This document shows positions 1 to 64,000 of a stretch of DNA of 64,000 nucleotides, piece after piece (the first letter of the stretch is position 1; every line of letters starts with the position of its first letter). Position numbers and translations under genes: made by a program. This stretch comes from an uncultured Elusimicrobia bacterium (lineage in GTDB: Bacteria > Elusimicrobiota > Elusimicrobia > FEN-1173): the NCBI GenBank assembly GCA_964484135.1, contig CAZAEL010000001.1, positions 64 through 64,063 on the forward strand. The letters run 5' to 3'. The notes beneath the pieces are model-generated. The model did not search any database, was not told the DNA's origin, and worked only from the letters and a program-made list of their open reading frames with translations.

Positions 1-16
1 AAACCGGGATTCGACG

Positions 17-343
17 ATGACCACGACCGAACAACCGACGCAGCAGAAGATCCGCATCCGCCTGCGGGCCTATGACCACCGCATGTTGGACGACTCCCTG
101 GCCAAGATCGTGGAAACGGCCAAGCGGACCGGGGCCACGCTGGCGGGGCCCGTCCTGCTGCCCACACAGATCAAGAAGTACACGGTGAACCGGTCGGTGC
201 ACAGCGACAAGAAGTCCCGGGAGCAGTTCGAGATGCGCGTCCACAAGCGGCTCATCGACATTTTGGAGCCCACGGCCAAGACCATCGAGGAGATGATGCG
301 GTTGGACCTGCCCGCGGGCGTGGACGTGGAAATAAAACTTTAG
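17..343 (+). CDS. rpsJ: 30S ribosomal protein S10
   Basis: The 108 aa ORF translation has the typical S10 length and sequence pattern ([16 protein letters not shown]...) and sits first in a canonical S10 operon order. Confidence 0.95.
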
Positions 344-389
344 CGAAGGGCCAAGGGCAAAGAGCGAAAGCCAAAACCCGAAAAAGAAA

Positions 390-1178
390 ATGACCGAACA
401 ACAGGCGACACAAGAGAACGCGGCTCCGGCCGCTCCCGCTGAAAAACCGGCCGTGCCCCCGATCAAGGCCATCCTGGCCCGCAAGGTCGGCATGACCCGC
501 ATCTACGACGCCCAGGGCCGGTTCATCGCCGTGACGGTCCTGGAGGCGGGTCCCTGCTCCGTGGTGCAGGTGAAGACCCGGAACAACGACGGGTACGACG
601 CCCTGCAATTGGGTTTCGGCGCGGTGAAGGAGAAAAACGTGGACAAGGCCCTGCAAGGGCACTTCGCCAAGGCCCAGCTCGGCCCCGTCCGGTGGCTGCG
701 GGAGGTCCGCGTCCCCAAAACCGACGGTTTTCAGGCGGGGCAGGAAATCCGCGTCAGCCAATTTGCGGAGGGGGACGTGGTGGACGTGTCCGGCGTCAAC
801 AAGGGCAAGGGGTTCGCGGGCGTGGTCAAACGGCACCGTTTCCGCGGCGGTCCCCGCACCCACGGCCAGTCGGACCGGTGGCGCGCGCCCGGCTCCAGCG
901 GCGGCCAAAGGCCCCAAAAAGTTTTCAAGGGCATCCGCGGGCCCGGGCACATGGGCGCGGAGTGGTCCACGGTGCAAAGGCTGAAGGTGGTGCGCGTGGA
1001 GGCGGAACAGAACCTTCTTTTGGTGGAAGGGTCCGTGCCCGGTCCCAACGGGAATTGCCTGACCGTGCGCCAGACCAACCGCCCCTTGAAGGCCCGCAAG
1101 GCGGCTCCGGCGGCGGTCAAGCCCGCGGCCAAAAAAGCCGCGGCCAAGCCCGCGGCCAAAGCAGCGGAGAAAAAATAA
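390..1178 (+). CDS. rplC: 50S ribosomal protein L3 with Ala/Lys-rich C-terminal tail
   Basis: The L3 core (KVGMTRIYD...GFAGVVKRH) is recognisable. The N-terminal extension depends on the ATG chosen at 390. The C-terminus ends KAAPAAVKPAAKKAAAKPAAKAAEKK. Confidence 0.9.
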   Translation: MTEQQATQENAAPAAPAEKPAVPPIKAILARKVGMTRIYDAQGRFIAVTVLEAGPCSVVQVKTRNNDGYDALQLGFGAVKEKNVDKALQGHFAKAQLGPVRWLREVRVPKTDGFQAGQEIRVSQFAEGDVVDVSGVNKGKGFAGVVKRHRFRGGPRTHGQSDRWRAPGSSGGQRPQKVFKGIRGPGHMGAEWSTVQRLKVVRVEAEQNLLLVEGSVPGPNGNCLTVRQTNRPLKARKAAPAAVKPAAKKAAAKPAAKAAEKK

Positions 1179-1211
1179 CCGCGGCCATGCCGGGGTTATA
1201 ACGAGGACGAC

Positions 1212-1877
1212 ATGTCATTGACTTTGGATGTGATGAACGCGAAAGGCGAAAAAGCCGGTCAGGTGGACCTTCCCGAGGCGGTTTTCGGGGTCAAGGCCCC
1301 CGTGTCCCTCGTGCATGAGGTGGTGAGGGCCTATTTGGCCAACCGTCGGCGGGGGACCCACTCCACCAAGACGCGCGGCGAGGTGTCCGGCGGCGGGCTG
1401 AAGCCATGGAAGCAGAAGCACACGGGCCGCGCCCGGTCGGGCTCCACCCGCTCCCCGCTTTGGCGCCACGGCGGCATCATTTTCGGCCCCAAGCCCCACG
1501 GCTATTATCAGGCGGTTTCCACGGCCAAACGCCGGACCGCCTTGAAGGCCGTGTTGTCCGATTTCGCCCGGGAAGGCCGCCTGAAGGTGGTGGATTCTTT
1601 TGCGGTGTCCGAGCCCAAGACCAAGCGCGTGGCCGAAACCGTCAAGAAGCTGGGCCTGCCGGACAGGACGGTCCTGCTGGTGGATGAACGGGACCCCGTC
1701 CTTTTGCGCGCCGCCCGGAACATAGAGGGGTTGCGGATCTGCCGCGCCGACGATCTGAACAGCTATGACGCCCTTCAGGCCGAGCAGCTGGTCCTCACGC
1801 GGCCGGCCCTGGACCGGATCGTGAAACGGCTGGAAGAGCGTGAGCCTTCCGGCAAGGCGTCGGGAGGTGCGTCATGA
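1212..1877 (+). CDS. rplD: 50S ribosomal protein L4
   Basis: Translation matches the L4 family (GGGLKPWKQKHTGRARSGSTRSPLWRHGG) and the gene follows rplC. Confidence 0.95.
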   Translation: MSLTLDVMNAKGEKAGQVDLPEAVFGVKAPVSLVHEVVRAYLANRRRGTHSTKTRGEVSGGGLKPWKQKHTGRARSGSTRSPLWRHGGIIFGPKPHGYYQAVSTAKRRTALKAVLSDFAREGRLKVVDSFAVSEPKTKRVAETVKKLGLPDRTVLLVDERDPVLLRAARNIEGLRICRADDLNSYDALQAEQLVLTRPALDRIVKRLEEREPSGKASGGAS

Positions 1878-2173
1878 GCGGCGCGGAAGCCCTGGTGGGG
1901 ATTTTGAAGAAACCCATCGTCACGGAACGTTCCACGCTCCTCAAGGAGCAGAACAAATACGTTTTCGCGGTGGAACCGACCGCGACCAAGGGGCAGATCC
2001 GCGAGGCGGTGCAGGCCGCGTTCAAGGTGAACGTGTTGGCGGTCAACACCGCCCGCATGCCCGGCAAGCTGCGCCGCCGGGGCGCGCGGTTCGGGTACAG
2101 CTCGGACTGGAAGAAGGCCGTGGTCACGATCAAGGCCGGCCAACAGATCAAATACGCGGAACCGACGGCCTAA
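1874..2173 (+). CDS. rplW: 50S ribosomal protein L23
   Basis: The 99 aa product is L23-like and overlaps the rplD stop by 4 nt, giving canonical gene order. Confidence 0.93.
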   Translation: MSGAEALVGILKKPIVTERSTLLKEQNKYVFAVEPTATKGQIREAVQAAFKVNVLAVNTARMPGKLRRRGARFGYSSDWKKAVVTIKAGQQIKYAEPTA

Positions 2174-2188
2174 AAGAGGAACGCTCTC

Positions 2189-3028
2189 ATGCCCATGAAA
2201 GTCTATAAACCCTATACGCCCTCCCGCCGGTTCATCACGGTGGAGGACTTCTCCGACATCACGAAAAAGACGCCGGAGAAGTCCCTGCTTTCCCCTTTGC
2301 GGAAAAAGGGCGGACGGAACAACACCGGCATGATCATGATGCGGCACCGGGGCGGCGGCCACAAGCGCCAGTACCGGATGGTGGATTTCAAACGCGAGAA
2401 GTTCGGCGTGCCGGCCAAGGTCGCGGCCATCGAATACGATCCCAACCGGACCGCCCGGCTGGCCCTCCTGCATTACCGGGACGGGGAGAAGCGGTACATC
2501 CTGCACCCCGCCGGCCTCAAGGTCGGGGACATGGTGATGTCCGGCCCCAACGCGGAGATCAAGACCGGCAACGCCCTTCCCCTCACCAGCATCCCGGTCG
2601 GCACTTTCGTCCACAATGTGGAGATGGTGCCCGGCCTGGGAGGCCAGATGGTCCGGTCCGCGGGCGCTTCGGCCCAGATCATGGCCCGGGAAGGCGGATA
2701 CGCCCAGTTGAAGCTCCCTTCGGGGGAGATCCGCGTGGTCTCGGAAAAATGCCTGGCCACGGTGGGCCAGGTGGGCAACACGGAGCACGAAAACCGCACC
2801 ATCGGCAACGCGGGCCGCAACCGGCACCGGGGGTTCCGCCCCTACGTCCGCGGCACGGCCATGAACGCGGTGGACCACCCGCACGGCGGCGGACGGGGCC
2901 GTTCCAAAGGGAACAACCAGCCCCGGTCCCCCTGGAACCAGCCGGCCAAGGGGTACAAGACGCGCTCTCCCAAGCGGCATGACTGGATGATCGTGCGCCG
3001 GCGCACGGATTTGACGGAACAAGCTTAA
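2189..3028 (+). CDS. rplB: 50S ribosomal protein L2
   Basis: The 279 aa product carries the conserved L2 C-terminus ([13 protein letters not shown]...). Confidence 0.96.
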
Positions 3029-3046
3029 GATCGGAGCTGATCAAAC

Positions 3047-3334
3047 ATGGGTCGTTCCACTTCAAAAGGTCCCTATGTGGACCAAAAACTCCTGGGCAAG
3101 ATCCAGAAGATGAAGCAGGGCGGGGAAAAGAAGGTGATCAAGACCTGGGCCCGGGCCAGCATGATCACGCCCGACTTCGTCGGGTTCACGCTGGCCATCC
3201 ACAACGGCAAAAAATTTCTGCCCGTGTACATTTCGGACCAGATGGTGGGCCACCGTCTCGGCGAGTTCGCCCCGACGCGGTTCTTCAAGGGCCACGGCGC
3301 GGCCCACACCAAGGAAGCGACGGCGCTGACCTGA
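3047..3334 (+). CDS. rpsS: 30S ribosomal protein S19
   Basis: The 95 aa product shows the S19 pattern (GPYVDQKLL...NGKKF). Confidence 0.95.
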
Positions 3335-3335
3335 C

Positions 3336-3677
3336 ATGGAAGCCACGGCCCATTCCCATTTCGCCCGTTACTCGTACCGCAAGGTCGGCCAGGTGTTGCG
3401 GCTGATCCGCGGAAAGTCCGTCCCCCAGGCCATGTCCATGCTGCCGTGGATCCCCCGCGTGTCGCGCGTGCTCGTGGAAAAGACCCTGAAGAGCGCGGTG
3501 GCCAACGCCGGCAAGGGGGTCAACCCCGCCCAGCTGCGCGTGGCCCAGGCCTGGGCGAACCACGGGCCGGTCCTGAAGCGCGTCCGCCCCATGGCCATGG
3601 GCGGACGGGCCATCTACAAAAGGAAGACGTGCCACCTGACCATCGTGGTCAGCGACGAACAAAGGAAGAAGGGCTAA
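3336..3677 (+). CDS. rplV: 50S ribosomal protein L22
   Basis: The 113 aa product is L22-like and follows rpsS. Confidence 0.93.
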   Translation: MEATAHSHFARYSYRKVGQVLRLIRGKSVPQAMSMLPWIPRVSRVLVEKTLKSAVANAGKGVNPAQLRVAQAWANHGPVLKRVRPMAMGGRAIYKRKTCHLTIVVSDEQRKKG

Positions 3678-3683
3678 AAATTT

Positions 3684-4532
3684 ATGGGCCAAAAAGTCTA
3701 TCCCAAAGGCGTGCGTCTCGGTTACATCAAGGACTGGGACTCCAAATGGTTCAACCCCCGGGAAATGCCGGCGTTGATCGAGGAGGACTTCAAGATCCGC
3801 GCTTTCCTGAAGGACCGTCTGAAGCTGGCCGCCGTGTCGAAGATCGGCATCGAGCGGACGGGGAAATACCTGCGCGTCAACGTGTTCACGGCCCGGCCCG
3901 GCATCGTCATCGGCAAGAAAGGGGCGGACATCGAGGGGCTCCGCACCGCGGTGGAGGCCATGACCGGCCGCAAGACCACCATCAACGTCATGGAGATCAA
4001 GCGTCCGGAGCTGGACGCCCAGCTGGTCGCCGAGGGCGTGGCCATGCAGCTGGAGAAGCAGATCGGTTTCCGCCGCGCCATGAAGAAGGCCATCGAGCGG
4101 GCCATGCAGAGCGGCGCCCTGGGCATCAAGATCCAGGTGGCCGGCCGCCTGGGCGGCGCCGAGATCGCCCGCACCGAGTGGCTCAAGGAAGGGCGCGTTC
4201 CCCTGCAGACCTTCCGGGCCGACATCGACTACGGGTTCACCGAGGCCCGCATCACCATGGGGACCATCGGCGTGAAGGTGTGGATTTTCCGCAAAGAGCT
4301 CTTCCAGAAGACGGACGCAGACCTGATGGACGAGGTCCGCGTCATCGAGAAGGAAAAGCTGGAGGAGCTGGCCAAACAGGCCGAGGCGGCGCCGGCGGAG
4401 CCCGCCGTCCTGCCGGTGGAGCCGGAGTCCGCGGTGGAGGAAATCGCGGAAAAGGTTCAGGAGGAGCTGTCCGAAGAGGAAGAGGAAGCCCGCCGCCGGA
4501 GCGAGGCCGAAGGCAAGGGAACCAAGGAATAG
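3684..4532 (+). CDS. rpsC: 30S ribosomal protein S3 with acidic C-terminal extension
   Basis: The S3 KH domain pattern is present, followed by a roughly 65 aa Glu/Ala-rich tail ([20 protein letters not shown]). Confidence 0.93.
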
Positions 4533-4553
4533 GGTCCTTTCGGAGAATATGCC

Positions 4554-4970
4554 ATGTTAATGCCGACGCGCGTCAAATATCGCAAGTCCCAGCGGGGCCG
4601 TCTGAAAGGGCGGTCCAAGGGCGGCACCACCATCGCCTTCGGGGAGTACGGCCTGCAGGCGCTGGAGGCCCACTGGATCACGGCCCGCCAGATCGAGGCG
4701 GCCCGCGTGAGCATCATGCGGTTCCTCAAAAAAGGCGGCAAGCTCTGGCTTCGGATCTTTCCGGACAAACCCGTGAGCAAGAAGCCGGCGGAAACCCGCA
4801 TGGGCAAAGGCAAGGGCGCCCCGGAGTTTTGGGTGGCGGTGGTCAAGCCCGGACGGATCATGTTCGAGCTGGAGGGCGTCACCACGGAGGTGGCCCGCGA
4901 GGCCATGACCCTGGCCGCCCACAAGCTCCCCATCCGGTGCCAATTCGTGGCCCGCGAGCACGCGGCCTGA
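4554..4970 (+). CDS. rplP: 50S ribosomal protein L16
   Basis: The 138 aa product is L16-like ([14 protein letters not shown]...); the true start may be the Met at 4560. Confidence 0.93.
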
Positions 4971-4988
4971 GCGGAAGGATCTGACGAC

Positions 4989-5207
4989 ATGGCCAAAAAA
5001 GAAAAGGTGGATTACCGGCAATTGTCCGAGGATGAGTTGCGCCAGAAGCTGGCGGAGTCCAAGGAAAAACTTTTCCAGATGCGCTTTCAAAGCGCCACGG
5101 CGCCGCTCAAGAACCCCCATCAGATAGCGGCGACCCGCCGGGACATCGCCCGTATCCACACGATCCTGCGGGAGCGGGAGATCGCGGGATCGGCGAAGGC
5201 TTCTTGA
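4989..5207 (+). CDS. rpmC: 50S ribosomal protein L29
   Basis: The 72 aa helical product is L29-like and follows rplP. Confidence 0.9.
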
Positions 5208-5260
5208 CGGGCGACAGGAATAATTCGGCCCCATTTGAGATCAGGAAAGAAGAGGAATTT

Positions 5261-5617
5261 ATGACGTCTCCGCAAACGGAAGAGCGATCCAAACGCAAGA
5301 CATTGGAAGGATGGGTCCTGAGCGACCGCATGGACAAAACGCGCGTCGTGAAGGTCGTCCGCCGCGTCCGTCACGCCCTCTATGAGAAGGTGTTGACGCG
5401 CACCACCAAGGTGTACGCGCACGACGAAAAGAACGAAACGCATGTCGGCGACCGGGTGGCCCTGGCGGAGACGCGGCCGCTTTCCAAATTGAAGCGCTGG
5501 CGGATCCTCCAGGTCCTTGAAAAGGCCCGGGTGAGCGAGACGGCCGTTGCCGACGGCGCCGCGGAATCCCGAAAACCGGTGAAATCCGCCCCGGCGGGCG
5601 CGGAGGCAAAAGCGTGA
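5261..5617 (+). CDS. rpsQ: 30S ribosomal protein S17
   Basis: The S17 core ([20 protein letters not shown]...) begins at an internal ATG at 5261 preceded by AGGAAAGAAGAGG. The ORF track starts 57 nt earlier at 5204, inside the rpmC stop overlap, which looks less likely. An Ala-rich C-terminal extension is present. Confidence 0.85.
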
Positions 5618-5982
5618 TCCAGGAACGCAGCATTCTGCGGGTGGCGGACAATTCCGGCGCCCGGCGCGTGCGGGTCTTCCGCATGCTGGGAGGATCCGAC
5701 CGCCGTTATGCCTATTTGGGGGACGTGGTGGTCTGCTCCGTCCAGGACGCCCTGGCGGACTCCACCATCAAGAAGGGCGACGTCGTGAAGTGCGTCATCG
5801 TGCGCACCCGCAAAGAAAAGAGACGGCAGGACGGCTCCTACGTCCGTTTCGACGACAACGCCGGCGTGCTGATCGACGCCGAGGGGGAGCCGCGGGGCAC
5901 CCGCATCTTCGGGCCCATCGCCCGCGAGCTTCGGGAGCGCAATTATCTGAAGATCATTTCGCTGGCGCCGGAGGTCGTATAG
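5614..5982 (+). CDS. rplN: 50S ribosomal protein L14
   Basis: The 122 aa product matches L14 ([17 protein letters not shown]...) and overlaps the rpsQ stop by 4 nt. Confidence 0.96.
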
Positions 5983-6010
5983 GAAGGGCATCGGCCCGCC
6001 TAAAAACGCT

Positions 6011-6322
6011 ATGCTTCACATCCGAAAAAAAGACAAAGTGGTTCTTCTGTCCGGACGGGACAAGGGCAAGCAGGGAGACGTGGTGGAAGTGGACCGGTCC
6101 AAGGGAAGGGCGCTGGTGGCCAAGACGAACTTCGTGAAAAGGCACACCCGTCCGACGCAAACCGAGCCCGGCGGCATCCGCGAGAAGGAGGCCTATGTTC
6201 CCCTTTCCAAGCTGATGCTGGTCTGTCCCAAGTGCAACCAGCCCACGCGGGCCAAGTTCGACGCGCTTTCCGACGGAACAAAGTCCCGCGTTTGCCGCCG
6301 TTGCGGCGAAATGATCGTCTAG
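6011..6322 (+). CDS. rplX: 50S ribosomal protein L24 (KOW) with C-terminal Cys4 motif
   Basis: The KOW motif (GDVVEV) and an L24-like core are present. The C-terminus carries CPKC...CRRC. Confidence 0.9.
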
Positions 6323-6333
6323 GGGTTTACGAC

Positions 6334-6918
6334 ATGGCACCCGAATCCAAGAACGGTTACGTCCCGCGGCTCAAGACCGCCTATTTCCAGACCGTGGCGC
6401 CGGAACTGGCCAAGCGGTTCTCCATGAAGAACGCCATGCAGGCCCCGCGCCTGAAAAAGATCGTGGTCAACATGGGGGTTTCCGAGGCGCGGGAGAACAT
6501 CAAGGTCATCGACTTGGCCTCCCAGGAGCTGGGCGTGATCACGGGCCAGAAGCCGGAGGTCCGTCGGGCCAAGAAGTCCATTTCCAACTTCAAGCTGCGC
6601 GAAGGCATGCCGGTGGGGCTGCGGGTCACGCTGCGTGGGGACCGCATGTACGAATTTTTGGACCGGCTGGTGAGCGTCGCCCTTCCCCGGTTGAGGGATT
6701 TCCAGGGGCTGCCCGCCGGCAGCGGTTTCGACGGGCGGGGGAACTACAACCTGGGCCTGACGGAACAGTACCTGTTCCCCGAGGTGGACGCGGACAAGTC
6801 CGACAAGGCCCGCGGCATGAACATCACGATGGTCACCACGGCCAAGAAGGACGAGCTGGCCCGGGAGTTGCTGGTTCTGATGGGGATGCCGTTCAAAAAA
6901 GCGGCGGCAGGCAAGTGA
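6334..6918 (+). CDS. rplE: 50S ribosomal protein L5
   Basis: The L5 core starts at an internal ATG at 6334 ([17 protein letters not shown]...). The ORF-track start at 6232 lies inside rplX. Confidence 0.9.
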
Positions 6919-6994
6919 CGGGACGCGAGCCGCAAAACCGGTTCCGGCCCCCCGCCGCCCGCCGCAAGACATTCGTGACTTTTATCGGAGGTTT

Positions 6995-7183
6995 TTGATG
7001 GCCACCATTTCAGCCATGGCAAAGATGCGGCGGGCCCAAAAGTACGCCGTGCGTTTCCGCAACCGTTGCCGCCTCTGCGGGCGCCCGCGGGGATTCTACC
7101 GGGACTTCGGTCTCTGCCGGATTTGTTTCCGCCAGCTGGCCCTGCGGGGAGAGATCCCCGGCGTCGTCAAATCGAGCTGGTAG
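6995..7183 (+). CDS. rpsN: 30S ribosomal protein S14, zinc-binding short (type Z) form
   Basis: The product is about 61 aa with CRLCGRP...CRIC and a C-terminal GVVKSSW, matching the type Z S14 form. Confidence 0.9.
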
Positions 7184-7268
7184 GCGCGTCCGCGGTTTTC
7201 GACCCCCTGTTTTCGGCCGGGCATCAAAGGATCGTCGGTCATCAATCTGAAAATGAGGAGCCTGTGAA

Positions 7269-7664
7269 ATGAGTTTTGATCCCATCGGCGACATGTTCGC
7301 CATGCTGTCGAACGCCAATCATAAGTTCAAGGAGCGGGTGGACCTGCCCGCTTCGGGCGTCAAGAAGGAAATCGCCAGGCTCCTCAAGGACGAGGGGTAT
7401 ATCGCGGATTACAAGCTTTTGGCGGACCGCCGGCAGAAGATCCTGCGGCTGTTCTTGAAATATACGCCGGACAAAACGCGCGTGATCCGCGGGATCAAGC
7501 GCGTGTCCCGCCCGGGGCTCCGCATCTATCGCGGGTCCGAAGACCTGCCCCGGGTGGAAGGCGGCTTGGGGGTCTCCATCGTTTCCACCTCGAAGGGCGT
7601 GATGACGGACAAGCAATCGCGCAAGGCGGGCGTGGGCGGAGAAGTTTTGGGGTACGTCTGGTAA
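7269..7664 (+). CDS. rpsH: 30S ribosomal protein S8
   Basis: The 131 aa product is S8-like (DPIGDMFAMLSNA...). Confidence 0.95.
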   Translation: MSFDPIGDMFAMLSNANHKFKERVDLPASGVKKEIARLLKDEGYIADYKLLADRRQKILRLFLKYTPDKTRVIRGIKRVSRPGLRIYRGSEDLPRVEGGLGVSIVSTSKGVMTDKQSRKAGVGGEVLGYVW

Positions 7665-7694
7665 GGGTTCCCGGAAAGAAAAAGGAACGTTCAT

Positions 7695-8270
7695 ATGAGC
7701 CGTTTGGGAAGAAAACCGGTTTCCATTCCTGAGAAAGTCAAGGTGTCCGTCGCGGGTTCCTCCGTCGCCGTGGAGGGGCCCTTGGGGAAGCTGACGCGCG
7801 AGTTGCCCGAGGGCATCCAGGTCCAGGTGCAGGACAAGGCCCTCCTGGTCACCCGCGCCAGCGACAGCGCGCGGCATAAGTCCCTTCATGGGACGCTGCG
7901 CAAGGTGCTTTTGAACATGGTGGAGGGCGTGGCCAAGGGGTTCACCAAGGAATTGCGCATCGAGGGAGTGGGCTACCGCGCCCAGCTGGCCGGGGAAAAG
8001 CTGAGCATGCAGCTGGGTTACTCCCACCAGGTGGATTACGTCGTCCCCAAAGGGATCAAGGTCACGGTGGACGCCAAGCAGACGGGGATCGCCGTGCAGG
8101 GGGCGGACAAGCAGATGGTCGGGCAGGTGGCCGCGAAAATCCGGGAGTTCAAGCCCCCGGAACCGTACAAAGGGACGGGCATCCGGTACGCCGATGAACA
8201 CATCCGCCGCAAAGCCGGCAAAGCCGCGGTGGGCGCGGCCGGCGGCGGCGCCGCAGGAGCGAAAAAATGA
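7695..8270 (+). CDS. rplF: 50S ribosomal protein L6
   Basis: The 191 aa product is L6-like with a Gly/Ala/Lys C-terminal tail. Confidence 0.93.
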
Positions 8271-8632
8271 GCATGGTCGGCATCGCAGAACGGCATCGAT
8301 TCCGCAGGCTCAGGGTCCGCCGGAAGATTTTCGGCACGGCGGAGCGTCCGCGCCTTTCCGTAAGGCGCTCCTCCAAGCACATCTACGCCCAGCTTATCGA
8401 CGACACCCAGGGGCGCACGCTGGCCGCGGCCTCCAGCCTGGACGCGGACCTGCGCAAATCTTTGAAGACCGGCGCCGACCAGGCGGCGGCCAAGGCCGTG
8501 GGCAAGCTGTTGGCGGACCGGGCCAAGGCGGCGCACGTGGGGAAGGCTGTTTTCGACCGCGGCGGCCGGCCCTATCATGGCCGCGTCAGAGCGGTGGCCG
8601 AAGGCGCCCGCGAGGGCGGACTGCAGTTTTAG
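8267..8632 (+). CDS. rplR: 50S ribosomal protein L18
   Basis: The 121 aa product is L18-like and overlaps the rplF stop. Confidence 0.92.
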
Positions 8633-8635
8633 AAA

Positions 8636-8682
8636 CCGTGTCACGCGACGCGTGACACGTCATACGTGACACGATACCCAAA
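8636..8682. promoter_or_regulatory. Palindrome and direct-repeat element (GTGTCACGCG/CGCGTGACAC, then CGTGACACG twice) between rplR and rpsE
   Basis: The sequence cgtgtcacgcgacgcgtgacacgtcatacgtgacacg contains a perfect 11-bp inverted repeat plus a repeated GTGACACG. Confidence 0.35.
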
Positions 8683-8691
8683 GGAGTCCAT

Positions 8692-9186
8692 GTGGCGCGA
8701 ATCGATCCGACGGATTTGAATTTGAAAGAGACCGTGGTGGCCATCAACCGGGTGGCCAAGGTGGTCAAGGGCGGAAAGCGTTTTTCCTTCAACGCCCTGG
8801 TGGTGGTGGGGGATCAGGCCGGGCATGTGGGCGCGGCCATGGGGAAGGCCAAAGAGGTGCAGGCGGCCATCCAGAAGGCGGTTTCGCACGCGAAGAAGAA
8901 CTTGATCAAGGTCCCTCTGGCGGGGGGCACCATCCCCCACGAGATCACGGGGATTTTCGGCGCGGGCACGGTCCTGCTCAAACCCGCGGCCCCGGGCACC
9001 GGCGTTATCGCCGGAGGGAGCGTCCGCGCGGTGTTGGAAGCGGTGGGGGTGAGGGACGTTCTCACCAAGTCCCTCCGGACCGCCAACCCTTTTAACGTGG
9101 TGTACGCCACCCTTGAGGCGCTGAAAAACCTCAGGACCAAAGAAGACGTGGCCCGCATCCGGAACAAAGAAGTGGCCGCGGTCTAA
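8692..9186 (+). CDS. rpsE: 30S ribosomal protein S5
   Basis: The 164 aa product is S5-like ([18 protein letters not shown]...). Confidence 0.95.
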
Positions 9187-9230
9187 GAAGACCGCTTCCG
9201 CGACCATCTCCCGAGCAGAACGAGGATGAC

Positions 9231-9722
9231 ATGCTAAGACTGAACGGATTGAAGCCGGCGCCCGGTTCCCATCACCGCCGCAAGATCGTGGGGCGGGGCG
9301 AAGGAAGCGGCCACGGCGGCAAGGGGTCCACCCGGGGTTTCAAGGGCCAGACGGCCCGTTCCGGCGACAAATCCATGCCTCCCGGTTTCGAGGGCGGGCA
9401 GGTTCCCCTCATCCGCCGCATCCCCAAACGGGGCTTCAACAACGCCGCTTTCCGGAAAGAGTTTTCCCTGGTCAACGTGGGGGCGCTGGAGGAGCGGTTC
9501 GGCGCCAACGCCGCGGTCTCGCCGGAGGCGTTGCGCTCGGCCCGGCTTGTCCGCCGGGACGGGCTGGTCAAGATTTTGGGCGACGGCGAGCTGACGAAGC
9601 CGCTCGCGGTGAAGGCCCATGCTTTTTCAAAGAGCGCGGAAGAAAAAATCCGCAAGGCGGGGGGGACGGTTGAAAAGATCGGCGACAGGTTGCGGGCGGC
9701 CAGCGACAAGCCGAATGCCTGA
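9231..9722 (+). CDS. rplO: 50S ribosomal protein L15
   Basis: The 163 aa product is L15-like ([13 protein letters not shown]...[16 protein letters not shown]). It follows rpsE directly, with no L30 gene between them. Confidence 0.93.
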
Positions 9723-9756
9723 CCTTCGCCGCCTGTCCCGCGCCGCCGCCTTTTAA

Positions 9757-11091
9757 ATGCAGTCCTTCGGGGACATCTTTAAAATCCCGGAGCTCCGCCG
9801 CCGCGTGCTCATCACGCTCGGGGTCCTGGCGGTTTACCGCGTGGGCGCGGCCATCCCCATCCCCGGCATCAACGCCGAAGCCCTGCGTCAGCTTTTTGCC
9901 CAGCAGTCCAACACGCTCCTGGGGTTCCTGGACATCTTTTCAGGCGGCGCCCTGGGGCGCCTTTCGATCTTTTCCATGGGCATCATGCCCTACATCAACT
10001 CGTCCATCATCATGAGCCTGCTCCAGGGGGCCCACGTGATCCCCTATCTGGACCACTTGGCGAAGGAAGGCGAGCTGGGCCGCAAGAAGCTCAACCAGAT
10101 CACCCGCTATTTCACGCTGCTGTTGGGCCTCATCCAGTCCTTCGGGTTGACCACGCTCATCATGCGCATTCCGCTTCCGGGGGACGTGCCGGTGGTCCGC
10201 GACCCCAACGCGCTGTTCGTGTTCGTCACGGTCCTGACCCTCACCACGGGCACGATCTTCGTGATGTGGCTGGGGGAGCAGATCACGGAACTGGGCATCG
10301 GCAACGGGATCTCCCTGATCATCTTCGCCGGCATCGTGGAAGGTCTGCCGCGGGCGGTGAAGAACATGGTCGTGGACGTTTTCCAGCTTCAACAGAGGTC
10401 CCTGTTCGGCGCGGCGCTCCTTGTGGCCCTGGTGGTGGTGGTGATGGGCCTGGTGGTGTGGGTGGAGACGGGCCAGCGGAAGATCCCGGTGCAGTACGCC
10501 AAGCGGGTGGTGGGCCGCCGCATGTACGGCGGGGCCAGCACGTTCCTGCCGCTGAAGGTGGACCAGTCCGGCGTGATCGCGGTGATTTTCGCCGTCTCCC
10601 TGTTGTCCGTGCCGGTGACCATCGCCTCCTTTTCCCCGAACGCGGGGTGGGCCGGCAAGGTCACGCAATGGTTCAACAACGGGGTCTGGTGGTACGAGCT
10701 GCTGTACGCGGGGCTGATCATCTTCTTCTGTTACTTTTACAATTCCGTCCAGTTCAACCCCACGGACTTGGCGGAGAACCTCAAGAAGTGGGGCGGGTTC
10801 GTCCCGGGCATCCGGCCCGGCGAGCCCACCGCCAACTACATCCAGAAGGTGCTTGAGCGCATCACGTTGGGCGGGGCTCTTTTCGTGGCGGCGCTGGCCG
10901 TGTTGCCGGATTACCTGCGCCGCGGGTTGAACGCGCCCTTTTTCTTCGGCGGCACCTCCATCCTGATCGTGGTGGGCGTGGCCCTTGACACGATGGGGCA
11001 GGTGGAGTCCCATCTGATCATGCGCCATTACGACGGTTTCCTCAAACAGGGCCGGATCAAAGGGCGATGGTTCAACGTGGGGGCGTCCTGA
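9757..11091 (+). CDS. secY: Preprotein translocase subunit SecY
   Basis: The 444 aa multi-pass membrane protein shows the SecY pattern and follows rplO. Confidence 0.93.
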   Translation: MQSFGDIFKIPELRRRVLITLGVLAVYRVGAAIPIPGINAEALRQLFAQQSNTLLGFLDIFSGGALGRLSIFSMGIMPYINSSIIMSLLQGAHVIPYLDHLAKEGELGRKKLNQITRYFTLLLGLIQSFGLTTLIMRIPLPGDVPVVRDPNALFVFVTVLTLTTGTIFVMWLGEQITELGIGNGISLIIFAGIVEGLPRAVKNMVVDVFQLQQRSLFGAALLVALVVVVMGLVVWVETGQRKIPVQYAKRVVGRRMYGGASTFLPLKVDQSGVIAVIFAVSLLSVPVTIASFSPNAGWAGKVTQWFNNGVWWYELLYAGLIIFFCYFYNSVQFNPTDLAENLKKWGGFVPGIRPGEPTANYIQKVLERITLGGALFVAALAVLPDYLRRGLNAPFFFGGTSILIVVGVALDTMGQVESHLIMRHYDGFLKQGRIKGRWFNVGAS

Positions 11092-11092
11092 C

Positions 11093-11746
11093 GTGAACGT
11101 CATCCTGTTGGGGGCGCCGGGGTCCGGAAAAGGCACGCAGGCGGTGAAACTGGCGGCCCGCCACAAGATGCCCCATGTTTCCACCGGGGACATTTTCCGG
11201 GAAGAGATTTCCAAGAAGTCCGATCTGGGAACGCAGGTCTCGGAATACGTCAAATCGGGACGCCTGGTGCCGGACGAGCTCACGGTGGCGATCATCTCCA
11301 AACGCCTCGGTCAGCCGGACTGTCAGACGGGTTTTCTGTTGGACGGTTTCCCCCGCACCGTGTCCCAGGCGGAGTCGCTGGATGCGTACTTGTCGTCTTC
11401 CCGCCGGAAGTTGGACGCGGTGGTCTATCTGGCGCTGGCGGAGGAAGAGGTGGTGCGCCGCCTCTCCGGCCGGCGGCATTGCGAGAAGTGCGGAAAAATT
11501 TACAATTTGGCGTCCCAGCCGCCCCGGCGCCCGGACCTTTGCGACGTGGACGACGGCAAGTTGTTGCAGCGGGAGGACGACCGGCCGGAAACGGTCCGCA
11601 AGCGCCTCATGGTTTTCAACGATTTGACACAGCCCCTGATTTCCTATTACCGGGCGGCCGGCATTTTGAAAACCGTGAACGGGGAGGGAAAGGTGGAGGC
11701 GGTGTCCCAGGCCGTGTTCGGCGTCTTGGACGGGCTGTCCGCGTGA
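11093..11746 (+). CDS. adk: Adenylate kinase
   Basis: The product has the GAPGSGKGTQ P-loop and a lid with CEKCG...CD. Confidence 0.93.
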   Translation: MNVILLGAPGSGKGTQAVKLAARHKMPHVSTGDIFREEISKKSDLGTQVSEYVKSGRLVPDELTVAIISKRLGQPDCQTGFLLDGFPRTVSQAESLDAYLSSSRRKLDAVVYLALAEEEVVRRLSGRRHCEKCGKIYNLASQPPRRPDLCDVDDGKLLQREDDRPETVRKRLMVFNDLTQPLISYYRAAGILKTVNGEGKVEAVSQAVFGVLDGLSA

Positions 11747-12513
11747 CCACCTCCACGGGCCGCCGGATCGAACTGAAGTCGGAAAAAGATTTGGAGCGCA
11801 TGCGCCGGGCCGGCCGGCTGGCCGGCCAGGTGTTGAGGGAAGTGTCGCGGGCCGTGGCGCCGGGCGTGAACACCAAGGCTTTGGACGTTTTGGCGGAAAA
11901 ATGGATCCGCGCGGCGGGCGCGGTCCCCACTTTCCTGGGTTACAGGGGTTACACGGCCTGCATCTGCGCCTCCGTCAACGAAGAGGTGGTGCACAGCATC
12001 CCCCATCCCAAGAAGGTTTTGAAAGAAGGGGACATCGTCAGCATCGACGTGGGGGTCACGTACGACGGGTTCGTGGGCGACACCGCCGCCACGTTCCCGG
12101 TCGGCAAGATTTCGCCGGAACGGCTGGCCCTTTTGGACGTTACGCGGCACTCCCTGGAAAAAGGCATCGCGGCGGCCCGCGTGGGCAACCGTCTGGGGGA
12201 CGTCTCTCACGCCATTCAGGCCCAGGCCGAGTCCCGCGGATACGGGGTTGTGCGGGACTTCGTGGGCCACGGCATCGGCCGGCAGATGCACGAGGAGCCG
12301 GCGGTTCCCAACTACGGGTCGCCCGGCACGGGGCTGCGGCTGGAGGCCGGCCTGGTGCTGGCCTTGGAGCCCATGATCACGGCGGGCGATTGGCGGGTGC
12401 GGGTGTTGGACGACGGGTGGACCGTGGTCAGCGTGGACGGGAGCCTCTCGGCCCATTTCGAGCACACGGTGGCCGTGACCGAGGACGGCCCGCAGATTTT
12501 GACGGTTCCTTAA
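11743..12513 (+). CDS. map: Methionine aminopeptidase type I
   Basis: The Map family core ([22 protein letters not shown]...[11 protein letters not shown]) is present. A GTG start at 11743 overlaps the adk stop as GTGA. The ORF-track start at 11479 would add an implausible overlap with adk. Confidence 0.85.
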
Positions 12514-12520
12514 CCAGGAT

Positions 12521-12742
12521 ATGACCAAAGAAGAAAAAATCGAAGTGGAAGGAACGGTGCTGGAGGCGTTGCCCAACGCCATGTTCCGCCTGGAGATCGA
12601 GGGCGGGCACAGGGTTTTGGCGCACATATCGGGGAAGATGAGGATGCATTACATCAAGATTTTGCCCGGCGACAAGGTGCGTGTGGAGTTGTCGCCCTAT
12701 GACCTGACGCGCGGGCGGATCACTTACCGGGGGAAATTGTGA
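12521..12742 (+). CDS. infA: Translation initiation factor IF-1
   Basis: The 73 aa S1-like OB-fold product shows the IF-1 pattern. Confidence 0.93.
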
Positions 12743-12852
12743 GAGTTCGGGCGTCCGTCAAGCCGCTTTGCAACAAGTGTCGGGTCATCCGCCGCCGCGG
12801 CAAGGTCTACGTGGTGTGCGCCAACCCGCGCCACAAACAGCGCCAGGGATGA
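12739..12852 (+). CDS. rpmJ: 50S ribosomal protein L36 (zinc ribbon)
   Basis: The product is 37 aa: [41 protein letters not shown] start overlaps the infA stop. The gene is below the ORF-track size cutoff. Confidence 0.85.
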
Positions 12853-12968
12853 ATAAGGTTTTCCCCTCCTTTGTAAGGAGGGGCGCGGGGAGGTAGAGCC
12901 GGTCTCTTCCCCGCCAGGCCTCCTCTGACAAGGGGGAGGATTCGAGGATATTAAGGAGAAAACCATTT
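12853..12968 (+). promoter_or_regulatory. Two GGAGG-containing hairpins in the rpmJ-rpsM spacer
   Basis: The first hairpin is ccctcctttgtaaggaggg and the second is tcctcc...ggagga. Confidence 0.3.
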
Positions 12969-13370
12969 ATGGCACGCGTTTCGGGTTTGGATCTTCCCAA
13001 GCACAAGAGAATCGACATCGCCCTGTCCTATCTTTACGGGATCGGGCGTCCCCTGGCTTCTCGCATCTGCGAGGCCACCCAGATCCGGCCGGAAACGCGG
13101 GTCAAGGATTTGACCGAAGCCGAGGTGTCGAAGCTGAACATGGAGATTTCGCGCAACCACAAGGTGGAAGGGGATCTCCGCCGCGAAGTTCAGCAGAACA
13201 TACGTCACCTGATCGAGATCGGCACTTACCGGGGCATGCGGCATCGTCGGAATCTTCCGGCCCGGGGCCAGCGCACCCGCTCCAACGCCCGTACGCGCCG
13301 GGGTCGGCGCAGGACGGTCGGTTCCGCCAAGGTCCAGGCGCCGGCGGCCGCGGCGCCCAAAGCGTCGTAA
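12969..13370 (+). CDS. rpsM: 30S ribosomal protein S13
   Basis: The 133 aa product is S13-like ([26 protein letters not shown]). Confidence 0.95.
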
Positions 13371-13396
13371 TCGTCAGAGAGAGAGGAAAAAGATTT

Positions 13397-13834
13397 ATGG
13401 CAGATCCCAAGGAAGGACAGCAGAAGGAAGCCAAAGAAGCCTCCAAGCCCGCGGCCGCCGCGAAACCCCGCAAGAAAGCCTGGCGGGACATCGCGGTCGC
13501 GCGGGTGTACATCCAGTCTTCGTTCAACAACACCATCGTGAACATCACGGATGAACGCGGCAACTGCATCGTGTGGGCCTCGGCCGGCAGCGCGGGTTTC
13601 AAGGGCACAAAGAAGGGAACGCCTTTCGCGGCGCAGATGACCGCCGACTCCGCGGCCAAGAAGGCCTTGGCCTTGGGCGTGAAACAGGTGTCCGTGTTCG
13701 TCAAAGGCCCGGGATCGGGGCGGGAGACCGCCATCCGGGCCCTGCAAGCGGCGGGCCTGGTCGTCACCCTCATCCGGGACGTCACCCCCATCCCGCACGA
13801 CGGGTGCCGGCCGCGCAAGCCCCGGCGCGTCTGA
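13397..13834 (+). CDS. rpsK: 30S ribosomal protein S11
   Basis: The 145 aa product has an S11 core with a Lys/Ala-rich N-terminus. Confidence 0.93.
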
Positions 13835-13883
13835 AACTTTATTTTCGATAACCGATACAAAACGGGTATACCCAGGAGGTTTC

Positions 13884-14567
13884 GTGGCTCGATACATAGG
13901 ACCTGTGTGCAAGATTTGTCGGCGAGAAGGCGTCAAGCTTTTCCTCAAGGGGGAGCGTTGCTACGCCAAGTGCCCCATTGACAAGGAGCGGGCGGCGGTC
14001 CCCCCGGGACAGCACGGCCACCGCCGGGCCGGCAAGCCCACGGAGTACGCCAAACGCCTGCGCGAGAAGCAGAAGGCCCGGCGCCTGTCCGGCGTCCTGG
14101 AGCGGCAGTTCCGCCGCTATTTCGCGGTGGCCTCCCATCAGAAGGGGAACACCGGCGAAAACCTGTTGCGGCTCCTGGAAACGCGGCTGGACAACGTGGT
14201 GCGGCGACTGGGGTTCGCCGGGTCCTTGAGCGCGGCCCGGCAGATGGTCCTGCACGGACATGTCCTGGTCAACGACCGCCGGGTCAACATCCCGTCCTAC
14301 GCCGTCAAGCCGGGCGACCGTGTGTCCCTGGCGGATTTCCTGCGCACCAACCTGTTCGTCCTGCGGTCCCTGAACCAGGCGGCCCAGCGCGGTCTCCCGA
14401 GCTGGCTGGAGCTCGAGGGCAACCTGGGCGACGCGGTCAAGCGTTCTCAGGAGGGGGGGCTTCCGGAAGGCACGGCCCTGGCGGGGAAGGTGAAGATCTG
14501 GCCCTCCCGGGAAGAGATGTCCTTCCCGGTGAACGAGCAATTCATCGTCGAGTTGTACAGCAAGTAA
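13884..14567 (+). CDS. rpsD: 30S ribosomal protein S4 (zinc-binding N-terminus)
   Basis: The product begins ARYIGPVCKICRREG...CYAKC from a GTG start and contains an S4 domain. Confidence 0.92.
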   Translation: MARYIGPVCKICRREGVKLFLKGERCYAKCPIDKERAAVPPGQHGHRRAGKPTEYAKRLREKQKARRLSGVLERQFRRYFAVASHQKGNTGENLLRLLETRLDNVVRRLGFAGSLSAARQMVLHGHVLVNDRRVNIPSYAVKPGDRVSLADFLRTNLFVLRSLNQAAQRGLPSWLELEGNLGDAVKRSQEGGLPEGTALAGKVKIWPSREEMSFPVNEQFIVELYSK

Positions 14568-14663
14568 AGCGCAAAAAGCCAAAAACAAGCAGCGAAAAGT
14601 TTTCGGCGGTCATTGCTTTTAGCCATCCGCTTTTCGCGCATTTCCTCGATAGGAGATAGATAA

Positions 14664-15632
14664 ATGGTGACATTTGGATTGGTGATGCCTCAGAAGTTGG
14701 AGACCGATGCCGCGACCCTCACCCCGCGTTACGGGAAATTCGTCGCCGAGCCGTTCGAGCGCGGATACGGACACACGGTGGGTCATTCCATCCGCCGCAT
14801 CCTGTTGTCGTCCCTGGAAGGGGCGGCGGTGACCGCCGTGCGCATCAAAGGGGCTCAGCACGAGTTTTCCAGCCTCAAGGGAGTGCGCGAGGACGTCATC
14901 AACATCCTCCTGAACCTGAAGCAGCTCCGCGTGAAGCTTTATTCTTCCGGCCCGGAAACCCTCCGCTTGAAGATCAAAAAGGAGGGGGAGGTCAAGGCCA
15001 AGGAGATCGAGGCCAACAGCAACGTCGAGATCCTGACCCCGGACCTGGTCCTGGCGTCCGTGGACGCCGGCGGGGAACTGGACATGGAGATCGAGGTCAG
15101 CCGGGGCCGCGGGTATGTGCCGGCGGAGCGCCTCAAGCGGGAGGATCAGCCCATTCACACCATCCCCCTCGACGCCCTTTTCTCGCCGGTGACCAAGGTC
15201 CATTACGAGGTGGAGAACGCCCGCGTGGGACAGATGACGGACTACGACAAGCTGATCGTGGAAATCTGGACCGACGGTTCGGTCACCCCGGGGGACGCCC
15301 TGGCCTATGCCGCCAAGATCCTCAAGGACTCCCTTTCCACTTTCATCACCTTTGAGGAAAAAGAGGAGCCGGGCGCGATCCAGACGCCGGCGGCGGACGA
15401 GAACAGCCGCCTCAAGGACCTGTTGCAGCAATCCGTGGACATCATCGAGCTCTCGGTGCGGGCCTCCAACTGCCTCCGCGCCGCCAAGATCCGGACGATC
15501 GGAGAGTTGATCAGCAAAAAAGAGGAGGAGCTCCTCAATTTCAAAAACTTCGGCAAGAAATCCCTGGATGAAATCCGCGAGCGCCTCAAGGAGCTGGACC
15601 TCCATTTGGGGATGGAGATCAAGGGCAACTGA
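14664..15632 (+). CDS. rpoA: DNA-directed RNA polymerase subunit alpha
   Basis: The 322 aa product has the RpoA N-terminal dimerisation region and a C-terminal domain. Confidence 0.93.
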   Translation: MVTFGLVMPQKLETDAATLTPRYGKFVAEPFERGYGHTVGHSIRRILLSSLEGAAVTAVRIKGAQHEFSSLKGVREDVINILLNLKQLRVKLYSSGPETLRLKIKKEGEVKAKEIEANSNVEILTPDLVLASVDAGGELDMEIEVSRGRGYVPAERLKREDQPIHTIPLDALFSPVTKVHYEVENARVGQMTDYDKLIVEIWTDGSVTPGDALAYAAKILKDSLSTFITFEEKEEPGAIQTPAADENSRLKDLLQQSVDIIELSVRASNCLRAAKIRTIGELISKKEEELLNFKNFGKKSLDEIRERLKELDLHLGMEIKGN

Positions 15633-15723
15633 GCGGGGAAAACAATTCCCTGCGGGGATTCAAGAATAATATACAATTGAATTCGCCGACGCCGCCGATT
15701 GGCCGGCGCCGGAGGAGGAATCC

Positions 15724-16074
15724 GTGAAGACACACGCCGGACGCAAGCTGTCGAGGCCCACGGGAGCCCGTTTCGCGCTCCTTCGGAGCCTGGCCACCAG
15801 CCTGTTCCAGCATGAGCAGATCAAGACCACCCTGGCCAAGGCCAAGGAGGTTTCCCGTTTCTCGGAAAGCCTCCTCGCCGTGGCCAAACGGAAGGACCTG
15901 ACGTCCACCCGGAAGGTCTCGGCCGTCATCCCGGACCGGGAGGTCCGGCGGAAGATTTACGACGTCCTGGTGCCGCGTTATCAGGCCCGCGCCGGCGGAT
16001 GCACGCGCATCTACCGCCTGGGCCGTCGGCTCGGAGACGGCGCCGAAACGGCGCTGATCAAGCTGGTCCAGTAG
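15724..16074 (+). CDS. rplQ: 50S ribosomal protein L17
   Basis: The 116 aa product is L17-like, probably from a GTG start, and is the last gene of the alpha operon. Confidence 0.9.
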   Translation: MKTHAGRKLSRPTGARFALLRSLATSLFQHEQIKTTLAKAKEVSRFSESLLAVAKRKDLTSTRKVSAVIPDREVRRKIYDVLVPRYQARAGGCTRIYRLGRRLGDGAETALIKLVQ

Positions 16075-16201
16075 CCGGCGCTCCTTCGGGAAGGAAAATC
16101 CATGGCCCCCGCCCCGACGCCGGTCCAGAAGTCCTTCACGGCCCGTCATTCCGGGCGGGCGGCGGTTCTTCCCCGGCGCTCCCCCCTCCTGAAATCCCCC
16201 C

Positions 16202-17236
16202 GTGTTTAACTACATCTTCAGCCTTTTTTCCAACGACATGGGCATCGACCTGGGGACGGCCAACACCCTGGTCTACGTCAAGGGACAGGGCATCGTGCTG
16301 AAAGAACCGTCCGTGGTGGCCATTGAGCGCGATTCCAAGCGGGCCTTGGCCTTCGGGCTGGAAGCCAAGCGGATGCTCGGGAAAACGCCGGCCAGCATCT
16401 ACGCGGTGCGCCCTTTGCGCAACGGCGTGATCGCGGATTTCGAAGTGACGCAGGAAATGATCAAATATTTCATCCGGAAGGTGCACAACCGCCGGAGCCT
16501 TCTCCATCCGAGGGTGGTGATCGGGATTCCCTCCGGCATCACCGAGGTGGAAAAGCGGGCGGTGCGCGAGTCGGCGGAACAGGCCGGCGCCCGGGAGGTG
16601 TATTTGATCGAAGAGCCCATGGCCGCGGCCATCGGGGCCGAGATGCCGATTTCCGAGCCTTCGGGCAACATGATCGTGGACGTCGGAGGCGGCACCACGG
16701 AGGTGGCGGTCATTTCTTTGGGAGGGATGGTGGTCTCCAAGTCGCTGGATGTGGCGGGCGACGAAATGGATGAGGCCATCGTGCAATATTTTCGGCGAAA
16801 GTACAACCTGCTGGTCGGCGAGACAACGGCGGAGGACGTCAAGATCAAGATCGGAAGCGTGTTCCCTTTGCCCGAGGAGCAGACCATGGAGGTGAAGGGC
16901 CGGGATCAGGTGACGGGTTTGCCCAAGACCATCACGATCACTTCCGAGGAGATCCGACAGGCCCTGGCGGAGCCCCTGAAATTGATCATCGAGGTGGTCA
17001 AGTCCACTCTGGAGGAGACGCCCGCGGAGCTTTCCGCGGACTTGGTGGACCGGGGCATCGTCCTGGCCGGCGGGGGCAGCCTTTTGCGCGGCTTCCCCGA
17101 GCTCCTGAGCCAGGAGACGGAACTGCCCGTGACCCGGGCTTCCGATCCGCTGACCTGCGTCGCCATGGGGTGCGGCCGGTACCTGGAGGAGCTGGACAAC
17201 CTCAAGCGGGACCGCCGCCCCCTGCTTTCGTCGTAA
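16202..17236 (+). CDS. mreB: Rod shape-determining actin homolog MreB
   Basis: The 344 aa actin-fold product has GIDLGTANT and DVGGGTTE motifs. Confidence 0.93.
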
Positions 17237-17347
17237 CGGCTTTTTCCCGCCGCAGCCGTTCCTCCCATCCCCGGCGTGCCGGCCCTCGATGAGGGCGCGG
17301 GACGCCGTTTCTGAGCGCGACCCGGCCTCTCCTGTAGGGAGGAACTT

Positions 17348-18172
17348 TTGCTTCAACGACATTTTTCCGCGTTTCTGCTGGTCGTTTACTCTCTTTTCTC
17401 CTTGACCTGCCTGTCCTGGTCGGCGGACTCCTTTGTCCGCACCCTCAAGCACACTTTTTTCTATCTCGTTTCTCCCGCGACGCTCCCCGTCCTTTCCCAG
17501 ATGGACCGGTGGGGGGATTTCGGCCAGAACATGGCGCGGCTCCTCCGGCTGGACCAGAGCCACCGCGATTTGGAAGCGCGGTGGCGGCAGCATCGTCTGG
17601 ACGACAAGAGGTTCCGGGCGGTGGAGAGGGAGAACGAGCGATTGACGGCTTTGTTGGGGCTCCGTCCGCGCCCCGCGCATGAGATCCTGGTCGGCCGCGT
17701 CTGGGCCTACGACGCCAACGATCGGTTCCACAGCATCTTCATCCGTCGGGGCCGGCGCGACGGCGTGCGCGTCGCGGACCCCGTGATCGCCTTCCAGGAT
17801 GGACGGGAAGTCCTCGTGGGGCAAGTGACCGACGTCTTTAACGAAACCTGCCGCGTCCTCCTCCTGACCGACCCGCTTTCGGCGGTTTCCGCCGCGATCC
17901 CCCGGACCGGGGAACAAGGGTCCGTGGAAGGGCAGGGGTCCGCGCGTCTCGTCCTGAATTACCTGTTCCCGGACAGCGACGTGCGCGTGGGGGACGAGGT
18001 GGTGACCGCCGGCCTGGGGGGCATATTCCCGGAGGGCATGGCGGTGGGATATGTGGAGTCGGTCGAAGCCGACCCCGAGACCCGGTTCAAGAAGGCTTTT
18101 TTGCGCCCCGCCGGACGCTTCAACAATTTGACCGAAGTCTGTCTCCTTCGGCGTTCTTCCCCTTCCCCATGA
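17348..18172 (+). CDS. mreC: Rod shape-determining protein MreC
   Basis: A TTG start at 17348 follows GGGAGG. The product has an N-terminal TM segment, a coiled coil and an MreC beta domain. Confidence 0.8.
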   Translation: MLQRHFSAFLLVVYSLFSLTCLSWSADSFVRTLKHTFFYLVSPATLPVLSQMDRWGDFGQNMARLLRLDQSHRDLEARWRQHRLDDKRFRAVERENERLTALLGLRPRPAHEILVGRVWAYDANDRFHSIFIRRGRRDGVRVADPVIAFQDGREVLVGQVTDVFNETCRVLLLTDPLSAVSAAIPRTGEQGSVEGQGSARLVLNYLFPDSDVRVGDEVVTAGLGGIFPEGMAVGYVESVEADPETRFKKAFLRPAGRFNNLTEVCLLRRSSPSP

Positions 18173-18675
18173 AAAACCCCTGGACCTTCGGCGCGATCAC
18201 CTTCCTGGCGGGCTGGCTCCTCCAAGTCGTTTCTTGGCGGTTCCCGTGGCCCGCGTCCGTTTCCCCCCATTTCTTGCTGCTCACGGTGTTGGCGTTGGGG
18301 AGCATGGGGCATACGGTCATGGCCCAGACCCTGGGCTTTTTTTGGGGACTTTGCCTGGATGTCTTCGGGTTGAGCCTCTTCGGGACGCAGGCCTGGCTTC
18401 TCGCCCTTGCGGGGTTCATCACCGGGCGCTTTTCCCGGCAACTCAACGGAGAGAAGTTGGCCACGCAGGAGATCTTGGCATTGGCGGGGACCGTTTTCTT
18501 CGAGGCGGGCGTGGCCCTTCTGGATTTGTTCTTCCGCGCCTCCCACGCGGCGCGGCCCTTTTTGCCCGGACGGATGGCCCTTGTCTTCGTCATGAACGCC
18601 TTGTTCGCCCCGTTCATCTTCCAGGCGTTGCGGCGCTGGACGGTTTTCCGGGGAGAGCGCATCTCCCATGATTGA
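18169..18675 (+). CDS. mreD: Rod shape-determining protein MreD
   Basis: The 168 aa polytopic membrane protein overlaps the mreC stop and sits between mreC and mrdA. Confidence 0.75.
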   Translation: MKNPWTFGAITFLAGWLLQVVSWRFPWPASVSPHFLLLTVLALGSMGHTVMAQTLGFFWGLCLDVFGLSLFGTQAWLLALAGFITGRFSRQLNGEKLATQEILALAGTVFFEAGVALLDLFFRASHAARPFLPGRMALVFVMNALFAPFIFQALRRWTVFRGERISHD

Positions 18676-20434
18676 GACGCACGCCCCTGTAAACGCCGTC
18701 GTCTCCCGCCGGTTGGGTTTTCTGACGCTCCTGGCCTCCCTGGGGTTCGTGATGCTGGTCTTCCGGCTTTTCCATCTCCAGATCCTCAGCGGCTCCAAGA
18801 TGTATCTGGCGGCGGAGTTGAACCGGACCGAGATCATCCCCTTGCGCGCTCCCCGGGGATCCATTCGCGACCGTCACGGCGAGGTGTTGGTCGGCAACGC
18901 CCCGCGGTTTTCGCTTTTCTACTCCGCCCAATCGGTGTCCCGGGAGGCGGAAAGGGATCTGGAAAAAGAGTTGGCGCGCTGGTTCCAGGGTTCGGAGAAG
19001 ATCCTCAGGCGGAAAATCGCCGAGGCCCGCCAGACGGGGAAAATGGTGCGGCTTTTTCCGGGGATTCCCCATCCGGTCGCTTTGGCGCTGATCGAGCAGC
19101 GGACCGTCCTCCCGGGCATCAACGTGGTCGTGGAGCCTCAACGTCACGCGTGGCACGGGAGCCTCGCGAGCCACCTGGTCGGGTACGTGGACGAGATCGG
19201 CCCCGCGGAACTGACGCGGCTCCGGAGCGAGGGCTACCGGATGGGACAGCTGATCGGAAAGACCGGGGTGGAACGGTCTTATGACGCTGTTTTGCGTGGA
19301 GAAGACGGCGGCCTGCAGTTCGAAATGGACGCCGGCGGGCATCACGTCCGGGTGGTGCGGCAGATCCCCTCCCGGTCCGGCTCGCACGTTTTTCTGACGC
19401 TGGACCGCGTTCTGCAGCAGGCCATGGAAGAGGGCCTGCGGGCCTCTCCCACCCGGCAGGGAGCGGCGGTGGCGGTGGATCCCCGCTCCGGCGCCGTCCT
19501 GGCCATGGCCAGCCAGCCCGATTTCAATCCGGCCACCGGCCCGTTGCCTTATTTGGAAGACCCCCGCCTTCCCCTTTTCAACCGGACCATCCAAGGGGGA
19601 TACCCCCCGGGGTCGACCTTCAAGCTCATGACCGCGGCCGCGGCCCTCCAGGAGGGCAACTGGGACGTTCGCCATGACATTGTTTGCACGGGCGTGTACC
19701 GGCTGGGCCGCAAAGAGTTCGCCTGCTGGAAGACCCATGGTCGTCTGGATTTTTTGGGGGCCGTGACATGGTCCTGCAACGTGTATTTCTATAACGTGGG
19801 CCTGAGGACGGGCCCGGACGCCATCGAACGGGCCGGACGGGCCTTCGGCCTGGGAGAAAAGACCGGCATAGACTTGCCGTCGGAGTCGGCCGGCCTCCTG
19901 CCCGGCCGCCGCTGGAAGAAGGAAACGCAGGGGGACGATTGGTATGAGGGGGACACGCTGAACTTTTCCATCGGCCAGGGAGCCCTCTCCACCACGCCCC
20001 TCCAGATGGCCATGGCCGTCTCCGCCTTGGCCAACGGAGGCTTCCTTTGGAAGCCGGCCGTTTTGGAGCGCGTGGTGGACCCGGCGGGCCGCGTGCTTTA
20101 TCAAAGGCGGACGGAAATCCGGAAACGCGTGGATTTGTCCGCTCCGGTCTGGGAACTTCTGAGGAGCGGCATGCAGGAGGTGGTGCGTTCCGGCACGGGC
20201 CGGGGCGTTTTCCGGCCGGACCTGGTTTTGGGGGCCAAGACGGGCACCGCCCAGAACCCCCACGGAGAGGACCATGCGTGGTTCGTGGTTTATGCGGGCC
20301 ATCCGGGGCAGGAGCCGTCTCTGGCCGTGGCGGTCCTGGTGGAACACGGGGGGCAAGGGTCCTCGGCCGCCGGTCCGGTGGCCCGGCAAGTCATCAACGC
20401 CGCCTTCCCCCTTCGGGGAGGGGGGGCCTTGTGA
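18668..20434 (+). CDS. mrdA: Penicillin-binding protein 2 (elongasome transpeptidase)
   Basis: The product has the STFK, SCN and KTGT motifs, a PBP dimerisation domain and an N-terminal TM segment. Confidence 0.9.
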   Translation: MIETHAPVNAVVSRRLGFLTLLASLGFVMLVFRLFHLQILSGSKMYLAAELNRTEIIPLRAPRGSIRDRHGEVLVGNAPRFSLFYSAQSVSREAERDLEKELARWFQGSEKILRRKIAEARQTGKMVRLFPGIPHPVALALIEQRTVLPGINVVVEPQRHAWHGSLASHLVGYVDEIGPAELTRLRSEGYRMGQLIGKTGVERSYDAVLRGEDGGLQFEMDAGGHHVRVVRQIPSRSGSHVFLTLDRVLQQAMEEGLRASPTRQGAAVAVDPRSGAVLAMASQPDFNPATGPLPYLEDPRLPLFNRTIQGGYPPGSTFKLMTAAAALQEGNWDVRHDIVCTGVYRLGRKEFACWKTHGRLDFLGAVTWSCNVYFYNVGLRTGPDAIERAGRAFGLGEKTGIDLPSESAGLLPGRRWKKETQGDDWYEGDTLNFSIGQGALSTTPLQMAMAVSALANGGFLWKPAVLERVVDPAGRVLYQRRTEIRKRVDLSAPVWELLRSGMQEVVRSGTGRGVFRPDLVLGAKTGTAQNPHGEDHAWFVVYAGHPGQEPSLAVAVLVEHGGQGSSAAGPVARQVINAAFPLRGGGAL

Positions 20435-21801
20435 AACCCGAGATCACGCCCCGATTTTACAGATCACGGGAAGACTCCTGGGCGGGACGTTTCCTCTCTC
20501 GCCTGGATTGGAGCCTCCTGTCGGCCGCCGTCCTGTTGTCCTTGATGGGGCTTTTTTTCATTTACTCCGCCACCCATCACGGCAGCCAGGGGTACGCCTA
20601 TCTGATCCGCCAGTCCGCCGCTTTCCTGGCGGGGCTTGTGGGAATGGCCGTCTTCGTCCTGCTGCCTTACCAGGTTTTTTCCACGTACGCCCGGTGGATC
20701 TACGGGATCAGCGTCATCCTTTTGATCGGTGTCCTGGTGTTCGGCGTCAGGTTGCGCGGCAGCAAGTCCTGGTTCGATTTCCATTGGTTCTATTTTCAGC
20801 CCGTGGAGGTGGCGCGGCTCGCCTTGGCCATCGGGCTGTCCGCGTACGCGGACGCGCATTTTCGGCGCATGGGGGAATGGGGAGGTTTGTTGGCGCCCCT
20901 CCTCATGACCGGTCTTTATTTCGGCCTCGTCCTCCTGCAGCCCGATCTTTCCAGCGCCCTGGTCATGGGTCCCATGGCTTTGGCCGTGCTTTACACGGCC
21001 GGGGTCCCGGTGGCGCGCCTGGCGTCCTTTTTCATGATGGCCGCCCTGGCGCTGGGCATCCCGCTGGCGTCCACCTATTTCCAGCTGGCCGGGGACCGCT
21101 TCCAGACGCCGGTCATGTCCTGGATCCGGCGCGCTTTTCTGGAACGGACGGCCTTCTTTCAGTTGTGGGGGGGCGTCTGCGCCGCCCTGTGCCTGGGGTG
21201 GTGGTTCCTGCGGAAGTGGCGCATTCCGGCGTCGTGGTTCACGCTGGCCTGTTCCCTGGCGGTGGTCGTGGCGGGAGTGGGCGGGTCCTTCGTCGTGGAA
21301 AAGGTCCTCAAGGAATACCATCGCAAGAGGCTCATCGCTTTCGTGGATCCCGGGCTGGACCCCTTGGGCGCGGGGTACAACATCCTGCAGTCCGAGATCG
21401 CCATCGGGTCCGGCCGGTTTTTCGGCAAGGGGTATCTTTCCGGAACCCAGGCGCAGCTGGGGTTCCTGCCGGAACAGCACACGGATTTCATCTTCTCGCT
21501 CATTTCGGAGGAGATGGGTTTCGTGGGGGCGTCGTTGGTGCTGTTGTTGTATTTTTGGGTGGTGTGGCGGGCTTTCGACATCGCGGCGTCGGCGCGGGAC
21601 CGGTTCGGACGGTTCCTGGCCGTGGCGCTGGGGACGTTTTTCGCCTTCTCCGGCGTCGTCAACATCGGGATGGTCATGGGGTTGATGCCGGTGACGGGCC
21701 TGCCCCTTCCCTTCCTCTCCTACGGCGGGTCGGCGTTGGTGGGGACGTTTTTGGCCGTCGGTTTTTTGCTGTCCATTCATGTCAGGCGTTTTATCCTGTA
21801 G
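20431..21801 (+). CDS. mrdB: Peptidoglycan glycosyltransferase RodA (SEDS family)
   Basis: The SEDS polytopic pattern is present (RLDWSLL...FIYSATHHG). A GTG at 20431 overlaps the mrdA stop. The ORF-track start at 20047 is rejected. Confidence 0.8.
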   Translation: MKPEITPRFYRSREDSWAGRFLSRLDWSLLSAAVLLSLMGLFFIYSATHHGSQGYAYLIRQSAAFLAGLVGMAVFVLLPYQVFSTYARWIYGISVILLIGVLVFGVRLRGSKSWFDFHWFYFQPVEVARLALAIGLSAYADAHFRRMGEWGGLLAPLLMTGLYFGLVLLQPDLSSALVMGPMALAVLYTAGVPVARLASFFMMAALALGIPLASTYFQLAGDRFQTPVMSWIRRAFLERTAFFQLWGGVCAALCLGWWFLRKWRIPASWFTLACSLAVVVAGVGGSFVVEKVLKEYHRKRLIAFVDPGLDPLGAGYNILQSEIAIGSGRFFGKGYLSGTQAQLGFLPEQHTDFIFSLISEEMGFVGASLVLLLYFWVVWRAFDIAASARDRFGRFLAVALGTFFAFSGVVNIGMVMGLMPVTGLPLPFLSYGGSALVGTFLAVGFLLSIHVRRFIL

Positions 21802-21877
21802 AGGAAAGGCGCCTGCCGCGGCGGGATCACGGAACGACGTTGTCCCTCAGCGATTTCATCTCCTTGGAGGACATAAA

Positions 21878-23305
21878 ATGAAAAAGGAAATCATCGCCAA
21901 TTGCATGCCGGAAGAAACGCGGGTGGCCGTCCTGGAGGACGGCAAGCTCGTGGAGTTCTTCCTGGAAAGGCCGGCCCTGGGCATGGCCAAGCTGGTGGGC
22001 AACATCTACAAGGGCAAGATCGAAAACGTGCTGCCGGGCATCTCCAGCGCCTTCGTCAACACGGGTTTTGAGAAGAACGCGTATCTGTACGTGACGGACG
22101 TGGTTTCCGATTCCAAGGACCGCCACATCGAAAAAATGCTCCAGCGGGGCTCCTCCATCATGGTGCAGGTGGCCAAGGAGGCCATCGGCACCAAGGGCAT
22201 GAAGGTCACCATGGACATCTCCCTGCCCGGGCGTTACCTCATCTACATGCCCAAGAGCCCGCACATCGGGGTCTCCAAAAACATCGAGAACGCCCAGGAG
22301 CGCGAGCGCCTTCGGCGCATCGTGGAGGAGCTCAAGCCCGAGGGCGGCGTGATCATCCGGACCGAGGCCGAGAACGCCGACGACCGGGAGCTGCGCCGGG
22401 AGATGAAGTACCTGATGCGCCTGTGGGAGAACATCCAGAAGAAGTACGAGTCCTCCTCGCCGGGCACCCTGATCCACCGGGAGCTCGGGCTGACCTTCCA
22501 GGTGGCGCGGGACCTCCTCACCGAGGAGGCCCACATCTTCATGATCGACTCCAAGGAGGAGTACCGGGACGTCCACGGTTTCGTGGAGATGCTCGCGCCC
22601 GAGCTGGCGGACCGGGTCCAGCATTTCACGGGCCGCACCGACATCTTCCAGGCCTTCGGCGTGGAGAAGGAGCTCAGCAAGCTGCGTCAGCAGCGCATCG
22701 ACCTGCCTTCCGGCGGATACATCATCATCCAGGAGGCGGAATCCCTCTGCGCCATCGACGTCAACACGGGCAAGTTCATCGGGCACAAGTCCCAGGAGGA
22801 GACCGTCACCGCCACCAACCTGGAGGCGGCCGCGGAGGTGGCGCGTCAGCTCCGTCTCCGGAACATCGGCGGCATCATCGTCATCGACTTCATCGACATG
22901 CGTCGGCGGCGCAACCAGCACAAGGTGGTGGAGGCGCTCCAGAACGCCACCCGCCGGGACCGGGCCAAGATCAAGATCCTGCCCATCACCCGTCTGGGCC
23001 TGGTGGAGATGACGCGCGAGCGGCGGCGGGAGTCGCTTTTGTCTTTGATGTCCGAGATCTGCCGCGAGTGCGACGGCTCCGGCCGCGTGCTCTCCCGCGA
23101 GTCCCTGTACCTCAAGATTCAGAAGGAGATCGCGGAGCTGACCCAGGGCCGCGCGGACGGGACCCTGCGCCTGACCCTCCCCTCGGTGGTGGCGGATTTC
23201 TTCCGCGACCACCAGGAGACCCTGGAGCGGCGGATCAAGCGGCCCCTCCAGATCCAGACCGACCCCACGCTGTCCTGGGAGGATTACCGCATCGTCATCG
23301 AATGA
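21878..23305 (+). CDS. rng: Ribonuclease G / RNase E-G family endoribonuclease
   Basis: The product has an S1 domain and RNase E/G catalytic core. The ATG at 21878 is preceded by GGAGG. The gene follows the mre genes as in the E. coli mre-rng neighbourhood. Confidence 0.88.
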   Translation: MKKEIIANCMPEETRVAVLEDGKLVEFFLERPALGMAKLVGNIYKGKIENVLPGISSAFVNTGFEKNAYLYVTDVVSDSKDRHIEKMLQRGSSIMVQVAKEAIGTKGMKVTMDISLPGRYLIYMPKSPHIGVSKNIENAQERERLRRIVEELKPEGGVIIRTEAENADDRELRREMKYLMRLWENIQKKYESSSPGTLIHRELGLTFQVARDLLTEEAHIFMIDSKEEYRDVHGFVEMLAPELADRVQHFTGRTDIFQAFGVEKELSKLRQQRIDLPSGGYIIIQEAESLCAIDVNTGKFIGHKSQEETVTATNLEAAAEVARQLRLRNIGGIIVIDFIDMRRRRNQHKVVEALQNATRRDRAKIKILPITRLGLVEMTRERRRESLLSLMSEICRECDGSGRVLSRESLYLKIQKEIAELTQGRADGTLRLTLPSVVADFFRDHQETLERRIKRPLQIQTDPTLSWEDYRIVIE

Positions 23306-23306
23306 C

Positions 23307-23340
23307 CCGGGGCCGGGGCGGTCCGCCCCGGCCCTTTTTG
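23307..23340 (+). terminator. Rho-independent terminator after rng
   Basis: A GC stem (ggccggggc-ggtcc-gccccggcc) is followed by TTTTT. Confidence 0.8.
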
Positions 23341-23429
23341 CGGTTGCTTCCCCGTTCCGCAAGTGTTAGAAACGTTGTGTCACGGCCGTTCAAGGGACCG
23401 GAAACCTTTCGTGAAAGGAGACGGTGGCT

Positions 23430-25379
<1,950 letters not shown>

Positions 25380-25431
25380 GACGGATTCGCTGAAACACGC
25401 CGCGAAATAGCGTTGAAAAGCGTCGAAAAAA

Positions 25432-25455
25432 CCCCTTGACAAGAGGGGTTTTTCG
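25432..25455 (+). terminator. Rho-independent terminator after acs
   Basis: The sequence is ccccttgacaagagggg followed by tttttc. Confidence 0.7.
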
Positions 25456-25465
25456 ATGTAAAAAT
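25436..25465 (+). promoter_or_regulatory. Sigma70-like promoter (TTGACA-N17-TAAAAA) for the downstream regulator gene
   Basis: A consensus -35 TTGACA sits at 25436-25441 and an A/T-rich -10 at about 25459-25465. The promoter overlaps the terminator hairpin. Confidence 0.45.
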
Positions 25466-25471
25466 TGTTTA

Positions 25472-25488
25472 GAACGTATTAAACGTTC
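25472..25488. promoter_or_regulatory. Perfect inverted repeat GAACGT-N5-ACGTTC (candidate operator) 10 nt before the regulator start codon
   Basis: The sequence is agaacgtattaaacgttca. Confidence 0.45.
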
Positions 25489-25497
25489 AGAAAACAT

Positions 25498-25971
25498 ATG
25501 ACCCCCCCTCCCCTGCAAGAGGATTTCGCCCGTCTGGCCGGCGAGCTGGCCGAGTCCCTGAGCTTCAACCGCTCCATCGGCCAGATCTACGGCCTGCTGT
25601 ACCTCGCCTCCGAACCCATGTCCCTGGAAGACATCGCCAAGCGCCTGGGCATGAGCAAGGGCAACGCCAGCATCAATTTGCGGGCCCTGGCCTCCTGGGG
25701 CGCGGTGCGGCCCGTCTGGGTGCGGGGGAGCCGGCGCGACCACTACGAGGCGGACCGGAACATCAAGGCCCTGGCCCTTCGCCGCCTGGAGGAGGGGCTG
25801 TCCCGGCGCCTGGACATGGCCGAGGAAAAGATGGACAGCCTCCTGAGCCGGGACGGCGCCCTGCAGGACCCGGCCGTGAAGAAACGGCTCCAGGAACTGC
25901 GGTCCCTGGTGGGGTCGGGACGCAAGGCCCTGCGCGTCCTGCCCAAAATCCTGGGCTTCCTGGCCCGATAG
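25498..25971 (+). CDS. GbsR/MarR-type winged-helix transcriptional regulator
   Basis: The 157 aa product has the GbsR-family pattern (IGQIYGLLYLASEPMSLEDIAKRLGMSKGNASINLRALASWGAV). Confidence 0.7.
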   Translation: MTPPPLQEDFARLAGELAESLSFNRSIGQIYGLLYLASEPMSLEDIAKRLGMSKGNASINLRALASWGAVRPVWVRGSRRDHYEADRNIKALALRRLEEGLSRRLDMAEEKMDSLLSRDGALQDPAVKKRLQELRSLVGSGRKALRVLPKILGFLAR

Positions 25972-25981
25972 GAGATCTATC

Positions 25982-26986
25982 ATGGCGCAGATCACGCCCC
26001 ATCCCGATTTTTCCAGCTTCAAGATCGGCTTTCACCCCGCGGACAAGAAGCGGGTGTACGAATGTTGGGACGAGATCTTCGCCAGCCAGAAATGGACCGA
26101 GGGCAAGTTCACCCAGCTCTTCGAGGAGAAATGGGCCCGCTGGAACGGCCTGTCCTCTGTGGCGCTCTCCAGTTGGGCGGGCGGGGCCATGGCCTGTTTG
26201 GAATATTTCAAGGTCAGGGGGCGCAAGGTCCTCTGCCCCACCAACACTTTCATGGCCACGCCGCTCTCCGTGGTCAAGGCCGGCGCCGAGGTGGTGTTCG
26301 GGGACTGCCACCGGGAGGACCTGTGCCTGAGCTATGACGCCGTGGTCCAGGCCGCGGCCCAACATGATTTGGCCGCGGTGTGGCTGGTGCACATCGGCGG
26401 CCACATCGCCTTCGACACGCCCAAGATCGCGGAGTTCTGCCGCGCCAAGGGCATCGCTCTGCTTGAGGACTGCGCCCACGCCCACGGCGCCTCCTGGAAG
26501 GGACAAAAACCCGGCGCTTGGGGCGACGCGGGCGTCTATTCCTTCTACGCCACCAAGTCCGTTTCCACCGGGGAGGGGGGCATGCTGGTGTCCCGGAACC
26601 AGGGCCTCGTTGATTTCGCCAGGAAGTACCGCAACTACGGCAAGTTCGAGCACGAGGTGGAGGGGCTCAACTACCGCATGTCCGAGTTCACCGCGGCCCT
26701 GGGCGCGGTGCAGGCGGACCGGCTGGAGGAGATCACGGCCTGGAAGAACGAGGCGGCGCAAAAGCACCTGGACCCCCGGTACGCCAAGCGGGTGCGGTTC
26801 CCGGAGGGCATGGTGTCCGGGTACTACAAGTACATCGTTTTCGAGCCCGTGGAAAAGTCCACGGGCAAGGTTTACGACAAGCTGTGCCATGCCCTCATGA
26901 AGCGGGGCGGGTCCTTCCCCAACGCGGAGTGGGTGGCGCAGAACCATTGGTGCGTGCCGCTGTACTACAATCCGGAGGTCAGATAA
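25982..26986 (+). CDS. DegT/DnrJ/EryC1/StrS-family PLP-dependent sugar aminotransferase/dehydratase
   Basis: The product has the PLP-lysine region FYATKSVSTGEGG and the AHAHGA motif. Confidence 0.8.
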   Translation: MAQITPHPDFSSFKIGFHPADKKRVYECWDEIFASQKWTEGKFTQLFEEKWARWNGLSSVALSSWAGGAMACLEYFKVRGRKVLCPTNTFMATPLSVVKAGAEVVFGDCHREDLCLSYDAVVQAAAQHDLAAVWLVHIGGHIAFDTPKIAEFCRAKGIALLEDCAHAHGASWKGQKPGAWGDAGVYSFYATKSVSTGEGGMLVSRNQGLVDFARKYRNYGKFEHEVEGLNYRMSEFTAALGAVQADRLEEITAWKNEAAQKHLDPRYAKRVRFPEGMVSGYYKYIVFEPVEKSTGKVYDKLCHALMKRGGSFPNAEWVAQNHWCVPLYYNPEVR

Positions 26987-26987
26987 C

Positions 26988-27929
26988 ATGAAAGTCATGG
27001 TGACGGGCGGGTCCGGGTTCATCGGGTCCCATGTGGTGGACAAGCTCAGGGACAGGGGGGTGGAGGTCCGGGTCTTCGACATGATCATCCCCACCTTCCG
27101 CAAGGACGTGGAGTTTTACCACGGCAGCCTCCTGGACCTGGAGGCCCTGCGCATGGCCATGAACGGGGTGAGCGCGGTGTACCATTTGGCCGCGGTGGCG
27201 GACGTGAAGGACGTGTTCGAGGAGCCACACTACTCCGAGACCATCAACGTGCGCGGCACCATCAACGTGCTGGAGGCGGCCCGCCGCAGCAAGATCCCCC
27301 GGGTCATCTACGGCAGCACCACCTGGGTGTACAGCGAGTGCGCGGGGGAGCGCGTGGACGAGACCACGCCCCTCTCCGCGCCGTCCCACCTGTACACCGC
27401 CACCAAGATCGCCTCGGAGTACTACTGCCAGAGCTACTCCAAGCTCTACGGCGTGGACTTCACCATTCTGCGTTACGGCATCCCGTACGGCCCCCGGGCC
27501 CGGTCCGGCGCCGTGGTCCCCATCTTCGTGAACAAGGCCCTGAAGGGCGAGCCCCTGACCCTGGCCGGGGACGGCATGCAGTTCCGCAAGTTCGTGTACG
27601 TGGAGGACCTGGCCGAGGGCAACGCCCTGGCGCTCAAGCCCGCGGCCAAGAACAAGATCTACAACCTGGACGGGCGGGAGAAGATCACCATCAAGCAGAT
27701 CGCGGAGACGGTCCAGAAGATCATCGGCAACGTGAAGATCGAGCACGGCCCGGCCCGGCCGGGGGACTTCGGCGGCAAGGAGGTCTCCAGCGAGCGGGCC
27801 AGGCAGGATCTGGGGTGGGAGGCCAGGACCCCTTTCGAGGAGGGCGTGCGGCGGTACGTGGCCTGGTTCAAGGAACAGCAGAAGAAAAAAGAGGAGGAAG
27901 GCCGGGCCCTGCACCCGGACCTGAAATAG
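26988..27929 (+). CDS. NAD-dependent epimerase/dehydratase (extended SDR)
   Basis: The product has the TGGSGFIGSH Rossmann motif and a YxxxK motif. Confidence 0.85.
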   Translation: MKVMVTGGSGFIGSHVVDKLRDRGVEVRVFDMIIPTFRKDVEFYHGSLLDLEALRMAMNGVSAVYHLAAVADVKDVFEEPHYSETINVRGTINVLEAARRSKIPRVIYGSTTWVYSECAGERVDETTPLSAPSHLYTATKIASEYYCQSYSKLYGVDFTILRYGIPYGPRARSGAVVPIFVNKALKGEPLTLAGDGMQFRKFVYVEDLAEGNALALKPAAKNKIYNLDGREKITIKQIAETVQKIIGNVKIEHGPARPGDFGGKEVSSERARQDLGWEARTPFEEGVRRYVAWFKEQQKKKEEEGRALHPDLK

Positions 27930-27936
27930 GGCTCCC

Positions 27937-29010
27937 ATGAAAGACAAGGAAAAACAACCGGCAAGAACGGATCCGCGCGGCGGCGCCGACGCGCTGTCCG
28001 ACCAGGCCGTCCTGGAGGAGGGCCGCCGCGTTCTGTCCATGGAGGCCCGGGCCCTGGAGGAGATGGGCGCGCGGTTGAACCATGATTTCTGCCGGGCGGT
28101 CCGGGCCGTGGCCGCCTGCCAGGGCAAGGTGGTGCTCACGGGCGTGGGCAAGTCCGGTTTCGTGGCCCGCAAGATCGCCAGCACCCTGTCCAGCCTGGGG
28201 CGGCCCTCCTTTTTCGTCCACCCCACGGAAGGCGTGCACGGGGACCTGGGCATGCTGCGGTCCGACGACCTTTTGATCAGCGTGTCCCAGAGCGGGAGCA
28301 CCAACGAATTGGTCTCTTTTCTCACCGTGGCCAAGACGCGCTTCAACGTGCCCGTCATCGCCATCGTGGGCGAGAACGGCGGGAACTTGGAGCGGTGGGC
28401 GGACATCGTTCTGGCCACCGGCGCGGTGGAGGAGGCCTGCGCCCTGGGTTTGGCGCCCACCACCTCCAGCACCGCGGCCCTGGCCCTGGGCGACGCCCTG
28501 GCCGTGGCGGTCAGCCGCCTCATGGGGCTGGAGGCCAAGGACTTCGCGGCCCTGCACCCGGCCGGCGCCTTGGGCCACCGCTTGTACGCGCCCGTGGAAA
28601 AGCTCATGCGGCGGGAGTTCCCGCGTGTGGACGCCGGCCGGACCCTGCGGGAGATCTCGCCCCTCATCACCCAGGGCGGCATCGGCCTGGCCGTGGTGGA
28701 GGACAAGGAGACGGGCCGCCTGGGCGTGGTCACGGACGGCGACATCCGCCGGGCCGTGCAAAAGGGGCCGGCGGGCCTGGACCAGAAGGCCCGGGACGTC
28801 ATGTCCGCCTCGCCCAAATCCGTGGGCCTCAAGACCCTGGGCATGGACGCCCTCATGGAAATGGAGCGGTCCCGTATCACCTCCCTGGTGGTGCTGGACG
28901 AGCAGGGGCGGCTGGCCGGCGTCCTGCATATCCACGACATTCTGCGGTATGGGCTGGACCTGGTCTCGCCCGCGTATAGGAAGGGGAATCTGCGGGACGT
29001 GCTGCCTTAG
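27937..29010 (+). CDS. kpsF: Sugar-phosphate isomerase, KpsF/GutQ (KdsD) family: SIS domain plus two CBS domains
   Basis: The SIS motif (VLTGVGKSGFVARKIASTLSS...SQSGST) is followed by tandem CBS domains. Confidence 0.8.
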   Translation: MKDKEKQPARTDPRGGADALSDQAVLEEGRRVLSMEARALEEMGARLNHDFCRAVRAVAACQGKVVLTGVGKSGFVARKIASTLSSLGRPSFFVHPTEGVHGDLGMLRSDDLLISVSQSGSTNELVSFLTVAKTRFNVPVIAIVGENGGNLERWADIVLATGAVEEACALGLAPTTSSTAALALGDALAVAVSRLMGLEAKDFAALHPAGALGHRLYAPVEKLMRREFPRVDAGRTLREISPLITQGGIGLAVVEDKETGRLGVVTDGDIRRAVQKGPAGLDQKARDVMSASPKSVGLKTLGMDALMEMERSRITSLVVLDEQGRLAGVLHIHDILRYGLDLVSPAYRKGNLRDVLP

Positions 29011-29021
29011 AGGCGACCGCC

Positions 29022-30290
29022 ATGCACCGTTTCCTGTTTTTGCTGCGCACCGGGCCGGACGTGGACCACATCGCGCCCATGATCTGGACCTGCCTGCAGA
29101 GGGGCGACCGGGTCCTGGCGGTTTTTGAGGAACCCCTCCCCGGAGAAGGACGCTTCCTCCCGGAGAAAGACGACCGCATCCGTTTCCTGCGTCAAAACCC
29201 CGGATTTCAAATCCTCCCGCTGACGGGCTTCGGTTTTTCCAGCCCAGCCCTCCGCAAACTTGGCCGCCTGATCTGGAACTTTTACGCGCTCCGGGCCCTG
29301 CTCCGGCGGCAAGGCATCGACGCCTGTTTCTTTGATTGGGGCTTCGGCGAAACCTCGGACCTGGCGCCGCTGTCTCCGCCGCGCTGGCTGCGGGTGCGGT
29401 TCACCAAGAACCTTCGCAGCCAGCTCATCATGGCCGGCCGGTCCCTGGGCCTTCCCCTGGTCTGCCTGCCCCACGGCGTGAGCACCAAGCTCAACATCGA
29501 CATCAGCCCTCATGCCCGGGAGGCGCTGGAGGAGCACGGCGGGGAGCTCCCTTTCGAGGACCGCAATTGTTTTACCGCGTACGTCTTCACCTCCGAGCTG
29601 CAGCGGCGCCTGTTCGTCGAGAAGGCCAGGCTCGAGCCGGAGAAGGCCCAGGCCTGGGGCAGCCTGCGCTTCTGCCCGGAGTGGATGAAAATTCTGGAAC
29701 GAATTCTGCCGCCCGCGTCCCTGCCGCCCAAGGGAGAGGGCCGGGCGCGGGTGCTGTTTTTCCTGCCCAAGTGGTACAACCGCGTGAACAAAGGCAAAAC
29801 CGTCTCGCTCCTGAAGGCCCTGGCCCGCCGGGAGGACGTCCAGCTCGTCCTCGGGATCCATCCGCGCAAGGACGTGGCCGGGCTGGATGAGTCCACCCTG
29901 GCCGGGCTCCGGGCCCGGCCCAACGTGTGCCTGGCCGGCAACGTCAACTCCGTGTCCCTGGTCCGCGTCTCGGACGCGGTGGTGGACGTGGGCTCCGGCA
30001 TGGCCGTGGAGGCCATCCTTCAAGGGAAGCGCCTGATTTATCCGCAGTACCTCCATGAGAACCGGCTGGTGTTCGACGAACTGGGCGGCTGCGCCATCGC
30101 CCGTTCGGAGGCGGAGGTGGGCCGGTTTTTGGACAGGATCGTCCGGGGAGAGAGCCCGGGGGATTTCGAGGCGGGCGCCCGGGCCGTGGTCCGGGAAATC
30201 GTGTACGCGGGCCGGGAGCCCTATGACGTCCCGGCCCATTATTACGGCCGCGTGCGGGAACTCTTGAAGGATGTCCCCGCGGCCGCGTGA
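29022..30290 (+). CDS. Hypothetical protein, possible GT-B-like transferase (TagF/KpsS-like); function unassigned
   Basis: The 422 aa product has a Rossmann-like C-terminal half (LVLGIHPRKD...VVDVGSGMAVEAIL) and follows the kpsF-like gene. Confidence 0.4.
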   Translation: MHRFLFLLRTGPDVDHIAPMIWTCLQRGDRVLAVFEEPLPGEGRFLPEKDDRIRFLRQNPGFQILPLTGFGFSSPALRKLGRLIWNFYALRALLRRQGIDACFFDWGFGETSDLAPLSPPRWLRVRFTKNLRSQLIMAGRSLGLPLVCLPHGVSTKLNIDISPHAREALEEHGGELPFEDRNCFTAYVFTSELQRRLFVEKARLEPEKAQAWGSLRFCPEWMKILERILPPASLPPKGEGRARVLFFLPKWYNRVNKGKTVSLLKALARREDVQLVLGIHPRKDVAGLDESTLAGLRARPNVCLAGNVNSVSLVRVSDAVVDVGSGMAVEAILQGKRLIYPQYLHENRLVFDELGGCAIARSEAEVGRFLDRIVRGESPGDFEAGARAVVREIVYAGREPYDVPAHYYGRVRELLKDVPAAA

Positions 30291-31276
30291 GGCGCGACAT
30301 GACCGGACCTTCCCATCCCGCGCTTGAGACGTTTCAGGAAACTTTCAAACACCGGCGGCAACGGGCGGCCTGCCTCTGCGGGTCGCGGTGGGGGATCCCG
30401 GTGCGTTGCCGGGACCGGTACGGCCTGCCCATCAGGCCCTTCTTCTGCCTGCGGTGCGGGCACGTGTACGCCAAGTTCCGGCTGGAGGAGGCGGACCTGG
30501 ACCGTTTTTACGCGGAGAGCTACCGGGCGTTGTACGCGCCCGGGGACGGCCTCAAAACCCCGGAGGCCGCGGCTTCCCGAATCCAAAAGGCACGGGAGGT
30601 GCTGTATCCCGTGTTTCGGTCCTTCTTCCCCGATGGCGCGGGACGCACGGTCATGGAGTGGGGCTGTGGCGCGGGCTGGAACCTGGTGCCGTTCCGGGAA
30701 GCGGGCGTCCGGGCCCTGGGTTTTGACTTTGACCGGGGGTACGTGGAATATGGACGGACGGCCTTCGGCCTCGACCTGCGGGTCATGGAGAGGGGCCCCT
30801 TCGACCCCATGCCCTCCGCCAACGGGCCCGTGGACTTCCTGATCTTGAACCACGTGCTGGAGCACGTGGCCGACCCGTTCGGGCTTTTGAAGAGGGCGTC
30901 CGCCTGGGTGAAGGAAGGGGGCGTGATCTTCGTGGGCCTGCCATTCCTGGAGAACCTGCCCATCTGGGGCTTCAAAAACTATTTCCACGTGGCCCATCTG
31001 CACTATTTCAGCGCCCCCCATTTTTGCGCCATGGCGGTCTCGCGGGGATGGGATGTCATGTCCTACGACACGGCCCAAGGGTGGGCGGCGCTGCGTCCGG
31101 GCCGGTCTTCCGCCTCCGGCCCCGCCGCCTTCCGGCTGTACAACGGCCTGCGCCTGGTTCAATTCGCCGTGATTTACGGAGGGCTCGCGCCTTTGGGACG
31201 CACTCTGCGTTTCGCCTTCCCTTGGCTGGGAAGGCCCATGCGGAGACTCAAAGAATTCCTTCTCAAGGGGGGGTGA
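30287..31276 (+). CDS. Class I SAM-dependent methyltransferase with N-terminal Cys4 zinc ribbon
   Basis: The product has CLCGS...CLRCG, SAM motif I (VMEWGCGAGW) and LILNHVLEHV. It overlaps the upstream gene by 4 nt. Confidence 0.75.
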   Translation: MRRDMTGPSHPALETFQETFKHRRQRAACLCGSRWGIPVRCRDRYGLPIRPFFCLRCGHVYAKFRLEEADLDRFYAESYRALYAPGDGLKTPEAAASRIQKAREVLYPVFRSFFPDGAGRTVMEWGCGAGWNLVPFREAGVRALGFDFDRGYVEYGRTAFGLDLRVMERGPFDPMPSANGPVDFLILNHVLEHVADPFGLLKRASAWVKEGGVIFVGLPFLENLPIWGFKNYFHVAHLHYFSAPHFCAMAVSRGWDVMSYDTAQGWAALRPGRSSASGPAAFRLYNGLRLVQFAVIYGGLAPLGRTLRFAFPWLGRPMRRLKEFLLKGG

Positions 31277-31278
31277 GC

Positions 31279-32004
31279 ATGAATCGAGTTTTTATCGGGT
31301 ACGACACGCGCTTGGACATCGACAGCCGCGTGCTGCGGTATTCCCTGCTCAAGCACGCCTCCCAACCCTTGGACGTCCGTTTCCTGGTCCTGAAGGAGCT
31401 GGATTTCCAACGGCCTCCGGACCCCCTGGCCTCCACGGAGTTCACGTACACCCGCTTCCTGGTGCCCCACCTCTGCGGCTTCAAAGGCCGGGCCCTGTTC
31501 ATGGACAGCGACATGCTGTGCCTCTCGGACATCATGGAGCTTTTGAACATGGACCTGTCCCGCCATTGGCTCCGTGTGGTCAAGCACGACCACAACCCCA
31601 CCTCCCAATTCAAGCTGGACGGCCGGGTCCAGACCCGGTACCCGCGCAAGAACTGGTCCAGCCTCATGCTCATGAACTGCGAGAAGCTGACGGTCTGGAC
31701 CAAGGAGAACGTGGAGACCCAGCCCGCGGCCTGGCTGCACCGTTTCGAGCCCATCCCGGACGAGGCCATCGGCGACCTGCCCAGGGAGCATTGGAACGTG
31801 CTGGATTATTACGACGACAAGACCAAACTCATCCACTACACGGAGGGCGGCCCCTGGTTCGAGGATTACAAGGACCATCCGTACGGGGACGTCTGGTACC
31901 GGTACCGGGACGAATTTTTGGCCACGCCCGAAGGCCAAGAGTATCTCAAGTCGCGCGGCGGCGTGGTCCGCCCCATCCCCACGCTCCGCCGCCGGAAGGC
32001 CTGA
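31279..32004 (+). CDS. Glycosyltransferase, GT8-like (nucleotide-diphospho-sugar transferase fold)
   Basis: The 241 aa product has an FMDSDM DxD-type motif. The ATG at 31279 sits 2 nt after the upstream stop. Confidence 0.6.
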   Translation: MNRVFIGYDTRLDIDSRVLRYSLLKHASQPLDVRFLVLKELDFQRPPDPLASTEFTYTRFLVPHLCGFKGRALFMDSDMLCLSDIMELLNMDLSRHWLRVVKHDHNPTSQFKLDGRVQTRYPRKNWSSLMLMNCEKLTVWTKENVETQPAAWLHRFEPIPDEAIGDLPREHWNVLDYYDDKTKLIHYTEGGPWFEDYKDHPYGDVWYRYRDEFLATPEGQEYLKSRGGVVRPIPTLRRRKA

Positions 32005-32036
32005 GAGGGGACGTTTTTAAGGTTGGGAAAGCGATC

Positions 32037-33863
32037 GTGAAAAACACCGGCGTTCTGGTCCTGTTGAGGCACCTGTTCTCCCGGCACCCCTGGCGCATGG
32101 CCGCGGTGGTGGGGTCCATGGCCTTTGTGAGCCTGATCCAGGGCCTGGGCATGGTGCTGCTGGTGCCGCTCCTGTCCAAGGCGGGCCTGGGGGCTTCCGC
32201 GCCCTCGGCCGGGTCCGGATTTCTCCTCCGGGCGACGGAGGCGCTGTTCGCGGCCCTGGGCCTGTCCGCCAGCCTGCGGAACATCCTGTTTTTCTTTCTC
32301 CTCCTGGTGGTGTTCGAGAACCTGCTCCGGTTCCAGCAGATGACGTACGTGCGTAGGTTCGTGGGATACTTCGCGGTCCGCTTGAGGCTGGCCCTGTACG
32401 AGGCGTACCTGTCCGCGTCCTGGCCCTTCTGGCTGGAGAAACGCTTGGGCGAGATGGCCAGCCGCCTGACCCTGGAGGCGGGACGGGTGGAGTCGGCGCT
32501 TTGGAGCCTGGCCATTTTCCTGTCCGGCGTGATCGGGGCCTGCGTGTACCTGGCCGCGGCCTTTGCCCTGTCCTGGCCCATGGCCCTCCTCTATTTGATC
32601 GGCGGCGGAACGCTCCTGGCCTTTATGGAGACCCGCTCCCTGGCGCGGAACGCGGCCGGCGCCCACGTCAGTTCCCACAACAACGCCCTGCAGGAAGTGG
32701 TCATGGAACACCTGGGCGGGGCCAAGATGATCAAGGCTTCCGGCGCCCTGGAACGCAGCCGGCAGATGTTCGAGCGGGTGGTCAGCGCCCTGAACCAGGC
32801 CGAGATCCGGGGAAACGTGGCCATTTACAAAAACTCAGCCTGGTTCGGCTGCCTCATCATGGTCCTTTTGTGCTTGGGGTTTTACAGCGCGGTGGTTTAT
32901 TTCCAAGTGGAGATGGTGGAGGCGCTGGTGGTGCTGTTCATCTTTTTCCGTTTGTCCGCTCGATTGTCCGACCTCCAGCAGACGGGCCACGCCACCCTGA
33001 TGTACACCCCGGCGTACGCCGGCATTTTGCAGGACCTTCGGGCCGCGGAGCAGGCCGCGGAACGGCCGGCCCGGTCCGTTCAAGCGGACTGTCCTCTTTT
33101 GAAGGAATCGGTGCGCCTGGAGGACGTCTCCTTTTCGTACCGGGAGGGCAGCCCGGTTCTCAAGGGCGTGAGCCTCTCCATCCCAGCCGGGAAAACCGTG
33201 GCCCTGGCCGGGAAATCCGGCTGCGGCAAGAGCACGCTCTTGGACATCCTGGCGGGCCTGCTGAGGCCCGGTTCCGGCCGGGTGTTGGTGGACGGGGTGG
33301 ACCTTCAGACCGTGGATTTGCAAAGCTGGCGTTCCCGGCTCGGGTACGTGGGCCAGGAATCGGTGCTCTTTTTCGACACCGTGGCCGAAAATTTGCGCTG
33401 GGCCAACCCCCGGGCCGCCATGGCGGACATGGAGCGGGCCGCGCGCCTGGCCCATGCCCATGAGTTCATCCAGGCCCTGCCCAAAGGATACGACACCCCC
33501 ATCGGCAACCGGGGCACGCAATTGTCCGGCGGGGAACGGCAGCGGCTGGCCCTGGCCCGGGCCCTGTTGAGCGAGCCCCGTTTGCTCCTGCTGGACGAGG
33601 CCACCAGCTCTCTGGACGCCGAATCCGAAAGCAAGGTCCAGGCGGCCATTGACGGGTTGCGGGGCCAAGTGACCATGGTGCTGGTGGCCCATAGGCTGGC
33701 CACCCTGCGCAACGCGGATTGGATTTGCGTCTTGGATGAGGGCCGGATCGCGCAGCAGGGGACTTGGGAGCAGTTGGCCCATCATCCCGGACCTTTCCAG
33801 GCGCTGTGGGCGCTGCAGACCGCGGAGCCGGGGACTTCGGAAAAGAGGAGCGCCCGCATATGA
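32037..33863 (+). CDS. ABC transporter, fused permease/ATPase exporter (MsbA/PglK-like)
   Basis: Six TM segments are followed by Walker A (GKSGCGKST), the ABC signature (LSGGERQR) and Walker B (LLLLDEATS). A GTG start at 32037 is proposed; the ORF-track ATG at 31518 lies inside upstream genes. Confidence 0.8.
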   Translation: MKNTGVLVLLRHLFSRHPWRMAAVVGSMAFVSLIQGLGMVLLVPLLSKAGLGASAPSAGSGFLLRATEALFAALGLSASLRNILFFFLLLVVFENLLRFQQMTYVRRFVGYFAVRLRLALYEAYLSASWPFWLEKRLGEMASRLTLEAGRVESALWSLAIFLSGVIGACVYLAAAFALSWPMALLYLIGGGTLLAFMETRSLARNAAGAHVSSHNNALQEVVMEHLGGAKMIKASGALERSRQMFERVVSALNQAEIRGNVAIYKNSAWFGCLIMVLLCLGFYSAVVYFQVEMVEALVVLFIFFRLSARLSDLQQTGHATLMYTPAYAGILQDLRAAEQAAERPARSVQADCPLLKESVRLEDVSFSYREGSPVLKGVSLSIPAGKTVALAGKSGCGKSTLLDILAGLLRPGSGRVLVDGVDLQTVDLQSWRSRLGYVGQESVLFFDTVAENLRWANPRAAMADMERAARLAHAHEFIQALPKGYDTPIGNRGTQLSGGERQRLALARALLSEPRLLLLDEATSSLDAESESKVQAAIDGLRGQVTMVLVAHRLATLRNADWICVLDEGRIAQQGTWEQLAHHPGPFQALWALQTAEPGTSEKRSARI

Positions 33864-33970
33864 AGGTCCGCATCTCCCCGTCTTTGATTTCGCGGCCCGC
33901 CGTTCTGCGCGGCGTCGGAGCGGAATTTGAGGAAGGGATGGAGCGGATCATTCGGGAGGCGAGATCATGA
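33860..33970 (+). CDS. Small ORF (36 aa) coupled on both sides by ATGA overlaps
   Basis: The product is MKVRISPSLISRPAVLRGVGAEFEEGMERIIREARS. Its ATG overlaps the ABC transporter stop and its stop overlaps the aldolase ATG. Confidence 0.35.
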   Translation: MKVRISPSLISRPAVLRGVGAEFEEGMERIIREARS

Positions 33971-35109
33971 AAAAGAACGCGTCGGCGAAGGGCCCGGGGA
34001 ACGGCGTCCGGGGGAAAACGGCCCCGGGGTTCCGGATCCTGGAGACCACCCTGCGGGACGGCAGCTACACCATCAACTTCCAGTTCACGGCCAGCGACAC
34101 GGAGCTCATCGCCGCGGCCCTGGAGGACGCGGGCTTCGAGCTGATCGAAGTGGGGCACGGCGTGGGCCTCAACGCCTCGAATTGCGGCGCCGGCCAAGCG
34201 GCCCAGACGGACGAGGAGTACATGGCGGCCGCGGCCCGGGCCCTCAAGAAGGCCAGGTTCGGCATGTTCTGCATCCCCGGCATCGCGCGGCTGGAGGACA
34301 TCGACAAGGCGGCGGAGCACGGCATGGGGTTCATCCGCATCGGGACGGACGTGTCGCGCATGGAGGAATCCGAGCCCTTCATCGCCCGGGCCCGGAAGCA
34401 CGGCATGTACGTGACCGCCAATTTCATGAAGTCCTACGTGATGGATCCCAAGGGTTTCGCGGAGAAGGCGCGCCTGAGCCAGAAGTTCGGCTCCGAGGCG
34501 CTGTACCTGGTGGATTCGGCGGGGGGCATGTTCCCGGAGGACATCGAGGCCTATTTCAAGGCGGTGCGCGACGTCTGCGACATCCCCCTCGGGTTCCACG
34601 GCCACGACAACCTGGGCCTGGCCGTGATCAACACGCTCAAGGCCATCGAGCTGGGCGCGGCCCTGGCGGACACCTCTTTGCAGGGGTTCGGCCGCAGCGC
34701 GGGCAACGCGGCCACGGAGCTGGTGGCGGCGGCCCTCCGCCGGCAAGGGGTCCACGTGCCCATCGACCTGATGAAGGTTTTCGACGCCGGCGAGAAATTC
34801 ATAAAACCCCTCATCACCAACCGTGGTCTGGATTCCCTGGACATCGTGGCCGGCTATTCTCTTTTCCATTCCAGCTTCATGGGCGTCATCAAGAAATATT
34901 CGGACAAATACAAGATCGACCCCCGCAAGCTCATCATCGGCGTGACGCGGGAGACCCAGGTGAGCGCCCCGCCGGACCTGGTGGAGCGCATCGCCAAGGA
35001 GATCAGCGAGACCTCGGACGAGGTGTTCACGGCCCGGTACCGGCTGGACAAATACCACGGGGACGAGCAGAACCTGGAAGACAAGGTGGCCGGGAAACCC
35101 AAGAAATGA
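33967..35109 (+). CDS. HMGL-like (DRE-TIM metallolyase) aldolase, 4-hydroxy-2-oxovalerate aldolase (DmpG/MhpE) family
   Basis: The product has TLRDGSY and HGHDNLGLAV metal-binding motifs and a DmpG-like C-terminal communication domain. Confidence 0.78.
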   Translation: MKKNASAKGPGNGVRGKTAPGFRILETTLRDGSYTINFQFTASDTELIAAALEDAGFELIEVGHGVGLNASNCGAGQAAQTDEEYMAAAARALKKARFGMFCIPGIARLEDIDKAAEHGMGFIRIGTDVSRMEESEPFIARARKHGMYVTANFMKSYVMDPKGFAEKARLSQKFGSEALYLVDSAGGMFPEDIEAYFKAVRDVCDIPLGFHGHDNLGLAVINTLKAIELGAALADTSLQGFGRSAGNAATELVAAALRRQGVHVPIDLMKVFDAGEKFIKPLITNRGLDSLDIVAGYSLFHSSFMGVIKKYSDKYKIDPRKLIIGVTRETQVSAPPDLVERIAKEISETSDEVFTARYRLDKYHGDEQNLEDKVAGKPKK

Positions 35110-36653
35110 ACGTCGTCGAGCAGCTCCAGGCGCCGCTCCGGAAAAATTCCGGCCGGGTCTTCCTGACGGACCCGGGCGCGGGCCGTTCCGTCACGTACGA
35201 AGAGTTCGCGCGCCTGGCCGCGGGCCTGGCCCGGCGGCTCCGCCTGGATGGCGTGGGGCCGGGAGACCGGGTCGCGGCCTGCCTGGACAATTCCCCGGAG
35301 TACGCGGTGTTCTATTTTTCCTGCGCCCTCCTGGGGGCCGCGGCCGTCCCCCTGAACCCGGCGCTGCACGCCGCGGACATGGCCTTCATCCTGAAAACCG
35401 CGGGCGCCAAGCGGCTGCTTTTTTCGCCGCGCCTGGAACCGGCCCTGGCCTCCCTGGAAACCGGCGGGCTCCGGAGGACCGCGCTCTCCTTCGCGCCGGC
35501 GGGGAAAGGCGGCCTGGCCCTGTCCGAATCGCCGGGCGACGCCGCGGACTGGGAAAGCCTGCCGGCCTCGGCCGGGGAGAACATCTTCAGCCTGGTGTTC
35601 ACCTCCGGTACCACGGGCCGGCCCAAGGGCGTGGCCCACAGGCTGGGGAGCCTGGTCCGTTGCGCCGCCGCCTTCAACGCGGAGCACGGGGTGGCCCCGG
35701 AGGACAATTTTTACCACGTCCTGCCGATGTCCTACACCGCGGGGTTTTTCAACCTCCTGATCAGCCCCTGGCTGGCCGGGGCGGGCGTGGTCTTGACCCG
35801 GGGCTTGGACCCGCGCCTGCCCCTGGAGTTTTGGGAAAACTGCGTCCGTTACGGCGTCAACACCTTCTGGCTGGTGCCGACCCTCATGGCCATGCTGCTC
35901 AAGGTGGACCGGGACGAACGGGGTCCGCGCCACTGCCGGGAAAAGGTCAAGAACATTTTCGTGGGCACGGCGCCCCTGACCGTGAAGCTGCGCCGGGCCT
36001 TTGAGGAGGCGTACGGGGTGCGGGTCTGGGAAAGCTACGGCCTGTCCGAAACCCTGTTCGTCACCACCAACTCCCGCGCCCGGCCCGTGCGCGACGGGTC
36101 GGCGGGATACCCTCTGCCCGGGGTGAGCCTGAGGATCAAGGACGAGACGGGGCGGGACCTGCCGCCCGGCCGGGAGGGGGAGATCTTCATCGAGACCCCG
36201 GACCTCATGGCCGGGTATCTGGAGGAAGGCACGGGGCGAATCCAGCCGCCGGCCTCCGCCTTCGCCAGCGGGGACATGGGGCGCGTCGGTCCTGACGGCG
36301 AACTTTACATCACGGACCGCAAAAAGGACCTGATCATCCGGGCCGGGTACAACGTCAGCCCCCAGGCCGTGGAGAACGTGCTGCTGTCCCATCCGGCGGT
36401 GGAGCAGGCCGCGGTGGTGGGCGTGCCCCATGAACTGCAGGGGGAAGAGATCGTGGCCGCGGTGAAACTCAGGCCCGGCCGGGGCTTGGCCGCGGAGCTG
36501 CCGTCCCTGGAGGCGCTGTGCCGGGACATGTTGGGCGTACAGTCCCGGCCTTCCCGGTTCGTGGAGCTGGCGGACATGCCCATGGGCGCCACGGGCAAGG
36601 TCCAGAAGCGGACCATCCGGGAGATGCTCCTGAACGGGGCGTTGAAGGCGTGA
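35106..36653 (+). CDS. AMP-dependent synthetase/ligase (acyl-CoA/acyl-ACP synthetase superfamily)
   Basis: The AMP-binding motif TSGTTGRPKG is followed by YGLSET and GKVQKR. Confidence 0.85.
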   Translation: MNVVEQLQAPLRKNSGRVFLTDPGAGRSVTYEEFARLAAGLARRLRLDGVGPGDRVAACLDNSPEYAVFYFSCALLGAAAVPLNPALHAADMAFILKTAGAKRLLFSPRLEPALASLETGGLRRTALSFAPAGKGGLALSESPGDAADWESLPASAGENIFSLVFTSGTTGRPKGVAHRLGSLVRCAAAFNAEHGVAPEDNFYHVLPMSYTAGFFNLLISPWLAGAGVVLTRGLDPRLPLEFWENCVRYGVNTFWLVPTLMAMLLKVDRDERGPRHCREKVKNIFVGTAPLTVKLRRAFEEAYGVRVWESYGLSETLFVTTNSRARPVRDGSAGYPLPGVSLRIKDETGRDLPPGREGEIFIETPDLMAGYLEEGTGRIQPPASAFASGDMGRVGPDGELYITDRKKDLIIRAGYNVSPQAVENVLLSHPAVEQAAVVGVPHELQGEEIVAAVKLRPGRGLAAELPSLEALCRDMLGVQSRPSRFVELADMPMGATGKVQKRTIREMLLNGALKA

Positions 36654-37324
36654 TCCTGGGCGTGGACCATGTGGCGCTGTCCTGCGACGACCTCCGCCGC
36701 GCGGCCCAAAACCTGGAACGGGAGGGATTCCGTCTCAAATTTGTGGAAGAGAGATTGCCCAACGCGGAGGCCAAAAAGCCGTTCTTGCGGGAGTACCGTC
36801 CGGACCACGGCCTGGCCTATTGCCAGGGCCGCGCGGGCGTGGCCGTGGAGCTGACGCGGCACGGCAGGCCGCTCACGAACGGGCCGGGGTTCTACCGGGT
36901 CCGTTTCGACGGACCCTCGGTGCGTGACTTGGGTGTTCCCTGCCGGGACCTGCCGGCCTCGATCTCCTTCTGGACCGAGGGGCTCGGCTTTCGGAAGGAG
37001 TCGGAGGGGCCCGGCGAGGCGCGGCTGCGCATGCCCGCGCCCCTCCCGGCCTGGCAATTGGACGTGAGGCTGGAGGCCGCGGCCGCGCCGCCCGCGACCC
37101 CGTTCTTGGACGACGACGGCGCGGCGTGCCTGGCGCTTTTGAGCAACCGGCTGGAAGAGGACATGTCGCGGGCCCTGCAATGCGGCGGCCGGTCCGGCGC
37201 CCGGTTCGCGGCCCGCGTGAACGGACAGGACTTGCGCATCGGCCTGTTGCGCGGGCCCAGCGACGAGCTGGTCGAACTCATAGAAATCCAGAAAGGAAAC
37301 CCCCATGGCGAAACGGATCATTGA
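36650..37324 (+). CDS. VOC (glyoxalase/bleomycin-resistance/dioxygenase) family protein
   Basis: A GTG start is followed by a VDHVALS-type VOC beta-alpha-beta-beta-beta module. The start site is uncertain. Confidence 0.5.
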   Translation: MILGVDHVALSCDDLRRAAQNLEREGFRLKFVEERLPNAEAKKPFLREYRPDHGLAYCQGRAGVAVELTRHGRPLTNGPGFYRVRFDGPSVRDLGVPCRDLPASISFWTEGLGFRKESEGPGEARLRMPAPLPAWQLDVRLEAAAAPPATPFLDDDGAACLALLSNRLEEDMSRALQCGGRSGARFAARVNGQDLRIGLLRGPSDELVELIEIQKGNPHGETDH

Positions 37325-37970
37325 TTTGTCCTTCCCCATCCACGAAGGCATGACCACGTTCCCGAGCCACTGGCACCCCGTGGTGGAGGTCACCCAACTG
37401 GGTCGGCACGGCATCGAGAACCGGGAGACCCGCAAGGTGGTCCTGGGCACCCACACCGGCACGCACGTGGACGCGCCGTCCCACTTCATCCCGGGCGGGC
37501 CGACCATTGACCGCATCCCCTTGGACAGGCTCATGGGCCGGGCCGCGGTGGTGGACCTGACCCCCTGCGTGGACCTGCACGAGGTGGGCCTGGCGGAGCT
37601 CAAGCGGGCCGTGGGGAACGGGCGGGAATCCATCCTGCTCCTGCGGTACGACTGGTCCGAGCGTTGGGGCCGGGGCGATTACTACAGCCGGTATCCCTTC
37701 CTGTCCCAGGAGGCGGCCCGCTGGCTGGTGGGCCGCGGTACCCAGGTCCTGGGCATGGACACCCCGTCTCCGGACAACCCCCGCCACGGCTGGCAGACGC
37801 CGCTGGATTCCCCCAACCACAAGACGCTCCTGGGCCGGGGCGTCGTCCTGGTGGAATATCTTTGCCACTTGAAAAAAATCCGTTCCAAAAAGGCGGACTT
37901 CTTCGCTTTGCCCCTGAAGATCCGGGACGGGGACGGGGCGCCGGCCCGCTGCGTGGCCGTCGAGGGCTGA
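37305..37970 (+). CDS. Cyclase-family protein (kynurenine formamidase-like metal hydrolase)
   Basis: The product has the HTGTHVDAPSHF motif. Confidence 0.75.
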   Translation: MAKRIIDLSFPIHEGMTTFPSHWHPVVEVTQLGRHGIENRETRKVVLGTHTGTHVDAPSHFIPGGPTIDRIPLDRLMGRAAVVDLTPCVDLHEVGLAELKRAVGNGRESILLLRYDWSERWGRGDYYSRYPFLSQEAARWLVGRGTQVLGMDTPSPDNPRHGWQTPLDSPNHKTLLGRGVVLVEYLCHLKKIRSKKADFFALPLKIRDGDGAPARCVAVEG

Positions 37971-37981
37971 AGGGAGGTTTT

Positions 37982-38263
37982 GTGCCGGAGGACATCCGAG
38001 ACATCGAGAGCTGGCTCCTGGCCTGGTTCGAGAAGCGCCGGGCCCTGGGGAACAAGAGCGGCCAGGACCCGGCCGCGGTCAATTTTTTCGAGGCGGGGTG
38101 GGTGGATTCTTTGCAGGTGATTGAGCTCATCGGCGACGTGGAAAAACAATTCAAGATCCGTTTTAAAGCGGACCATTTCCAGGACCGGCGCTTTTCCTCC
38201 ATCCAGGGGCTGGGGCAGATGGTGCGGGAAATCCAAGAAGGGGCGAAAGATGGCCGTCAATAA
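37982..38263 (+). CDS. Acyl carrier protein
   Basis: The product is about 93 aa with a phosphopantetheine site (GWVDSLQVIEL). A GTG start follows AGGGAGG. Confidence 0.7.
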   Translation: MPEDIRDIESWLLAWFEKRRALGNKSGQDPAAVNFFEAGWVDSLQVIELIGDVEKQFKIRFKADHFQDRRFSSIQGLGQMVREIQEGAKDGRQ

Positions 38264-46949: not shown

Positions 46950-48929
46950 GTGGCCGACAAGGCATCCCTCCTGATCTTTGACCGGGACGGCGGGTCGGAC
47001 GCCGGGGTTTTTCCCGGCGCCGCCGACCTTTTCCCGTTGACCGGGGATTGGCGCCTGACGCGGCGGGTCCGGGACCGACGGGCCGGCGCGGTCCGGGAGG
47101 TCCTGGATTCGGCCCGCCTGGTGGAGGAGGAGGTGGACCGGGTGCGGGAGACGGTGGGCGGCTGGTCCGCGGAACTGGGCAACCTTCGGGCCGGGGGCAA
47201 GACCCTGAAGGAATGGTTCCTGACGCCGGACCGGGGCGTCAGCGCCTGGTGGTTTTCCCTGCTGTCGGAGAAAAACCCCCTGAAGACGGACGTCTTCTTG
47301 AAGCTCGCGCAACTGAGGGTCCTGGAAAAACTTTTCCAATCCGGGCGCTACGGATCCTGCGCCGGCGCGGTGGGCGATCCGGTTTTCCGCGCGGCGGTGT
47401 CTCGGTTGGCCCGGCGGGCCGGCGTGGGGTATCGCCTGCGGGCCGCGCGCCATCCCGGTTTTTCCTGGCGCGGCGCCCTGCGGGGCGGCCTGGAACGGGC
47501 CGGCCTTATCGGGGACCTGGTCCACGCCCTGCTCAAGCTGGCGGAATGGGTCTGGCTTGCGGCCCTGGCCCGCGGCCTGGGGCCGAAAGGCGCGGGCGCG
47601 GAAGGCGGGGAGGACTTGCTGGTGGTCACCTATTTCCCGGCCGTGGACCGAGAAGCCGCGGAACAGGGGCGGTTCCAGGACCTTTATTTCGGCCCCTTGC
47701 AGGAGCTCTGGCAAAAAGAGGGGCGGCGCGCCCATTGGATCCTCCTGTACGTGCCCTTTGACCGCCGGGCCTTCGTGGACGCCCTGGCCCTGGCCAAGCG
47801 TTTCTCCGTCAACGGCTGGAGCGTGACTTTCCTGCACCGGTTCCTGTCCGCCGGCATTTTGGCGCGGACGCTGTTGACGTGGGGCATCCAGGTTTTGAAC
47901 TATCTTAGGGTGCGGAGCGCCCTGGACCGGGCCTTCGCGGAGCCGGCCCTGGCCCCGCCGGAGGGCCGCGAGCTGTTGGCGCGCCTGGGACGGCGGTCCT
48001 TCGCGGGATGGGTGGGTTTGAGCGGCCTCCTGTACTTCGAGCTGTTCAAGGAGGTTTTCCGGCGTTTTCCCAAGGCGTCCCGTTGCCTGTACGTGGCGGA
48101 GATGCACGCCTGGGAAAAGGCGCTGAACGGGGCCAAGCGGTCGCGCCGGCCCGGCGTCGTCACCGTGGGGTTCCAGCACGCGGCCGTGTCTCGGAATGAG
48201 TTCCACTATTTCCACGCGCCGGAGGAGGCCCGGTCCGCGGGCGGCCCCCTGGACGCGCCGTTGCCGGACCGGCTGGCCTGCAACGGCGAAGTCCCCCGGT
48301 CGCTCCTGGCCCGGCAGGGGTACGCGGGTGTTCGGTCGGTGGAGGCGTTGCGCCACCTGGGCCTGGCGCGCGCGCTCAAAGGAGACGATTCGACGAAACG
48401 TCGTCCGCCCGTGGTGGTGGCGGCGGGGTCCATCGACCGGCGGGAGACCTTGGCGTTGTTGTCGCTGGTGACGGAGGCGCTGCCCCGGCCCGCCGGTTTC
48501 CAGGTCTGGCTCAAGGGGCATCCGTCCATGCCCGTCCAGCCCCTGCTGGCCGAGCTGGGGATCCCCTGGCCCGCCGCCGGTTTTGAGGTCCGCGACGAGC
48601 CCGTGGACCGGCTCCTGGCCGAGGCCCGGGCCGCGGTGGTGGGCGGCAGCAGCGTGGCCCTGGACGCCCTGGCCCTGGGATGCCGCGTGATCGTGCCCGT
48701 GTTTCCCGACGGGATTTCCGTCAATCCCTTGGGCGGGTTCGAGGACGCGTACCGCAAGGTGAGCACCCCCGCGGCCCTGAAAGAAGCGGTGGAGGAGGCC
48801 CTGGCCCGGCCCCCGGCGCCGGAGGAGATTCGGCGCGGCCGCGAACTGGCGGCTTCCTATTGGAACTTGGATGAATCCCTGCCCCTGTGGCGGGAGCTGA
48901 TGGGCCTTGCGCCCGCGGGAACGAGGTGA
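46950..48929 (+). CDS. Large hypothetical surface-carbohydrate biosynthesis protein (GT-B-like C-terminal half)
   Basis: The 659 aa product has no clear catalytic motif. Confidence 0.45.
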   Translation: MADKASLLIFDRDGGSDAGVFPGAADLFPLTGDWRLTRRVRDRRAGAVREVLDSARLVEEEVDRVRETVGGWSAELGNLRAGGKTLKEWFLTPDRGVSAWWFSLLSEKNPLKTDVFLKLAQLRVLEKLFQSGRYGSCAGAVGDPVFRAAVSRLARRAGVGYRLRAARHPGFSWRGALRGGLERAGLIGDLVHALLKLAEWVWLAALARGLGPKGAGAEGGEDLLVVTYFPAVDREAAEQGRFQDLYFGPLQELWQKEGRRAHWILLYVPFDRRAFVDALALAKRFSVNGWSVTFLHRFLSAGILARTLLTWGIQVLNYLRVRSALDRAFAEPALAPPEGRELLARLGRRSFAGWVGLSGLLYFELFKEVFRRFPKASRCLYVAEMHAWEKALNGAKRSRRPGVVTVGFQHAAVSRNEFHYFHAPEEARSAGGPLDAPLPDRLACNGEVPRSLLARQGYAGVRSVEALRHLGLARALKGDDSTKRRPPVVVAAGSIDRRETLALLSLVTEALPRPAGFQVWLKGHPSMPVQPLLAELGIPWPAAGFEVRDEPVDRLLAEARAAVVGGSSVALDALALGCRVIVPVFPDGISVNPLGGFEDAYRKVSTPAALKEAVEEALARPPAPEEIRRGRELAASYWNLDESLPLWRELMGLAPAGTR

Positions 48930-48931
48930 CC

Positions 48932-49864
48932 ATGGAACCGAAGACGAAATCAGAGGACAAGGCGGGCGCCGCAGGCGCGGCCCCGGCCTGCCAGATCTGC
49001 GGCAACCGCGACCCGAAGGCCTTCTCCTTCGTCACGGACAAGTTCCGGTACGAGGTCAAAAAATCCGCGTACAAGTGCGACGCCTGCGGCCTGGTGTTCA
49101 TCCTGCCCCTGATGAGCCCGGAGGAGGAGCGGATCTTCTACGAGCAGGAGTACGGCGTCATCTACAGCCAGGAAAAGGGGACCACGCCCAAGGATTTGTT
49201 CGAGAAGCGCCTGCCGGACGCCCGGCGGTACCTGAGCATGACGGAACGTTATCTCTCCGGGGACAACGACTGCCTGGAGATCGGCTGCGCGTCGGGGTAC
49301 TTCCTGCACACCATCCGCGACCGGGTGCGTTCCGTGGCCGGATACGAGACCCACGTGGAGCTGAAGAAATACTGCGAGGGCATCGGCATCCCCATCCTGC
49401 CCAGCCTGGAGGCCGCGGGCGAGGGCCGCTTCGACCGCATCTTCCTCTTCTTCGTGCTGGAGCATTTGGGGGACCCGCTGGGGTACCTGGCGCTCTTGAA
49501 GCGCATGCTGAGGCCGGGCGGCATCCTCTTCATCGAAGTGCCCAACGTGGACGACGCCCTGCTGTCCCTGTACCAGATCCCGGCGCTGAAGGACTTCTAC
49601 TTCACGCCCGCGCACCAGTTCTACTATTCCAAGGACACGCTGGGGCGGCTCCTGCGCAAGGCCGGCTTTGCCGATTTCGAGATCGAGCCGGAGCAGCGCT
49701 ACGACCTGTCGAACCACATGCATTGGATGCTGGCGGGCAAACCCGGCGGCCAGGGCAAGTACAGCCATGTGTTCACGCCCAAGCTCCTGGAGGCGTACGC
49801 CGAATGCCTCCGGGAGAAGTTCCTCTGCGACACGCTCTTTGCCGTCGTGAAAAAGGACAAATAG
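48932..49864 (+). CDS. Class I SAM methyltransferase with N-terminal Cys4 zinc ribbon (paralog of 30287..31276)
   Basis: The product has CQICGN...CDACG, LEIGCASGYF and FLFFVLEHLGDP motifs, giving the same architecture as the 30287 gene. Confidence 0.75.
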   Translation: MEPKTKSEDKAGAAGAAPACQICGNRDPKAFSFVTDKFRYEVKKSAYKCDACGLVFILPLMSPEEERIFYEQEYGVIYSQEKGTTPKDLFEKRLPDARRYLSMTERYLSGDNDCLEIGCASGYFLHTIRDRVRSVAGYETHVELKKYCEGIGIPILPSLEAAGEGRFDRIFLFFVLEHLGDPLGYLALLKRMLRPGGILFIEVPNVDDALLSLYQIPALKDFYFTPAHQFYYSKDTLGRLLRKAGFADFEIEPEQRYDLSNHMHWMLAGKPGGQGKYSHVFTPKLLEAYAECLREKFLCDTLFAVVKKDK

Positions 49865-49866
49865 AC

Positions 49867-50886
49867 ATGGCAAAGGCGGCCATCATCGGGTTCGGCGGCA
49901 TGGGACAGCGCCACCTCAAGGCGTACGAAAAGGCCGGGGTGGAGGTGGCGGCCGTCTGCGAATGGGACCCGGACAAAGTTTTTCAAGTCCTCCCGCGTTT
50001 CCCCAAGGACCGGGTGTACAAGGACCACCGGACGCTCCTGGAAAAAGAAAGCGTGGACATCCTGAGCGTGGTGTCCAACGGTCCCACGCACGCGGCCGTC
50101 TCCCTGGCCGCCATGGAGGCCGGGGTGCCGAGGGTGCTGTGCGAAAAGCCCGTGGCCACCAACTTGTCCGACGCCCAAAAGGTCATCCGGGCCTGTCAAA
50201 AGAAAAAGACGCGTTTGGCGGTGAACCACGTGCGGCGGTGGAGCCCCGGTTACGACGCCTTGCGCGCGCTCGTCGCCGGCGGGACCATCGGCCGGCTCAG
50301 GCACATCTATTTTCAAAGCGGCAGCACGGGGCTGGGCAACTTCGCGGTCCACGCTTTCGACACCATGCGCATGCTTTTCGGGTCGGAGCCGGATTGGGTC
50401 ATGGGCGTCCTGGACAAGACGGGCACGCCCAACCCCCGGGGGGCGCAATTCAAGGACCCGGCCGGGTACGGCGTGATCCATTTCCAAAACGGGGCCCGGG
50501 GCTTCGTGGACACCTCCGAAGACACGGGGGTGCAGTACCAGTACGTGCTGGCGGGGGAGTACGGCCGCGTGGTCATCGACGAACTGAACGACCGGTGGGA
50601 CGTCCGCGCCCGGGACCCGGAAGGGCGGACGCTGCCCTTCACCCGGTACGGGACGGCCATGGGGCCCGTGCCTTTCAAGACCCCCGCGCCCTTCGACCTG
50701 GTGGACCTCACCAGCCGGGCCATCCAAAACCTTTTGTCGGACGGGCCCGTGCGCTCCACGGCGGAGGACGGGTTCAAATCCTTGGAGCTGGTGGCGGCTT
50801 TTCATCTGTCCGACCGGAAAAAGGGCGGCCGCGTGGAGCTGCCGCTGGCTCGGAAACATTGGGACCTGGACATCCCCATCGGGTGA
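49867..50886 (+). CDS. Gfo/Idh/MocA-family NAD(P)-dependent oxidoreductase
   Basis: The product has an AIIGFGGMGQRH Rossmann motif and a Gfo/Idh/MocA C-terminal alpha/beta domain. Confidence 0.8.
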   Translation: MAKAAIIGFGGMGQRHLKAYEKAGVEVAAVCEWDPDKVFQVLPRFPKDRVYKDHRTLLEKESVDILSVVSNGPTHAAVSLAAMEAGVPRVLCEKPVATNLSDAQKVIRACQKKKTRLAVNHVRRWSPGYDALRALVAGGTIGRLRHIYFQSGSTGLGNFAVHAFDTMRMLFGSEPDWVMGVLDKTGTPNPRGAQFKDPAGYGVIHFQNGARGFVDTSEDTGVQYQYVLAGEYGRVVIDELNDRWDVRARDPEGRTLPFTRYGTAMGPVPFKTPAPFDLVDLTSRAIQNLLSDGPVRSTAEDGFKSLELVAAFHLSDRKKGGRVELPLARKHWDLDIPIG

Positions 50887-50893
50887 AGACGAC

Positions 50894-51946
50894 ATGGTGA
50901 AACCGCGCAAGGAACTGCTGAGAATATCCCGCACCCCCCTCGCGGAGTACGAGGGCCGTCCCGGCCTGCGCCTGGACAAGAACGAGAACCTGGCGCCGGA
51001 CCCGGCCCTGGTGCGGGAGGTGCTGGCCCGCACCCCGGCGCAATCCCTGGCGGATTACCCGGACTACGGCGCCTTCCTCAAGGTCCTGGCGCGGTGGATG
51101 CGTTGCCGGCCCGAGAACCTGCTCCTCACCGCCGGGTCCGACGGCGCCATCAAGCTGGTCTTTGAGGCGTACCTGGAGCCGGGCGACGAGTTCGTGACGC
51201 TGTCGCCCTCCTTCGCCATGTTCACGGTGTACGGCAAGCTCTTCGGCGGCCGGGCCGTGGAAGTCCCCTTCCACCGGGACCTGTCCGCGCCGCTGGAGCG
51301 GCTGCTCTCCGCCATCGGGCCCCGCACCAAGATCGTGGCCCTGGCCAGCCCCAACAACCCCACCGGCACCATGCTGGCGGAGGCGGATTTCCTGAAAGTT
51401 TTCCGGCGGGCCGCGCGCTTCGGCGCCCTGGTCCTGGTGGACGAGGCGTACTATTTCTTCACGCGCCGGACCATGCGGCCCCATGTTTTGCAGCACGACA
51501 ACGTGGTCCTGACCCGCACCTTTTCCAAGGCCTGCGGCCTGGCGTCCCTGCGCCTGGGCTTCGCCCTGGCCCGGCCCGAGCTCATCCGGGATTTAAGGAA
51601 GTGCCAGCCCATTTTCGACGTGAACGGCCTGGCGTTGCGCTGCGCGGAGCACGTGATCCGGCACGAGGGCCGGATCTGGCGGTACGCCGCCGAGGTGGAG
51701 AAGGGCAAGGCGTATCTGGAAAGGGTCCTGCCGGGCCTGGGCCTGGGGCTGGCGCGGGGGCACGGCAACTTCGTGCTCATCGACCTGAAGCGAAATCCGG
51801 AAGCCGTGGCGCGCCGCCTGCGGAAGCGGGGCGTGGCCGTGGGTTATGGTTATCCACATCCCGGCCTGGCCACCTGCCTCAAGGTGACTGTGGGGCCGGA
51901 AAAGGTGATGCGGTCATTTGTCCGCTTGCTGAGGGAGTGCCTGTGA
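50894..51946 (+). CDS. Class I/II PLP aminotransferase (HisC/CobD-like)
   Basis: The product has LDKNENLA and TFSKACGLASLRLG motifs. Confidence 0.8.
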   Translation: MVKPRKELLRISRTPLAEYEGRPGLRLDKNENLAPDPALVREVLARTPAQSLADYPDYGAFLKVLARWMRCRPENLLLTAGSDGAIKLVFEAYLEPGDEFVTLSPSFAMFTVYGKLFGGRAVEVPFHRDLSAPLERLLSAIGPRTKIVALASPNNPTGTMLAEADFLKVFRRAARFGALVLVDEAYYFFTRRTMRPHVLQHDNVVLTRTFSKACGLASLRLGFALARPELIRDLRKCQPIFDVNGLALRCAEHVIRHEGRIWRYAAEVEKGKAYLERVLPGLGLGLARGHGNFVLIDLKRNPEAVARRLRKRGVAVGYGYPHPGLATCLKVTVGPEKVMRSFVRLLRECL

Positions 51947-52893
51947 AAACCAAAAACGTCCTGGTGACGGGCGGGGCCGGGTTCATCGGCGGCCACCTGG
52001 CGCGACGTTGCCTGGCCGAGGGCCACCGCGTCTGGGTGGCGGACGATTTGTCCACGGGCCGGAAAGGCAACGTGCCGGGCGGCGCCAGGTTCCTGAAGCT
52101 GGACCTGGGGCAACAGGGGTTTTCCAAAAGGCTCCCGGGCGTCAAATTCGACGCGGTCCTGCATCTGGCGGCCCAGTCCTCCGGGGAAATCTCCGGCGAG
52201 GACCCGGCGCAAGATTTCCGGGTGAACCTGGCCGGGACCGTGGAGCTCCTCTCCTGGGCGTCGCGGAACGCCAAGCGGTTCCTGTACGCCAGCTCCATGG
52301 CCGCGTACGGCGACCCGCCCTCCCTGCCCGTGTCCGAGGACGCGCCCCTGGCGCCGCTGTCCGTGTACGGGCTCAACAAAAGCGTGTCCGAGGAGTACGT
52401 GCGCCGTTATAACCGCGCCGGCTTTGCCACCACGTCCTTCCGCATGTTCAGCGTGTACGGGCCCGGCCAGAACATGGCCAATTTGAAGCAGGGCATGATC
52501 AGCATCTACATGGCGTACGCGCTCCAAAAAAGACCGGTCCTGGTGAAAGGGTCCCTGGACCGGTTCCGCGACTTCGTGTACATCGACGACGCGGTGGACG
52601 CCTGGATGGCGGCCCTCGGGAGCCCGGCGGCGGGCGGCCGGGTGTACAACGTGGGGTCCGGACAAAGGACCACGGTGCGGGAGGCGGTGCGGGAGATCCT
52701 CAAGGCCCTGGGCGAGGACCCGGACCGATATCCCGTGGCCTCCGGCGCCCCCACGCCCGCGGACCAGTTCGGCGTGGTGGCGGACATCACCCGCATCCGG
52801 TCGGAGCTGGGCTGGCAACCCAAGATCGGTTTGTCCGAGGGGCTCCGCCGCATGGCGGACTGGGCCAGGAGCGCGGGGAAGGCCGGCCGATGA
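51943..52893 (+). CDS. NAD-dependent epimerase/dehydratase (extended SDR)
   Basis: The product has VTGGAGFIGGHL and a YxxxK motif. A GTG start overlaps the upstream stop. Confidence 0.8.
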   Translation: MKTKNVLVTGGAGFIGGHLARRCLAEGHRVWVADDLSTGRKGNVPGGARFLKLDLGQQGFSKRLPGVKFDAVLHLAAQSSGEISGEDPAQDFRVNLAGTVELLSWASRNAKRFLYASSMAAYGDPPSLPVSEDAPLAPLSVYGLNKSVSEEYVRRYNRAGFATTSFRMFSVYGPGQNMANLKQGMISIYMAYALQKRPVLVKGSLDRFRDFVYIDDAVDAWMAALGSPAAGGRVYNVGSGQRTTVREAVREILKALGEDPDRYPVASGAPTPADQFGVVADITRIRSELGWQPKIGLSEGLRRMADWARSAGKAGR

Positions 52894-53633
52894 CGGCGGC
52901 GGACGCCCAGCTCAAATCCGAACAGGCGGCCTGGGCCACGGAGGCCTGCCGCGACTACTACCGCGCCCATCGCCGGACGCCGGCGGATTTGTACCCGTCG
53001 GAACGGTTCTTCCTGCCCGAGGTCCTCGGCCGGGTCTCCACCTGCCTGGACGTGGGCTGCGCCCTGGGGCATTTTTCCCGCATCATGAAAAGTTTCAACC
53101 CGGCGCTGCAATACACGGGCATGGACGCGAACCCGGCTTTTGTCGCGGCGGCGCAGAGGGAACACCCGGATTCCCGGTTCCTGACGGGGAACGGCATGGA
53201 TTTCCGCACGCCGCCCGGCTCCTACGACCTGGTGCACCTGAGCGGCGTCCTGCACCTGACCTCCTTTTACCGGGAGATCACCGCGGCCTGCTACGCCCAG
53301 GCCCGGACGTACCTGCTCTGCGATTTCCGCCTGACGCGGGGCCCTTCCGTGACGGGACGCCTGAAGCCCCATGTCAGCGCCGACGACCCGGGGACGCCGG
53401 AGCTGCCCTACGTGGTGCTGAACGCGGAGGAATGGCTGGCCTGGCTGAAACGTCTTTCCCCGGCGCCGCGCTCCATCCGGGCCCGGGGCTATCCCCACCC
53501 GCCCTCGCCGGGGGCGCGGTTGAGCCTGAAGGACATCATCGCCGCCTTTTTTCTGATTGAAAAGGGGCCGGCCCGCGGCGAGACCGCGGTGGATGTGGAT
53601 TTCAATGCGTTGCCGAAGGAGACGGAATCATGA
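52890..53633 (+). CDS. Class I SAM-dependent methyltransferase
   Basis: The product has LDVGCALGHF and DLVHLSGVLH motifs. Confidence 0.65.
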   Translation: MTAADAQLKSEQAAWATEACRDYYRAHRRTPADLYPSERFFLPEVLGRVSTCLDVGCALGHFSRIMKSFNPALQYTGMDANPAFVAAAQREHPDSRFLTGNGMDFRTPPGSYDLVHLSGVLHLTSFYREITAACYAQARTYLLCDFRLTRGPSVTGRLKPHVSADDPGTPELPYVVLNAEEWLAWLKRLSPAPRSIRARGYPHPPSPGARLSLKDIIAAFFLIEKGPARGETAVDVDFNALPKETES

Positions 53634-55465
53634 CCATCTGCGCGCTCATGCTGGGCCGGGAGGGAAGCACCGGGTTTCCGGGCAAGAACACGTACCCGGT
53701 GCTGGGGCGGCCCCTCATGGCGTATCCTCTCCTGGCGGCCAAACACGCGCCCTCCGTGGCCGAGGTGTACGTGTCCACGGATTCGCCGCGCATCCAGGCC
53801 GTGGCCCAGGAGATGGGCGCCCGGACCATCGACCGGCCGCCGGAGCTGGCCACCAAGACCGCTTTGGGCGAGGACGCGTACGTGCACGGTTACGGCGTGA
53901 TCCGGGACCGGCTCAAGGCCCGGGGCGAGTCGCTGGAGCTGTTGGTGCTGCTGTTCTGCAACGCGCCCACGGTCACGGCCGCCCAGATCGAGGAGGCGGT
54001 CCGGGCGCTGCGGGACCACCCGGAGTACGACTCCGCGGTCACGGTGTCCCGGTACAACATGTGGAGCCCTTTGCGGGCCCGCCGCGTGGGGCCGGACGGC
54101 CTCCTCCATCCCTTCGTGCCCTTTGAGACCTTCGGCGACCCCGCCACCCTCAACTGCGACCGGGACTCCCAGGGCGACGTTTGGTTCGCGGACATGGGCC
54201 TGTCCGTGGTGCGGCCCCGTTGCCTGGAAAACCTGCGCGACGGCCTCCTGCCCCAGAAGTGGATGGGCCGGAAGATTTGGCCGATCCGGCAGGAGGGCGG
54301 GCTGGACGTGGATTACGACTGGCAGTTGCCCGCGGCGGAGGAGTGGCTGAGACGCCGCGGTTTTACGGAGGACGCCACCCCCTACGACCGGGCCGGGGCC
54401 GGCGCAAGAGGGGCGGGCGGGGACTGGCCCAGGCCCGCCTTCCGCACGCCGCCGGAGAAGCGCGTGCTGGTGACCACCGCGCCCTTCGGCGACCAGGACC
54501 CGAAACCCCTGGAGCTTTTGAAGGCCGCGGGCGCGGAGTTCGTGGTGAACCCCCTGGGCCGCCGCCTCACCGAAGAGGAGCTGGCCAAGGCGGCGGGGGA
54601 CTTCGGCGTGATCATCGCCGGGACGGAGCCCATCACACACCGGGTCATGGCCGCGGCCCCGCACCTGCGCCTCATCTCCCGGGTGGGCGTGGGCCTGGAC
54701 AGCGTGGATTTGAAGGCGGCGAAAGAACGGGGCATCCGGGTGTCGTACACGCCCGAGGCGCCGGCCCCGGCCGTGGCCGAACTGGCCGTGGGGCTCATGC
54801 TGGACCTGCTGCGGCACATCACCGAGGCGGACCGGTCCCTGCGGCGCGGAACCTGGCAACGGTTCCCCGGGCGGCGCCTGTCCGATTGCGCGGTGGGGAT
54901 CCTCGGCGCGGGACGCATCGGCCGGCGCGTGGCCGAGCATTTGGCCGGGGGCTTCCCCGGCGTCAAGCTTTTGGCCAACGACATCAAGCCCGACGAGTCC
55001 TTCGGCCGCAAACTGGGTCTGCGGTGGGTGGACAAGGAGACGCTGTACAAAGAGGCGGACGTGATCTCCCTGCATGTGCCTCTTACGCCTCAAACACGCG
55101 GACTGATCAACGCCCGGGCCCTGTCTTTGATGCGGCCCGGGGCGCTCCTCGTGAACACGGCCCGGGGCGGCATCGTGGACGAGGCGGCCCTGGCCGACGC
55201 GCTCCGCTCCCGTCGTCTGGCCGGCGCGGCCATGGACGTTTTCGACAAGGAGCCCTATGCCGGCGAGCTGGCCGGACTGGGCCGGTGCCTGCTCACCTGC
55301 CACATGGGCTCCATGGCCCAAGACTGCCGCGCCCGCATGGAGATCGAGGCCACGGAGGAGGCGGTGCGGTTTTTGAGGGGAGAGCCTTTGCGGACGTTGG
55401 TCCCCGAGGAAGAATACGCTTTGGCGGGAGAAAACGCCCGTATCTTGAAAGGAGAAAAGTCATGA
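53630..55465 (+). CDS. Bifunctional fusion: N-terminal acylneuraminate-type cytidylyltransferase plus C-terminal D-isomer-specific 2-hydroxyacid dehydrogenase
   Basis: The N-terminal domain (MLGREGSTGFPGKN) is joined by a linker to a 2-hydroxyacid dehydrogenase domain (GILGAGRIGRRVAE...VNTARGGIVDE) in one 611 aa ORF. Confidence 0.8.
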   Translation: MTICALMLGREGSTGFPGKNTYPVLGRPLMAYPLLAAKHAPSVAEVYVSTDSPRIQAVAQEMGARTIDRPPELATKTALGEDAYVHGYGVIRDRLKARGESLELLVLLFCNAPTVTAAQIEEAVRALRDHPEYDSAVTVSRYNMWSPLRARRVGPDGLLHPFVPFETFGDPATLNCDRDSQGDVWFADMGLSVVRPRCLENLRDGLLPQKWMGRKIWPIRQEGGLDVDYDWQLPAAEEWLRRRGFTEDATPYDRAGAGARGAGGDWPRPAFRTPPEKRVLVTTAPFGDQDPKPLELLKAAGAEFVVNPLGRRLTEEELAKAAGDFGVIIAGTEPITHRVMAAAPHLRLISRVGVGLDSVDLKAAKERGIRVSYTPEAPAPAVAELAVGLMLDLLRHITEADRSLRRGTWQRFPGRRLSDCAVGILGAGRIGRRVAEHLAGGFPGVKLLANDIKPDESFGRKLGLRWVDKETLYKEADVISLHVPLTPQTRGLINARALSLMRPGALLVNTARGGIVDEAALADALRSRRLAGAAMDVFDKEPYAGELAGLGRCLLTCHMGSMAQDCRARMEIEATEEAVRFLRGEPLRTLVPEEEYALAGENARILKGEKS

Positions 55466-56355
55466 AAGTCGTCGTGTTCGGCGGTTCCGGATTTTTGGGA
55501 AGCCACGTGGCCGACGCCCTGACCGAGGCGGGCCACAGCGTCACCATCTACGACCTGCGGCCTTCTCCCTATTTGCGGAAGGGGCAGGACATGGTCGTCG
55601 GCGACATCCTGGACGCCCCCGCGGTGCGCCGCGTGATGAAGGGCCGGGACGCGGCGTACAACTTCGCGGGGTTCGCGGACATCGAGGCGGCCCGCACCCA
55701 GCCCCTGGAGACCATCCGCCTGAACATCCTGGGGAACGGCGTCCTGCTGGAGGAGGCCGCCCGCGCCAGGCTCAAGCGGTTCATCTTCGCCAGCACGGTG
55801 TACGTGTACAGCGAGGCCGGCTCCTTCTACCGCGCCTCGAAGCAGGCCTGCGAGGCGTACATCGAGAGCTACCGGCAGGTCTACGGCCTGCCCTACACCA
55901 TCCTGCGCTTCGGGTCCTTGTACGGCCCCCGGGCGGACGAGCGGAACGGCATCTTCACCTTCCTGAAGAACGCGGTGGAGAAGAAGAAGATCGTGTATTG
56001 GGGCACGGGGGAGGAAATCCGGGAGTACGTCCACGTCAAGGACGCGGCCCTCTGCAGCGTGGACGTCCTGGACAAGTCCTTCCAGGACGCCTGCGTGATC
56101 GTCACCGGCAACCAGCCCATGAAGGTGCGGGACCTTTTGACCATGATCCGGGAGGTCCTGCGCGGCCAGGTGGAGGTCCGGTACAAGCCCGGGTCCCGGC
56201 CCGCGGTGGGGGACCTCCATTACGCGATCACGCCCTATTCCTTCGTGCCCAAGGAGGGCAAGAAACTGGTCCGCACCCATTACACGGACCTGGGCCAGGG
56301 CCTGCTCACGGTCTTGGCGGAGATCCACGCGGCGCAGGGGAGCCGGAGGGGCTGA
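55462..56355 (+). CDS. NAD-dependent epimerase/dehydratase (SDR)
   Basis: The product has VFGGSGFLGSHV and YRASK motifs. The ATG at 55462 follows AAAGGAGAAAAG. Confidence 0.85.
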   Translation: MKVVVFGGSGFLGSHVADALTEAGHSVTIYDLRPSPYLRKGQDMVVGDILDAPAVRRVMKGRDAAYNFAGFADIEAARTQPLETIRLNILGNGVLLEEAARARLKRFIFASTVYVYSEAGSFYRASKQACEAYIESYRQVYGLPYTILRFGSLYGPRADERNGIFTFLKNAVEKKKIVYWGTGEEIREYVHVKDAALCSVDVLDKSFQDACVIVTGNQPMKVRDLLTMIREVLRGQVEVRYKPGSRPAVGDLHYAITPYSFVPKEGKKLVRTHYTDLGQGLLTVLAEIHAAQGSRRG

Positions 56356-56357
56356 CC

Positions 56358-57023
56358 ATCCGTCCCGCAAGGCCGTTACGGGCCATTTTCTTCGATTTCG
56401 ACGGGGTGATCCTGGAGTCCGCGGACATCAAGACCCGGGCGTACCGGGACCTCTTCGCCCCGTACCCGCGCTGGCGCGACCGCCTGGTGGCGTACCACCT
56501 GCGGCACGCGGGCGTATCGCGGTACGAAAAGTTCAAGTATTTTTACCGGCGCTTCCTGCGCCGCCCCCTGACTCCGACGGAACGCCGGCGCTTGGACCGG
56601 GCCTATTCCCGCCTGGTGTGGGACCGGGTCCTGGCCTGCCCCTTCGTGCCGGGGGCCCGGCGTTTCCTGGCCCTGGCCGCTCGGCGATGGCCTCTCTTCA
56701 TTCTGTCCGGCACCCCACAGAAAGAACTGCGCCGGGTGGTACGCCGACGGACGCTGGCGTCCCGGTTCCGGGGCGTGTACGGCTCTCCCCGCCTCAAACC
56801 GCGGCTCCTCAAAACGCTTCTTAAGCGGCACAAACTCTCCCCGCAAGAGACGTTGTACGTGGGAGACGCCCGTTCCGATTGGAAGGCGGCGCGGGCCTGC
56901 GACGTTCCCTTTGTGGGGCGGGTCCCGGCGGGCCGGGTTTCGCCCTTTCCCCGCAACGTGCCTCGCGTGAGGGACCTGTCGGGCCTGGAAAAATTCCTGA
57001 GGCGGGGCGGGTTCCTCCCGTGA
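56358..57023 (+). CDS. HAD-superfamily phosphatase (KdsC/NeuNAc-9-P phosphatase-like), non-canonical start
   Basis: The product has the FDFDGV motif and VGDARSDW. No ATG, GTG or TTG lies between the upstream stop and the motif. Confidence 0.6.
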   Translation: MRPARPLRAIFFDFDGVILESADIKTRAYRDLFAPYPRWRDRLVAYHLRHAGVSRYEKFKYFYRRFLRRPLTPTERRRLDRAYSRLVWDRVLACPFVPGARRFLALAARRWPLFILSGTPQKELRRVVRRRTLASRFRGVYGSPRLKPRLLKTLLKRHKLSPQETLYVGDARSDWKAARACDVPFVGRVPAGRVSPFPRNVPRVRDLSGLEKFLRRGGFLP

Positions 57024-58840
57024 GACGGCTCAACCCCTATCGTTGCCGGGAGGCCCCGTTCTATGTGCGGTGGCTTTTGCGCGAGGGAAAAGGGATCGCG
57101 GGACTGAGCCGCGCCGCCGCCTGGTTTTTCAAGCGGTTTCGGCCCGTCCGTTCTTTACCGCCCTATCTGTCCGAGGGGGAAACGGCCTGGCGGCCGGGCC
57201 GGGCCCGGCATCAGCCGCCGGCGGAGGAATGTTTCGGGGAGGTGCGGCGTCTTTCGGCCGAGGGGCGCCGGCCGTCCGCCGTGGAGATTTCCCTGGCGAC
57301 GCGCTCTCTGCGCATGACGTCCCCTTTTCGGTGGGACGCGGACGGCGCCGACGCGGAGGACGTCTTGGCCCTGCACCGGTTCGGCTGGGTGTTCCCGGCG
57401 TTGCGGCAAAATCCCACCCAAGGCTGCGCCCTGTTCTTTTGGGACCGGGTCTTGGAATGGATCGGGGCCGCGCCCTCCCGTCCGGGGTCCGCGGCCTGGG
57501 AGCCCTATTCCATGTCGGAACGGGCCGTGAACTGGTTGCTGCTGGTTTGCCTCCTCAAAAGATCCGGGGCCGGCGGTCTGCCCGAGGAGCCCCGCGTGCG
57601 CCAGAGCCTGGAGCGGCACGGCCAGGAGCTCCTGGCCCGCCTGGAATATTACGGGGAAAAAGACAGGACCAACAACCACCTCATCAACAACGGCCGCGCC
57701 TTGTACGTGCTGGGCGCGTTTTTCGGCGACGGCCGTTGGCAGGAGGCGGGCCGCCGCATCCTGAAAGAGGAGGCTTCCCGGAGTTTTACGCCCGGGGGGG
57801 TCCTTCGGGAAGGCTCGGTCCACTATCATTTCTTGCTGCTGCGGACCTATTCGGAAATGGAACGGGCGGCCCGGGCCGCGGGCGACGGGCCTTTCGCGGA
57901 ATGGACCGGGGCCTTCGCGGCCCGCCTCCGGGAGGCGGCCCGGTTTTTCCTGGGCGGGCCGGACGCGCCCCTGCCCCTCCTGGGGGACCTGTCGCCGGAC
58001 GCCCCGCCGGAGTGGCTCCGGAGCGCGGCGGGCGGCGCGCCGGACGGGTGGGCCTGGCTCTGGGGCGACGCGGGGAAGAAGGAGGATTTTCCGCAGGCGT
58101 CCCCCGGATTTCAGGACCGCCGGGCGGACGGCTGGGCCCGGTACGACGCCCCCGCGTACCGCGTGTTCTGGCGGCTGCCTCCGGAGGGCCGCGCGCCCGG
58201 CCATTTCCACGCCCACCACGACGCCGGCGCCTTCGAACTCCACGCGGGCGGGCGGCCCGCGCTGGTGGACGGCGGACGCTCCACGTACGAGCCCGACCCC
58301 TTCGGGCTCTACGGCAAGAGCGCCCGCTCCCACAACAGCTGCCTGGTGGACGGATGCGAGCCCTTCGTGTCCGACGGGTTGAACGGCGGCCCCCACCTCC
58401 TGCCGGAGTACGGCCGGGGGGGGATGGAGACGGACTGGGAGCCTTCGGCCCAGGGAGGCCTTTTGACCCTGCGGCACGACGGTTTCTCGCGCCTGCCCGG
58501 CGCGGGAGGGTACCGGCGTTCTTTCCGATTGGAGCGGAATCACATTCTCCTGGAGGACCGGTTCGAAGGCCGGGGCGTCCACCGGGTGGAGACCTTTTTC
58601 CACGCGCCGCCGGGGGAGGATGTGAGGCGGGAGGGCGGCGCCTTCGTGGCGGGGCCCGTTCGGTTGATCCCGGAAGAAACGTCCCTCGGGGGAGAGGTGT
58701 TGAAGGGCGGATGGCTGGGGGCCTATCCCGCGGGCTGGCACGCTTCACGGTACGGCCGGCGCGTCCCCAGCCCCGTCATCCGGTTTTTCCGGCGCGCGGC
58801 CTTCCCCCTGGCCAACCGCTTCCGGATCGAGGTCGTTTGA
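57020..58840 (+). CDS. Heparinase II/III-like family protein
   Basis: The product has EPYSMSERAVNW, NNHLINNGRAL and GSVHYHFLL motifs. A GTG start overlaps the HAD stop. Confidence 0.65.
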   Translation: MRRLNPYRCREAPFYVRWLLREGKGIAGLSRAAAWFFKRFRPVRSLPPYLSEGETAWRPGRARHQPPAEECFGEVRRLSAEGRRPSAVEISLATRSLRMTSPFRWDADGADAEDVLALHRFGWVFPALRQNPTQGCALFFWDRVLEWIGAAPSRPGSAAWEPYSMSERAVNWLLLVCLLKRSGAGGLPEEPRVRQSLERHGQELLARLEYYGEKDRTNNHLINNGRALYVLGAFFGDGRWQEAGRRILKEEASRSFTPGGVLREGSVHYHFLLLRTYSEMERAARAAGDGPFAEWTGAFAARLREAARFFLGGPDAPLPLLGDLSPDAPPEWLRSAAGGAPDGWAWLWGDAGKKEDFPQASPGFQDRRADGWARYDAPAYRVFWRLPPEGRAPGHFHAHHDAGAFELHAGGRPALVDGGRSTYEPDPFGLYGKSARSHNSCLVDGCEPFVSDGLNGGPHLLPEYGRGGMETDWEPSAQGGLLTLRHDGFSRLPGAGGYRRSFRLERNHILLEDRFEGRGVHRVETFFHAPPGEDVRREGGAFVAGPVRLIPEETSLGGEVLKGGWLGAYPAGWHASRYGRRVPSPVIRFFRRAAFPLANRFRIEVV

Positions 58841-58843
58841 CCC

Positions 58844-60718
58844 ATGTGCGGGATTGCGGGCATTTTCCGTCGAGACGAGGGCCGGGTGGAGGACCGGGTG
58901 ACGGCCATGGCCGGGGCCCTCCGGCACCGGGGCCCGGACGACGAAGGGTTCTACTTTGAGCCCGGCCTGGGCCTGGGCATGCGGCGCCTGAGCATCATCG
59001 ACCTGTCCGGCGGCCGCCAGCCGCTCTTCAACGAGGACCGCACCCTGGTCCTGGTCTTCAACGGCGAGGTGTACAATTACAGGGAGCTGCGCGCGGACCT
59101 GGTGGAGCGCGGGCACCGTTTCGCCACCCGGAGCGACGGGGAGGTCATCCTCCACCTGTACGAACAAAAGGGCCTGGACGCGCTCCAGGACCTCAACGGC
59201 ATGTACGCCTTTTGCCTCTGGGACGCCCGGAAAAAGGAGGGCTTCCTGGTGCGGGACCGGCTGGGCGTCAAGCCCCTGTACCACGCCCTTTCCGAGGACG
59301 GCGGGGAGCTGTGCTTCGCCTCCGAGGCCAAGGCCCTGCTCAAGGCCGGCCTGCCCGCGGCGCCGGACGAGACGGCGCTGCTCCGATACCTGGCGTACAT
59401 GTACGTGCCCGGGCCCGCCAGCCCGTTCCGCGGCGTGCGGAAACTCCCGCCCGGGACCTTTCTCCGGTTCGGGCCCGGCGGCGCGGAGGAGCCGCGCTCC
59501 TACTGGCGCCTTCCGTCGGCGGCCGAACCCTGGGACGAGAAGCGGCTCCGGTCCTCCTTCTTCGAGCTGTTGGAGCATTCCGTGGAGCTGCAGTCCCGCA
59601 GCGACGTGCCCGTGGGGGTTTTCTTGAGCGGCGGCGTGGACTCCAGCCTGCTCACGGCCTTGTTTTGCAAACGGAACCGGGGGAAGGTGTCGTCCTTCAA
59701 CGTGCGGTACGAAGGGGCGGACGTGGACGAAGGGCCGTACGCGGAACAGGCGGCCCGGGCCTTCGGGACGGACCACCGGTCTTTGTCCGTGGGGCTGGCC
59801 GAGGTGCGGCGGGAGCTGCCGCGCCTGGTCTGGCACATGGACGAGCCCCAGGCGGACCCGGCGCTGGCGGCCGCGTACGCGGTGTCCGCCCTGGCGGTGA
59901 AGGACGTCAAGGTGATTTTGAACGGCACGGGCGGGGACGAGCTCTTCGGCGGGTACGAGCGGTACAACGAAAACCCCTGGCCCCTGCGGCTGTGGCACGC
60001 CCTGCCCGCGGCCGCGCAGGAACCGCTGGCCCGGGGCCTGGAAGCCTGGGGGCCGGCCGACTTGGCGGAGAAGGTCCGGTTCAATCGGACGGCGGACCAA
60101 ACCTATTTGTGGCGGCTCCTGCAAATGAAACCGTACCATTGGCGCGGATTCGGGATGGAAGGGGATTATGATCCTCTCGCCGATCCGCTGACCCAAGACC
60201 TCTTCGGCGCGGCCCCCCCGGACGCGCCCAACCGATACATGCACGTGGACGCCCGCTTCTATCTGGTGGACGATCTGCTCCTGCTCTTGGACAAGGCCAC
60301 CATGGCGGCCTCCATGGAGGGCCGCGTGCCTTTGTTGGATCACCGTTTGGTGGAGTGGTCCTTTCACATGCCCGGCTCTTGGAAGGTGCGGGGCGGGCGG
60401 GGCAAGGCCCTGGTCAAAGACTGGCTCCAGGGCCTTTTGCCGCGGGACATTTTGGAACGTCCCAAAATGGGGTTCGGCGCGCCGGTCCGACGGTGGATGG
60501 CGCAGGGGCTTTTCCATGACGCCTGCCGCCTGATCTCCGGACGGGCCGAGTCCCGGTCCCGGTTTTTCTGGGGCCTGCGGGGAAGGGCGCTGGAGGAACG
60601 GATGGCCGCGATGAATTTTCAGCAGAACTACGCCCTGCTGGTCCTGGAAATCTGGTTCCGCCTGTTCCAGGACGGCCAGACGCCGGAGGAGATCAGCCGG
60701 TCGTTGCAAAGGCCATGA
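58844..60718 (+). CDS. Asparagine synthetase B-family glutamine amidotransferase (WbpS/PseA-like)
   Basis: The product has an MCGIAG Ntn nucleophile and an SGGVDSS PP-loop. Confidence 0.85.
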   Translation: MCGIAGIFRRDEGRVEDRVTAMAGALRHRGPDDEGFYFEPGLGLGMRRLSIIDLSGGRQPLFNEDRTLVLVFNGEVYNYRELRADLVERGHRFATRSDGEVILHLYEQKGLDALQDLNGMYAFCLWDARKKEGFLVRDRLGVKPLYHALSEDGGELCFASEAKALLKAGLPAAPDETALLRYLAYMYVPGPASPFRGVRKLPPGTFLRFGPGGAEEPRSYWRLPSAAEPWDEKRLRSSFFELLEHSVELQSRSDVPVGVFLSGGVDSSLLTALFCKRNRGKVSSFNVRYEGADVDEGPYAEQAARAFGTDHRSLSVGLAEVRRELPRLVWHMDEPQADPALAAAYAVSALAVKDVKVILNGTGGDELFGGYERYNENPWPLRLWHALPAAAQEPLARGLEAWGPADLAEKVRFNRTADQTYLWRLLQMKPYHWRGFGMEGDYDPLADPLTQDLFGAAPPDAPNRYMHVDARFYLVDDLLLLLDKATMAASMEGRVPLLDHRLVEWSFHMPGSWKVRGGRGKALVKDWLQGLLPRDILERPKMGFGAPVRRWMAQGLFHDACRLISGRAESRSRFFWGLRGRALEERMAAMNFQQNYALLVLEIWFRLFQDGQTPEEISRSLQRP

Positions 60719-61944
60719 AACGGGTCCTGTTCCTCACCTATTATTTTCCGCCCGCGTCCGGGGCCGGGTCCCAGCGGGCGCGGAAGCTGGTCAAGTACCT
60801 GCCGCGGGCCGGGTGGACGCCCGTCGTGGCGGCGGGCCATGATCCCTTCCTGCCGGAGGACCAGAGCCTGCTGGAAGACGTGAAGGACGCGGAGGTCATG
60901 CGCGTGCGGCCGGGCCTTTTGCCGCGGGCCCTGCTGGGGTCCCGCGTCCCGCGCCTGGCCCTGAACCGCCTGCTGGTCCCGGACGTCCAGGCCGCCTGGC
61001 TCGCGTCCCTGCGCCGGGCCACGGACGCGCTCCTGTCTTCCTCCCGGATCGATCTGGTGTTCACCTCCTGCGGCCCCTTCAGCCTGAACGCGGAGGGCGC
61101 GCGGCTCAAGCGACGCCGCCGCGTGCCCTGGGTCACGGATTTCCGGGACGCCTGGACCCTGGGCGCGGCCTTCCGCCCCCTGACGCCGCTCCACGGCTGG
61201 CTGGAACGACGCATGGAAGCCCGGGCCTGCGATGAGTGCGACCACTTCATCGCCAACACCCCGGCCTTTTTGGCGGAGCAGAAAAAAAAGTTTCCTGTGA
61301 TTGCGTCCAAAAGTTCCTGCCTGCCCAACGGGTACGACCCGGCGGACTTTCCCGACGAGGCGCCGTCCGGCCTCCCGCCGGGAGACCGGCCCTGGAAATT
61401 GACGTACGCCGGCTCCTGGTACAGGCGTCTTTATCCCGACGACCTTTTTCGCGTCCTGGCGGATTTCCGGCAAGAGCGCGGCGCGCCTTTGGAGGTCCAT
61501 TACGCGGGGCCCCATTCCCGGCCCTTCGGGGAACGGGTCCGGGCCCTGGGCCTCGGGGACTGTCTGAAGGACCACGGGTCCCTGGGATACAGGGAATCCC
61601 TGCGCCTGATACAGGAATCGGATTTGCTCCTCCTGACCCTGCCGCGGGACGGGCGGGCCGGGTACTGGGTGCCGGCCAAACTCTACGAATACCTGGCCTC
61701 GGGCAAGCCGGTGCTGGCCCTGTGCCCGCCGGGGGACGTGCCTTCCCTGGTACAGGGGCAGGGCCGAGTGGTGACGGCTTCGGGCGCGGAGGCGCTGTCC
61801 CGGGGGCGGCAGGCCCTGTCGGAATTGTGGGACGCCTGGCGCGGCGGCCGGACGGTGGAGCGGTCCCCGGCGCTGGCCGGTCATGAGTACCCGGCCCTGG
61901 CCGCCCGCCTCGCCGGGATCTTCGACCGGGTGGTTCGAGGATGA
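60715..61944 (+). CDS. Glycosyltransferase family 4-like (GT-B)
   Basis: The product has an EX7E-like region (VPAKLYEYLASGKPVLAL). Confidence 0.7.
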   Translation: MKRVLFLTYYFPPASGAGSQRARKLVKYLPRAGWTPVVAAGHDPFLPEDQSLLEDVKDAEVMRVRPGLLPRALLGSRVPRLALNRLLVPDVQAAWLASLRRATDALLSSSRIDLVFTSCGPFSLNAEGARLKRRRRVPWVTDFRDAWTLGAAFRPLTPLHGWLERRMEARACDECDHFIANTPAFLAEQKKKFPVIASKSSCLPNGYDPADFPDEAPSGLPPGDRPWKLTYAGSWYRRLYPDDLFRVLADFRQERGAPLEVHYAGPHSRPFGERVRALGLGDCLKDHGSLGYRESLRLIQESDLLLLTLPRDGRAGYWVPAKLYEYLASGKPVLALCPPGDVPSLVQGQGRVVTASGAEALSRGRQALSELWDAWRGGRTVERSPALAGHEYPALAARLAGIFDRVVRG

Positions 61945-63083
61945 GCGCCCCTCTCCGCGTCACGCACGTGATCACGGGCCTGGACGTGGGCGGCGCGGAA
62001 ATGATGCTGTACAAGCTCCTGTCCCGTTTGGACCGGGGCCGCTTCGCCTGCGACGTCCTGTCCCTCAAAGGTGGGGGCGCGCTTCAAAAAAGAATAGAAT
62101 CTCTGGGCGTTCCGGTCCGGTCCCTGGACATGCGGCGCTCGCCGGGGGACGCGCTCCGCTGGCTCCGGCTGTGGGGCCGGCTTTTCCTGGCGCGGCCCCG
62201 GCTGGTCCAAACCTGGATGTACCACGGGGATTTTTTCGGCGGGCTGGCGGCCCGCCTGGGCGGGGCGCCCGTGGTGTGGGGCCTGCACCAGAGCAACCTG
62301 GACCCGGCCCTGAACCGGCGCAGCACCCTCTGGATCGCCAGGGCCTGCGCCCGTTTGTCATCGGCGGTGCCCGCGCGTATCGTGTGTTGTTCGGAAGCCA
62401 CCCGCAAGGTCCACGCGGCCTGGGGATACGACGAATCCCGCATGGAGGTCATCCCCATGGGGTTCGACCTGGACGCGTTCAAACCCGACCCGGCGGCCCG
62501 GGCCGAGGTGCGCGCGGCGCTGGGCCTGTCGGACCGGGATTTCGTCATCGGCCTGGCGGCCCGGTTCGATCCCCAAAAGGACCACGGCACCTTTTTCCGG
62601 GCCGCGGCGCGCCTGCACCGCCGCTGGTCCACAACGCATTTTTTGCTTTGCGGACAGGGCGTGACCGCGGACAACCCCGCCCTGGCCCGCATGGCGGAGG
62701 AGGCCGGCCTGGGCCCCCACGTCCATCTCCTCGGCCCGCGCGAGGACATGCCCCGGGTGCTGGCGTCCCTGGATTTTTTGGCCTCCTCTTCCCGCGGGGA
62801 GGGGTTCCCCAACGCCGTCGGGGAGGCCATGGCCTGCGCCGTGCCCTGCGTGGTCACGGACGTCGGAGATTCCGCCGCCCTGGTGGGCGACACCGGCCTG
62901 GTGGTCCCGCCCGGGGATCCCCTGGCCCTGGCCGCGGCCTGGGAGAAGATTCTGTCCCTGGGGGAGGAGGCGCGGCGGAAGCTGGGCGAGGCGGCCCGCC
63001 GCCGCGTGGCGGAGCGGTACGGTCTCGACCAGGTGGCGGAGCGGTACGCGGCGCTCTATGAGCGCGCGGCCGCGCGACGATGA
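61941..63083 (+). CDS. Glycosyltransferase family 4 (GT-B)
   Basis: The product has HVITGLDVGGAE and GEGFPNAVGEAMACAVPCVVTDVGD motifs. Confidence 0.8.
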   Translation: MSAPLRVTHVITGLDVGGAEMMLYKLLSRLDRGRFACDVLSLKGGGALQKRIESLGVPVRSLDMRRSPGDALRWLRLWGRLFLARPRLVQTWMYHGDFFGGLAARLGGAPVVWGLHQSNLDPALNRRSTLWIARACARLSSAVPARIVCCSEATRKVHAAWGYDESRMEVIPMGFDLDAFKPDPAARAEVRAALGLSDRDFVIGLAARFDPQKDHGTFFRAAARLHRRWSTTHFLLCGQGVTADNPALARMAEEAGLGPHVHLLGPREDMPRVLASLDFLASSSRGEGFPNAVGEAMACAVPCVVTDVGDSAALVGDTGLVVPPGDPLALAAAWEKILSLGEEARRKLGEAARRRVAERYGLDQVAERYAALYERAAARR

Positions 63084-63102
63084 AAGGGATTTCCTGAAAA
63101 AC

Positions 63103-64000
63103 ATGTCCACCCTCATCCCGGTTTCCGATCCCGAGGCCTGGGACGCCTTTGTGGCGTCCTCGGAAAAGCCCCACATCATGCAGTCCTGGGGCTGGGGGGA
63201 GCTCAAGTCCCGCACGGGCTGGCGGCCCCACCGCCTGGCCCTGGAACGGGAGGGAAAGTGGCGCGCCGGCGTTTCCGTCCTGGAGCGGGCCTTCCCCCGG
63301 ACCGGACGGTGTTTTTTTTACGCGGCTCGGGGGCCGGTACCGGGTTCGGGCTGGACGCCCGCGGACCTGGCGGCGCTGTGGCAAGGCGTGGAGAACCTGG
63401 CCTCCCGGCGAAAGGCCGTGTTCCTGAAGGTGGACCCGGACGTGCCCGCGGACGCGGATTGGATCACCCCGCCTTTGCGGGAGGCGGGGTTTGGCCCGGC
63501 GCCGGCGTCCGGCGGCTTCGCCGGGGTCCAGCCCCGGTGCGTGTTCCGGCTGGACATCGCGCTGCCGGAGGAGGCCCTGCTCAAGGGCATGGAGCAGAAG
63601 ACCCGGTACAACATCCGGCTGGCGGAAAAACGCGGCGTGCGCGTGCGGACGGCCGCGGGACGGAAAGACCTGGAAACGTTTCACCGTATCCTGACGGAAA
63701 CGGGGCAACGGGACGGTTTCCTGGTGCGGCCCCTGCGTTATTTCCTGGACATCGAGGAGCTTCTGTCGGGCCGGGGCCAGGCCCAGTATTTTTTGGCGGA
63801 GGTGGAGGGCAAGGCCCTGGCCGGGGCCCTGGCCCTGAAGCTGGGGCCCGTGGCCTGGTACGCGTACGGCGCCTCCTCCGGCGCGGACCGCCAGTACATG
63901 CCGAACCACCTGGTGCAATGGACCCTGATCCGCTGGGCCAAGTCCCACGGATGCCGGCTCTACGATTTCCGGGCCGTGCCCTGCGACCCGTCGCCGGACA
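63103..64000 (+). CDS. FemAB-family (GNAT-fold, aminoacyl-tRNA-dependent) transferase-like protein, 3' end truncated by the window edge
   Basis: The product has PHIMQSWGWGELK and KTRYNIRLAEKRGV motifs. Confidence 0.6.
   Translation, partial: MSTLIPVSDPEAWDAFVASSEKPHIMQSWGWGELKSRTGWRPHRLALEREGKWRAGVSVLERAFPRTGRCFFYAARGPVPGSGWTPADLAALWQGVENLASRRKAVFLKVDPDVPADADWITPPLREAGFGPAPASGGFAGVQPRCVFRLDIALPEEALLKGMEQKTRYNIRLAEKRGVRVRTAAGRKDLETFHRILTETGQRDGFLVRPLRYFLDIEELLSGRGQAQYFLAEVEGKALAGALALKLGPVAWYAYGASSGADRQYMPNHLVQWTLIRWAKSHGCRLYDFRAVPCDPSPD

Follow-up and report, generated by a model that had tools for sequence, protein, structure and literature searches.

A cytidylyltransferase–D-2-hydroxyacid dehydrogenase fusion points to a conserved surface-sugar cassette that may make a modified CMP-activated ulosonic acid

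Why would a bacterium join a CMP-sugar-acid synthetase to a D-2-hydroxyacid dehydrogenase in one polypeptide? The question is raised by an open reading frame in a 64,000-nucleotide stretch of DNA (here called the window) from an uncultured Elusimicrobia bacterium (GCA_964484135.1, contig CAZAEL010000001.1). An earlier note on this DNA described a single 611-residue protein and suggested that it channels a redox step immediately before or after CMP activation. We found the ORF exactly as described, with Pfam matches in both halves. Its features and those of neighboring genes are collected in Table 1.

Table 1. Features of the fusion ORF and of its neighborhood, in window coordinates
Feature	Coordinates	Strand	Remarks
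Whole fusion ORF: A-type cytidylyltransferase (A), linker, D-2-hydroxyacid dehydrogenase (DH)	53630..55465	+	611 aa, ATG start
A-type CTP_transf_3 cytidylyltransferase domain, aa 1-254	53630..54391	+	stand-alone homologues, PDB, NCBIfam matches
P-loop L-G-R10-E-G-S13-T-G-F-P-G-K19-N20, predicted CTP triphosphate-binding motif	53651..53689	+	120 A-type sequences
D226-V-D228 (DxD), presumed Mg2+ site of CMP-ulosonate synthetases	54305..54313	+	invariant in A-type and B-type domains
Last N-domain helix, aa 233-252, LPAAEEWLRRRGFTEDATPY, B-type-like	54326..54385	+	identity to A versus B sets
Gly/Ala/Arg-rich interdomain linker, aa 255-277, predicted disordered	54392..54460	+	AF2 pLDDT; substituted, frame kept, in P0241
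GGAG-N6-GTG (V280), Shine-Dalgarno-like, possible internal start ahead of DH	54457..54469	+	read from sequence
D-isomer-specific 2-hydroxyacid dehydrogenase domain, aa 278-611	54461..55462	+	Pfam, PDB, Foldseek
A330-G-T-E-P334 loop in place of 3-PGDH V-R-S-x-T substrate loop	54617..54631	+	alignment to human PHGDH 6plf
NAD-binding G426-A-G428-R-I-G431 through D451	54905..54982	+	invariant columns
Catalytic R512, E541, H558	55163..55303	+	invariant; align with PHGDH R236/E265/H283
SDR2, GalE-like extended SDR epimerase/reductase, 297 aa	55462..56355	+	ATGA overlap with fusion, translationally coupled
HAD-IA type sugar-phosphate phosphatase	56352..57023	+	start uncertain; external gene call starts 56406
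SAM methyltransferase, 247 aa	52890..53633	+	stop overlaps fusion start (ATGA); recurs as family f36 upstream of A
SDR1, GalE/heptose-epimerase-like extended SDR	51943..52893	+
HisC/CobD-like class I/II aminotransferase	50894..51946	+	TIGR01141 237.9 bits, under 276.55 cutoff
SAM methyltransferase MT325	48887..49864	+	recurs as a partner, in a pair with SDR1
TIGR04326 (O_ant_LIC13510) surface-carbohydrate biosynthesis protein	46950..48929	+	265.4 bits, over 250 cutoff
Second CTP_transf_3 cytidylyltransferase, adjoins NeuB	44315..45037	+	unrelated; 25% identical to A domain
NeuB-family ulosonic acid synthase	43267..44310	+	PF03102 246 bits; TIGR03569 277.8 bits, under cutoff
Cj1295-like protein	39730-41055
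KpsF/GutQ arabinose-5-phosphate isomerase	27937..29010	+	TIGR00393 255.6 bits, over 203.7 cutoff

The fusion ORF and both of its domains are real. The worry that a frameshift or a lost stop codon had falsely merged two neighboring genes could draw on two loci (L033 and L043) where A and DH are adjacent separate genes, and on the GGAG-N6-GTG that closes the linker; this putative internal start may be the true start of DH, or a coincidence. We nevertheless regard such a merger as extremely improbable. Inspection of the sequence showed that the junction runs in frame 0 without a stop codon, and linker GC3 is continuous, at 0.88-0.97 in this frame versus 0.4-0.75 in the others. The fusion is not an assembly artifact, because a 94%-identical copy of 611 aa lies in the same gene order on a contig of a different, independent MAG (GCA_964519745.1); its linker carries substitutions and keeps the frame. 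The same fusion is present in the separate Logan assembly of SRR8109493. A second A-DH fusion that arose independently (P0002/P0242; 599 aa, 60% identical) was found in another organism, where the genes downstream are the same. Both gene boundaries of the window's fusion carry a ribosome-binding site and ATGA translational coupling. In an AF2 model (mean pLDDT 81.4, pTM 0.50), two confident domains flank a disordered linker (aa 254-264, pLDDT below 50), in agreement with the Gly/Ala/Arg linker described earlier. Confident interdomain packing was not found in this model, which lends the channeled step no structural support.

The N-terminal domain matched CTP_transf_3 (PF02348) across aa 6-77 only, at 44.7 bits against a cutoff of 22.6. 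Its best PDB relatives by phmmer were CMP-NeuAc synthetases (6ifd, 8e-14; 1qwj, 2e-9), as expected from the NeuAc/Kdo-synthetase-like domain first proposed. It is 66-77% identical to stand-alone proteins of about 250 aa that end at TPYD. Such proteins are the usual form of a very large, strongly conserved family (hereafter A), whose thousands of members span bacteria and some archaea. Profile and motifs assign the domain to the CMP-ulosonic acid synthetase superfamily (NeuA/KdsB/PseF/LegF). The best NCBIfam match of the domain, to PseF (TIGR03584), was 62.1 bits against 205.7, and KdsB subfamilies scored 29-43 bits against cutoffs of 193-255; the stand-alone A protein P0129 also fell below the PseF cutoff (70.4 versus 205.7 bits), as did the family below the curated NeuA cutoff. 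As A proteins score below every curated equivalog cutoff, it is from fold and motifs that we infer an ulosonic acid as its probable substrate. Among 120 A-type sequences, the P-loop residues R10, S13, K19, and N20 were invariant or nearly so, and R69-P-P-E-L (an R-P-x-x-L motif) was invariant. The window's domain keeps every invariant residue of the family: R10, S13, K19, N20, R27, R69, N111, R149, R151, D177-R-D179, Q181, R195, D226, D228, and Q232. The roles of the P-loop, R-P-x-x-L, and DxD residues, including Mg2+ binding by D226-V-D228, we take to be those known from NeuA and KdsB. With its active site intact, the domain looks catalytically competent.

The C-terminal half matched 2-Hacid_dh (PF00389, 87.9 bits against 24.6) and 2-Hacid_dh_C (PF02826, 180.4 bits against 25.1), which together span aa 290-591. 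In the PDB it matched 1wwk (E=2e-59), and Foldseek returned 1wwk, phosphite dehydrogenase, and GRHPR, with TMt values of 0.7-0.8 to 2-HADH structures. The GxGxxG glycines (G426/G428/G431), D451, R512, E541, and H558 were invariant among 25 aligned homologues, which bears out the complete dehydrogenase claimed earlier. By these matches DH belongs to the D-isomer-specific 2-hydroxyacid dehydrogenases and, with its NAD site and Arg/Glu/His triad intact, looks catalytically competent. Enzymes of this family act on a carbonyl beside a carboxylate.

The closest relatives of DH in sequence and structure are SerA/PHGDH enzymes of the type III short form (P. horikoshii 1wwk); the two share the NAD site and the triad, R75 and R135' have conserved equivalents, and 3-PGDHs remain the most similar proteins by score. 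However, DH lacks the marks of a 3-phosphoglycerate dehydrogenase (SerA). It fell far under the equivalog cutoffs (TIGR01327, 225.5 versus 454; PRK11790, 155.7 versus 404). The V-R-S-x-T substrate loop, whose role (human R54) we take from the PHGDH structural literature, is replaced by the A-G-T-E-P loop, invariant across the DH family. Moreover, DH was found in glycan-biosynthesis operons, not serine biosynthesis, in 83 of 83 loci examined. Databases routinely misname it "phosphoglycerate dehydrogenase."

A search for orthologous fusions revealed CTP_transf_3–2-Hacid_dh proteins of about 590 aa in hundreds of genomes, labeled "D-3-phosphoglycerate dehydrogenase" or "NAD(P)-dependent oxidoreductase." In 118 of 119 fusions, however, the N-terminal domain is a paralogous B type with a partly degenerate P-loop, about 40% identical to A (median, 40%). 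The A-DH form is rare; A is fused to DH in two lineages only, which are polyphyletic and of independent origin. In the B type, the P-loop is acidified (G12 is E or D in 111 of 118, and S13 becomes D or N), about 40% have Q or H in place of R10, R149/R151 are lost (Y/L at 149/151), and residues 177-179 are deleted. The window's fusion is collinear with the B-type fusions over its full length (97-100% coverage; orthologous DH halves, 58-68% identical) and has in common with them the downstream SDR2-HAD pair, the linker region, and the final helix of the N-domain. B-type fusions co-occur with a separate A or KdsB-like enzyme, whereas the N-terminal domain in the window is the A enzyme itself: aa 1-225 are A type, with all A invariants present and an identity of 0.73 to the A set versus 0.35 to the B set. 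In the helix at aa 233-252, the values are 0.46 and 0.70, respectively, and a putative recombination joint, DVDYDWQ, lies just upstream. Most likely the protein is a recombinant: an ancestral B-DH fusion would have exchanged its degenerate B core for an active A core, a picture that depends on a segment of only 20 residues. The fusion as such is found in hundreds of genomes, and the window's A-DH is a rare, rearranged version of it.

These relatives bear on whether the N-terminal domain is an enzyme at all. It could instead be a non-catalytic module that binds a nucleotide or CMP-sugar and presents substrate to DH or regulates it, possibly like the B type, with CMP activation left to the stand-alone NeuB-linked enzyme alone. 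The degenerate catalytic positions of B-type domains, the presence of another cytidylyltransferase in 25 of 26 B-DH loci, and the apparent swap of B for A in the window would all fit. We consider this very unlikely, as the window's domain is A type, has all catalytic motifs intact, and is 77% identical to stand-alone enzymes; the window holds no other A-type copy, so this protein must supply A's own function.

NeuB, KpsF, DegT, and a LegB-like SDR place the ORF in an ulosonic/nonulosonic acid glycan cluster; the window also encodes an AsnB amidotransferase and many methyltransferases. The KpsF/GutQ isomerase is predicted to supply a phosphorylated sugar precursor. SDR2 resembles GalE-type epimerases (4zrm, 1e-27), and the HAD protein resembles a phosphorylated-carbohydrate phosphatase. 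Since NeuB has a separate cytidylyltransferase beside it, the acid sugar that the fusion activates is probably a second or modified one.

We surveyed the gene neighborhood of DH in the 83 loci. It was accompanied by SDR2 in 58, by HAD in 46, and by A in 40, and genes for PseG, DegT, and NTP-transferases recurred. A and the set of HpcH aldolase plus KdsB-like enzyme excluded each other (no locus had both; p~1e-12). The KdsB-like enzyme of the HpcH-type loci is a bona fide member of the KdsB subfamily (NF009905, 293.8 against 255), and this exclusivity suggests that A fills the same role. An aminotransferase was present in 22 loci and associated with the A type (18 of 40; p=9e-5). Cultured carriers of the cassette include Denitromonas halophila SFB-3, Phormidium sp. 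CCY1219, and Neosynechococcus sphagnicola. A cytidylyltransferase, PGDH-like DH, GalE-like SDR, and HAD sugar-phosphatase thus form a conserved cassette, widespread in bacterial surface-sugar clusters.

Some features of the survey run counter to the pathway proposed below. In HpcH-type loci, the aldolase could give a 2-keto acid directly, which makes the role of DH there less plain. NeuB lay within 10 kb in 28 loci and was missing within that distance in about two thirds. A 6-phosphogluconolactonase (TIGR01198, 137.1 against 124.45) adjoined DH in just 8 of 83 loci and does not abut DH in the window; where present, it is a hint of a phospho-aldonate.

The earlier note held that no such fusion had been characterized. 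Our literature search indeed found no paper describing this domain pair, but an analogous protein, EpaA of Acinetobacter baumannii prophages, has been characterized genetically: a CTP_transf_3 domain joined to an aldo-keto reductase, it works with the SDR EpaB to convert Pse5Ac7Ac to 8-epi-Pse5Ac7Ac (PMC12053666). By architecture it is the closest characterized analogue, with an N-terminal CTP_transf_3 domain, a C-terminal NAD(P)-dependent oxidoreductase, a separate SDR, and a nonulosonic acid glycan setting. However, the window's C-terminal half is 2-Hacid_dh with no AKR match in Pfam, the SDR partner is GalE-like and extended rather than a classical adh_short, the EpaA system has no HAD phosphatase, the cytidylyltransferase subfamily differs, and orthology is not detectable.

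By this analogy, the cassette would epimerize a finished nonulosonic acid (Leg, Pse, or Kdo from the NeuB pathway): the GalE-like SDR would oxidize a secondary alcohol at C4, C7, or C8, DH would reduce the ketone with the opposite stereochemistry, and A would (re)activate the epimer with CMP. Similar pairs in Vibrio and Moritella Pse clusters (PMC7371886) agree with such a role, as do the window's own NeuB with its separate cytidylyltransferase and the EpaB/AciE-class adh_short SDR beside A in 21 of 40 loci. It nonetheless seems unlikely to us, for D-2-hydroxyacid dehydrogenases act on a carbonyl beside a carboxylate, and neither R512, the catalytic Arg that binds the carboxylate, nor the other Arg residues vary. 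We know of no member of the family that reduces a remote sugar ketone. The HAD phosphatase and 6-phosphogluconolactonase would be left without a role, and tblastn found no adh_short homologue in the window. Keto-reduction of a 4-, 7-, or 8-oxo group, as once suggested, is therefore a regiochemistry not to be expected of DH.

Alternatively, DH could make a small C3/C5 acid for an acyl or amide substituent, either from 3-phosphoglycerate via 3-phosphohydroxypyruvate to phosphoserine or serine (with the HisC-like aminotransferase and HAD) or as hydroxypyruvate/glycerate for an N-glyceroyl group; fusion to A would then reflect operon adjacency only. PGDHs as top-scoring family (TIGR01327, 1wwk), the parallel of DH, aminotransferase, and HAD to SerA-SerC-SerB logic, the cluster's Cj1295-like protein, methyltransferases, and AsnB, and a glycerate kinase downstream in locus L088 speak for it. 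The Cj1295-like family is tied to di-O-methylglyceroyl-Pse (PMC3068675), but such genes are rare in the other loci. We judge this improbable given the PGDH score and loop, partners that are constantly SDR and HAD rather than the aminotransferase, and fusion to CTP_transf_3-fold domains on at least three independent occasions, hard to reconcile with adjacency alone. The glycerate-type substituent envisaged earlier loses ground on the same points, the tightest partners being a GalE-like SDR and a sugar-phosphate phosphatase.

The repeated independent fusion of DH to CTP_transf_3-fold domains speaks for functional coupling to CMP activation and is a strong "Rosetta-stone" argument that both enzymes act on the same molecule. 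Bcs1/TarIJ bifunctional CDP-ribitol synthase and NeuA-O-acetylesterase fusions likewise combine a cytidylyltransferase with an enzyme that handles that same activated sugar or polyol in a neighboring step, although their cytidylyltransferases are of other folds or subfamilies (IspD-like in Bcs1) and the partner is an SDR/MDR reductase or an SGNH esterase. In the KdsA-KdsC-KdsB route to CMP-Kdo and the NeuB/NANP/NeuA-type phosphorylated sialic acid routes, as proposed for the cassette, a dedicated phosphatase precedes a PF02348 cytidylyltransferase acting on the dephosphorylated ulosonic acid; the window shares with them an A5P isomerase of the KpsF/KdsD type and a synthase of the NeuB family, whereas its HAD is of the IA/C1-cap type, not KdsC-like. 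To our knowledge, no canonical pathway of this kind includes a 2-hydroxyacid dehydrogenase. Phosphorylated NulO routes with a dedicated phosphatase are described in Leptospira (PMC3438082).

Our proposal, which we rate at about an even chance, is that the ORF is a bifunctional enzyme in a cassette making a second, modified CMP-activated ulosonic acid. We infer the substrate, the order of steps, and the carbon oxidized or reduced as follows. DH would use NAD(H) for a redox step at C1-C2, the alpha-hydroxy/alpha-keto-acid end of an intermediate sugar acid that probably carries a phosphate; this step would form the 2-keto (ulosonic) function or act on it. Once HAD had taken off the terminal phosphate and the ulosonic acid had cyclized, A would transfer CMP from CTP to its anomeric 2-OH. 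The GalE-like SDR may epimerize an intermediate or the CMP-sugar, and the neighboring aminotransferase and methyltransferases may decorate it further. The glycosyltransferases of the cluster would thereby have a second acid sugar to draw on, modified and CMP-activated.

A bolder version, which we find doubtful, is that the cassette makes a new class of CMP-activated 2-ulosonic acids without aldol condensation. The starting point would be a phospho-aldonic acid such as 6-phosphogluconate, which the 6-phosphogluconolactonase next to DH in some operons could deliver. The PGDH-like DH would oxidize its C2, giving the phosphate of a 2-keto acid, which HAD would dephosphorylate and the A-type enzyme cytidylylate, so that DH, HAD, and A would be analogues of KdsA, KdsC, and KdsB; the GalE-like SDR, aminotransferase, radical-SAM enzyme, and methyltransferases would diversify the product. 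If so, the A family would define a new CMP-sugar-acid synthetase specificity, and each of the recurrent fusions would put the enzyme making the alpha-keto acid in one chain with the enzyme activating it.

Bacterial sialic-acid-like sugars influence phage susceptibility, immune recognition, and surface-layer properties, yet few of the enzymes that diversify them are known. The window's ORF points to a cassette of very broad phylogenetic distribution that could help account for unassigned CMP-linked metabolites detected by untargeted nucleotide-sugar metabolomics (SugarBase preprint), and its single A-DH polypeptide is a handy construct for testing the pathway.

The 611-aa ORF (53630..55465, + strand, ATG start) encodes two domains in one reading frame. 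Pfam matched CTP_transf_3 (PF02348) at aa 6 to 77 with 44.7 bits, and both halves of a 2-hydroxyacid dehydrogenase, PF00389 (87.9 bits) and PF02826 (180.4 bits), at aa 290 to 591. No in-frame stop was present at the domain junction. The G+C content of the window is 62 to 71%, and long shadow ORFs are common. In the annotated frame of the fusion, GC3 was 0.88 to 0.97 along the whole gene, including the linker, compared to 0.4 to 0.75 in the other frames. Two overlapping ORFs, 53489..55321 (- strand, 610 aa) and 54181..56355 (+ strand, 724 aa), were rejected as genes and are regarded as high-GC artefacts, because both have a low GC3 and the homologues in other loci are nothing but shadow ORFs of the dehydrogenase (DH) and of the downstream GalE-like extended SDR (SDR2). 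The start of the fusion reads GAAGGAGA-N7-ATGA and overlaps the stop of the upstream methyltransferase; its stop, AAAGGAGA-N6-ATGA, overlaps the start of the next gene. The fusion gene is therefore translationally coupled on both flanks. At the end of the linker (54457-54469), GGAG-N6-GTG forms a possible internal start that would also give a stand-alone dehydrogenase; this element could be a relic or a coincidence.

An NCBI assembly contains the identical fusion protein, as does an independent Logan assembly of SRR8109493. A different MAG (GCA_964519745.1) encodes a 611-aa homologue, P0241, which is 94% identical and lies in an unchanged gene order. Its linker differs from that of the window by several substitutions (DRAGAG-ARGAGGDW against DQPEAD-TRGAEGRW), and the frame is kept. 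A second fusion of the same architecture (P0002/P0242), from another sample, is 60% identical to that of the window and is followed by the same genes. The public gene call for P0002 (L087:10001) begins 19 codons late and loses the P-loop, which explains why Pfam did not record CTP_transf_3 for this protein; P0242 is the complete 599-aa NCBI version. We rejected an assembly artefact on the basis of the independent MAG copy, the separate Logan assembly, the continuous GC3, and this second fusion. The two-domain ORF described in an earlier note on this DNA is thus genuine, with its coordinates exact and both domains matched by Pfam.

The same note had stated that no such fusion has been characterised, and the view that none exist needs correcting. 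A whole-protein search of 5.8 billion proteins returned 659 matches at E<=1e-10, and the best 120 of these were all 563 to 624 aa long with a query coverage of 94 to 100%. Hundreds of full-length relatives therefore exist, although their two halves behave differently. When the halves were compared separately among these best 120 matches, the DH was 58 to 68% identical to that of the window, and the N-domain was 36 to 43% identical (median, 40%). The sole exception among those listed was P0002, at 63%; the other 118 of the 119 related fusions listed carry a paralogous N-domain, which we refer to as B. The search for orthologous fusions suggested in the note was consequently successful for the DH half, with the N-domain being mostly a paralogue.

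A search with the N-domain alone uncovered a very large family, with 5,904 matches at E<=1e-10. The best 120 were all stand-alone proteins of 247 to 273 aa that share 66 to 77% identity with the window; they span many phyla and include at least one archaeal sequence. In these 120 sequences of the family, which we call A, there is little or no variation at residues R10, S13, K19, N20, R27, R69, N111, R149, R151, D177, R178, Q181, D226, and D228, all of which the N-domain of the window also has. From this conservation, A looks like an active enzyme. The 118 B domains have an acidified P-loop, with E or D replacing G12 in 111 and D or N replacing S13 in 85. Q or H replaces R10 in 40, R replaces K19, and Y/L replace R149/R151; residues 177 to 179 (the D-R-D segment) are deleted, and R69, N111, R195, D226, D228, and Q232 are retained. 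Given the P-loop changes and the lost residues, B has the look of a cytidylyltransferase fold that has degenerated or been repurposed; it may be a pseudo-enzyme or a substrate-binding module joined to the dehydrogenase. A separate, intact cytidylyltransferase almost always neighbours the B-DH fusions. The other cytidylyltransferase of the window (44315-45037), which adjoins NeuB, is just 25% identical to A.

The A half of the window's fusion is nearest to stand-alone A proteins (77%) and not to P0242 (63%), and that of P0242 is nearest to the stand-alone A of another locus, L026 (70%). For the DH halves of the window and P0242, the nearest sequences are those of B-DH fusions (68% and 71%, respectively), compared to 60% identity between the two. 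By these comparisons, the two A-DH fusions are polyphyletic. In a sliding-window comparison, aa 1 to 225 of the window's fusion were A-like, with a mean identity of 0.73 to the A set versus 0.35 to the B set. The last helix of the N-domain, LPAAEEWLRRRGFTEDATPY (aa 233 to 252), was B-like (0.46 to A versus 0.70 to B; maximum, 0.90), and P0241 displayed the same pattern of A core and B helix. The motif DVDYDWQ is common to A and B. In many genomes, e.g., at L002 and L007, A lies directly upstream of a B-DH gene. From this short segment, we infer as the most economical reading a recombination at DVDYDWQ, by which an A core would have been swapped in for the B core of a neighbouring B-DH gene. 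The fusion might instead have arisen when neighbouring genes simply lost the stop codon that separated them, as A and DH are adjacent separate genes in L033 and L043. We disfavour this origin, and favour recombination, because the DH half most resembles that of B-DH fusions and the N-domain ends in a B-like helix.

In the DH half, the alignment revealed the invariants G426-x-G428-R-x-G431, D451, and R512/E541/H558; D451 is consistent with NAD, and not NADP, as the cofactor. Among solved structures, its nearest relatives comprise 3-phosphoglycerate dehydrogenases (1wwk, 2e-59; the Mycobacterium tuberculosis and human PHGDH, ~1e-46), glyoxylate/hydroxypyruvate reductases, and phosphite dehydrogenases. 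In PHGDH, R54 in the V-R-S-x-T loop is a substrate anchor. Compared to human PHGDH, the DH has a family-invariant A330-G-T-E-P334 in place of this loop and keeps the counterparts of R75, R135', R236, E265, and H283. Its score of 225 bits lies below the TIGR01327 cutoff of 454, and we rejected a bona fide 3-PGDH (SerA) on account of this score and the replaced loop. A rival idea is that the DH supplies a C3 acid or amino-acid substituent. The similarity to PGDH and a SerA/SerC/SerB-like trio of genes speak for it; given the negative outcome of the PGDH comparisons and the recurrence of the fusions, we consider it quite unlikely. R311, R351, R411, R416, R512, and R567 are invariant in the DH, and so many conserved arginines suggest an anionic substrate.

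We modelled the fusion with AlphaFold2 from a 25-sequence alignment (mean pLDDT, 81.4; pTM, 0.50; linker aa 254 to 264 below 50). Both domains were predicted as confidently folded, with their mutual orientation undefined. Since the pTM is 0.50 and the linker is disordered, the model gives no structural support to the channelled step that the earlier note had envisaged. Foldseek with the whole model found no two-domain homologue in the PDB and matched only the DH half (TMq <= 0.45).

The fusion lies in a co-directional glycan cluster that runs from ~25.9 kb to the end of the window. RNase E/G and acetyl-CoA synthetase genes (21779-25379) precede it and are probably its upstream boundary. The cluster begins with a DegT aminotransferase, a LegB-like SDR, a KpsF/GutQ isomerase, and several methyltransferases, of which the whole cluster contains at least seven. 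Next come a DmpG-type aldolase, a Cj1295-like M28/DUF4910 protein, a GT2, NeuB, and the NeuB-adjacent cytidylyltransferase, followed by the TIGR04326 protein, the methyltransferase MT325, a weakly GFO-like ORF, a HisC/CobD-like aminotransferase, SDR1, the methyltransferase MT247, and the fusion. SDR2, a sugar-phosphate phosphatase (HAD), a heparinase-II/III-like protein, AsnB, two GT4s, and FemAB complete it. In L088, alanine racemase and glycerate kinase come after the heparinase-to-FemAB block.

Features of the window and of related loci (window positions unless a locus is named)
Feature	Location	Details
KpsF/GutQ-family arabinose-5-phosphate isomerase	27937-29010	255.6 bits against a curated cutoff of 203.7
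DmpG-type 4-hydroxy-2-oxovalerate aldolase and arylformamidase-like cyclase	33967-35109, 37305-37970	Aldolase NF006049, 304.9 against a cutoff of 229
DUF4910/DUF2172/peptidase-M28-like protein with C-terminal HTH, Campylobacter jejuni Cj1295 family	39730-41055	
TIGR04326 (O_ant_LIC13510) surface carbohydrate biosynthesis protein	46950-48929	659 aa
Heparinase-II/III-like protein, AsnB-type amidotransferase, two GT4 glycosyltransferases, FemAB	57020-63999	Block kept in L087 and L088
6-Phosphogluconolactonase-DH loci	L058, L060, L066, L068, L070, L072, L073, L080	
Example B-DH fusion	L002:10001-11785	~590 aa; ~118 such proteins (P0003-P0120), outside the window

The sole ulosonic-acid synthase of this KpsF-bearing cluster is of the NeuB family, and KpsF alongside it therefore suggests an octulosonic (Kdo-like) product instead of, or besides, a nonulosonic one. 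Genetic evidence links C. jejuni Cj1295 to the modification of pseudaminic acid with di-O-methylglyceroyl (PMC3068675). We regard this glyceroyl lead as circumstantial, as a Cj1295-like gene is rare near DH and the papers involve no 2-hydroxyacid dehydrogenase. Relatives of the TIGR04326 protein (~620 to 670 aa) recur at the cassette end in other genomes, which makes this protein a candidate for transferring the activated acid sugar.

We compared 80 loci from species-representative genomes and several contigs, 83 loci with DH in all. ORFs were clustered independently of the window, and the recurrent families were then annotated; counts for one family (f16) were left out, as it combined a class-III aminotransferase with the cytidylyltransferase that adjoins NeuB in the window. 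GalE-type epimerases are the best PDB relatives of SDR2, which was present in 58 of the 83 DH loci. HAD, with a "phosphorylated carbohydrates phosphatase" as its best match in the PDB, was present in 46. A was found in 40, an HpcH/HpaI-type pyruvate aldolase in 30, and a KdsB-subfamily cytidylyltransferase (293.8 bits; cutoff, 255) in 29. NeuB, a radical-SAM/SPASM enzyme, and an adh_short SDR each occurred in 28, an FkbM methyltransferase in 27, and a HisC-like aminotransferase in 22. None of the 83 DH loci combined A with HpcH or the KdsB-like enzyme (p~1e-12). HpcH and the KdsB-like enzyme occurred together in 28 of 31 loci, and the radical-SAM enzyme, the aminotransferase, and the adh_short SDR tended to accompany A. 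This exclusivity indicates that the DH-SDR2-HAD core pairs with either of two cytidylyltransferase-supplying sets; it implies two alternative versions of one pathway and places A in the functional slot that a true KdsB-type CMP-ulosonate synthetase occupies. In addition, 25 of 26 B-DH loci contained A or the KdsB-like enzyme. The window's genes fit an Anaerolineales-type layout (GFO-like, SDR1, MT325, AT, MT247, A, DH, SDR2, HAD). 6-Phosphogluconolactonase, HpcH, the radical-SAM/SPASM enzyme, and adh_short are absent from the window. Its DmpG-type pyruvate aldolase parallels the HpcH of other loci; KpsF and the DmpG-like aldolase were rejected as cassette members, as neither recurs elsewhere.

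D-2-Hydroxyacid dehydrogenases convert alpha-hydroxy acids to alpha-keto acids and back, and PF02348 enzymes activate the hemiketal OH of an alpha-keto (2-ulosonic) acid. Both domains, apparently competent as cytidylyltransferase and NAD-dependent dehydrogenase, are therefore most simply read as recognising the C1-C2 end of a sugar acid. DH has been fused to CTP_transf_3-fold domains repeatedly and independently, the partners conserved around it are of a sugar type, and the two domains would act on the same pathway intermediate. In our model, DH would create or process a 2-keto function on a (probably phosphorylated) sugar acid, HAD would take off the phosphate, like KdsC and NANP, A would attach CMP, and the GalE-like SDR would epimerise. 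We give this general scheme about an even chance. In eight loci, a 6-phosphogluconolactonase gene (TIGR01198, 137.1 against a cutoff of 124.45) abuts or overlaps a stand-alone DH gene immediately upstream, which hints that a phospho-aldonic acid may be the substrate; the specific phospho-aldonate route is, in our judgement, unlikely.

The closest characterised system by design is that of Acinetobacter baumannii prophages, in which EpaA (CTP_transf_3 plus an aldo-keto reductase) and the SDR EpaB together turn Pse5Ac7Ac into its 8-epimer (PMC12053666). Genes for cytidylyltransferase-aldo-keto reductase proteins also occur in Vibrio/Moritella Pse clusters (PMC7371886). The analogy with EpaA (PMC12053666) makes it attractive to suppose that the window's fusion epimerises a finished nonulosonic acid, in keeping with the keto-reduction idea of the earlier note. 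We find this improbable, as it is awkward for the regiochemistry of a 2-hydroxyacid dehydrogenase and leaves the phosphatase without explanation. The coupling to CMP activation in that note is plausible; its regiochemistry, reduction of a 4-, 7-, or 8-oxo intermediate, needs correcting. The fusion shares its design with EpaA but differs in redox fold and partner type, and so is not an EpaA-family member. It belongs to the CTP_transf_3 and 2-hydroxyacid dehydrogenase superfamilies and to no curated equivalog, and the abundant, uncharacterised B-DH fusions are related yet distinct. Phosphorylated nonulosonic-acid routes with a dedicated phosphatase have a precedent in Leptospira (PMC3438082). 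In the literature searched, we found no description of a CTP_transf_3/2-Hacid_dh pair, or of a nonulosonic acid with a hydroxyacid or phosphoglycerate dehydrogenase, apart from a passing remark that a NeuB-family protein of Leptospira santarosai has a PGDH domain.

We view the fusion as a variant of the bifunctional cytidylyltransferase/oxidoreductase in acid-sugar biosynthesis, inside an uncharacterised and very widespread cassette. The fusion would gain in interest should the cassette make a new class of CMP-activated ulosonic acid.
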